Assembly (NCBI GenBank): GCA_051294905.1
Contig: CM119372.1
Span: 5,768,001-5,832,000 of the forward strand
Origin: Botryllus schlosseri
Lineage: Eukaryota
Length of the DNA stretch: 64,000 bases
Reading direction: 5' to 3'
The position numbers and the translations under genes are program-made. Below, one piece after another: positions 1 to 64,000 of this stretch. Below the pieces are notes generated by a model, which was not told the origin of the DNA, searched no databases, and worked only from the letters and a program-made list of their open reading frames with translations. The number at the start of each line of letters is the position of its first letter. Within the stretch, counting starts at the first letter, position 1.

Positions 1-338
1 AAGGCTCCACGCAACCATCAGCACTAATATAGGGGTCAGCCTCAGCACTAACAATAAGATTAAGAACGAGATGAAAATTGCGTCAATACCGTTCATTTGG
101 AAATATTGCTTTCTGATGTTTTTCCGATGAGACAAAGTACATGAAGATTTGATGCGATAATATCAGAATGAAACTTGTAGATTTACTAACGTCAGTAGTT
201 TGGTGAGGTTAAGGTCACTTTGTAGAATTTAATCTATCACGAGCATCGCAGAGACCCTCTGTGTTTGTGATAGAAAAAACATGTGCCGAGCTCCCATTCT
301 CATTGAGATATTGTGATATTTCTTGCAATCGATTTCAG

Positions 339-3300
339 ATGTATATATCACGCCGTGTACGACCAACGTTACCGTCAAGATCGGCCAAACTCCCAATTAC
401 CAGATCGCGTTTTGCCACTCATCTTTCCGCGAACGAGATATGGCTTGGTACGAATTTGGCAAACCCGTCTCTACGGATACGTCGCAGCCATTTTATCAAG
501 TGTACGACGTGGGTGGTCCGTCAAACAAATCCTACGTTGCATCGCTGGCGATTTCAAATAGACTGGACCCGTCTTTCCGAATACTCGAATGCCGCGGTGT
601 AAATGACTCGCTGGACGAAGCGCAGGACACCCCGCTCCGTCTGCTCGTGGTAGCTTATGTGGAAGGTACGTTCCTTTTATGATACGAGCATTTCGATCAT
701 GCTGTGGTATGCTCACAGCAATCGCGCTCCGCATTGGGGATAGTGTGAACGAGAGGTTCACGTTCGCGTTGGATTCGTGAGCCTCATAAATTTAGAGGTT
801 CGCGTTTGCCACCGAACCTTAGTGGGTTCTACACTCGGAACCGTTTTCATTTATTACAAATTTCCACGTCATTACAACATCTTTGGTTGGAATTATTTAC
901 ATTTCAACATGGGACCACTCTCTGTCTGCATGGGCAGAATGATTAGAAACCAAGCACTAAACGAGCATGCACCTGGCCAATTTCAAATAGTTCATTTGCT
1001 TTGTTAGAAACGTTTGCTCGAAATAATCAGCTTTCCGTTTCTGAATATTTAGTGACTTCCTGCTGTGGCCCGCAATCACACAACATCAAGATGTAAATAT
1101 ATTACATGTAGCTATAATCGCTGTTAAACTATGCTTAAACAACGAAATTGATTGAATGCATCGTTGTCTAATGTAAAAAGTCTATAGCAGACCTATACGG
1201 GATGTATCTTGATATACGAAATTTATTGTATCATAAATACTGAATCCGTCCGATTGGAGTCTTGGCTGCTGTATATCTTGTTTTTGAGGCAATGTCTGGT
1301 ACAAGTATACAGACCGTCATTTTATATCTGAGTACAATGGCATAATGTGGCCTGAGTCGTCGCTAGATATCGTGTAATATATTAGTCCACGGGAATGTAG
1401 AGTTGAATTAGCATTATGACGTCCGGTGACATAATTGGTTCGTGGTCATGTTTGCTTTCACATAGGCTACCACCATTCAAATACTTTATTAATGCTTTAG
1501 TGTTGCTCACCGTAAGTGGAATTGAACAAATTCTGGTCAACAATTTGCACGACTCGGAAAAAATAGATAGCCTACTTATTTGCCCATCGATATCTTGAAG
1601 CGTTCTGGATATCCCCGTTATTTACCGAGATAGCCATTTCGAAAGTAAGGCAAACAACTAATTACTTCTCTGTTACGCAATTACATATTTGCCCGATTAT
1701 GCAATTCCATTCGGGCCATACTTCGTAGGGGGCTGATGCGACCTATCAATTTTAGATTCTCTCCACACGTACGTCATTGAAATCATAACATTTTGACTGT
1801 TATAATGCGTATCTTATTATTCCCGCAATGGACTTCTATATTTGTATTATGCATCCGTTGAATATTATAGACCTGGCAGGTAATTTCTGTCTTCAGGATC
1901 GGCGAATAACGTAGCCGTTTCTGCGACAAATGAAAATTCAACCGAAGCATTGTGCGTGTCACCAACAGAGTACCCTGTGACGTGGGAGTTCGGGGGCATC
2001 CAGGTTACAACAAACACTGACAGCGGGGTCTATCAGCAGTTGATCAGCAAACATCAACCCTACCATGGAGCGCTTCTGAACTACAAGAATGCGGACGAAA
2101 GCGAATTAGGCTGCTACAGGTGTAAAGCAATCGGGACAAATGATAAATCAGTTTGCGTCAATGTCAAAGAATACGGTACGTTATTCCGCATGTGTGTTTG
2201 GAAACGTATTCGTTGTGACTTTTTTCTGCAGTGCCAGCCAATGTTACGATACATCCCGACGAGAGCTATTTCGAGTTTTATCGCTTGAACGGCTCAGATC
2301 TAAAAATCGACTGCCGTCTCAACGATCACAGACCTTACGAGATCGCATGGTACAAGGGAGATGATCTGGTCGGTAGCGATACGCAATTGACCGTGCATCA
2401 AATTTTGCGAAATCCAGATGAGGCCTCGCTAATCGTAAAAGACGGCGTGGGCTTTACTGATTCGGGAAACTACAGTTGCGTGGCGACTTGGGGTGTGTAC
2501 AGCGATCCCGTTGTGATAGAACTGGATGTGAAAGGTTTGTTAATCTTATAACGCTACACGTCGGTCGATTGATCGTTGTCAGTTTTTTCGGGTTTTGACG
2601 CACATATCTGTGGATTGTAGATCGATATAACGAAATACAGCTTCCTATGTCGAGAATGCATTTTAGAAATTTCAGATTCACGTTTACAAGAAGCGCAAAA
2701 TATTGTCATTGGGATGCCGTAAAACTGCTGATACATGTTCCGGGCTATTTAGCTGCCAGTTACCTAAACTCGGTGTATTCAAAGATAGATACACACTTAT
2801 ACACTAATCTGTCAACAAAGCCAGAATTGGACACATTTTCAGCCTTTCAAAAATATATTAGAATTAGAATTATAAATAAGCAGTTTCTCCCACTTCGATT
2901 AAAATTAGAATTCCTGAATTTGCGAAAACTTGGACGTTGAATCAACTTCAGTTCGTATCACATTATAGTTCGTACTCATGAGCAGGAGAATAGGAAACGT
3001 ATGTGCAGCAAGATAGGCTCGTTTCGAACTATACAGTTTTCTTGTGGCATTTGCAGGAAAACCAGAAATTAGATTAGAATTAAAATTATACCATAGAAAC
3101 ATTTCGCAACTTCGATTAGAATTAGATTACCGGGATTTCGCTAAATCTAGAATTATCTAGCTGTCCAAGTCTGGTCGGAGCTATACCCGCCGTCCACATT
3201 CTCACCATACATGAGAAACGATATCTATAGATAGTTCCAAATAATGTTCGCAATTCGATACATTGAGTTACTGTTTCCTATTTTACGCAGGTAATTTCAA

Positions 3301-6300
3301 CGTCAAGCTATCGCCTGCCATTGACGAGTTATTTGTGATCGGCGACGTATACCCGGGAAGTGTCGACATTCTCTGCTACAGTGAGGCGGACATCGTAGTC
3401 GCGTGGTACTTTGCTGGCGAAATACTGAACAGCAATGCAGCAATCCAGCAATCGAGACACAGTATCAATAAAACCACGATACACATACGAAATGGATTCA
3501 GCGATTCGTCGAGTGGGGTGTATACTTGCCAGCGAACAAACTTTGAAGATAGCAGCGCGGCAGAGTTGAATGTTCAATATTACAATTTCGGTGAGTGCGC
3601 AAGCTGGGACATGTCCTATATTTTCGATTTGACGCAATAGACTTGGTGTTTGGATTGCATCAGTCTTTCCACAATACCGCATTTGCCATGTAACAGTCGA
3701 GGTCCTTAGGTTAATTAGGACGTTCGTATTATTGACAATCTGGAGTGCCTGCATGTAGACGCAGCATATCCTCTGGTTATATCAACACATTCAAGTTTCT
3801 ACCAGAATGTTTCTACTTACCTGAGGCCTGATTAAATGAAGCTGTGTTTGTCTGACAAATAAATGAGTCAAAAGTGGGTGCAAATGTACGTTGTGCTGTC
3901 CGGTAATTTTTCCTTGCTTTTCAAGTCCCAAGCAATATTGTGCTCACGGAATCGTCGGATGATGCCTGGTCCTGGTTCACCGCGTCGGCAAAAGTGTCGG
4001 ATCTGCCTGGGACATCGATCAACTGGTATTTCAATGGAGCTATCGTGTCGACCGACTATGGCGAAGATGCATTCCAGTTAATATATGTCGATGATGGGAT
4101 TGCGTACGCAACGTTGATCATCAACCACCATGCAAACGGCCAGGCATCACTTGGGGAGTATTTTGCAATATCGGCGGACGAAAATACGAAAGCAGCATCA
4201 ACAGTCTCGATCACCTACATAGGTAAGGTGTAGGTGAAGTTTTCTGTCAGAAATTACTCTGTAAACTCTATCGCGAGAGTCGGCATCACAAAGAGATATC
4301 ACTGGGGCGGTGAATACGCCACAGTATCCTTATAATTTTCACCCAGGACACTTCAAAGAATCAATCATACAATCAAAGCACAGATCACGACGGATTCTAA
4401 ATTCGGACAGCGAACTGAACTCCCTCAACTGCTAACTCGGATAGGACGAAATCTTCCACAAAATCTTCCTTTAATGAAATTGCACCTACTGATACCCAGT
4501 TGATTTGGTTGGCTTGAAGTTTAACACCGGAAAAGCAATGATAGCCTCTCTGGTATTGTAAATCAGTGAAATGAATATACATCTGTTCTGCTGTAAACGT
4601 CTTCGCCGATACTATCCACAGTGATACACGAATAAATATTTTCAAATCAAAATTTTTGTCCCAACTGCAAGTCCAAATCCACACTCCAAAATCATTTCGT
4701 ATCAAGTCCAAGCCAGGTATTGACTTGTATTCATTTGAATGTCGCATAAAAAAATAACATTGTTACAAAATTGAAGTTCTAATCCAAAACCAAATCCGAT
4801 TTAATTCGGGTAGAAACCTTCAAATTCGCGTTTTTCCGGATCCAAATTATGATTACATTGCAATCCCTGCTAGATTTCGTTGGATATACATTGCGCGAAG
4901 GATGGCAAGAGGGGGAAAGTTAGCCTACCTGTACCCACATCTGTGGCCGACAATTTCACGACATATCCTGCGTCACATACATATGTTTTCAGGATACACC
5001 AAATTGTCGCTGTCCATAGAAGGGGACAGCTTGCGCATTGCAAGTGGATCAGATCGTACAATCGCATGTCAGGCTTCAGACACTGGTTATAACCTGATTT
5101 GGACAGCTGACGGCAACGCAATTTCCACGTCAGTGTCTTCCCCTGTGTATCAAACCAGTCACAGTCACCAGTCCAAAGCTTTACTGACAGTCCAAAATTT
5201 TGCGACTGTAGCAAATTCAGGACAGTACGCGTGCGAGGTACGTGACTCTCATGGTATTCCGAGCGAAGAGATTTACATACACATTGATCCTGAAGAGGGT
5301 GAGTCAATATGCGTTATACAGCCGAAACATAGCTGTGAATTCAGTCGTGAATTTCCAATAGGGTTGAGCTCCGGCGACACGGCCGCTGTCATACTTGGAC
5401 TCATGCTTTTCGGCGTGCTGATATTTTTAGCACGAAATGTACTTCTACGCACAATCACAGCAATATACCGAAGGTAGCATTACGAAATATGTTTTCAGTT
5501 TGCTATATTGATATAGATAGGCTGTAGCTTACTAGATTGTATGAAAAATTACTGGTCACTCAAATGCCTGCTCCAAACAGATCAATTCTGATGTATTACC
5601 ATACGACAATGGATAGAAATTGAAAATATTAATTTCTCCCATTTAAAATACAAACACGCTTGTACGCTCGTCTGGATTCAAAAAAAAATATGTCAAAAGC
5701 GAGCAGTTCCAAGATTGGTTGCAAGTATTATTCTCTTTCCATTCCCACATGATAATTATTACACACCGTGATTGAAATTTTGCCGTAATGCTACCAACAA
5801 CGCATCCTATATTTAAAATGTATTAAATACATTAGCATCGTTCGGTTTCATGTATACTTTGAACGGACTGTGCCGCAGCCATCATGATTGAGTTTTAGGT
5901 TACATGTGAAAGGTAGCAGATGCGCAATTGTAAAATACATATAGAGGAGATCTGGTGAATTGGTCTTCAATGTTCGGGTATAGTTGTTCATATGACGATG
6001 CGTAGGTTTCTAGGCTATGTAGTATATATAAAGGTTAACGTTTCACTTGGAACAAAATATATTCGTGCTCAACTTTAGATCCAGATAATGCTCTGACTAA
6101 AATAATACTTTTTACATTTGCAGATGCCATAATCCTGTCGATAATAAAGTTGGTGTTGGTGACATCGGTGGGAGTACCATATCCTTGGCAAGGTGCTTCT
6201 ATTTATAACTATCTATGCTCGCCTTATTGAAACATATTATTTCGCCCACTGCCAATGCTTCACCACGGTAAATATTTTCGTATTTGCATTTCCAGTCGCG

Positions 6301-6762
6301 GTGAACCTCCGAATACAGATCTCAATAATACCGATGAAGGTGACACTTCTGTAAACAGGCAAGTTCCTATGTAGAACCTATGATCGCCACGTAGTTGTGT
6401 CCCCAAGAGTGGTAGCTCAAGTGCCGCATACTGAAATTCAGCATAATCTCCTAATCTGGGAATGCGATATTGATAGCCAGGAAGGAGATGAAACTTGATG
6501 AACAGCCTGTTGTCGCGTCGCTTTCGAGTCAGTTGAGTCTTTCGCTATTCGAGAGTTGGGAAATGTCGACGTCATTGACAATGACAATGTCCCGGAAATC
6601 ATTCTGGTATTTCCTTATTCGATGGCACGTAAAGCTACCATACGGTATTATCTTCATTGTTTTGGAAACAGACTATCTCTGCAATCACAGCATCCAAGGT
6701 CCAACTACTTCGTTTTGGGAAAACGAGACAACCCAATCAATTGCTCACAGAACTGCACATAA
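339..6762 (+). CDS. Type-I membrane receptor with six Ig-like domains (5' leader exon not found; cytoplasmic exons tentative)
   Basis: Six phase-1 AG/GT exons, each a multiple of 3 nt: 339-665, 1897-2175, 2232-2534, 3291-3590, 3926-4222, 4993-5298. They show Ig patterns (C..W..DSGNYSC, SGVYTC, SGQYAC, LGCYRC). Transmembrane (TM) exon 5362-5473 reads GLSSGDTAAVILGLMLFGVLIFLARNVLLR. Tentative phase-2 tail exons are 6124-6192, 6296-6358 (GC donor AG|GCAAGT) and 6672-6762 (..PRSNYFVLGK..stop). The ectodomain and TM are well supported; the tail splicing is weak. Confidence 0.8.
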
Positions 6763-7508
6763 TTTTAGAAAAATGTTTTCATATTTTTTCAAATGTAATG
6801 ATCGAGGTGCTCTATTATACCGTATTGCGTATACCGTATACCTGTGAAAGGTGTGATATTTCCAGGCTTACATGTACAGTGTACATTGTACACCCGATCC
6901 GATTCTCTTTTACGATAAAATTATTGCGTGGACGTCCTTGAATATCTCATTTAAGAACGGTGTCACATATTACATAAAACCTATACTTATTCAGTTCTAT
7001 TTTCCAGATGATCTGTTGCCAGCTCGCATGGAAACGGCAACTGTGAATTCTCACCACAATGACAAAACGATTCTTATCACTTTCGTGATATGTACAGTAC
7101 ATTGTACATACCTTCAATACTGTTTTTGATATACCCATCTGATTTTCATGTTCATGACATGCTGTGTTTGGTATGGTTTCGTGACATGCAGAGAGAATCT
7201 GCATCTCAATTTATTGTATAGGCCTATGCAATGTGCAGATTTGGAGATGTAGGCCTACTGGTCGTTAAACGTGATGAAGATACGGTCCAGGCGGTTACTC
7301 GCTATGATTACAGGAGTGTCGAATGTTTTCACCATTCACACATTACCTGATACAGATACCTATAATATGTGCACTGTGCATGAGCCCCCATTCAAATGTT
7401 TAGTATATCAATGTACAGATATAAAATTGATATTGCTGTGAAAGTGCAATTATGGCGAAATAGGCGATCTATTTAGCCTCGTGCCAGCAAATATGGAAGC
7501 ATGTAACA

Positions 7509-8486
7509 CCGTGTTGGGATGACTCCATGAGTCATGACTTGACTCGAGTCACCATTTTCGAATGACTTGACTTGACTCGAGTCACTTTGCTAAAATGACT
7601 TGACTTGACTTGAATCGGCGCTTCAGAAGTGTGGATTGACTCGTGACTCGGAGCAAAATTCACGAGTCAAATTCAAGTCATCAGGTAATCCGTTTCGATA
7701 AAAATCACTGTATCTTCCATATGTTCGGACTTTGGATTGTTCACGAAACTCTGGTGTAACCCACGAGAGCGACCAATCATTCAATGATCGTGCGGTTCAC
7801 TGAGCCTCCATTGCTCTCTCACAAATAAATTGACGGTAAACGAAGTGATCGAAGCTTACATCTTAAGTTGTCGTAAACTAGTGGTAATGTAATATAACAG
7901 CAAAATGTCTATTTCTATTCTCTGTTCTTATCTTAACCAAACCTCTTGTTTTATTGAAATTGAATTCGAATATAGTTTATAGAGTACTCAGCCATTGGCA
8001 CAGACTCGAATTGTATCATATCAATTTGTAAATGGATAATGTATCGCATCTTATCAATTCGTTTCTCTATTCTCTATTCTCTATTTTGGCTGGTAACTAA
8101 TAACTAAGGCTGTGCAATTACTTACGTAATTTAACAGCTCTACGTGTGAGCGATACAGCGCCTTCTTGCGTGTATATTTAACTCTATATTCGCTCATCGA
8201 TTCTGAATCATTGACAACTCAACAACCCGTCTTTCAAACAGCTAGCAACATGCAATAACGTAATCATGCCTCATACTTTGAAAAGGCAACTTGACTTGAA
8301 TTGTGACCTGACTCGTGACTTGACTTGACTTGACTCGACTCGACTCGAGTCACCTCCAAAAATCAAGTGACTTGACTTGACTCGAGTCACCTTCGAAAAG
8401 CGACTGACTTGACTTGACTCGAGTCAAAATGTGCAATGACTCGAAATGACTCGTGACTCGAAGGTAGTGACTTGATCCCAAGACTG
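7509..8486. mobile_element. hAT-type MITE with GACTT/GACTCGAGTC subterminal repeats
   Basis: Terminal inverted repeat (TIR) CCGTGTTGGGA..TCCCAAGACTG; flanks ATGTAACA/ATGTAATA. Second copy in the opposite orientation at 19025-19795. Confidence 0.8.
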
Positions 8487-11132
8487 ATGTAATATCGATG
8501 ACGGTGTCAGATCATCAGTGCATATGGTCAAGCTAGGAGAAACCTTATTATAGAATTCGATATAGTATGCGGTGAAATATTAGATGGCTATACTGCTAGC
8601 GGTTGTAGAAGCGGCATGATAATGAATGTTTCCGAGCAATTACTCAATGTTCTGCGTGGTAGAGTTGGTGCGAACGTTCGGTTTACGTTCGCATTTCCAT
8701 GCCATAACCTCGATAAATCATGAGTTCGCGTTCGCAAACGAATCTGGGTAGGTTCTACACCGTGAACCTGTTAGTACACTGATATCAATTCACTTTCACT
8801 CGCTGTGCTACGAAGGCAGCAAAAACTGAAATTTAACAAAAAACAGGAAATTGTTTGTTTGTTTATTTCATGCATAACAGTGGTGCTTATCACCTATTAC
8901 GGTAATGTGCTCCACATAGATGACTTGGTAACGTTCAGGAATTTTACCATCGTAATATTCCGGACGACATCCACACTCGCGCGCTTCCATTCCGATATCA
9001 GTCACTCTCGGTTCCCTTGCGCCCGGAACTTTATCTTTGCTGTCGACTTTTTTTGGCTCGGCTCACCATCAATCTGCTGTGACAATGGGGTTAGCGATGA
9101 ATAGCCCAGGTAAACGTCAGACACATAGAAGCGTGGCATAGTCGAGACTAGAACCATACACAAAACTAAGATAAATCTTGCGTCGCCAAAACATTGTACT
9201 GCTTTTCGAGACTTAAATCTATTGTAGTCTTTACAATGCGTACGCAGGATCAACGCCTCATCGCGACTTAATCGAAGGGAGCAGAGAAATATGTCACTGC
9301 GGAGGCCTATATGCTGTGGAATATTTTCAGAGCCAATTATGCAACTGGAAGATATTCTTCGCGCTACGCGCGATTTTATGAAAGCTTCCTGATTTTAATA
9401 TAAGTATCATCAGAATTGTGTTAAAAATGGACAGGGGGTACGAGAAATCTTATTGACAGCATACGGGGTACGATCGTTAAAAAGTTTAAGAAACAATGCT
9501 ACTACTATGGCACAATAAATATTATATACAAGTTGGTATTGATCTGTTCTATTGGTCTTATTAACTCTGGCAAAGTCAGTAACAATGGCCTATACTTATC
9601 ACGACTTATCAGAAACCCGGAATAGGCTAAACCACTCTAAGGCTGATATATAAGATCAAACTTCAGTAAATTTTCTACATAAATTGTGGCACGTCAAAGG
9701 TCCACTACTCTAGCTACAATATTTTAACCCGCCGGCTTTTATGATGTCATGACCCGTCCTCTGATGTGATGTCTATAACTCATTACTAAAAAATTAATAA
9801 CAAATCATGCGCTGCACAAAAACAATTTTATTCAAATATTTGTAAATGTGAATGTAAGCGTGAATAGTACAATAGTAAATTACATTTTCACGATGTTTGT
9901 GGAATGCCTGTCTGCAAGGCCTCTTAAAATAAGCCCTACTTGAAAATTATACATTGAATACCCCTATTATTGTTGCTGCAACCCGCGGCGTCATCAAAAG
10001 CTAGGAAATTGTCCCGCGAGCACTTGAGTTTGAGACCTCTGGCATATAGCCACTGTCTTAGTGGTTTATAACTGTATTCTATGGGCTAATCAGCGTAGTT
10101 CATGACAATTCCATTGTTTGCGAATAACGGTGCTTCTACAACAGAACCGCTACGATCCGTAATATAATGCATGCTATTATGGATAGGCTTAATAATGAAG
10201 GATTCCAGAGAAAAACAAATGTGTGGATTTGGAGGTTATTATTATTATTATCAAAGGTTTTCAGTGGCACTTATCACCTGTTAAGGTCTTTCGTGCCACG
10301 GACGCAAATAAGTTCAGGAAATTTCAAAACAAAAAGGCACTCAGCATGACAACGGCTGGATTCCACAGAAAAACAAATGTGTGGATTCGGAGGTAAACAT
10401 TTTGGAATCATTTGACTGGTCCGGCCCGCAAGGTACCAAAAGGTTTGAAGCCGGCCCGCGACCGAAGTTGACTTTGGCACCCCTGGCTTCGAATATCACG
10501 CTCCTTTGCGTTTGTAGTCGTGTTGTGAATAATATAACGACCGTACTGGCCTCATATCTGATGAAATGATACCAATGAGTTCTGTAACAGCCTATATCAG
10601 TGCTTTGCAACCTGTGTGATGGTTCGCACTTGTGCGAATGAAGAAATTTCAGGGCGAATGGGGAATGACAAGCGTGGTGCGAATGATGCGAATGAAAATC
10701 CGGATGAGTGCGAATAAAAATTGTCCATGTTTATCACTTCTTCTGACGTGGAATAATTCCAATAAACTTAATAGGATATTAACCACAATGAGTCCGTAAT
10801 TTTGTAGTTTGGACGCCATTTGATTTTGGAACGCTCCCGATGCGTTCATATTGCGAAGTTTGAGAGAATGTTCCTGCTCGAGAGGACTACGTCACTGTCA
10901 AGAATCACTAGAGGACTACGCGAGAGTACTATGTCACTGCATAGATTAGAAGTGAATGAAGCCTAAGCCTATCCACAAATATCCGTCATCAATTACTCGG
11001 ATTGTGTGGGTTTGTATAGCAATGCATTCCTCTTATTAACGCCCACCTTTCACTATCTAATCATCTATCATACCTTAGTACAGTGAAGCAACTTTTCGAA
11101 TGTTGTCCGAATATGAAGCAAAGCTGCTAGAT

Positions 11133-11619
11133 CAGTGGTTCTTAACTGGAGGTCCGTGAAGCATTTTCAGGGGGTCCGCGAAGATTCTAAATTTGTAACA
11201 TGATTGACAACCTATTTTATATTTTATGTTTTAATCAGGAAAAGCATGAGTCAGTTTCGGTTCGTGATAGCTAAAACTTTAGGACCTCACATCATTGATG
11301 GTCGTCTGATATGAAAATATCCAACTGTGCAAACTCATTTTAATTGTCAAATTGCCAATAACATGCTTATGCAAACATATTGCCGTTTAGAGATGTTTTG
11401 TTGGGGTTCGTGGACAAATGAAATTTTGGAGATAGCAAGGTCAAACAGGGTGACTTCGAAATGCAAAACATTTTGATTTGGAGCTGTCATTCTGAGCAAA
11501 TTAGTTAACAGTCATTGAAATACAATTTTTTTCCGAATCTGTCCGAATGAAGGAATTGTAACCTCGACACGAAATCCATTTTCTCATGTGATATAACCAC
11601 TAAATAACTTCAATATCAC

Positions 11620-11673
<54 letters not shown>

Positions 11674-12366
11674 GGGGGAGAGAGAGAGAGACAGGGAGAG
11701 AGAGAGGGGGAGGGAGGGGGATAGAGCGCGAGAGGGATGATATTCTTTTTCGCCTGCACCATGGGGATGCTTCGACGACAGAGATGCGATACGAGCGTAA
11801 GGTCATCTAGTCCGCACCCCCTTCTTCTCCTCCATGCTATCCGTGGTCGCTGTACGCCGAGCTGAATAGCTGCGGATACCAGTTTTCGAGTCTTTGTTCT
11901 GACCTGGCCTGGGATCAAACCACAACCTACCGGTCGAGAAGCATGACGCATCACCATTACAGATAAAAAGACGATAGGCTGGACGTGATATGTTCATTAA
12001 TAACCGCTGTTATCGGAAGCGTTACGCGTTAATATTACATTCGCCACCAATAAAGCTTTGTGGAAATGGATTCCCGGTACTCATTCATGTCCCATCGAAG
12101 ACGCGGATTTACAAGACAATAAATACAGCTGGAAAATTCCCTTCGAAATAATAAATGTTTCCCAATTTCTACATAGTATGCTGTATTCTTCAAGAAAAGT
12201 CATTATATGGCTGTTTATCACAAACCTATACATTTACTATTTGCATAAAACAGTTTACGGTTGCACGATACAATTGAGCTAACTTTGAACGAAAATTTGA
12301 GGGGGTCCGCGGGGTCCGTGACGGTCCAAAAGGGGTTCGCGAAGACAAAAAGATTCAGAACCACTG
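11133..12366. mobile_element. hAT-type MITE (GGGGTCCGCG family) carrying an inserted SINE-like element
   Basis: TIR CAGTGGTTCTTAAC..TTCAGAACCACTG; internal homology to the copies at 20649, 37663 and 51696. Confidence 0.8.
11619..11962 (-). mobile_element. tRNA-derived SINE-like element with a (TC)n tail
   Basis: Minus-strand head GTAATGGTGATGCG..GGTTTGATCCCAGGCC (pol III A/B-box-like), ending in the (GA)n tract at 11619-11705 on the plus strand. Absent from the other copies of the host MITE. Confidence 0.55.
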
Positions 12367-14825
12367 TGCTATGCCATACGATTCAAGTGCAGTTTCACTC
12401 TTTTGTGCGTTCCAGATGTGAACACAATTCACATCGCGATGACGTAACATGTCGATTTTAGTGGAAAAGTGATATTGTTGCGAGTGAATATTGTTGTTGG
12501 GTTCACCCTTGAAGCTTCGAAGGAAATCCCTGCACGATACCCCCGGAAAAAGCAACGAGCACCTCGAGAACCACGGAAGTGTGGTAGGCCTAAATGTGAT
12601 TTTCTACTGCAGTGATTTTGGTACTTGATTAATCAATAATACGATACGTTGAATGTAAAATAATGAAGCTCTGTGCTTCCAAGAAGCTCTTCGAATACAA
12701 AGTGTTAAGTTTCTCTATTTTCATTTTTTTGTAATAAATGCCGTCTGACTGATGGTGCGAATGAAATTTAATAAAAAATGCGAATGGAGCTCAAAAAGGA
12801 TGAATAGCACTGGCCTATATGACAAGGCGTTCGCTATAATTATTGTTACGAATGGGACCAAGCACAATTTGTATTGGCTACCACCTAATGAATGTTTTAT
12901 TACACAGACAGGAGCGTGAAAAGGAAAGCAAAAGACGCTTTCAAGTACCAATCCTTTCGAAATTTACGATTAAATAGTAGAAATTAGAAACAATCAACAC
13001 GGATTCATGCTCATTGCGTTGCCACAAGAAGGTTCAAGAATGTTTGGTAATATATATAAATCTTACTAAATAGACACATTGTAAGGCTATAGTACAGACA
13101 TTTGTACAATATATATGTGTAACGCACATAAAGGTAGCCAGGGGGAGTTAATGAGCTCGATGATGACAATCCATGTTTCATATTTTCGAACGGAAGATTG
13201 CGATCTGATATCATTGCGTTTTGGGAAAATTATTTGATTTGTCCATTAGGTACTGTATACGTGCACACTGCACAGTTAGGCTACATCCTTATGGAAAAAT
13301 AGTGTCTGAAATTCGCATTGTGACGTCAGAGATTGGTTTCACGTTCGCGTTGTCATGCGAATCTTTTGTTGGTTAGATGTTCACACGAAACGCAAGCATT
13401 CAGGGGTTCGCACCACCTCTACTATTTATCACTTCAATAGGGTACAAAATATCCAATTATAGGCTGAGAATCGGTGGCCTAAAACGACAGTGGGCTGCAG
13501 AGGTGCGATCAGGTTTGTACCTTCGAGTCACATGACATTTCGAGTTACCGGATATTTCTAAATATGAAGTCAACTAACGAGCTAAGTCGCCATGTACTAA
13601 TTCAAATTGACCCGAGTTAAGGCAAGCAATTATGGACCGTGGCAACACAGTTGATAGAATACATCACGTATTTGGCACATTTCCCGCGATGAGATAATAT
13701 AGGCCTGCCAATCCTGGCATCACAGTGGGTGTTAGTAATATTAGCAGCGGAATGACTTCATGGTGTGTCGACGGAAGTTTGTATGCGATACAACGTGTGA
13801 AACAACCTTGTAATTAGGGTTATTACAAGGAGGAACTGGTATGGCTATTTATGCTGACCCCATGCACATCAAAAGATCATTCATATGATCCAGGGACTCG
13901 GGATGTCGCGTCAACAACGATCAATTGCATTGTAAAATGGCGATTACCTAACGCTTTAGTTTTACAGTGTCTATAGGACATGATCTGAACAAGTAATAGT
14001 GCGATGTATAAAGTTATTGCCCGCACAAACGCCGCATTTGTTTACCTCACTGCTCATTATTACATCGGAAGTATTATAGCTCTTCTCACCAATTACGTAG
14101 CAACGAAGATTCTGCGGTAGTTGCGTAATAGTCGATAGGTAGCTTATTCGATGTGCCAGTATGAGTGAGAAACCATAGCTGTATCGCGTTTGTAGTCACC
14201 AACAGTTACTGCTAGCTCGTAGAATGAGAATGTCAAGTACCACTCTACTTTGATTCATTCAAGGCTCTTGTTTGAATCATGCATGTCGAGTTGTCGACTC
14301 TATCACAATATATCAAGTTGATGTTTGATTTCGCGTGTCCAGTAAACTCAACCTTAACGTTACTGTTAGGCAAGTAGTATGTAAACGGAGAAACTGAACA
14401 CTAACCATTTGAAGATCTGACAATCTTATTTCCGACTAAACATGACAATTTGTAAAGAAATATTTAGAGCTCATATATATACCGAGATGTTCTTTGACGT
14501 TATTCGGCCCACGAAAGCTTCAAGAAACGTTATAATAAATATTGATAAAACGCATAGTAAATAACTAATTACTGCAGCTTCTTGATGAAACTTCATCTAA
14601 AATATTTCACAAGAATATAGATAAGTTAGTCTCACTACAGTGCGGGAAAATTATAAGATTTTGCGGCGCTGGCAGTTAAAAGGAAGACAGCTACATATCT
14701 ATAGGATCATACGTAGGCAGTTCAGCAACCTCAACAAGTATAGAGCACGGCTGCTACTACGCTTGCATGGGAATCCTGATTTACTGCCAATACTCTATTG
14801 TTCGATCATAATGTTGTATCGAGAC

Positions 14826-16676
14826 TATACGGCCGTAAACCAAACTTTACGCTGATTGGTCGAGAGACAGTGGCCATGGATACGACGCAGCAACGGAGGA
14901 CGCTGCATTTACCTAAGCCTAGTTGGCACTACGATGTATTCCTATAGCCGTGTAGACTGCATAAAAACGACAAGATTACAGTTAAATGTTTATTACTTCA
15001 TCAATAATAAAATTGGGAAAGGATGTTAAATATTTAGTAATGTATACTAAAATATAATGCCGAAATACTGCTGTGTTTATAAATGCTGTGTCACCAATGG
15101 CAATGAACTGGGGAAGATCAGATTTTTCCATTCATTTCCTTCCAACGCAAAGGTCAGGAAGGCTTGGGAATGCAGAGTAAGAAGGCAGGATTTCAAGCCT
15201 ACTTCCACAAGCTTCATTTGCTCCTCATCGCCGACCTCACTGCAGTTGCAGTGACTTAAAAAGCCCAGAAATCACAGTGAGCCGAGCTACAAGTCAGCAG
15301 CTAAAGACCCGATGAATCGCGAGCCGATGCATGAGAGAGTGGAAAGAATGTCAAAGACAAGAATAAATGCATTGATCAGTTCAAATACTGTCATGTCGTG
15401 GAGCACAAAGCCTTAAACAGGCTAAAAGCACCACTGTTGTGTACAATAATAATAATAATAATAATTTGCTACCACCACTTTTGCAAGGAAGATTTTGCTG
15501 CTAGTACATTATAGATACACCAATACAGTCACGTCTAAAGAGAGGTGCGATTCCCAGTCGCAATCTCCGTGGTGAAGCAGAAGATATGCACATTGCAAAG
15601 AGGCGGACCCTGAACTCACTGCCGTGTCAACTGTCTTCCTGCAATGTTGTGGATGCTGCACATGCGAATCTTACATTGTCATCTGGTGATCCTGATCTAG
15701 AATCGCCATCGTGTAGCCTTGAAATGGAATCTTCAAATCCATCACCTGAATCTTAGGGTAAGAAGCCAACGAAGTCAGTCATATGCAGATTAGCTACCTA
15801 TAAGCCCACAGGACATCAGAACAGAGATGATGTGCAGAATGGTGTAAATACATAGGGCTCTTCGACTCACAAGTAGCAATTTTGGTAGGGTTTTGGACTG
15901 CTTTGAGGGGAACAAGACAGCAAGTAATCCATATGCAACATCTCTTTTCAAATCACTTCAAGGACAGTACAGTATGAACAGGTATTCAATATTGTGGGGG
16001 TTATTATTGCACGAAGAAAGTGCCATTCAATACTACTAAGCATCACTCATGTGAATGTAGCAAAGATAGGTCTTGTTCTTTTTCCATATGGATATCTGGG
16101 TGCTTCACATGATAGAGAGGTTCTAGCTGAGCAGACCTCATCTGCCTTGGTGTGCTTGAGGTATCGTAACAGCACATGCGATGAGTTCATGAAATTTGAA
16201 ATGGGCAGAAATCACAGAAAAAGAGTTTTTATTTGACTGCTGCTAGATAATTACAAGTAAATCACTCTTATTGGCATCAAATTCAGGCCCAAATGTGAGC
16301 CACAAATAATCCTGCCTTCTTATACTCTGCCTTCCCAAGCCTTCCTGTCCTTTGCGTTGGAAGAAAATGAATGGAAAGATCTGTTCTTCCCCAGTTCATT
16401 GCCATTGGTGGCACTGCATTCATAAACACAGTAGTATTTCGGCATTATATTTCAGTATATGTTATTAAATATCTTATTTCCTTTCCGAATTTTAATATTG
16501 ATGAAGTAATAAACATTTAACTGTAATCTTGTCGTTTTTATGCAGTCTACACGGCTATAGGAATACATCGTAGTGCCAACTAGGCTTAGGTAAATACAGC
16601 GTCCTCCGTTGCTGCGTCGTATCCATGGCCACTGTCTCTCGACCAATCAGCGTAAAGTTTGGTTTACGGCCGTATA
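14826..16676. mobile_element. Fold-back non-autonomous DNA transposon with ~400-bp inverted arms, each containing a THAP-domain gene start
   Basis: Termini TATACGGCCGTAAACCAAACTTTACGCTGATTGG and its reverse complement. The left-arm ORF 15057-15254 (MPKYCCVYKC..FHSFPSNAKVRKAW..ICS) is a THAP zinc-finger pattern, and the right arm encodes a decayed inverted copy. No DDE domain seen. Confidence 0.8.
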
Positions 16677-17001
16677 TAGTTAGTTATCAAGTTATGGTAT
16701 TTGTTCTGGCTATAGGCTTTTCGAAATATGCGAGTTACAAGCTTCGGCAGGTGATAAGATCAGAGAAAGAACTTTGGCGGTTAATATTTTAAAGTTCGTG
16801 ACCCATGGCGGTACAGTAGTGAAATTTCAGTATTTACCTTATAATTATCTAATATAGGCGGGTTACCATATTTTTGTCGCTCAAATTCCGGGCATTCTTT
16901 AGCGTCCACTAGCGGATTTTAAAATAAGCTGTGAGCACATTGTCCGTCAATATGACGTCACACTAGCAAAGCTTTGCCTATCAACCAGAGGTGGTCACGA
17001 T

Positions 17002-17494
17002 TAGGGCTGGGCACAATGATTCGAATACTCGAATCTGAATCGAGTATTACTTTTAACGTTTTTTTTCGAGTACTAAAATTATACGCTTGTCGCCACTGAA
17101 AGTTAATTTATCAAAGAGAATTATAGTTTCTATACTATTTTCCACTGTTGAAGCCTTGAAACCTTGATTGACGGCATCATGTCATAACAAACATATAGTA
17201 GAAAGCTACGACGGTTACTGGACTTGGCATATTTCAGAATTCATGATTATCCCACAACATTGTTACCAAGTGGAATGAAATCGGTATGGTCGAAAAATAC
17301 CAAAGTATCATTTATGAGATGGATAACAGGCATTGTATTCTTTGTGGTGGCATAAACATTACACATTTGAACTTTGCTGTATTGCATTTTGTTATGACGT
17401 CATAATGATTGATACTCGATTACTCGACTCGACTCGAAGCATATTACGCGATTCAGAATCGAATCACTCAGGTACTCGATTTTGCCCAGCCCTA
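17002..17494. mobile_element. hAT-type MITE (TAGGGCTGGGCA termini, ACTCGA repeats)
   Basis: Perfect TIR and a perfect 8-bp TSD GTCACGAT; second copy at 55788-56303. Confidence 0.88.
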
Positions 17495-17945
17495 GTCACG
17501 ATCGTCTAGCATTTTCACAGGTCACATTATAACCAGCTGAATGCGGTGTTGTGGTTAACTCTAGTTAAAACTAGAAACAAGTTGGTGATATCGACACCCA
17601 ATTTCCAGAAGGCAAACAGTGTACACTGAGTTCAGAGTTTTCTGGAAAATCGACAAATAGGTAATTATTCGCACGATGCGAAAACGCCAATCACTAGCCT
17701 TTATACGCTACTTGGAGAAGATCTCAGTTACACAAAATTATGATTCAAATATCTGCATTGGTCCGTAACTTCGGACTTGAAAGGTACCCGACCTCCAGAG
17801 GCACCGGAATCCAGTATTTAATAATAATCAACCCAATTCCAAGGTTCGCGGTTACAGTAAAATATATTGTATTCCTCACAACACATATGCAGGACGACTT
17901 ACGCCAGATTACGACTAAAGAAGCATAGACGTATGTCAACTAATA

Positions 17946-18308
17946 TAGGCTTACCATATTTTGGAAATCTAAAAAGAGGACACTTTTTCATAAATTGCCA
18001 ACTTTCAAAACCGGAGTAGAATTCTCAAAAACCGGTTAATTTTTCCCACTTTGTGACTGGTTAACTAAAAAAAAAAAGGTCATCTCTTCCGCTCAGAACT
18101 CAAAATACCGTTTTTCTCCCCACATCGGGGCTTCACGTCTGTGCTAATATATGGCATATCACTCGCAATTTGCTCTAAATCTGCTCTAAATCCTAAAAAA
18201 GAGGACAAAATCTCAAAAAAGAGGACAAAAGGGCGTCCTCCGAGGACACTTTCAAAAAAGTCAAAAAAGAGGACAAATCCTCTTAAAAGAGGACGTATGG
18301 TAAGCTTA
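17946..18308. mobile_element. MITE with AAAAGAGGAC subterminal repeats
   Basis: TIR TAGGCTTACCATA..TATGGTAAGCTTA; flanking ACTAATA duplicated; related inverted copy at about 34770-35038. Confidence 0.75.
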
Positions 18309-19024
18309 ACTAATATCTTTATTCAACCGACGAATCATCGTATTTTGGCAAACTCCATTATTCGCGAATAAATAGTGCTGCTACTTTCTCGAACACAACC
18401 CCGGCGATTCGTGATACATGGTGATAAGCGCAATAAACTATAGAAGTGCTCGATCATGAGGTATTCAAGCGAAAAGCAGGAGCATGCGGTAACATTTTGG
18501 AATCAGTTGACTGGTCCGGCCCGCGAATGATTTGAAGGTTTGAATCCGGCCCGCGGCTTAATTTGAGTTTGACATCCCTGCTCTTCTAATATGAATGTAT
18601 TCCAAATAAACCAACCCATGCTATATAATGTTCATGCGAGGTTGTGTGTCACAAGCTCACAACACTAATAAGTAACATTATGACTATTTTGACCCAAAAA
18701 ACCTAAGATTTTGCACTACAAAATTAAGATTTTGACATTTCTGACGTTAAAAAACCTAATTTTGACAAACTTTTGCCTTCATGTGTGTAAATTGGGCGTC
18801 TCGTTTCATCATATAATGTTAGATATGTACTACTTTTCTTCATTTCTGGTTGGAACGCCTGTCACAGTTCACGAATTGACTGCGCTGGACACAAAACAGC
18901 TTGCCATTTGGCTGGCAGCGAAACTCTCTTGGAAAATCTCGCATGTAAATGGAAACTTTTTGTCAGGTGTATTTGACAATTTCGGCATTTGGAAAAACAA
19001 CACCGAAGCAAGAGCTACAGTTGT

Positions 19025-19795
19025 CAGCGTTGGGCGCAAGTCGCTATACTTTCGAGTCACGAGTCATTGCACATTTGGACTCGAGTCAAGTCAAGCCAAT
19101 CGATTTTCAAAAGTGACTCGAGTCCAGTGACTCGTTTGTTTGGAGGTGACTCGGGTCAAGTCAAGTCAAGTCAAGAGGCAAGTCACGATTCAAGTCAAAT
19201 TGAATTTTCGAACGATGAGTTACGAATTATGATGTAAAGTCAAATTGCTAACTGGATGAAAAACAGATTAATTGGCCATTTATCTTGAATCAAATAACGA
19301 ATATTAAGGTAATTACATAAGCAAAAAGGCGTTGTATCGCTCACGCACAAGTGGAACAGCTAATAAATTAGTGAGTAACTGTATAGATACATGCTATAGT
19401 CTGTTATTATCAGCCAAAATAGAGGATCGGACACGAAGCCTCGAGAAGTTGAAGCAAATTGACATGGGAGTGGGACAATACACTGCCTACATTGTACACA
19501 TCCGTGATAACGTGAGGGTTGGTAAAGGTGAGCACTGCGCAATGTAAGCACTGAACAGGTAAATATATTTTAACTGGTTGCTCTCACAAGTTACAGCGGC
19601 GTATCCCGAACAATCCGAACACACATAAGATAGGGTGGGTATATAATCGACACCGTTTACTTGATGACTTGAAATTGCCTCATAAATTTTGCTCCGAGTC
19701 ACGAGTCAATCCGCATTTCTGAAGCGTCGAGTCAAGTCAAGTCATTTTTACAAAGTGCCTCGAGTCAAAGCATGACTCGAGTTATCCCAACACTG
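19025..19795. mobile_element. hAT-type MITE (GACTT family), opposite orientation to 7509-8486
   Basis: TIR CAGCGTTGGG..CCCAACACTG; flanks ACAGTTGT/ACAGTTGC; AAGTC repeats. Confidence 0.8.
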
Positions 19796-20648
19796 ACAGT
19801 TGCAGAAAAATCAGGGCGGTACGCTGAGCGTAATACCATGTTAACGCCATGTTCCTTTGACCGTCGTTTATGATTTACCATTCGCATAAAGGTGGCCGTT
19901 CACAACGGTAGGCCTATATAGTAGGTTACAATATAGGCCTATCCTATATCCTATGTCCTCCATAAAATTCCATCACAGGAGTTCACTGCTGGACGATACA
20001 TACACTCTATGGTAGTATAGTTTCTATACCCGAGGTATCCCCGTAGCAATTTAGCAAAGAAGCTTACCGTACGCCATGTATTACCCTACTCTATAATACA
20101 GGGTCTATACCCCAGATATATAGATAGATGTTTACCTTGATACCATCTATATACGCTATAACATGGGTCGCCAACTCCAAACGGTCGGTCATTTTTCAAA
20201 ATTTTGTATAGGTCACGGGCCGCATCAATTCAATATCCAGATGAAAGAGGCGACGCAGTTTAACGAGCAAGTTGCGTATATGCCGCTGGACAAGTACGGT
20301 GCAGATAGCCTTGTGAGTAGGGATGGTGCAAACCCGTGAAAGGTTCAGGTTCGTGTGAACGCGAACCTTTTTGAAAGGTTCTGTGTGAACGCGAACGGGA
20401 ACCTATGACTTCACATGACGTATTATTGCTAATTCCAACCCTACATTTCAATGTACAGGATACCTTGCGACGACTCAGGCCAATTATGCCACAATGCTGA
20501 GGTACATGCTGACTTCTTAAGCGTCATCAAATGTATCAACTGGAGCAATCACATGCTATATAATATTCCCATAAAATCAATATCTCCCGTCGCTTTGCCT
20601 ACAATTTCGACGGGTAATAGCAAGGTAATATAAGCTTACGCCCTAACG

Positions 20649-22306
20649 CAGCGGTTCTCAACCGGGGGTCCGCGGACCCCTAGGGGTCCGCGAAGCAATT
20701 TCAGGGGGTCCGCGAGACCTCTAAATTTTTAAAATGGTTGATAACCTAATTTTTATTTCATTTTTTATTTTGAGAAAGCATGAGGCAGTTTCGCACCACA
20801 ACTGCTAAAACTTCATGATTCATATCATCATAATACTCGTCTGACATGAACTAACGTAGTGTGGAAATTCATTTTCATTGCCAATTTTCCATTAACCTGC
20901 TGATACAAACATATTACTGTTTAGAGACGTTTTGTTGGGGTTTGTGGAAAAAATATAAATATGGAGATAGCAACGTCAATCAGGGTGACGTCGTAATGTC
21001 TGCGAAACCTTCTGGGTTTGAAGTTGTCAATCTCATCAAATTAGTGTGCATTGTGCAATCGTTTGAAATAAAAATCGTTTGAAATAAAAATTTGTCCCAA
21101 TGCAGGGATATCATGTGACATACATAACCACTATTTGAAGAGCTTCTTGGAGGTACAGAACTTCAATATACAATTGAATAGTATATTCATATTGAAATGA
21201 ACCCGAATATTTTCGGCTTACACTCGTCATAAATCGGACAATGATATACCTGCTCTTAAAGCTCGGCTATCAGATTTGGCGCATTCTTATTGCGGATGCC
21301 CTATCGACAAGACTGTTTTTTTGATGAACAAGGAGTGTTTTGTTACTATTACAGCATTATGCTCCAACCCTGAAATTCATATCACCAGTTATATTGGTAT
21401 GCAGCCTTGTCTTGTTAATGTTCAATTGCTCATAGTCGAAAATGTTTGCTCGTAAATATGTAATTAAATAGTATATTCATATTGAAATGAACCCGAATAT
21501 TTTCGGCTGACACTCGTCAGGGGTAATCGTCAGCAACTAATAGAGAAATGGACGAGTGTCAGCCGAAAATATTCGGGTTCATTTCAATATGAATATACTA
21601 TTCAATTGTATATTGAAGTTCTGTACCTCTAAGAAGCTCGTAAATATGTATGTAAACCCGACAGAACAAGTCGTTTCATGACAGTCTTTCTCAGCAGGTT
21701 GGAAAACTTGGATCCATTGTTTGGCGCAGAAAATTTGTCTATCCTTTTAGATAAGGATTTCACTTTAATGGTAGAAACTCTCTGCGAGCCGATCAAAACG
21801 CCGTCGCGGGCCAAATCCGGCCCGCGGTCCGTATGTTGCCCGTCCCGGCGCTAGATGCTGGACATGATATGTTCATAAAATAGGTGTTTCTACGTTTTGG
21901 TGCCATAAACGTTGCGATGACACCAATTGTATCGTCGGAAACGTTATGCGTTAATATTGCATTAGCCTCCATCTATCTTTGCGGAAATGGTTTTCGGCAC
22001 TCCTCGTTCATATCAAAACGAAGACGCGGATTTTAAAGACACAACCACACTCTTCAAGAAATACAACAGCAAAATTAGCTTTGAAATATTGAAAGTCTAC
22101 CAATTTCTACATAAATAGTATGATGTTATTTTCAAGAAAAATCATTATTTTGCTGTATATCACAAGCCTGCAGTTCATATTTGCACAAGACAGATATGAA
22201 GATTGCATCATAATAGAGCTAAAATTGGACTAAAACTTGAGGGGGTCCGCGAGGGTCCGTGACGGTCAAAAGGGGTCCGCGAAGCCAAAAAGGTTGAGAA
22301 CCACTA
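20649..22306. mobile_element. hAT-type MITE (GGGGTCCGCG family) containing Penelope-like terminal fragments
   Basis: TIR CAGCGGTTCTCAACC..GGTTGAGAACCACTA; perfect 8-bp TSD CCCTAACG (20641-20648, 22307-22314). Confidence 0.9.
21491..21524 (-). ncRNA. Minimal type-I hammerhead ribozyme motif (Penelope-like element terminus)
   Basis: Minus strand reads ACCC-CUGACGA-G-ugucagc-C-GAAA-AUAU-UC-GGGU. This has the full catalytic core, stem I ACCC/GGGU, a one-pair stem II and a palindromic AAUAUU stem III. Confidence 0.7.
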
Positions 22307-23885
22307 CCCTAACGGGCTAGGCGAGACCGAAGAACGTATTCGCCATCTGATTAGTGCTACATTGTGATTGAGCAGAGTGTAAAACGGCTTTCTATACTTG
22401 CTACCGATATTATCCAATAAACAAGTTAGCCAACACCGCAATCGCACGCATTTGGTTTTCATAATACAATATGTACATGTCAAATCAAGATGGATTCCGT
22501 ACGCCTGGTACAATTTTACATTAGACAGCGATGAATTCTTTATATCAATTTCAAGGTTGAAGAAGCATCATTCGCGGACTGCCTACGTGCAGTGTATCAT
22601 TCTTGATGTTATGTCGTAGCGGATCAAGCTCACAGAAGAGAGTCACGAAACATTCAGAAACGGAAAGCTAAATATTACGAGGAAACCTTTGTTACAAAGA
22701 AAGTACTATTCTTGAGATTGTCTCGCTTACTATTGATTTTGGTATGCCTCCAGTGCCACGCGTAGAGTGTTCCGTAGTTGAAATGCAAAGAATTTCAACC
22801 AAAGATGTTGTAACATCGCGAAAAATTGCACTATGTGAAAAAGGTTAAACAGTGCAGAACCTACCAAGTTGTGAACGTGAACCTCCAAATTTGTGAGGTT
22901 CACAGACAGAACGCCAACGAGAACCTCACGTTCACTCCATCCCTATACTTGCAGGGCTTTCTTAGTCTTACACCAATCCTCCATGCTATTCCGGTAATTC
23001 TGAGCGATAAGCGATGAAGTCATGTATACCAGTGCTACTAATTAGGGATTGAACCCACGACCTTCCGATCAAGAAGCCGGAGAATATGCACAGTGTCCAA
23101 TAAAGTGATCTTATGGATCATGTCGAATCGAGCTTTTCCCGACATTTATGGATTGTCCCTTGAGTTTATGATTACCAGGACCGTAACTGCCGCACCCCGA
23201 CCCCGGGGCGAGCTCGAAGGGGGCCCAAAATTAGTTCGTGAATTAACATAAATCATCGAGTATTTTTTGAAAATTTATACAACGTTATCAATTTTTTTTT
23301 CGCGCGTTGCGCACAATTTAATGTTGTCAAATATCCTAATTATTGGGTAATTATTGTGGGGCTGACGAAGTGCTGTTACGGTCCTGATGCTTACAACCCT
23401 TGTAGCGCCAATGACTACATCGAAACAGCTTTCGCTATTTGTATGTATATTGTCTTCCGTGTATTGTATATTTTGATTTTCTCTCGTCACTTGTTATGAC
23501 TACGGGTACAGCTGACTTTGCCCAATGTTCGTTTTTAATATTGTATTATTACGTCATACTTTGCCAATTTGGTTTTCGTTTGAATCTCTTTCTGTATGCT
23601 TGTTATCGTGTCGTTAACTCGCGATAAGGGGGACACGAAAAGTCCTGGAGGTAATAAATTCTTTACTGCAGTGAATGTAGTTGTGAAATCAATACTCAGA
23701 TTCTAACATTATGTGCGAAAACAACTAATTTACATACACGAGGGTGAAATTTTGTCAAAATTAATTTTTCATCATTAAAAAATGTCAAAATTTGAATTTT
23801 TACGTCAAAATGTTACGTTTTTTAGTTAAAAAATCGCCTACGTATAACTAATTGTAAATTTGAAGAAATGAAGATCTGAGATGAA

Positions 23886-26800
23886 ATGAATCTTACCAGA
23901 TGTATCATAATCGCTACAGTGCTCGTAGCGTGCGGAGAGTGGAACGCAGGTACGTCACTGTCATTCAAACATTTCTCAAATAGAGGTGTTAGCACTGTAT
24001 TGTGATAGAAGCAGGTGGCTTATAAACTTCCATTTAAACTTCAATTGGTAGAAACGTGGTTGGATATTTTTTGTTAGATATATTTTGCACTGGAAAATGA
24101 TTTTCACAAAGTGTTCCGCGAACGACGGTCTGCGAGAAGTTTACGAATCCGTTGGCTATTTCATGAGATTATTTTGAAACTCATTGCGTCAGACTGACGC
24201 TAAATTTTTCATACACCTTCTAAAAACCTATGTTCGATAACGTTGACATAAACTGTAAACCGATTGGGCACAAACAAAACATGACTAAATAACAGACTGC
24301 TCGGACCTATTGTAAAATTTGCTTAACTTTACTTATAACTTGAAAGTCAGGCGAATTTATGAATTTACGAAATGCAGTAATGTCAATACAACTTTCGTCA
24401 TAACTTTTGATGATGGGTATCATCGGACACACTCCTAGCGAAAAGAGTAAGTATTCACACCCAAATGCACAAAAGTATGGTACACGAAAACAGAAACTAA
24501 CGCAGAATTAATCGGGGTCATCGTACCGACCTGTATATCTTCCTACGGTACTACGTGCATGCATAATTGGGATTAACATGCCGTTTTCGATTCACATTGC
24601 AGTATAATACTAAGGTAAGTTCAGGTTTTGTGTCCCATGGGTGTACTGTATGGTTACCATATAGTCCTCCCGGGGCATATACGATAGCCTAAGTTATCGT
24701 AGCCCCCGGTCCGCCTGTATGAGTATTTGTACTCCGTTTCCAGGAATTGAAAAATGTCGTTCAAGAACGCTAAAATGTCCTCTTTTATAGCTTTGACAGC
24801 CGGGCGATTGTACAGGCACAAGTTAAAACGCCATAAATTACCCGAAATCAGAAATCTGGACGTTGTAGCAGCAGTCTAGCTGGAGTCGAGTCAACATAAC
24901 AGTATCACGTTAGAGCGGGTCTTTCGGGAGTAGAGTTGGTAGAATTACTTTATTTTCTTTAGTAAACACAGCTGCATTTCCTGTAAAGATTGTCAAATTA
25001 ACCGGTTTCTCTTCCGATGCCATAGATTGTGTGATTGGTAAAATGCTTCCTCTTGTCCGGACCTCAATATATGGTAACCATTGTTTATTTGTTTGTGGTA
25101 TTCATGGTGTTTGCCGACTACAACTTATTTACTCAATTTTAATTTTTCGATTTTCCATTTCCTGACATCTCCATTATGAGATTTGCTTCATATCTATATA
25201 TAGAATTTGTGCTATGCGGCAATGCAATACGATGAAATACGCCGCAAACTAACGTCAGATGAGATTTGTGTCGAAAATGGGAGCACTTGCAAATTTTCAT
25301 TCGCACGCATTATGAATGTTGTTGGGTGATGACTACAAAAAGGCTTTTACTTCAGTCCAGGCCTAATCATGGCACCTCATATTGCTTTCTAGTCTTTGTT
25401 GCCTTAAAATCTGCTTGACTATTACATAATAAGGTCTCTCCTTTTGCTTGTGACCTCTGGTGACAAATGAGGAAGTAAGTCGGAAATGAGGACAGCAGTT
25501 AGAAAGTACAATGTAGTTTTATAATTGTGAGTTTCTCTGGCCTATCATGTACCAGTTAAGACTAGGCCGAGGATTCCCAAGGGCTCCATAGACCTCTGGT
25601 TGATAAACCCTGACGACAATGGAGATTTGCAGTTTTATGCATAAGACAATAACTTTTACACACATTACCGGCGAGACATCTTTGAACATAACAAACGGGA
25701 TTATAACAGATGGATATCGCATTGGGAGTTCTTAATACAACTTGTTCAGTAACCTGTAACGATGGGTACTATATAAGCGGGGAGGTTACAAGTGTCGGGA
25801 TTCCTGGATCAAATGATACAAACAATGATTGTCGGTATAGCCTGAATATATTGGAATCGCGCAAATGTACTAGAAAAGCCGTCATTTGTGAGACGCACAC
25901 GATTCCAACTTGGTATTTCTGTATGGAACGCATCACTTTCCTATGCGTTTCGAATTGGTACGGGTAGCAACGACACTACTCTACTATATTATAATCGATA
26001 AATCCAAGTCACACTGAGTCGCGCAAAGCGTGAAGAATTTTTTTAAGTAGGATTAAAATCTCTCAGAGATTTCAGAACCAATTCAGATTGCATATTAACG
26101 ACCGCCAACACACGCTACTATAAATATGTGTAGGCGGCCGTATAATAGGCCTTATAATTACTTTTTTGCGGCTGCGTGCGGCCGTATGTCCGCAGGTTGA
26201 CCACTTCTGGCCGAATCGAAATAGAAACAAACAAGGCTGCAACGTATGGGAAATACTAAAAAATAATCAGGGCTTGAGGTTCCCGTACCACTATCTAGGA
26301 CAGTGATTCTCGATGACAGTGAAACTCGATCTCGAGTCCCTCTGGCTACGACCCTGCAATAATTATGTACAGTGCAATAATTAATATTATCTGGTAGGAA
26401 GTACCAATTCAAAATGTTGGAGCTATCGGAGCTACCAAGAATAATTATAGACAAACATCGCAAGCTGAACGCGTGTTAATTACATCCTGTCCTGCTCCAG
26501 AAGGAGCCCAAAAGACCATTACCAACTGTTGAATGATGAGGAGAAACATTTGCTGATGACATCACAAAAGAAATGTAATTTACAAGCTACGTATAGTTGA
26601 TATGAACAAAAACATTGTACTATATCGCACATCCGGTCAACCTGTTCTGAAGCATGAGCTTGTTTATCTATTGTGATGCGAGTCTGGTACACCCCAGTAC
26701 ACCCCATCCGAGTGGTACACCATTTAAACATTATGGTAAACCCTAGGGTGTAGGGTACACCCGGTTGAAGAACCCTGCATTATTTCATCCTAAAGAAAAT

Positions 26801-29800
26801 GAATTTCACAGCTATTACCTGCGAGACATCTCCGAACTTACCGAACGGAGAGATAGCAGACGGGTGCAAAAGTGGAAGTCTAATATTCACGACATGTCCA
26901 GCAACCTGTAATAATGGATACTACATCGGAGGGAATGAGGAGGTCCAATGTGTTTACGTACCTGGATCCAATGATACAAAAAATGTAGGCGAATGGAACT
27001 ACGGCGGCACAACGTGTACAGGTAACCAATATACAAGCAATAGAATTCGGAATATTTTATTCAATATAATCCATAATCCCCTCCTACGTGTTCGAAGACT
27101 GTCCATATGATCCTTATCGCTATCCAATCCACTTTAAAATGTTCTTACAAAAATCCAATAGAACGAACTGGGCCCAGCTGTACGTTGGAATCTCAGAAAT
27201 CATAGTAAGCGATATCGATCCACCAGGTATAACATATCCACTGTCCATATATGTCCATGTCCATACACCACAAATACTAAACCACAACTACGCCATCGTG
27301 GCTTATTCCACAAAATTATAGAGCCGAAGAAAATCTATGCATATAATATTTTGAAAAAATAATGAATGCTTGGTTTTTCTATATCTGCAAGCCTGCCTGA
27401 TATTGATTCCGCACGAACGCGTTTGAAAGTAGGATCAACTCGTCGGCATTCACTTCCGAACGCAAAATATTACTTCGGATTTACCAAATATTGATTTGGA
27501 CATCCCCGTTCGCTATTTAGCGTGCATATGTTGAAGGCCATCGAGTCTGACTGACGCTAAATTCGGCATTCATTCGATACCCGTGTATAGGACACTCATG
27601 AGTTGAATGTTTTCAAAATGTTCATGAACGTAAAATCATGCAACGACATGGTGCTTCGAGTGATTGGAAATTTAATTACTCAATTTAGAGCGATATGTGG
27701 GGAAGTGGGGAATTTCCCAAATACCTATATTGGTAATAAATGGTAGTAATTAGGAATATTGTGAACGTGAGGTTCATCTTCTCGTTCTGGTTGTGAACCT
27801 CAATAATTTAGAATAATTCACGTTCACAACAGAACCTCGGTAGGTTCTGCACTGTGAACCTTTTTCATATATTACAGTTTTCACTTCATTATAACATCTT
27901 TGCATGAAATTTATTGCATTTCAACTGCGGCCACTCTATGCATGGTGCTGGTAGCATAAAAACCAACACCAAACAAGCATGCACCTTGACAATCCCAAAG
28001 ATTTTACTTGATTTGTTGCAAAAGTTTGCTCGAAATATCCAGATTTCCGCTTGTGAATATCTAGTGACTCTCTGCTGTGAGATGGACCTGCAATCACACA
28101 TCATCAGGAGCAAAATACACTACATGTAGTGTCAGCGAATTAGGCTTATTCAATCCATCAATCGAATTGATATAGTTTTCTGATGTAAAAAAAAATCTAG
28201 CCGGGTACGGGTTCAATCTTGACCTCATATGTTTATTGTATCTTAAAAGCCAAATCCGTGCGATTGGGCTGCTGGCTACTGCTGTATAACTTGTTGATGG
28301 CGTAATATCGGTCACAAGTATAGAAACAATGTACACTCTGCTCAATATCAACGTAGCAATACCCAGACGCCGAATACATTGTCCTGTCTGGCCTAGAACG
28401 TCGGGGCGTAAGCTTATATCCTCTTGCCAGTCGTCGTCGAAATTGTTGGCAGAGCGAAGGAAGATATTGATTTTATGGGATTATTATATTATTGGATTGC
28501 CTCAGTTGATACATTTGGCAACGTTTAAAACGTCAATATGTACTTCAGCATTGTGGCATTATGTGGCCCGAGACGTCGCTAGGTATAGTGTACTGTGCAG
28601 TGTACATCAGAGGTCTCAAACTCAGATGTGCTCGCGGGCTAGTTTTCCAGTTTTGACGACGCCGCGGGCCGCAGAATTTTTTATAGGTATTCTATGTCTT
28701 TCCAAGTAGGCCTTATTTGGTGGGAATGAATTGTCCTATTGAAAGTGAGCCGATCCAGCAGACTAGCAGTAAACACACATCGTCAAAATGTGATTTACTC
28801 TTGTATCAATTTAGGCATGGCACGAAAAGAATCATCACATTTATAGTTTATACCTATTTGAATAGAATTGTTGTTGTACTTAATATATATTAATTATAAG
28901 ATATAGACACCATATGGGTGGACAAAGTATGATGCCATCATAAAAGCTATCGGGTTATAATTTTGCAGCTACTATGAATATTTTGAATTTAACAGATTGA
29001 TAATAGAGACTGATCCTGGTATCAAAACATTTTTAGGTTGAGCATTGTAATTCCAATCCAGGATTCGGGTATACTTCTGATAAGTAGGCCTAGGCTATTT
29101 ATTAATCTTAAGGCCAAATATCTTCAAATAATATAAATATATTAACGAATGTGTCCTAGTGATTGAAATGTCGGAACGCCGGACGGCCCATTGTTGTTAC
29201 ATCTATGGAGCGTACCATTGCCTTTAAGTAACCTTACATAATAACATGGTTTAACGAACAAAAATGTATAACTAACAGATTGCCAATGGTTTCCATAACT
29301 ACTTGCTAAGATAACGAAATACCAAGCTGCGACCTTCTCATCTATTACTGTTCCCCTGATACGCGATTAGTTGTGTTGCGTCCATGGTTCTAACAAATTC
29401 ACGGCATTCCGAGTCACTCCGAGTTCAGTCGAGTCATTTTCATTTTGCCATCGAGTTAGCCCGAGTCTGAGTATTTCTAAGAAAGCTCGCGTCCGAGTCA
29501 AACTCACAAATTTCAGTCACGAATCGTCTAAGGGTCAGGTTTTGTCATCATGAATTGGAGATGTGACGAAATAGTGAATCTTCCACTGCATGGTAGCGCT
29601 TGCATTTGATTTGATAGTGAAGTTTGATGAATAGTTCCAGGCTTTCGGAGCAATATAAGAGGGAATTTTCACTTTATATTGTCAAAATAATAAAAATCTA
29701 AAATGTCGTCGCGGGCCTCGTGTTTGAGACCTCTGGGTACATTGATATAGCCTATCACTTCAGTGAAATGTTGGGTTGGAATTAGCAATATGACGTCACT

Positions 29801-32673
29801 TGACGTCATGAGGTTCACACCATCCCTAGTAGTAATGTCAGTACAGCGTGCCTCATAATCTGTAACTACGGGTATCATCGAGGGGACAAATACATGCCAA
29901 CATGCAGTGTTTGCGACTAGGCGAGTAGTACAAATACTGCTGGAAAATGAGATGCTGATACTACATTAAACATATTAGTTGTTGTCTAATTCTACGCAGT
30001 AAATAGATATTACATGAAACCGAGTATTGTTATTTTTCAAAATATTTGTTTTAACGACATGGGTAAATATTGATAAGATTCATTGAAGACTTGACTACCA
30101 ACTGATATGTTATTTTTATTCCTCAATTTTTAATTTCACGTTTGTTGAGATCGTGATATTTCGATGTCCTTACATTTATATATAGAGATCAGAGAATTCG
30201 CAATATTTTATTTAATAGAAAATAAATTTCACAGCCATTACCTGCGAAACATCTCCGAATGTACTGAACGGGATCATAGCGGATGGATGTGGTAGTGGTA
30301 GTCTCTTAAATACAACATGTACAGTAACTTGTAATGATGGTTACTATATTAGCGGGGAAGAAGAGGTCACGTGTATCGATACCCCTGGATCAAATGATAC
30401 AAACAGTGAAGGAGAATGGGACTACGGCGGCACAATGTGTACAGGTATCCTACAAACAATGAAAAGTCGCATTGTTTTATTCAATATATAATCAATTCCA
30501 CAGCCATTACTTGCGAAACATCACCGAATGTACTGAATGGGACCGTATCGAATGGATGTGGTAGTGGAAGTCTCGTAGATACGACATGTACAGTAACTTG
30601 CAATGATGGCTACTATATTAGCGGAGATGAAAAGGTTACGTGTATCGATACGCCTGGATCAGATGATACTAACAGCGAAGGAGAATGGAACTACGGCGGC
30701 ACAATGTGTACAGGTAGCCTACAAACAATGGAGAAGTCGCACTACTTCATTCAATATATAATCAATTCCACAGCCATTACCTGCGAAACATCACCGAATG
30801 TACTGAATGGGACCATATCGAATGGATGTGGTAGTGGAAGTCTCGTAGATACGACATGTATAGTAACTTGCAATGATGGCTACTATATTAGCGGGGATGA
30901 AAAGGTTACGTGTATCGATACGCCTGGATCAGATGATAATAACAGCGAAGGAGAATGGGACTACGGTGGCACAACATGTACAGGTAGCAAGCACAATTGA
31001 TTAGTTATTTTGATGTTGCTATAATCAGAGTACTATGTTCACTATTCTCGGTGTACTGAAATAATAGTTATAAAATGAATTCTACAGCCATTACATGCGA
31101 TACATCTCCGTTCGTTTCGAACGGGATTATAGGAGATGGATGTGACAATGGTAGTTCCCTAGATGTAGCATGCCCAATAACCTGTAATAATGGTTACTAT
31201 ATTAGCGGGGATGAAGAGGTGACGTGTGTCGATAAACTTAAATCAGATGATACGAACAGTGAAGGAGAATGGGACTACGGTGGCACACATTGTACAGGTA
31301 AAATCTTAATTATAAACACGACATGGGGGTATGGTTCTCCTCATACTTGCTTATATTCTGTCCAATTGTACCGGTGTTATATTGTATTTGAAATATTACA
31401 CTGTGGCTGTTTGCGTGTTTTGAAATATATACAGAATGTCCGAGTACAAACTTCAGGTCATATAAAGCCATTGACACTTTCGAATTCCGAATTTCGAACG
31501 CCGACCAATAAAAGAGTTGGAAATTTTAATAACGGTCAGATATTGCCTCACACACAATCATATAGTCGGAAATGACGAGCAATAAAGACCGCCACATTCG
31601 CCGCCTTAGTGTGAAGATTCATTTGCATTTGCAAATAGACTGGAAGACGAAAAACTTCGTCCCACGCTAAGTTGCTGCTATTGATACAGACATGGTATCG
31701 TATATACGACAACCTAAATAGTCTGTAAATAACATTCATTAAAGTAAGTTTTCCCCCCATGCTTAATGAACGCGGTGACCTCCCATGCAGGCGATATGTA
31801 TGACAAGAAATCATGTTTGTGCGTGTATGATATTAGTTCTTTTGGGATTGTATGCACTCATATTTCAAGAATATATACAGGCCAATGTGACTTTGAATTG
31901 AATGGCCGACGTCCGAAACAATGCTCAAAATACACTATTTGTTGTACAATTATGGCCCATTATTTGGGATCGTAAATTCTATTATCTCGAAGATGTACCC
32001 GAAGATCGATTCAGGCATGCGTGGTAGCCAATACCGACCACAGTCAGCCAGGTTATTATGACCGCAGTCATAAGGGGGCGCGAAAGCGGATTTATCCGCA
32101 ATATATCCGCTAATGGAATTAAACATATAGATAACGTAAAATGAAATCGTAATCTAGTAAATAAATGCACATTAAGCAATAAAATGTGACTCAGAATCAC
32201 GAGTAATATTCGATTTTAACGGGATTCGACTGTATATATCTTATTTTATTTAGGTCCTGGCAAGTCTTACGCATGGATTGCTGCGATTATAGTACCCATT
32301 GCCCTCATCGCGATTACGCTGATTGGATATTATTTCTTTGGAAGGTATAGCCGATATCTGACTATGTTACCGAATAAGTTCGCACGCATCTATCGCAAAT
32401 TTATTATTCTTGCCCGCCATTGCAGATCGACGCAGGGATCTCGAAAGAAAAGTAACGGTGGAAAGCAGGCCGGTGTGATTGGTTTGGACACGACATATGG
32501 TATTATATATATACTTTATCCGCTACAAACTGTAACCGAATTTATTAAACCAATTAACAGAAAATGTGCAGCGTGGTGACCTGTATGAAACCGTAATACA
32601 CGAAGACAAGTATGAAAACGTAATAGACGAAGACAAGTATGAAACCGTAATAGACGAAGACAACATCAGCTGA
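23886..32673 (+). CDS. Type-I membrane receptor: signal peptide, five six-Cys Sushi/CCP domains, TM, tail with four YE[N/T]V motifs (about 463 aa)
   Basis: Leader exon 23886-23949 (MNLTRCIIIATVLVACGEWNA, G|GTACGT). 210-nt phase-1 Sushi exons at 26812-27021, 30235-30444, 30504-30713, 30774-30983, 31088-31297. TM exon 32254-32344 (SYAWIAAIIVPIALIAITLIGYYFF). Tail exons 32426-32499 and 32561-32673. All junctions are GT-AG with compatible phases; the summed length of 1392 nt is an open frame ending in TGA. Confidence 0.88.
25661..25824 (+). pseudogene. Decayed Sushi exon in intron 1 of the five-Sushi gene
   Basis: Aligns by eye to the intact exons (TTCSVTCNDGYYISG..PGSNDTN). It has lost the acceptor AG, has Cys1->Gly and indels, and is cut off by a repeat starting ATGATTGTCGG (also seen near 36980). 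Confidence 0.85.
25825..26778. mobile_element. Non-autonomous DNA element (GTACACCC family), right part
   Basis: Colinear with about 36980-39031 and 50928-52478; ends in GTACACCCGGTTGAAGAACCCTG. Confidence 0.7.
27751..29828. mobile_element. hAT-type MITE (TAGGGATGG family, reverse orientation) with nested MITE 28608-29735
   Basis: Perfect 8-bp TSD GTAGTAAT; reverse complement of 44539-45453; the nested element has TIR CAGAGGTCTCAAAC..GTTTGAGACCTCTG. Confidence 0.85.
30235..30983 (+). repeat. Tandem ~270-bp exon-plus-intron duplication
   Basis: Three Sushi exons with homologous 59- and 60-nt introns; exons 30504 and 30774 differ at 9 of 210 nt by hand count. Confidence 0.95.
32583..32663 (+). 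repeat. Coding tandem repeat, 3 x 27 nt
   Basis: gtatgaaa(c/a)cgtaata(c/g)acgaagacaa x3, encoding YE[T/N]VI[H/D]EDK. Confidence 0.95.
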
Positions 32674-35600
32674 TGCTATAGCAATGTGTGTGTATCTTGT
32701 CACCGACTTCATCAAGTGGCTCCCTAAGTCCGGCATTCAATGGTGTGCTCTTCATATCCCACCACGGCTCATGAAACATGATATTATATGACGCTATACA
32801 ATACAGTTACAGTGTTATAAGTGAATAGTATATTTATATTGAAATGAACCCGATTCAACCCGTTTCAATATGAATATACTATTTAATTGTATATTGAAGT
32901 TCTATACCTCCAAGAAGCTCTTCAAGTGTTATAAGCCTTGACGTGCTGCGATATCTCTTCCGCAATAGCCTAGTTTCGCTTTCTTTTTCTATACTGTCTT
33001 CTTTACTTTCCTTCAGTGTGCATGCCTCCTCTTTACATCGCCTAGGCCAAGGTGGGTGTCTGATTCCATAGACAAATCCAAGTCGCTTCGACATCTTCCT
33101 GTCTATTCATTGTATCGCATTTTTGTGGTGTATCGAACTGATAAAATTGCGAATGAACCAATGATGATGATGGTGATGATGAATTATGATACTCGCTATC
33201 CTCCCAGATCCGTGTTGAGCAAGCTTATAGGCTACACGCTTTTCTTCCTCGGACATGATTAGTGCGGAATCATGATTTGAATGGATTGTGGATATCGAGA
33301 ATCTATACTGTGTTTAACATTTGTATTACAGCTATGTTTTTAAATCTATACGTTATAATTCAAAGGAGTAAAATTCTCAGTTAACCTAATAGACCCAATA
33401 GGAAGGAGAATGATTTTTTTTTCAGAAAGTGCCATAAGTCTTGTTGTTTGTGGTTAGGTTCAGAGCTGTAATCATCCTTCATTGTACCATATAGACAGGC
33501 AGGGAAGTCAGATTTGAGCTCGAAAAATAGTACAATTTATCTAGTGTTGATTTGTCCTTTGTCGTGTGTCCATCCCGTCCAATTTAAGCCTCCCAGTCTG
33601 GTTAGTGGTTTGGATGCAGTTAGTGAACTGATATAATTGTCGCGGTGGATGCCAGCTTAAAAGATATAGGCCATATATACTATGGGTATATATAGATATA
33701 GCCTATATATAGAAAAAGGCCATATATACTTGAATGTATGAACAATAAACATCTCTGGTCCGATCGGTTTCATTTGTTTTTATGTAAGTTCGATTTCATA
33801 CTCATCCCATAGATAGAGCTTGCAAATTAGCGATCCGTATACGAGATTATGCCAGGATAATTACAATCGTGAGTTTCCGCGCTACACATACACGCTTTAT
33901 TTCCAGGATATTTCAAGCTCTATACAAATCTTTTAAATGTAATACAAAAATCAATATTCGCAGCGAAGTGAAAGCTCGAACCGCGATGCGTAATCAGTAG
34001 GGCGATTTTTCTAACCTAAAATACGGAAGATTTTGACCTAAAAATCAAAACTTTGACATTTTTTGGCCTTAAAAAACTATATTTTGATCAAATTTTGACT
34101 CCTTGTATGTAAATTAGGTGTTATTTTCCCACTTGGTATTGGAATTGTACTAGTTATCTTCATTTCTGGTTGCAACTGTCAGTCCTTACGAAGTAGTTTG
34201 GCCTATGGAAAAACGTTTTGGACTTTAAAACTGAAAATTTTTGCACGAAAAAACTATATTTTCACGAAATCTGGACCTATGAAGAATTCCAGTAGTTACA
34301 TCACGCATTATGGTAGAAATACTAAAAATTTGTTGTAATACAACGAAAGATACTTTCTTACATTCTCAGGTAAAAATTGTATGTCGTTACTAAGTAGCTT
34401 GTCAGTTAGTATATTGCGGTACGTTGAGCATAACATCAAGTCAGCCTATTTGTTTCATTTGCCCGTTTATGATTCACAATGAGCAGACAATGTGGCGTCT
34501 ACATCGGTAGGCCTATAAAGTAGGCTACAAGCTGTAAAATGTCAGGTGATAAGTTCATCCATAGCCTTTATATAGGCCGTGGTTCATCGACAGTGCAAAC
34601 ATTTATGATCCAAATGAAATGCGGGTAGCAAAAAGAAAATTTACTTTGTAAACAAATTTGACAGTTTTTTGTCCTAAGGCTACAATTTTAACAAAATATT
34701 GACTTATGTCAAACAAAAAACGCCTTAGTAATCAAAGTCTCTTGTTGGCAATGCTTGGCTATGATTACGATACGTCCTCTTTGAGGAGGATTTGTCCTCT
34801 TTTTTGACTTTTTTGGAAAGTGTTCTCAGAGGACGCCTAAAAGTCCTCTTTCCTGATAATTTGTCCCATTTTTTGAAAATTATGGTTAAATGTAGGTGAA
34901 AATTCGACTGAGATACACGAAACCAGTACTCAAGTAACGTTCCGGCGGGTATTGGTAGAGTCGAGTCGCAAAGTTGACTTTTATTTATTTTTTGTCAAAA
35001 AGTGTCGTCTTTTCAGGTTCCCAAAATATGGTAACCTTACTTGGCTTACTTTTACCTAACTATACTCGTGAGTAACTGTGTGCAATACATGCATATGTAT
35101 GTAACTCGCATCATACGAACAACTCGGAATATAGCTGCATTGCCGGACTAGTATGTTTGACGAACACATGTATGGACGAATAATTATGTGTTCGAAATTA
35201 CTAATTTACCGCTATTCATTTGCATAGAATGGATTTTCTTGTTTCTGCTTATACTCAAGTAATTTGTTTGACTGCCCTGGACAAACATCATTTGTACAGA
35301 AAAGCGAAATATTCTACAGCAAGGGTAACCAACCTTTTGGAAACCAAGACCTACTTCTTGGGAACTGAATAATGCGACGGGCTACCAGTTACTCCAGCCG
35401 CTGAAACCCTTCTCCGCTTCGATTTTCAAAACTCTTTCATTTTAATATTTACTGCTTCCACCGCGTACGATTCAGTTGGCTCTTGCGGGTTACCGGTGGG
35501 CGTGGTCACCGTGTTGGTGACCCCTGTGCTACAGCTTGATACACTTCGCCAACTACCGCAATCGAGTATGTTCGCCATGTCTGCCAAAATACCAATATTC

Positions 35601-37662
35601 ACCCTTGAAAATTATAAAGACGGAGTTAAATGCAAGGGGTCGCTGTCCAAACGGGAGTGAGGGGAATTTGATGCGATACCAGAAGAATATCCAATATTCG
35701 GTTGAACATGCTGACGTTTGACAGGAGCTGTTTAGGCCTATATTGCAGTCAAAGCATTCATAAATATGATACAGACAGTTGACAGTTGCGCTAAGCCGAT
35801 TCGACTAAGTAAAGTCAATATAGTAGTAGTTTTTAGTAGTAGTTTAGTAGTAGTAGTAGTTTCAAAATATTTTTTTCTTCATAAGCTATTCTTCCATGTC
35901 CATCATCACTATTCCTCATAAGCTGAGTGGGCAACAGCATTCCATCGAGGGAGAATCAGCTGATATGAATGTGCGATGTAGGCCTATATACTGCCTGACT
36001 CAGACCCAGACACTGCCAAGACCAAGACGCTTGGAAAACGGCTTATTAGGGCTTCCGCGCAAGATCAAGCCTTACGAGGAGATAGTCTTCACCGTGTCTT
36101 GCTATCCCCAATATGGATTCCTTAGTCGCTGAAAAGCGTTATCATGTATGTGTACAGCTCATAGTTCAAAATAAAAGGAACGTAAGGTCATGATATGTTG
36201 GTTGCATTGGTATTTCTATAATATAATATTACTTGTTTTGTTGTAACTACGGCCATCGCCCATGTTAGATAGCACAGCGTTGTATCGACGTAAAGCTTCA
36301 AAAACGTGGTGGCTAAAATGTGTAGCCTGTTTTGTCTCGATATTGCTTTCTCGTGGCCCGCGATCCGTTTTGAGTTGGCGAACCCTGCTGTATAAAGTCA
36401 GGATTTTCTCTAGGTTACCACTTTTTCCTGCATTTTCGAAGGTATCGAACATTCTCAGCCCGTATAAAAACGTCAGATATATAGATCTGTCGGTAGATAT
36501 ACTTCAACCATCATGTGTAGGGTTGCATTTGAAACAAATGGTTGTTTAAAACACTTCGTTCAAAACATGTTAGTGTAAATACTTTCCAAAAACGTGTTGC
36601 ACGAGCCTACGTGGTGCTCTGTGCCGTCACTGATCTCTTGAGGTATACCTTGGCGTATAAAAGTTTGTAATTGTAGAAGAAGAACAACCCCGTAGGTTTA
36701 CTCTACATAATATATGCACCAAAGTCGCGAGTATAAATGTCAGGAAAATATATAGTGGAACTAGACTTTTTAAGTCCTTGTATGAGATTCGTCAACAATG
36801 TAGGTAGTTTCACATATTACTGTCATAATTTTATTCATTCTCCCCAACGTGTCCATATTAACCTGTAGAGCTGATGGACGGTGTCTTGGAAAATGTGGGT
36901 ACAATATTAATGATGATGCATCTTCTGATTTTCATTAATCATTTTGCTGCATGGTGTTATTATTCCTTGACCTCCCATCATGATTGTCGATATAGTCTAA
37001 ATATACTGGAATCGCCCAAACATATCAGAAAAACCGTCATTCGTGAGAATCACACAATTCTAACTTGGTATGTTATTATGGGACGGATCATCTTCCTGTG
37101 CGGTTCGCATTTGTACGGCGAGGCTCAGATTGCAATAACACTATTACGTTAAAAACAAAAAATCCAAGTCACCCTGAATCGTGCTAAGCGTGAAGAAAAT
37201 TTTTCGGTTGAATTAGAATCTCTCAAAGATTTGGGAACTAATTCGTAAATTCATATTGGCGGCCGTCAACACACGCTTATTAAAATATGCAATATGCCGC
37301 ATAATTATGGCATCACGACTGCATGCGACCGTAGGCCTACGTCCGCAGTTTGGACACCCCTGGCCTAATCGAAATGAGGATTAGGAAGACTGTAACGTAT
37401 AGGATATGCTAAATCGTAAGCATAGGGCTCGAGGTCACCGGATCACCATCTAACACAGTAGTTCTCGAACTAGACCCCCGAGACCCCCTGCCTACGTCCG
37501 CATCACAAAAGGAATGTAATATACAAGCTGCATACAGTTGATATGAACATTGTACGAAATTGCATAACCGGTCGGTCAACCCGTTCTGAATCATAAACTG
37601 GCGTATTTATTATGATAAATAGTCATCGGTTCATTCCAATACTGATCGCCTATACACTAGGG

Positions 37663-38953
37663 CAGCGGTTCTCAACCGGGGGTCCGCGGACACCTAGGGG
37701 TCCGCGAAGCAATTTCAGGGGGCCCGCGAGACCTCTAAATTTTTAAAATGGTTGATAACCTAATTTTTATTTTATTTTTTAAGAAAGCATGAGGCAGTTT
37801 CGCACCACAACTGCTAAAACCTCATGACTCATATCATCATAATAATCGTCTGACATGAACTATCGTAGTGTTGAAAATCATTTTCATTGGCAATTTTTCA
37901 ATAACCTACTGTTACGAACATATTGCTGTTTAGAGACGTTTTGTTTGGGTTTGTGGAAAAAATAAAAATATGGAGATAACGTCAATCAGGGTAACTTCGT
38001 AATGTCTGCGAAAACTTCTCGATGCGAAGTTGTCAGTCTCATAAAATTAGTGAACAGTCGTTTGAAATAAAAATTTCTGAAGTATTTCCCTAATTTGTCC
38101 CAATGCAGGGATTGAAACCTCGCCACGAAATCCATTTTATCCTGTGATATACATAACCACTATTTGAACTGCTTCTTGGAGGTACAGAACTTCAATATAC
38201 AATTGAATAGTATATTCATATTGAAATCAACCCGAGTATTTTCGGTTGACACTCGTCATAAATCATACAATGATATACCTGCCCTTAAAGCTCGGCTATC
38301 GGATTTGGCACATTCTTTTTGCGGATTCCCTATCAACAAGGCTGTTTTTTATGAACATAACAAGTCGTTTCCTGACAGCCTTTCACAGGTTGGAAAACTT
38401 GGATCCATTCTTTGGCGCATAAAATTTGTCTATAATTTTAGATTAGGATTTCACTTTGACGGTAGAAACTCTCTGCGGCTCGTGATCCGTGTGTTACCCG
38501 TCCCTGCGCTAGATGCTGGACGTGATATGTTCATAAAATATATGTTTCTTCATTTTGGTGCCATAAATATATTGCGAGCACACCAAAATTATCGTCGGAA
38601 GCGTTATGCGTTAATATTGCATTAGCCTCCATCTATCTTTGCGGAAATGGTTTTCGGCACTCCTCGTTCATATCAAAACTATGACGCGGATTTTCAAGAC
38701 ACGACCACGTACTTCAAGAATTACAGCAGCAGAATTAGCTTTGAAATAATAAAAGTCTACCAATTTCAACATAAATGGTATGAGGTTATTTTCAAGAAAG
38801 ATCATTATTTTGCTGTTTATCACAAGCCTTTGCACAAGGCAGATGAAGTTTGTACCATAATAGAGCTAAAATTTAACTAAAACTTGAGGGGGTCCGCGAG
38901 GGTCCGTGACGGTCAAAAGGGGTCCGCTAAGCCAAATAGGTTGAGAACCACTA
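37663..38953. mobile_element. hAT-type MITE (GGGGTCCGCG family) nested in a GTACACCC-family element
   Basis: Same TIRs as, and high similarity to, 20649-22306. Confidence 0.88.
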
Positions 38954-41658
38954 CACCCCACGCGAGTGGTACACCCTTTAAAAATTATGGTGCACCCTGG
39001 GGTGCACGATGCACCCGGTTGAAGAGCTCTGCGATATGGGATGGTTGGAACCCTAGAAATAGTCGGTTCAACAGCTATAGTACGTAGATTAAGAATAGAT
39101 CATCGGTACGAAATGAATGTTCTGATGATGATGACCGCCGAACGTCACAATGCGGCAAGATGATGTATAGTCCTGGTTAAAGATATTTCTGGTCCGTATA
39201 TGACTGGGGTTGGAAGCCTATTTCGTCAAAGGAGCTATATTTACCCTATATTCTCTTTTCGTGGATATCAATCCACTATGACGTCGCAATTGAATACGCG
39301 TGACGTCATGGCTTGAAAAAAAACATGTTTTACACAAGTGCCTTGTTTTAAACATGTTTGTTTGAAATTGATTTTTGTTATTTTTGTCAAGTAAATTAGT
39401 AGAGGAAATATAGTTACTGAAAATACAGTCAGTGACCAGCTGACTTCATGGCCTAATCTCACATCGCTGACCCCCTTTTTATGGTAAAGTTCCTCTCAAT
39501 TTTTGATCATAACATTCCGTTTGTCAGGTTTCATTAGTAATTTATTTACTGGATATAAGCAATGATATATATACAATGATTGGAAACTGCCACGCCCCTT
39601 AACGCTATAAGATAGATTCCCTGCGAAATCAGTCCGTCGCGGGATATGCTTGAGTAGAGGTACGGGATTGCGTATGTCGACTGTGGGGGAGTGCTGCAAT
39701 CGACCTTTCTGGCGTACTAATTCACTGATTTTCCGCAACTGGTTTAGTTTTTGTTGGATTCTTGAGCATAGCGAGGCAGTGCTGCATACTAGGATGTAAT
39801 ATAACTTTTAACAATGCACATTTATCAAAGTACCGACTAGCTGTGACGCATTTTAGCATCGGTTGCAACCATGCATGTACGACACAGCCTAAAAATTGTT
39901 AGATACTGTGGGTGAGCGTCAATATAGATGTGCAGAACCTAGAAGGATTGTTAAAAGAGGATTTTAAATTATTCTGGCAGCATTTACGTCACCTGAGATT
40001 TTAGAAGAGAAGGGTTGATTACGATAATTGTGTGAGCAACTAAGTTTTTTTTATATGGTATATATTGTAATATTGTGGGGCCGAATTCACCAAGGGCCGA
40101 GTTCACTGGCAACCATAGTATCAGTATAGCGATTGTAACTTCATAATATGAAATCGGAACTAACCGGAAACTATCATTGTACTGATTGGTAAAATGCTAA
40201 CATATATAACTTTTTACCGGGTCAGGCCGTTGAATCCACATCAATGATGAGAATCGGCATTGTTCCAAACAATACTCCATTGGCAAAACAATGCACTAGA
40301 ATGACATTGAGGAAAATCACTCCATAGTTGGTATTGTTCACATCGACCTGGCGTGATATGTCGTACTCCTCTCAATAGTTGAATCTTTCACACCGGGGTG
40401 TCCGAAATCGTCTACCAATGCCCAATTACTCAAAATATACCTGGTAAACGTTTTGGCACTTCTTTGATATAAACTACACGTTGTGAAGTGTTCCCCATGA
40501 ATTACCTGTGAACTTGAGTACTCGTTAAGATTGATAGCTGGAAGGATTGTACAAAATAGATGATTTATGCATTTGCGAGCAACATTTTATGGCGTCTTAT
40601 TCATTGAAAGGTTAGGAAATGATTTTGTAACCTTCGTCATTGTATAGTGTGTACGTCAATGGTATTTTATGTATAACCTACATACCTTTTCCCTATTTGC
40701 ATCACGCTTTATGACCTGAGCATGAGCATTTGTGTGTACTCTGCCTCAAATACCCAGGTAATGCCTCAAATACCCAGGTTATTTTTCCAGCAATGTAACT
40801 CCACAATAACCTCCAATGCAAAATCTCTCTCTTGAATATGCTCATTGCTCATATATATTGCATATGCAGTAATACGGCTTGAATATTTACCGTGTTGCGT
40901 AGATACGAATATCATCAATTGATAAACGTTTCTATTAAATATACATCGGCTTTGAATTTTGTTTGGGGACCTCGTCGATCATTTATTCAATGATATATCT
41001 CCGTCATACCAAATATGGGATATGACATTGGAATTAATGGTATTTAAGTAAAATATTAGAAGAAATTATCAGGATGGTATATAATAATAAAATAAGGTGG
41101 TACTAGAATAAATGTTTATTCAGACGGTGTGAATCATATTCTAGTACACCCGGCGAACACCTTGCCGTAACGGGCGTTGTTATTTAAAATATAATAGCCA
41201 CCAGGTTGTTAATCCTGTAGTGCAGCAGCCAAATCGCAGTGAATGTTTGGTAGCCTATACCTAATTTAAGAATGACAGTTTTATTTTGATTCCGTCATAG
41301 ATTTCGCCAGACAAAACTATTTCGAGTTTGCGATTAGACTTCATATAAGTTCATAAACCTTCGATTCGTGTTCGTAACCGGGGTTCAAACGAGCCTCAGC
41401 TGTTCGCAGAGCCATTCTCATGAGTTCCTCGGAGGCCAAGGACAATAATTCGAATTGATCAATTTGGCTTAAAGGATCACACTATTATATACAGTATATA
41501 ATATATTTATTCTTTGACATCGTTATTATTATTAAAGTTTGGACTGCCGGTCGGAGGATGAATATCGTCGATGTACTATAGTTCATTTATAGACTTACTA
41601 TTATTACCAGTATTCATATTTCCATGGTAATGAGTTTCTAAAATCGAAGAGCTTCAGG

Positions 41659-44600
41659 ATGTCATCGAGAAGGCTATTTGTTGCAATTTACATCACTATA
41701 AGATATATTGACTCATCATCAGGTAAGGCGTTGAGTTCGACGATAAATGCTGTTTCAATGATCGAATAATTGTCTCAACACGTCGTTATGAACGTTTTAT
41801 AATTCGTATTTTATGTTGCAATATTGCCATATCATATATAGGACTATATATGGACTGTGAATAACACTTAAATAACCATGGTAATCGTTCCCCGCTGTCG
41901 GCATATTTCCACTCTGCCATTCTTTGCATATCACAGTAAACTCGATTACGAATACAATAACTTTCACGATCGTTTAAAATCCAAACTTTCGATCCCTCAA
42001 CCAATACGCATAAAATCACGGGATGAAATGCTCTATATGTCCACGCACTAAAGTGTAGGGACTGGTGTAAACCTTTTAATTTCGCAGAGACATTGCCTCA
42101 CTACAGCTCACTTTGAAAAGCTATAAATGTGTCGTCAGTGGATCCGTAGTAGGGGAAGTGACGTGTGGTCGCCGGTCGGGGAAGGCAAGTGAGGCATTTT
42201 CTCACCTGTCGCCAGGATAGGTAAACGAAAATTGTGACACCTTCAATGATTATAACACCAATATTTATGTGTATTTACCATCGATGTTCCTGAAGGACTA
42301 CTTTTGAAACATTTTAACATACAAATTCACAGAATTTGCATATTTATTGTTCAAAAGTATAACGCGAAAGGAATAGTGAGGCTCAGGTGTGGCAATGACC
42401 GACCAAGCCTCACCTGTGATAGCGCAATCAATCACGGACAGATCAGAATTCGTAATAACTGGTATTAATAGAACGTTGTTGTCGCAGTGATACCGAAAAT
42501 CTAAACATGAACAAAACACCAAATCACCAGAGTCTCTACAAAATCGGAATGTGAAATTCCTCAATGTTACGTACAATGACAGCGCAGCTAGAGAGACACT
42601 GATCAGGTGAAGCACAGATGGATTTGTCCCATCTGCTGTTAGCTAACAATCCGACAATGCGGTATCAACTATTCGCAACTGATGGTGTAGTCATATGAAT
42701 CGTTTAAAAGCGACGGCCAACATGCCCTGCAGAGCAAACACATTCCCTTGTTGATATATCTGTTGCGTATTTTCCATTCATAGGCTACCTATACCTTCAA
42801 TTGTGGATATGTAGATTGTGTAGCACCTTCCTGCGTAGCCTGCTTGTGAAGAGTGGTGATGTGATAAGAAACGAGTCGCTAACTGAATCACCTACCATTA
42901 TGGGTATATTTGTATATCTGACTCTAAGTCAGGGGTGTCAACCATCCGGCCCGCTAGACGATTTCATCCGGCCAGCGAAGCAATTCGGGATAGATTGAAA
43001 GTTCTTGTATTATCCAGCAAATTTCTAGGAAATTTCGAGATTTTTATTGTGAAATAGGCTACTTCCATTAAGTAATCCATGAAGACAGGAAATTTCGTAC
43101 ACGTACGTAGGCCACATTACAACCATCCGACAGTGGTGTTGTAGTTTCACTCTACTCACCGTTTGGTGACATTGACGAGAAGGTATAAAAATTGCACACT
43201 GGATTCCGAGTTTTACCGAGAAATTCACATACAATTAGTTATCCCCAAAAGCGACAGCTCAAGTGCCGAACCGTTGCAGGTTCCATGGATAATATAATAG
43301 TTCCTCAAAGATATAATTCAAATATTCTTGGTGGCGAGGCTGTATCCCTTTTGACTAGTAAATGTGCCGGCCTCCTTAAAACCCTTATCGCGATTTAATA
43401 ATACTGAACGAAATTCGGTTAATTTGTTGTGTTCCTCACAACTCATACGCAGGGTAACGCCATATTACGACTAAGACATACGAAGCATAGAACGATACCT
43501 ACTTCTATCGCCGTTAGTGCAACTTTTTGCGGTTTTTAACTGTATTAAACCGGCCATTCACAGTCATTTTGTCAATTCCGTTGTTTGCGAGTACCGGCGT
43601 TGCTAGAAAGGACCCTCCATTGACACCCAATATAATATATTGCTTGATAATAAAGTATTCAAGTGAAAGACAAGTTCACCGATACGTGCGTGTTTTAGGT
43701 AGATGGTTCCTCTATATGTGCACTTTGTGCAGTTAGGTACACACTCCTGCGCAACTTCGGTCACAACTCAGTCATATAAAACGAAAAGTTGCATATGAAT
43801 GCTTCGCTTTTATCGACTAAAAAGTATTTCTGTTTTGGTATCGGAGTTATACTGATACATAATGAATCTGTTGCTGCAGTTTTAAAAATCATCATATATT
43901 GAAATCCGAAGAAGAGGACACCGTTCAAAAATTCTAATATCTCCAGTAACGGAAATAAAACTGGTGATTTTCGACCAATAATACTGTGTTGACTAAAAAT
44001 GTAATCTTTTCGACTCGACTCCGGAATTACCCACATTCACCCCTTTTTATTGGTGTTGATTAAAAAAAAAAGGTCATTCCCATCTGCTGAAGTAGGTAAC
44101 GTGACTATGATTCGGTCGGCATTGTGCGTATTGTATAAGTACGGCTGCTGTCTACAAATTCAAATCTCCGCCCGAATCTAAGATTTTAATTTGTTGTAAA
44201 CATATGTTATGTTTATTGTTCATGTCATTGGTCACTATATAATCAAATAAATGATTAGGTTTCGCTTATCCCAATTTTACTATAGTGTGGCTCGCGAACG
44301 GATTCGTATGTTGAATTCGGCCCGGCTCTAAACTAAATGGTCAGTGCCTCACCAACCACGAACCTCACCACACCTCACTGAGTAGAGGAGAGGTTATGCG
44401 ACATTGTCACACCATTTCCTTTCCTGGTATCCTACAAATTTGTCAGCCAAGCCAGATCCTTCCTAAGAACCCATGGGGATACCAAGAACTTATCTGAACA
44501 CCAGACTCAATGTTGTTATCAATACGAATAATGTAAGCTAGCGATGGTGTGAACCTCTGAAAGGTTCAGGTTCGTGTGAACGCGAACTTTTTGAAAGGTT

Positions 44601-47600
44601 CTGTGTGAACGTGAACCTCATGACGTGACGTCACGTCATATTGCTAATTCCAACCCGACATTTCAGTGAAGTGATAGCCTATATTAATGTACACGATATA
44701 CCGAGCGACGACTCGCGCCACAAAATGCCACAATGCTGAAGCAAGCCTACATATTGACGTTTTTAACGTCGCCAAATGTATCAACTGGGGCAATCAAATG
44801 ATATAATATTCCCATAAAATCAATATCTTTCGTCGCTTTGCCAACAATTTCGACGAGGACTTGCTAGGGAATATAAGCTTACGGCTTAACGGTCTAGGCC
44901 AGACCGGACAATGTATTCGGCGTCTGGGTATTACTACGTTGATATTGAGCAGAGTGTAAAACGGGTTTTTATACACTTGCTACCGATATTACGCCATCAA
45001 CAAGTTATACAGCAGCAGCTAACACCCCAATCGCACGGATTTGGTTTTTATGACACAATAAACATAAAAAATCAAGATCGAACCCGTACGCCTGCTCGAT
45101 ATTTTTTATATCAGCCAACGTTATCAGTTTCATTGATAGGTTTCATAAGCATCATTCGCTGACTACCGACATGAAGTGTATTTCGCTCTTGATGTTGTGT
45201 GATTGCGGGTCAGGCTCACAGCAGAGAGTCACTAAATATTCACAAACGGAAAGCTGGATATTTCGAGCAAACTTCTGTAACAAAGCAAGTAAAATTTTTG
45301 AGATTGACACGGAGTTGATTTTTTTTATGCTGCCAGCCAGCCATACAAAGATGTTATAATGAAGTGAAAATTGTAATATATGAAAAAGTTTCACCGTGCA
45401 GAACCTACGAAGGTTCGTTTGTGAACGTGAACCTCATGCTTACACCATTCCTATAAATTACGCATCTCAGCGGAAAATGAGTTTCCAGGTGACAAGATTT
45501 GAACCAATCAACAACATCAACATACACCAACAAAGAAGATCTGTACACGTGGTTATGAATTGCCAAAATGAGAACATGAAGACTAAATTAAGATAATATT
45601 AAAAACATTTCACGGGACACATGTGGAAGTAAACAATTGAATTTTATTTTCACAGCAGCTGCTATTTGTACCAGCCCTCCGACACTTCCGAACGGAGCAC
45701 TTGATGAAAATTGCAACTTGGTCTCCTTCGGAGCCGCATGCAGCATAACTTGTGTTTATGGCTACTATGTAAATGGCTCCGGAAATGCCATTTGCATCAA
45801 AATTGCGTCTGCAGATGAACCTAACGAAGTGCGGGGATCGTGGAACACTGCAGGAACGACATGTACCGGTACTAAAACACAGTGATTATTATTAAATAGT
45901 TTTAGGTAATTTTTAATTTTACTTTCATCAGCTGTAAAATGCAACACGGACCCAACGATTCCGAACGGGGCCCTTGATAGCAGCTGTAGTGACGGCTATT
46001 TTGGGGATACATGCAACATAACGTGTGTACATGGATACTATGTAGATGGAAGAGGTTCGGCAATTTGCGACGATGTTAGTCTGACAGATGATACTAACGA
46101 AGAGGGATCATGGATTACATCGGGAACATCGTGTACAGGTCTAACTTCTATCCAATATTTATAAATTTCAGCTAATGTGAAATGTTTTTCCTTTGATCAG
46201 CCGTTAAATGCTTCACCGACCCAACAATTCCGAATGGGGTTCTTGATAGTAGTTGTAAAATGAAAGCTCTTTGGGTGATACATGCAACATAATATGTGCA
46301 TATGGTTACTATGTAGTTGGTAATGGGTCAACAATCTCCGACGACAGAGGTATATCGCGCGGAGCGCAAAACCTTTTTCAGATTACTGCAGCTTCCCGCC
46401 CCCTTCAGATGCTTTCACGCCACACCAAGGGGGCGCCCCGCTCCGTCGAGTAATTTCTGCGGTAACTGTGATTCCAATATAGGAGAGAACATTTGATCCC
46501 GGGCGATATTATTTTAAGTCAGTATTGGTCTCTTCGCATTAGCCTTATATAGCATACCTCGCACGATGTCGAGTTCGAGATCTACCCAGTTCCCTTCAAA
46601 CAGATATCCACCCGGTTCCCTTCAAACAGATCTTTAACGTGACTGCGAATAACTGCTTGCGTCCTACCAAATCGCTTCAACCGCCGGCTCATAATTAATC
46701 GCATTACGGAAAGCCGTTTAGAACTCCAGACGCCGAACCTTTCATACAGGACTGTAACGGCCGCACACCAAATCCCCCAATTTGGGGGGGGGGCGAGCCC
46801 GAACGGGACCAAGAATTATGTATTGAATTAACATAAAATATATAGTTTTATTTAATTTACCCAACTTTTTCAAAATATTCTCGCGCAGTGCGCGATTTAA
46901 TGGGGTAAGATATCTTGATAATTTGGATACCCTACCCAAATACGCATGATAAAAAGTTAACAACCGCTGTTTTAGAGGTTCGCACCATCCCTAGCTCTCA
47001 GCACTTATATAAGTCATCCATCTACGACGATTGATATCTAAATATTTATGGGATCACGTCGCCGTTGCTATCAAGTTCAGTCAATACGAAGGCGATGCGA
47101 TGCGAATTAGATTTGAATATCTCAGAAAAAATGTGCTGGTTGTCGGAGCACTATTGTTGACATTGTTTATGAACATAATCGCTACCCGAATTACGGGTAT
47201 TAGTTATACTTGCTGTTCAATCTGCGCTCTCATTCCATTCATCGCAATACTGAAAAGCTTTAAGCCGAACGCAAATAAATGTGATATTAGAATTGGTCTT
47301 GTAGTATCGTCTACTCTCCAATGGTAAGTGGTTTTAGTTCATTTATATTCGCTTGGACCCTTGACAAACATTGTACAGTGCTAGTAGTCATATCACAAGG
47401 TGTCAACTGTCTGTTTGTTGTTATCGAATTGCGGAATGGATGACTTCTTTCTGTGGGTTTGTAATCAAAACTCACAGGAAAATCCGTTTCAAAAGTTACA
47501 ACTATTCGACAATATCTGAGAAGAGAATCCGTGATAATATCCGAATTGTATCCGACTGCCACAAAATTGTCCAATACCCGGTCCGAATGCTATCCGAGTC

Positions 47601-50600
47601 CGTCCAATGCTCATCACTGCTCCAGGTACGCGTAATGGTTGTTGTGAGGATGATGTCTGCCGACCGTGGTCGTGTAGTCGTTGTGAAAGATATTTTTCGA
47701 TCCGTTCAAGATAGCGTCAAAAACCTTTTTAGTCAAAGGAGCCGCGATTACCCTAATTTCAATCCACTGTGACGTGGCCATTGAAGATTTGCTACGTCAT
47801 GACTGAAAAATGAAATATTTTAAACAAGGATCATTTTTTAGGCATGTTTGTTTTAAATTTATTTGTGTTTTAAATGCGATTCTAGGTACAACTTCTGCTC
47901 AATAATTATAGTTACGGAGTACATGAAATATTTTTTTGCTTCATCAGCTGTAAAATGCAGCACCGATCCAACAATTCCGAACGGGACGATTGATCGCCAA
48001 TGTAATGTCGGGTCATTTGGGGATACATGCAACATAACGTGTGCAGCTGGTTACTATGTAGACGGTGAAGGGTCAGCAATTTGCGAAGATGATAGCTCGG
48101 GAGATGACACTAATGAAGAGGGATCATGGAATACAGCTGGAACAACGTGTACAGGTATAACTTTCATCCCATTATTATAGGTACATCTTACATAGGGTGT
48201 TTCTTTGACAGCTTTAAAATGCAGCCCCTATCCAACAATTCCGAACGGGGCCTTTGATACTAGCTGTAATAACGTCTCTTTTGGGGACACATGCAACATA
48301 ACGTGCGCAGATGGATACTATTTAGATGGCACAGGATCAGCAATTTGCGATGATGATAGTCCGACAAATGATACTAACGAAGACGGTTCATGGAATACTA
48401 ACGGAACAACGTGTGAAGGTATAACTTCTATCCAGGGCTTCGGAGCCGAAGCAGGAGCTAGATCCGGATCTCTATATAAAATTCATCTGGAGAGGGAGTC
48501 GGAGCTTGCGCCGTTTATTTGAAAAGTAGCTCCGGTTCCGATGTATTTCATAAGTTGCTATATGCTATACTGGCTGAATTGTTGCCTCGTTGGCGCTACC
48601 ATTTCTAACTAAGCATGTCCAATTGTCCTTACGAGTGCGCCAAGCCTGGATAGGCTAGATATGACGCGACTTACTCCGTAATTACTGTATTGTGGTCATT
48701 CATCAGCACAACACCGATGACCATGCAATTTTGCGTTTCGAAAAGTAGTGATCACTATGCATTTCATCTCCTTTATTGTCAGAACGGGAAACTCGTGCAC
48801 GCTATTTACCCCATGAACCGTGAGAGACTGTAGCTCAACCTTCTAAGGAATCACGTCACCGTAGAGAGGTGGAGCAAACAGTTCAAGACGCTACTGGCGT
48901 TAAAAGTCGGAACCACGTATACTTGCTGAACTTGGTAGAAATCCAACCAAAACGCTGGGAAGGAACTGGCATTGTTGTTGATATACTGCACATGGCACAT
49001 CAACACCACCAGTAGGTCATGTCAGTAAGACATGATGTAGGAGTGGCAACATAGTCCGAACACGCCACCAACATGATGTCCGAGTGGAAACGCAGTACGA
49101 ACATACCTCAGACATGATATCCGAGTGGCAACATAGTCTGAACACGCCACGAATACAATTTCCGAGTAACAGCGTAGTCCGAACATAACCCAGACATAAC
49201 AACACAACCAAAACATAAAATTTCACATTTTTTTCTGCTTACCATATAAAATTGTTAGGCTGTCAGTAGAGATGAGCCCCACCAAATTCGGCTCGATTCT
49301 AACCACTACAAGCAAAGTTATTGCAGTAGAAATTTTTCTAATTCTATAATTTTATAATAATATACCTTTTTTCACATCGATAGGCCCATGTGGTTTGATT
49401 TCAAAGACTATACTCCATGTCGTTTCGACACCTTCCTATCTTCTATCACCATCTTGTGCTGTTTTTGAAAGGATTTATACTCAGCTCAATAAACCATACT
49501 TGTGCATTGTGCAAACTAATGGATTTTCAAAATACGCAACTTGAACTACTCAAAAAATAGTAGACAATTCATTAGATGGTAGTTTTTTTCAAGACAGCCA
49601 TATTCCCATTTTTTTTTATCGACGCTGCCTAACTTTCGATCAAGTGCGTGTTCAAATTCTTCTCTTTTGATTTAGGTAAATACAAGACCGCAATCGCAAC
49701 CATGTTACTTATAATTGTGATAGCTGGTCTCGGATTTCTAGCGCGTTGCGCCCTGATTAGAGTTCGAGGCATTCCAGAAGACTGCGCAGCAAACTCAGAT
49801 GTCGTTTCGATGGATCGAGTTCAACAAAACACTATGAGTACTGAATGTACGTTGGCAGAGAACGATACAGAAAGACGGCGCGAAGAAGCTTTGGCAAAAA
49901 GAAGTATCGGTGAAATCGATGAAATGATAGATGTGAAAGTTCAAGAGAACCATGAACAGGCTTTCTCTCTCCAAAATCGACCAAGCATGATAAAAAACGA
50001 CAATACTTCACGCGTTGATTCGAGCCCTGACGCTAAAGTTGACCAAGAGACTCTCGGAGGTAAAGAACTTCAATACAGACTTGAATAACATAACCATATC
50101 GAAATATACCCGATATTTTCGGCTGATATTCGTCAGGGGCAAATAAATTTCTGTGACTAGTAGAGAATGTACACGTGAACATCATATTGAAATAAACCCA
50201 ATATTTTCGGCTGTCACTCGTCAGAATCGTAAAGAACTTTCTATATCAATAATCGTGTCACCAAGTATGATATCAATGACCTAAAATTTCAAACAGATGG
50301 CTTAAACTCAATGTACTGTTTTTAGATCATAAAAGTCTATCTGTTGGCACAAACTAGGTAGGTGGATTTTGATAAAAGTCGAATCAAAAGCGGATAAAAA
50401 AGAAAAAAATGACGGCGGCCTTTGAGACGACGCGAAATCTTTGGTCTCAATAATTGTTCGCAAGAGTAGAATGATTCATTAAATGCTTGCCGATAGCGGA
50501 ATTCATGGCCATCGCCTGTTCTGATTCGATCTGCTTGGGATGAATCAGGGGTGACCATTGATCAGAGTGTGATGCGAGTGTGCTAATAAAGCTGACTGAC

Positions 50601-53600
50601 GCTCTGTTTTATGCGGCACTGCAAATGTTGGGTTGTTCTTCCCTCGTAGCCGCGATCGCAGTGGCACTTATATTCAGGGTTGCATTCAAAACAAGTAGTG
50701 TTTTAAAACACACTGTCTTAAGACATGTTATAAACGTGTTTTTTGTTAAATGTGATTATTTTTAAATGTGTGATTATAACATAATTATGTAACTAAATAC
50801 TTTCGGACAAAACATGTAGTATCCTAATGTGAGCCTACGGACGGTTTGCACCTGATTTACCGTCGACGTATACGATGTGGAGTGGCCCTCGAAATCGTCG
50901 TCATTTCAACAGTTATAGCATGTAGATCAGTGCTCTTCAACCTTTTTCGTCGTGGTACACCCTTTTAACGTCTACTCGAAAATCTTACACCCCTGACCAG
51001 ATAACTCACTGATTGCGTATAGTAAGACTAATCCAGGGGTGTTCGACCTCCTTGTTATTCACAGTCGTGATTCGATGCCATCCAACCGCCACATTCTGGC
51101 GGAGACTGGTCATGGCCAATCTGGACGTCATACTCATGTTAAATGTTAAAAAAAGGAAAGCTATTTGAATTCTCTTTCCAATCGCGTGAAGCGCGAAAAA
51201 ATTTTGATTCTAGATTCGTACGCCTGCAGGTTGTCCTCCACTGGCATGTTGAAATATTGATTGAACAAGGCTGCAACTTATTTGAAATGCTGAATGCTAA
51301 TCAGGGACCGAGGTTATCGGACCACCATCTAGCACAGTGGTTCCCAAATGCGACCCCCCAGAGACACCCTGACTAGGCCCCTGTAATGATATACACTGCG
51401 CTGTTTATAACCATCTTGCAGAAAGCATTAATTCAATATTTTTGAGCTATCGTGGTGGTTTCCTCGAGAATCATTATAGACAGCTATAGCACACACATGT
51501 CAACCCTATCCTTACAGTACCTTACCAGCACAGTCTCTATATGAACATATTCTACGACATTGCACACCCGGTCAACATGTTTCGAACCATAAACTTGACT
51601 GTTTATTGTGATAGCTATACTCATCGGTCTATTTCAAGTCGGATCTGGTACACCCCCGTACACCTCATCTGAGTGGTACACCATTTTAAAATTTTGGTGG
51701 TTCTCAACCGGGAGTCCGCGGAACCCTGGGGTCTGCGGAGCATTTTCAGGGGGTTCGCGAAGCCTCAAAATAATTTGTATTGTTTTTAAATTCTGAAAAT
51801 CACGAGGCAGCTTAGCTTCATTACTAGTAAAACTCCAGAGCTCACATCAACAGAATGGCAGTCTGAGATGAAATAACCTACTCTGCAGACTATGACTATC
51901 ATTTTAATTGCTAAGTTGCCAATAGCTTACTGACACAAACATTTTCCTGTTCAGAGATGTTTTATTGGGGATTGTGGAGAAACAATTGGATTAGTAACGT
52001 CAATCACGGCTACTTCAAAATGTTTACAAAAATCCATTTTCTCCTGTGATATATATAACCATTTCCCGTAATAACTTCAAGATAAGCTGCTAGATAGAAA
52101 TGACCGGGCTTGACGTTATAGTATATGTCCATTAATTTTTTTTGACAGATTTGGTGTCATATTTTCAAGACACAACCTATTTCAAGAAAGGCAATTGCAG
52201 AATTCGCTTCGAAGTAATAAAAGTCAACTCAATTTCCGCATGAATAGTATGATCGTATTTTTAAGAAAAGTTATTTTGTTGCTGTTTATCACTAAGCCTA
52301 CAGTTATCATTTGTAGACTGCTAGACATTTGACGATTGCACGTTAACTGAGTTAAATTTGAACTAAAACTTTGTGGGGGTCCGCGGGGGTCCGTAACGGT
52401 CCGAAAGGGGTCCGCGAAGACAAAAAGGTTGAGAACCACTGCCCTAGATTGTACGAAACACCCAGTTGAGCAGCCCTGATGTAGATTATAGATCATTGTT
52501 ACTCCGTTGTTGCTTATTCTAATTTTTCAAGTATCATTTAGATTAAAATGTTGTGTGTGATTTACACTGCGATACAATCACGAGGTTCATGTTCTGTTAT
52601 CGCGTACCGCCTTTGAGGCGTGAATGCAAACTCTTCTCGCTAGGATTGTTCAATACTTTGTCAAAATGCAGGAAATGTGGCATGGAGCAGCACTCTAGTC
52701 TTCACTGTATCGCAACACTTACTGACCGTAGACTCCAATTGCTTTTCAAAGCTGACCAAAGTAAAAGTCGCGATAATAGCAATTCCGAGGCAGAGGGCAA
52801 TTGTCCTACTAGTGGAATCGATGAAATGGATGAAGTTCTCCCAGATGCAGACGAGGGGGGATATATCGAGCACGTGGACATTCAGGGTATAGTAAAGCCT
52901 GAACCGACGGATGGCGCATACACGGTCTACAATAACGCCGGACTTCTTGATAAAATTGAAGGTATGAAATTAGGTACAGCTCTACAAATAGGGTTGCATT
53001 TAAAACAAACGATGTTTTAAAATATTTGTTTAAACCACGTCTTAAACAATGTTAGAAACAAGGGCCTTTTCTTAAAAAAATGATTTTTTGAAGTTTTTTT
53101 AATTATGCCATAATTGTGTGAATACTGTCCAAAAAACATGTTGTATGAGTCTACGGACAATTACCACCCGATTTAGCCGACGTATATCGATATGGAATGG
53201 TTGGAAATAGCTGATTCAACAGTTATAGTACAGATATTTCGTCAAAGGAGCTATATTTACCCTATATTTTCAATTGCCAATGTCAATCTATTATGACGTC
53301 ATAACTGAATATCCATGACGTCATGACTTAAACAAAAAACAAAGCAAAAAAAACAATAAAAACATGTTTTAAATTGGGGCCTTGTTTTAAACATGTCTGT
53401 TTTTAATTGATTTTTGTTTTAAATGCAACCCTATCCACAACCATATCAGTACTAGGACTTTGCAAAATCGAGTTTAATCGAATGATTCGAATTTAGTGTT
53501 ATGCGTGGAGAAAACAGTCGAGTATCACCCATGATAACGTCAAATCAGTATGAACCACGTGGAATGTTCTAAATATGTCCCACAAAGAATGCAATGCCAG

Positions 53601-55033
53601 TTTTACATCGCATTAATGATAATTTGCTATTTTTTACCATACTTCTTTCATTGCACTTTTTAATGAATCTGTCCGTTAATCACGACTTCACAGATATGTC
53701 ATTCTCCTTAGCACGCATTCTTTAGGACAGAGGTGTCAAACTCAGATTGCCTCGCGGACCGGATCATTCAATGATTTCGTTATATCTCATGTCCTTGCTT
53801 TTCAGTACTTTATTATTAGGCATATATAGACAACTATCATCACAGTATATATTACATTGCACCACGGATCATAGAGGGTTTAATTCTAGCTATTCGCAAC
53901 ACCTTATTTGCGAACTATGCAATTGGCAGAAAAGACGATGGTCGAATACAGTTAGGAACCTCTAAAACAGCTGTGGCGCTAACCACGACATGAGTTCGCA
54001 CTTCGCTTATTTCTATGCTCATTGCCCGCCTTGCTTTGCGTGTGATATGGCGTTAGCCCGGCGCTTAGGTTGTGACGAAAACAAGAGTTTTATCTGCAAC
54101 CACAGACGTTACAACGTGTGTTCATTATTAAATCGGGCTTCGGGTTTCTCATGGAGTCCGGGAAACTTTTGAGTCGGAAGTGACACAGCACATAAATTTA
54201 AATTCAATTTTTGTGTAACTAATATATTCGCCATGTAAACTGCCTATAGCGGTTCCGCATTGGCGTTCTCGCTTCTCTGAATAACTACTTTTTGTTCCAT
54301 TTTCACATAAAACCATGAACTCAGTGTGCACTTTTTTCCTTCTCGAAAGTGGGCGTCAATGTCGCCGAGTTTTTTCTAGTCGCAACAAGAGTGGAATCAC
54401 AACACCGCAGTCGTGTGTCTATATAACACACGTCACCAACAAGCGGCCACTGAATCAACTCTAGCGGCGAATCTCATGACATGGGCAGAAAAAGAATATA
54501 TAGGCTATTTGATAGTAATATGCGGCGGTCCAAAAGAGGTCCGCGATGACAAAAAGGGTGCGAATCACTGATCTAGCATAAAAAAAATCTTGAACATTTG
54601 TTACACATGGGCTTGATAATATAAGCGTCTTTCAATCTACTCAGAATTGTTTTACAGGCCGGATGAAATCCACTGAAATCCAGTCGAGGTTTCACGCCTT
54701 TCATAGTGAAAAATTGATTCGAAACAATAAATTTCGTTGGTAAATCAACTCTTAGTGTCAAGGAGCGTGTAATTTCAGTACTCAAAAGACTGATCTGTCA
54801 TTACACTACTCGAGTCATTAGAATTTTAATACTCGATTCCGATTCGAGTACCCGAATCATAGTGCCTGGCGTAATTATTACTACACTTTAAAACTACACT
54901 TTTAACTTCATTTTATTGGGAAGATCTCGACAGTACTTGTTATTCGTACAGGAGATTCATACGATTTCAAATTTATGTATGTTGAACACTCGGTTCGTTT
55001 TCAGATGTCATTTATGCAACCATAGACGGCTGA
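41659..55033 (+). CDS. Paralogous type-I membrane receptor: leader, four six-Cys Sushi/CCP domains, TM, long acidic tail ending in an ITIM (about 505 aa)
   Basis: Probable leader exon 41659-41722 (MSSRRLFVAIYITIRYIDSSS, AG|GTAAGG; 64 nt, same as the paralogue). Sushi exons 45659-45868, 45932-46138, 47948-48154, 48212-48418. TM plus tail exon 49676-50059 (TAIATMLLIIVIAGLGFLA). Tail exon 52752-52961. Terminal exon 55005-55033 (DVIYATIDG*). All phase 1; the summed 1518 nt is open. AATAAA at 55063-55068. The leader exon is the least certain part. Confidence 0.82.
44539..45453. mobile_element. hAT-type MITE (TAGGGATGG family), uninterrupted copy
   Basis: Termini TAGCGATGGTGTGAAC..CACCATTCCTA; homologous to 20318-22945, 27751-29828 and an older copy at about 736-1430. 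Confidence 0.8.
46201..46347 (+). pseudogene. Frameshifted, truncated Sushi exon within the four-Sushi gene
   Basis: Intact acceptor and VKCFTDPTIPNG, then a 2-nt insertion after the second Cys, then GDTCNIICAYGYYVVGNGSTIS (Cys5->Ser). The 3' part is replaced by unrelated sequence. Confidence 0.85.
48760..49200 (+). mobile_element. Possible decayed Ty3/gypsy integrase C-terminal fragment followed by ~41-nt tandem repeats
   Basis: Broken-frame peptides ERWSKQFKTLLALKVG and RWEGTGIVVDI resemble gypsy integrase tails. Imperfect repeats at 49028-49200 (acatgatgtccgagtgg..ccgaaca). Confidence 0.35.
50928..52478. mobile_element. hAT-type element (GTACACCC family) with nested GGGGTCCGCG MITE at about 51696-52441
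   Basis: Termini CAGTGCTCTTCAACC..GTTGAGCAGCCCTG; perfect 8-bp TSD ATGTAGAT. Confidence 0.8.
52989..53433. mobile_element. MITE with TAGGGTTGCATTTAAAACAAA termini
   Basis: 21-bp TIR; split relatives at about 36519-39380 and from 50676. Confidence 0.8.
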
Positions 55034-55515
55034 GCGGCGTTGAATCATCGTTATACTGTGGAAATAAATCGAGATGCGTCACTGTTGTTCAGCGCTCGAG
55101 CATCAACAAGATTTTGGCGATTCTCAAAATTGCATACGATTATGCTGTGTACGGCCATGAATGTGGAAATGATTTTCCATTCTGGCGAATTTGATAATTG
55201 ATTTGATCAATTTCTTTCGACTTGCTCACCCTTCTAGTATCATATGCTGTTCCTAAACAAAGCAATTATGGGGGTGCAGCGCGGTGATACGATTTTCGCG
55301 TTAGTAATAGCGACAGACCACTGAGCTTGTACGCTATACAATTTGTAGAGCTAACTTAGATGTGACAGAGATAAGTTGGACGTCACCTGTGATCCCACCA
55401 TCATAGAAAAAGCTGATACACTAATTCTGGTAATACCAACTACTGGATTTACAAAATAGGCAACTAGAACTACTCTCTTTTCAAAACTCGCCGTATGTAG
55501 AATGTAGCATTACAT

Positions 55516-55602
55516 GGTCAGCAAATTGCGAAGATAATAGTCGGGCAGATTTTAGAAAATGAAGATGGATCATGGAATACTACAAGATACACCTATATTT
55601 CG
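55516..55602 (+). pseudogene. Relic 3' half of a Sushi exon downstream of the four-Sushi gene
   Basis: ggtcagcaaattgcgaagataatagtcggg...aatgaagatggatcatggaatac resembles the 3' half of exon 47948-48154 (gggtcagcaatttgcgaagatgatagctcggg...aatgaagagggatcatggaatac) but is frameshifted. Confidence 0.7.
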
Positions 55603-55787
55603 GTAATATAATACCACAGTCAATCTGATTTTATCTAATGGGCGCAGGATACTTATAGTTTTATTTTATTGACGTTCTATTATATTTACGTTCTAAAATA
55701 CTTCAGTACAGCGTATAAAGTATATAAAAAACGTCAATTTTATTTACCCCCTAAAAATTGGTGAATTACCCCTTTGGAGGTAATTAC

Positions 55788-56303
55788 TAGGGCTGGGCAC
55801 AATGATTCGAGTACTCGAATCTGAATCGAGTATTAATTTTAATGATTCGAGTCGAGTAGTAAAAGACTATTTTTTCGAGTACTGAAATTATACGCTTCTC
55901 GTCACTGAAAGTTAATTTATCAACAATACCTATAGTTTCGAAACTAATTTTCACTGTTGAAGCCTTGAAACCTTGATTGGCCGTATCGTAGCATACGAAA
56001 CATGTAGTACAAAGCTACGAGCGTAACTGGAAATGGAACATTTCCGAAGTCATGGTCATCCCACAACATTGTCACCAAGTGCAATGAAATTGGTAAGATC
56101 GAAAAATACCAAAGTATCTTTAATGTGATAGATAACTGGCATTATATTCTTTGTTGTCGCATTAAAGGTACACATTTGAATTTTAATATATTACATTCTA
56201 CTATGACGTCATATTGAGAGATACTCGATCACTAGACTCGACTGGAAGCATATTACGTGATTCAGAATCGAACCACTCAGGTACTCGATTTTGCCCAGCC
56301 CTA
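55788..56303. mobile_element. hAT-type MITE (TAGGGCTGGGCA family)
   Basis: Colinear with 17002-17494, same TIRs. Confidence 0.85.
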
Positions 56304-57664
56304 TAGTTTTAAGGCCATGCCATATGACATGCGTAACATGCCTATGGAAATGAAAAATTAGAAATGAGAATTTAAGTGGCTTAGAACGGGACCGCGCCAT
56401 TGCTTTTTATTTAGGTCATGGTCAGGTACCAGGCACGCTTGAGCCAAGCACAGGTCCAGAAATAGAAGGTATTTGACACCAAAATCGCTAAAATATGTAT
56501 ATGCTACATGCGACCATTGCATATGATTTTTTATACGAATTATTCAACTGAAAATTTTTCTCGCTGCGAGCGATTTACCTCCAGCTAATAATAATTGCGC
56601 AGTATATTAGTCAGAATTTCATATTTGAGACGTCCTTCAACAGTCATAACTTTTAATGCCATGAAACGATACTCTGGGATTGCAAACTTTCTTGTTGCTT
56701 CTCTAATAGTTATTTTGATATGAGAGGGGGAATAACGGGGCATGAAATTTTCCATCAAGAGCGTGTCTGTAAAAAAAGTGTGAGAACCACGGCTCTAGTA
56801 TAGGTTATACGAACTTACTCCATTACTTTTGTTCATATGCTTCTAGTACTTCAACAGTTTTTATGATTTTCGTGAAGTAGCTTTTGGACGCACTTTATTG
56901 ACGCGTTGCGACGATGCAGAAAGAATTAAAAAAAAAATTCAATTGGTGTCATGGGAAGCAAATATCCCCGATCTGAACTTCTTCTCGGGCTGGTGGGATG
57001 AGTCCATCTATTTGAAATGATGAAATTATTACTAAACGTGATACTTATACCGAATTTTCAAAGGACCGGTGTGACCGCACAATATCTATCCATTTAATAC
57101 GTTTACTATGCATTTGCTATGCATATTTTACCGTCTGATATCAAGTCCAGACATGTCATTACGCAACTTCTGATTATCGCAAACATGAGTTATACTTGTC
57201 GTTAATGATTAACCGGGTGTGCACCAAATTTAATGTACGGCTAAAGTATTGATCTCATCTGTAGCTTAACGGTCGATTATGTGGTCCATAGTAAGAGCAG
57301 ATTTCTCATTTCACAGACACGATTCACGCTAGCAAAACCACTTCTGACGGTTTTAAAAGTGTTTACATTGTTACTTGATGCATGAGTAATCTATATTTGT
57401 CCGTATTATCCTTTTCATTGACGTTTTTAATAATTATTGGGATTAATACGGAGTAATTATGAGAAAAATTAGAGTAATTGACATTTCTTCAAAATTTGGG
57501 ACACTTCAGGAAGAATTTTGGTATTTTGGTAATTAGTTTGGAATACTAAAACCCAATACATAAAGTTTTTCAGCCAACTAAAACTTTGGCAATATTTTGT
57601 TACATGGTGTTATGAGAGAATAACATTTATTAGCAAGGCCTTAAACAATAGAAACATCCGCAAA

Positions 57665-58020
57665 TGGCGAGATAACGTAGTAAATACCGACAGCCGCAAG
57701 ACTAGCGGGTTGTGGGTTCGAGTCCGACCGAGGTCGACTATACGTCTATACCTAAGGTTTACCTGAACTCCTCGCCATCTCATCCACGTAAGCCTAGAAT
57801 TAAGCGGTGCCGCAAGTCGGCAGCTACGGAATCAAAAATAACGAATATCGGCCTGGTGTAAATGATCATTGTAGTCGACAAACACTATGAATACCACAGA
57901 GAAACAATAGCATCGTCCACAAAGTGTGCGGCGTATGATATTTCAAGCTGTCTCATTGTTGACTTACCTCCGTGAGGGGGATATTGGACGACTTGCCTAA
58001 ACGTTGCGATAAGCAACTTT
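57665..58020 (+). mobile_element. tRNA-derived SINE-like head and body (3' end uncertain)
   Basis: TGGCGAGATAACGTAG..GGTTCGAGTCCGACC B-box; no complete cloverleaf could be folded. Confidence 0.4.
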
Positions 58021-59244
58021 ATCATAGGTATCTGGTGATTTCCACCGCACCCTCTGATAGCCTACACCATTTCGATAGCGCAGTCAAGTGTTATAAACAG
58101 AATGGGCACTGGGCAGTTGAGTGACGTGGGACATGTTCGAGAAGCTATAGTCATTATTTGTGAGAACAAGTTTATTCTATTGATACAGATAATCGCTTTT
58201 GATATACATAATGTGGTGTGCAGATCTTATACATTTCCATGCATTGCTCCCGCAGGCAGGTAAACTATACGCCTCGGGTAGCTGCATTTGTGTTTTTCGC
58301 CCTGTCAGCAGGACGTCCAGACCTCAATAACATAAGCACAGCTCGAAAGGTAATACTGTGTAGACTTGATGTAGCAGTCAGTTAGAATATGCTTGCTCGG
58401 GGTATTTTTCGAACATAATCAAATTAGCGGGCATCGAAACATGCAACTTATCTCGACCGAGATCCATCTTCATGTAAGTTCATCTAAGGACGAGCAACTT
58501 CTCAAGCCGGCGGGGCGGATATGGGGAAAATGAAGTATTTGGTGGGGCGGATTCCTGAATCGATACCATTAATCGCGTATTTATCCACCCAAAATGTACT
58601 GTAGTCGATCAAGATTGTCAACAAGTTCTTTGAATTTTGGCTGCATATTGGACATACAAACGCTTAATAAATACTGCACGTGAACATAAGTTATATTGGA
58701 ACGCTGCTCTGTCTTGTCTTTTGATGTTCGAAAAGGTCTGCTCGCAAATGTATCTAGATACGGGCCGCGGGTAACATTATCATGGAAGACCGGAAGCTGT
58801 CCACGGGCCGCTCAAAATCTCGTTACGGGCCGGATCCGGGGCCGTATGTTGCCCGCCCCTGCCCTAAGGTCAGGTACAATAGTTCGAGTATAGTATTAAC
58901 CGATATCTAGTGTCCAGTGTGGTGGCCAGTAGCAATGATTCGAGTATACTTATAAAGTCGTAACTTTAACAAATATTAATTGCAACCATTCGAATCGAGT
59001 GGTGAGAAACTATTTTCTCGAGAACTGGAAATGTGTGCCCCTTGCCTCTACGACTTACCGAGAATTATACTTTTAATACCACACCAGCATTCAGTTCCCT
59101 TGAATAATTCCTGGCGTTTCACTTCCTACTGTACAAGAACGATTGACTATCCCCGTGAAATGCCGAAAGAAGTTTGTCGATCTGGGGATTGATATGCGGT
59201 GATCTACGTTCGAGTGTACAATGACCATTTATATACATATAGGC

Positions 59245-61701
59245 TAGGGTTGTTCAGAATTGATCGACTTTCAAAATGTCGTGGTTTTCAGTCCGATTCC
59301 CATGCCTTATACCATAAAAACATATTCTAGGTTCTTTTTTTCGTAATTCATCCCTTGCATCCGTGTGCACATTGAGCTGGAAGAATATCGGCTAAAAATA
59401 GGGGATTCCCCTAAAATTTGAGTGTCGCTATTCGGACTAGGCTCGTAAAACGTCATATATAAGCTGGTTTTATGTAGCTATTGCGGTTGGAGTGCTACAT
59501 AACCTCACTATAGAAAGTATTGTCAGTTCATGACACCATTTTCATGTCCCACACTGCCTTAGAACTCCTCAAAACTGCCTAAGACTGATAGTCATTTTGT
59601 TGGATCACCTATCCTACACTCCTCAACCCTACCCGAATTGTTCATCAATTGCCGGGATCACCACGTGCTAGAATACAACTGTAAATGTATCATTCACTCA
59701 CAGCCACATTATAAACATCACATTGTTCAAAGGAAACGAAACAAAAAGGCAAAGAAACAGATCAACTTGGCAAATACTACTAAAATCAGGTCCGGATGAA
59801 ATGGTTGCTTTAGAGAAATCGGCATATCTGTTCCCGTTATCCTCCACGGCTTGTAAGAGGCTCGCTCGCTGTTCTTTGTCATCTGTTTTGAAAGCATCAA
59901 AGTCGGTATTCAATTTCACCAAATGCTCTGATGCGCCGTTAACTATTTCAACGCTACTCACAAATTCTTGAGCAGTCACGAAATGCGAATCAGTATGCCA
60001 TTCCGAAACTGGAAGACTAAACCAATCATGTTCGACATGTATAGCATTGAATAGAAACCATGATTCCGGTTCAATTAAAGCAACCATACTTATTGACTCA
60101 GAGACAGAGTCAGAGATTAGACTCAGAGGTATAGCCTACCTCTGCGAAATTGTTCAAGGATTGGCATTTGCAGCAATTTAGCAGCCATCGCTTCCTTCAC
60201 TTTGTCAGGAATCTTTGGTTTAGCCGAGAACATTGTTGATACCACCGTTTCCTCGGTGAGATGCCAATGATGTTCTCGCATCTTTTTATATGCCACATCA
60301 GCAACTGTGAAATCGCACAATGAAAAGTCTGTCATGCCATGAAGGAATTTGAGATCAATATTCTGTGCGTCACATGCATTACCAGTTTTCAACCAAGCTG
60401 AGACATAAAGCAGGGCAACTTTCTAATGAACTCTTCAGAATAACCCATTTGCTCTCTCCACATGAACATTTTTGACAGTACAGCACTTGACTCATCCATC
60501 CAGTGCTATTAGTAGCACCAGGCTTGCGAAAACGATTATCAATATATTGGGCAGCTACAATCGCCAAGGTGCCTGTTGCACATTCTCTGTAGTCATTTAT
60601 TATTAAGACTTCTTTCTGCTTTCCATGATATGGCTTCATCAGTGGAATTATTTCTTGCTTAGCTTCATCAGCTTTGATCGCCAACCAGCTGCATTCATCA
60701 AACTGAAGTAATTTAGAGCTTCTTAATTGATCAATATCTTTCCACTTTTTGGAAGGTATTAAAATCTGTGCTTTCAGGGCCTGTGGTCGCAGATCCAAAC
60801 ACACTTCACTTCCAGACCTCCCCGGATGACTAGTTCATAAATATGATGGCGACAAGCAGAAGTAGAAAGTAGAAAACTTTCCTGTTTATCAATTCTTCAA
60901 GTAACAGAGCCGCACCTTTATTTTTTCCATTGTTTGAGGGTGTTGTGTCAAACACAAGAGCTCTGACATTATTTGTTAAATTATAAAGTTCCAGCAGTTC
61001 AAATGACAGATCAGCCTGTGCTTTTCCTGTAGCACTCTCCAGAGTTCGATTGCCAAGAAGTTTGCCTTTCTCAAATGCGTTGGAATACGCAGACTATGCC
61101 AGCACTGCCAAGGCCTCAAATTTCCCTCCGAAACGACTTCTAGTGAGCTTTGCATCCCAGTGCAATGCAATGTGCCAAGTTGATCTGTTTCTTTGCCTTT
61201 TTGTTTCGTTTCCTTTGAACAATGTGATGTTTATAATGTGGCTGTGAGTGAATGATACATTTACAGTTGTATTCTTGCACGTGGTGATCCCGGCAATTGA
61301 TGAACAATCTCGGGTAGGGTTGAGGAGTGTAGGATATATGATCCAACAAAATGAATATCAGTCTTAGGCAGTTTTGAGGAGTTCTAAGGCAGTGTGGGAC
61401 ATGAAAATGGTGTCCTGAACTGACAATACTTTCTATAGTGAGGTTATGTAGCACTCCAACCGCAATAGCTACATAAAGCCAGCTTATATATGACGTTTTA
61501 CTAGCCTAGTCCGAATAGCGACAATCAAATTTTAGGGGAATCCCCTATTTTTAGCCGATATTCTTCCAGCTCAATGTGCACACGGATGCAAGGGATGAAT
61601 TACGAAAAAAAGTACCTAGAATATGTTTTTATGGTATAAGGCATGGGAATCGGACTGAAAACCACGACATTTTGAAAGTCGATCAATTCTGAACAACCCT
61701 A
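59245..61701 (-). mobile_element. hAT-superfamily (probably hATm-like) DNA transposon with decayed transposase and ~530-bp inverted arms
   Basis: TAGGGTTG..CAACCCTA termini and a perfect 8-bp TSD ATATAGGC (59237-59244, 61702-61709). Arms 59245-59772 and 61173-61701. Minus-strand motifs HWDAK, FDTTPSN, ACRHHIYEL, PGA, HHWHL, VNGASEHLVKL with stops and frameshifts. The subgroup assignment is from memory of motifs and termini. Confidence 0.85.
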
Positions 61702-64000
61702 ATATAGGCCTACTCTTTGTCGATATCCTATTCATTTGTTCATCGTATTTTTCGGATATGGAGCAGCCATCGTGGCGAGATCCCCACTGTACTATGAATG
61801 CATAATTACTTCGGCTTAGCACTGCGCGATTTAGTTTAGCATATAGCATCTAACCAAATTTCCCCTGGCCTCCACAGTCCACAACGGAGGTGGTCTATGT
61901 AGTCATTTATGACGCTCGACCATATTAAAAATTCAAGTCAAGGAGAAGTAGAAATTGCCCGCTGGATGGTGAGCTTCGACCAAAACGTTCATATTTAAAC
62001 TTCATTAAATAGTCAACAAAGTGATGCTTAGTTGTACTTGAACGAATGAACGTAGCGTCCACGCATTCTAGGTGACAAGTATGGATTTGTATTCATGATG
62101 TTTCGACATTAATGGTTGCTTTTTACACAACTTCAATATTCTTTTTTCTGGTTCACGAACGGCCGACCTATAACAATAACAAGTCGAACTTTCGGTTCTA
62201 AACATTTAAAAGATTTTACTATTTCATACGAGATCTACTCTTTTGCGTTATTTGGGAGATAGATACTTGCAATATCCGCATTATGGGGATGGCAGCTGTA
62301 CGCTATAGGGTATGCGCAAAATCTCGTGTCACATTTGTCTTGTAATCAGATGATCCTGCTTGAAGGATCCACCAAAATTGTTACTTGGCCATTCTTTACT
62401 CAATATTTGAGACAGCAATCGGTCACCCACTTATGTAGCATGTTATCTAGAAAGAAAATTGGTGGTGGGTGGCACAGATCAACGAAGTTGTGCAGTTTAT
62501 AGATTATGACGTACTAACGGAATCAAATGACGTCACTATTTTCAAATTATTATTCTATGATCAATAAACAAAGCAAAATAAATGCAATCGTCACTAATCC
62601 TCATTATTTTTCTATGTAATTGCAATCGACTACGGATTTTGCTGTAATCGTAATCGTTATTACTCGTTGCACAGTAATCGTGATTGTAATTAACTGCATT
62701 GATATTGTAATCGCCGCCCGTATGATCATGGTTCATCAGTTTAAATTAAACTGGAAGTCGATGTTTTACCTATGTCTTCCCGGTGTTGATATTGACATAT
62801 TACAAAAGAAAAGCGCAGAATTATTGAAGTCACCATCATATACTGCACTTTTTCATAATAGTGAATCGTGCCAGTGCGAACTCAGCACTCAACGTCGGGT
62901 AACATTACTCGAATATTGTGATCCAACTGTCTTATCTTTTCCTTACCATTGCAGTTCAAACTTGATGTTGGATGTAAAAACTCCGCAATGATAAATATTT
63001 CACATATTGACGAGGGATACACACAAGTAAAAATGCGGAGCCCCATTTCCATGTTAAAGGCTTGAATGAATTTATACGTGATTTACAGCAAATATCCGCA
63101 ACATCACAATTAAAAACCCCAAATTTGTCGGTTGGTGGTTGAAAAACAACTGCGTACCGAAAGAGGCACTCGTTGTTATCTCTTTAAGATGATAAGATGA
63201 TGACCTTCTCTATTGCAAATAGGTGAATCGTTTGGTTACAGGTGATCGACCCAATGGTCACCCATTGAGATGTCATATTTATATGTAAATTTATGGCGAA
63301 GTCTAGTATCTATCACTGAGTGCGGCAAAATTAATTTCGTCAAAATTTAATTCCTGATCGCAAAGTTATCGCCTTTTAAAAAATAACTATTTTGTGCTCA
63401 CCCAACCATAAAATTCAACTACTTTGACATTGCATGCAAGAGTAACAGTTATAAAACAGTGTAGCCAAGTTGCTAATACTGATTTATAGTGCCTAATCAC
63501 AGAATGAAAGAAGCTCTCCATGCTGAATTGAAAATCATGGATCAAAACCAGATTTAGCGCCCAATCTTTTTCAAAGTCAGTGATGCGTAACATTCATTTC
63601 AAATAATTCTAGCAGTAATTTGTCTTACTAAAAATTGAAAAGTATCAAATCAAGTCAAAGCTGACTTCAATACGGACCGCCTACAATATCTTAATTATCA
63701 GTATTAGAGTCCTAGTTGGTCAAAATTACTTTACAAAACCCGTTTAAATTTAGGTATTTTCCAGAAAAATTGGGGGGGGGGAATTGAAAAATATCGATGG
63801 TACGAACAAATATTTAGATATTAGAACTTGGCGTGCCATAAAACACGAAGTTCAATAAGACATCGAGCCAAATAAAAATGCTTTTACGTACTAAACTGAA
63901 ATAATGTGATAGTTTGTTTGTTTATTCACACATACACAGTGTCGCTTATCGCCTATACGGCATTTGCGCCACGACATTAATTGTATTAATTTAATTCCTT

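Follow-up and report, generated by a model that had tools for sequence, protein, structure and literature searches.

Receptors with sushi (CCP) modules and receptors with tyrosine motifs have already been described in ascidians. In Botryllus schlosseri, the FcoRs are clustered type I receptors with sushi modules and one to four core-1 motifs (YxxI/L/V), and multi-tyrosine tails are already published for them, with FcoR26 for example having an acidic one with YENV; the core-1 motifs are of unknown function, and how unrelated receptor families gain tyrosine motifs is, for ascidians, an open question (PMC12582321). By description, Ciona vCRL1 is a sushi-containing, spliced and variable ascidian blood-cell receptor and the ITAM-bearing hemocyte glycoprotein of Halocynthia an ascidian tyrosine-motif receptor, with no phosphatase link or repeat-built tail described for either in the available portions of these papers (PMC9265791, PMC5465252). 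The hemITAM is defined as YxxL after acids at -2 to -4, with a dimer bridged by Syk (PMC3576117, PMC12582321), and the acidic triad, which stands before one tyrosine in CLEC-2, Dectin-1 and CLEC9A, governs phosphorylation in CLEC-2 (PMC3576117). The Styela clava protein XP_077966639.1 / XP_039266285.1 ('RPTP F-like', an automatic name) carries six copies of a six-cysteine sushi module with an acidic loop (49-57 bits). LAT, LAB and LAX are without a large ectodomain.

Here we describe a gene with a four-tyrosine tail (gene A; B and C are its paralogues, and D and F are further genes with related sushi modules) that resembles each of these in part. With the Styela protein it shares the sushi type, a homologous membrane segment and a YENV near the membrane; gene A differs in carrying four tyrosine motifs and none of the three Ig domains, the lectin, FN3 or the two phosphatase domains. 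The FcoRs differ in their Ig-Sushi-Ig-Ig architecture and in being mostly paired with a fester-family gene (chromosomes 5 and 11), whereas gene A has sushi modules only (PMC12582321). CLEC-2, Dectin-1 and CLEC9A are C-type lectins that form dimers with a single YxxL each, as opposed to four YxxV per chain in gene A (PMC3576117). LAT, LAB and LAX likewise present several Grb2-type sites on an acidic membrane-anchored tail, up to three YxN compared with two in gene A, and no sequence kinship is claimed (PMC3291652). Searches of open-access full text, which leaves out most subscription papers, listed no paper that describes gene A, a sushi-bearing receptor phosphatase of ascidians or copies of such a gene without the phosphatase. 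A term search of the sequence file of PMC12582321, in which a line break could mask a match, found neither YAWIA nor YETV.

Gene A lies in the window, by which we mean the whole stretch of 64,000 nucleotides analysed, and is a real spliced gene for a predicted single-pass cell-surface receptor that carries at most five sushi modules. A cellulose synthase of this genome finds its best match in Styela clava (96%), which places the host among the ascidians, likely the styelids, with Botryllus a plausible candidate. The nine exons of gene A encode 463 aa in a model that stays open throughout: a signal exon, five sushi exons of 210 nt in phase 1, a membrane exon and two cytoplasmic exons (Table 1). 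The signal exon is identical to those of B and C at 45 and 46 of 64 nt, respectively. Sushi exon 1 alone gives no Pfam Sushi match; an X9 contig covers part of it. Homology of the degenerate sushi copy stops at the start of a dispersed repeat.

Table 1. Features of gene A, in window coordinates.
Feature	Position	Strand	Properties and basis
Signal peptide exon, predicted first coding	23886..23949	+	21 aa, phase-1 donor; motif scan
Degenerate frameshifted sushi (CCP) exon copy, probably unused	25650..25828	+	tblastn match over two frames
Sushi (CCP) exon 1	26812..27021	+	210 nt, phase 1-1; tblastn 65% to CCP3; AG/GT flanks
Sushi (CCP) exon 2	30235..30444	+	210 nt, phase 1-1; tblastn
Sushi (CCP) exon 3	30504..30713	+	210 nt, phase 1-1; Pfam PF00084 E 4e-5, over cut-off; atlas features agree
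Sushi (CCP) exon 4	30774..30983	+	210 nt, phase 1-1; spliced directly to membrane exon
Sushi (CCP) exon 5	31088..31297	+	Intact; Pfam E 0.006, under cut-off; splice flanks
Transmembrane exon	32254..32344	+	91 nt, phase 1-2; both joints seen
First cytoplasmic exon	32426..32499	+	74 nt, phase 2-1; ends with first tyrosine codon; both joints seen
Last coding exon	32561..32673	+	Tyrosines 2-4; stop codon 32671-32673; joint in X5, X9

Reads and contigs of four runs (X5, X9, X10 and X23) were placed on positions 24000-33600, with the signal exon outside this span; X23 consists of true RNA reads, X9 is RNA by guess and the kind of X5 is not on record. Four X23 RNA reads, as well as X5 and X9 contigs, cross the joint 30983/32254 (GT..AG), and two X23 RNA reads, again with X5 and X9 contigs, cross 32344/32426 (GT..AG). 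A preliminary description of this DNA had held that the splice 32499/32561 supports the gene model, and this joint (GT..AG, 61-nt intron) is indeed present in contigs of two of the four runs (X5, depth 10.8; X9, depth 8.2), with none among the raw X23 reads, about 6% of which were read. X10 contains none of the three joints. The sushi-to-sushi joints and the signal exon are predicted, and sushi 5 is skipped in the joints shown, besides which there are 42 weaker ones. The one bulk RNA run shows little expression of gene A, with a depth below 1 over the tail.

Three further observations concern the transcribed region. The 60-nt intron between sushi 3 and 4 (30714-30773) is in frame and free of stops, so that its retention would leave the protein open, and unspliced contigs run over neighbouring introns. 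An X9 contig at 26899-27017 fits sushi exon 1 in its 3' part only and has 106 further letters unplaced; it is perhaps a divergent allele or a paralogue. Lastly, a high-copy transcribed repeat at 32863-33300, about 190 nt past the stop codon, dominates read depth there.

The cytoplasmic tail has 62 residues, 14 of them acidic, and its tyrosines fall at cytoplasmic positions 25, 34, 43 and 52, which confirms in the spliced frame that the four are exactly nine residues apart. A reading of the last exon in another frame, which would have spoken against the tail, does not apply: the frame set by the splice is the only stop-free one of the three. The first motif had been said to form only across the 32499/32561 junction; the splice holds, while the first tyrosine codon itself (32496-32498) lies wholly within the upstream exon and the codon after it is the split one. 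Downstream, the 27-nt tandem repeat reported before is plain at 32583-32663 on the forward strand (period 27, 3.0 copies, 94% matches), its score of 148 standing far above the best array scores of 38-61 in 20 dinucleotide shuffles of the window. Near identity of the units, also claimed, is true of units 2-4, which agree pairwise at 25 of 27 nt, and fails for unit 1, which spans the intron and matches the others at 13-15 of 27 nt, mostly in the first 12. A 15/27 match for unit 1 has a chance of about 0.002, with the agreement falling mostly inside the motif itself. With units 2-4 near-identical and unit 1 diverged, one old duplication followed by two recent ones is probable. The three near-identical units differ at three sites, each difference changing an amino acid and none falling at Y, E(+1) or V(+3), and the 27-nt unit is in frame. 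DNA and protein searches of the assembly found no paralogue of the tail, and the tail exon is single-copy. The suggestion that copy number tunes signal strength has so far found no support: the single contig that spans the array (run X5 record 15, 32560-32771) has no gaps, and partial contigs over it (X9 record 23, X10 record 8) are also gap-free, although contigs drop rare variants and this evidence on repeat number is thin.

The ectodomain and membrane segment of gene A point to an origin in a receptor tyrosine phosphatase. Gene C, at G000 C2 5970600-6014685, some 180-210 kb further along from gene A, has homologous exons for a signal, sushi, three Ig domains, a C-type lectin, FN3, a membrane segment and two phosphatase domains, the first of which has intact HCSAG and WPD signatures. 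This predicted receptor phosphatase is orthologous to the uncharacterised Styela protein, of which one model (XP_077966639.1) includes six sushi, three Ig, lectin, FN3, membrane and both phosphatase domains; with the full architecture in a single Styela model, the long form is older than this cluster. Between A and C lies gene B (G000 C2 5849879-5894421), which matches C collinearly, in blocks of 69-90% nt identity, as far as the membrane exon; it has no phosphatase and ends in a predicted two-exon acidic tyrosine tail that contains YEN. The first Ig exon of B is interrupted by a repeat element of about 510 bp with stops, several copies of which lie nearby, and B may therefore be dead in this assembly.

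First, the membrane segment of A aligns with scores of 75 (C), 68 (B) and 53 (Styela), compared with a maximum of 44 among 71 control membrane segments, none of which reaches 53 (the C5 row, in the wrong reading frame, was disregarded in this control). Second, nine of the first ten aligned residues of the membrane exon are identical between A and C, and the intron phases after this exon are the same in A, B and C (exons of 74, 65 and 68 nt), with the cytoplasmic exons of B and C picked among splice-motif candidates, not from RNA. Third, all five sushi modules of A group with modules of C, B, D and F in a single clade of 17 members (95/97), in a tree of 92 rows (the 87 of 102 genome matches that came close to full length, and five of six Styela modules) whose bootstrap is not fully settled. 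On these alignments, the signal, sushi and membrane exons of A very probably descend from the phosphatase gene. The first YENV of A may likewise descend from the juxtamembrane tyrosine of the phosphatase, as the Styela YENV at cytoplasmic residue 30 aligns with the first motif of A at 25. Similarity of the tail alone is not significant, being equalled in 157 of 1000 shuffles against Styela and in 153 of 1000 against C; a YEN motif is absent from gene C itself, and the presence of YENV in the unrelated FcoR26 tail means that the motif can arise independently.

Gene A itself is no receptor tyrosine phosphatase, a candidate rejected because its stop codon follows a short tail. The tblastn search with the Styela protein found no phosphatase domain at gene A, and none of the 150 PF00102 matches listed lies within or close to the window. 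The span of gene A likewise showed no match to the Ig or FN3 exons of the phosphatase, in a search whose Pfam part covered the introns from sushi 2 onward. Membership in the FcoRs was also rejected, on architecture, as the transcripts join sushi 4 directly to the membrane exon with no Ig in between.

The sushi module of A occurs widely, with at least 91 matches on three contigs (the 150 best of 195 candidates scored). A homologue search with one sushi exon returned ten candidates, none at E 0.001, which is weak evidence. In a profile search of 1.84 billion representatives, three of the 150 proteins listed reach at least 35 bits for this type of sushi module. All three come from Styela clava, one being an adhesion GPCR and the other two 'selectin-like' models that lack a membrane segment, and none has the layout of gene A. 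The Styela adhesion GPCR XP_039258803.1 (4777 aa) contains the module 52 times; found on a GPCR, a phosphatase and short receptors, the module has been reused across receptor kinds.

We postulate that gene A is an offshoot of the phosphatase gene that lost the enzyme, and that repeated copying of its juxtamembrane motif produced an SH2 docking tail, a LAT-like scaffold; we consider the chances of this evenly balanced. A copy of a sushi-Ig-lectin-FN3 receptor tyrosine phosphatase would have lost its mid-ectodomain and both phosphatase domains, and its juxtamembrane YENV would have given rise to a second unit and then to two further 27-nt duplications. In the cell, a ligand bound to the sushi stalk would cluster the receptor, a Src- or Syk-family kinase would phosphorylate the acid-preceded tail tyrosines, and Grb2-type adaptors could dock on both YxN sites, leaving the remaining ones to other SH2 proteins. 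The tail would thus serve as a small, multivalent scaffold of the LAT kind that comes with its own sensor, and paralogue C, the phosphatase, would be the likely counterweight. Src, Syk, Grb2 and GADS are present in Botryllus (PMC12582321), and LAT and SLP-76 are given as missing in ascidians in the available portions of two papers (PMC12582321, PMC12065747). Among the 61 SH2 matches in the genome, the four examined included SHP2, Csk and Crk SH2 exons and none named as Grb2 or Syk, and a tandem-SH2 locus had no match at E 1e-25.

A broader version, in which one phosphatase gave rise to a paired system with an inhibitory enzyme copy and truncated copies whose activating, repeat-expanded tails grew from the juxtamembrane tyrosine of the phosphatase and replace LAT, strikes us as doubtful; the observed basis for pairing A with C is their common sushi clade. 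If true, it would let one read how the tyrosine tail of an immunoreceptor was born from an 'eraser' gene.

The likely donor, intermediates and amplification step lie together in one gene cluster, and the units are similar enough to be counted. Should the tail dock Grb2-type adaptors, it would be a candidate for LAT-like multivalency without LAT in ascidian cells and would provide a natural series of one to four motifs in which to relate motif number to signal strength. If the repeat is neutral slippage, gene A is an ordinary lineage-specific duplicate. Gene A is in any case more interesting for its ancestry than for its motif.

Slippage is the first of the alternatives to be weighed: the repeat would be recent, in a truncated, decaying or near-neutral duplicate, and the tail would do little. 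The cluster is rich in broken sushi exons and insertions, the tail is without a paralogue in the assembly and weakly expressed, and the differences at all three variable sites of the units change amino acids, as this reading would have it. We nevertheless regard it as unlikely, given a 463-aa model that is open throughout, three joints spliced in up to three samples, and an in-frame unit whose variable sites spare Y, E(+1) and V(+3).

The remaining alternatives turn on the class of the motifs, for which we used the patterns Yxx[LI]-x6-8-Yxx[LI] for the ITAM, the standard consensus [SIVL]xYxx[IVL] for the ITIM and TxYxx[VI] for the ITSM, and Yxx-hydrophobic (Yxx[VILMF]) for sorting signals. None of the four tail motifs is a canonical hemITAM ([ED][ED][ED]xYxxL), Val standing at +3 in all four. 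A full acidic triad (-2, -3 and -4) precedes the last tyrosine only, the others having two, one and one of the three positions acidic, so that a triad with YxxV occurs in one of four. The ITAM pattern is absent from the tail even with Val allowed, as the spacer is 5. There is no ITIM match and one to the ITSM, a six-residue pattern and a weak match; Asp stands at -2 in the three repeated units, where a hydrophobic residue or Thr would be expected, and the amplified part is not the ITSM. The Grb2 motif pYxN (PMC13714419) has two sites in the tail, and YxxV, and with it the FcoR core-1 pattern, fits all four motifs. Of the preliminary labels, therefore, the ITSM match of TTYENV and the Grb2-type YEN stand, while hemITAM-like is weak, fitting the acidic triad at one tyrosine and nothing else, with YxxL in none of the four and a spacing one short of the ITAM.

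A hemITAM- or ITAM-like Syk activator, in which the two SH2 domains of Syk bridge adjacent phosphotyrosines, is quite unlikely on this evidence. The one full triad at -2 to -4 is of the kind that governs CLEC-2 phosphorylation (PMC3576117), and Syk-family kinases and hemITAM receptors exist in Botryllus (PMC12582321), but YxxL is found in none of the four motifs, the arrangement YxxV-x5-YxxV falls below the x6-8 of ITAMs, and gene A is a type I sushi receptor, not a C-type lectin. Both receptor classes were rejected for gene A itself, the hemITAM for want of YxxL and for four motifs per chain instead of one, and the ITAM for its spacer of 5. Distinctly improbable is an inhibitory or switchable tail that would recruit SHP2 through the ITSM and neighbouring YxxV sites, substituting a recruited phosphatase for the lost one: the tail has its ITSM match and the genome an SHP2-like gene, yet ITIMs are absent, and both Asp at -2 in the repeated units and an ITSM outside the amplified part speak against it. 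Least probable are sorting signals on a receptor that is internalised or serves as a decoy and so takes ligand from the phosphatase, for although all four motifs fit Yxx[VILMF] and the sushi clade is common with C, one such signal is usually enough, and upstream acids with two YxN suit use by kinases and SH2 domains better.

The neighbours of gene A seen in the window are sushi and Ig receptors. One, at 41659-52960 on the forward strand, has a signal exon (41659-41722), sushi exons at 45667-48414 (four intact, one frameshifted), and, near 49678-50058, an exon for membrane segment and tail that has no tyrosine motifs; another acidic exon may follow near 52745-52960. At 1884-5473, on the same strand, lie Ig-domain exons with a membrane exon at 5362-5473, and eight sushi exons lie upstream, before the window. 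Long inverted repeats at 59245-61701 (532 bp at 98%) and 14826-16676 (369 bp at 94%) are probably transposon ends.

Elsewhere in the genome, tyrosine phosphatase exons (153 matches) form large clusters at G000 C4 3.2-5.0 Mb, C6 19.5-20.4 Mb, C8 7.4-7.7 Mb and C12, and SH2 exons are likewise grouped, on C5 near 13.0-13.2 Mb and on C10 near 27.1-27.6 Mb; a joint expansion of the phosphotyrosine machinery is possible. At G000 C5 4421900-4435300, on the reverse strand, five sushi exons and a membrane exon are accompanied by a long Pro-rich exon in which five tyrosines have acidic flanks, and these exons may belong to one adaptor-like gene.
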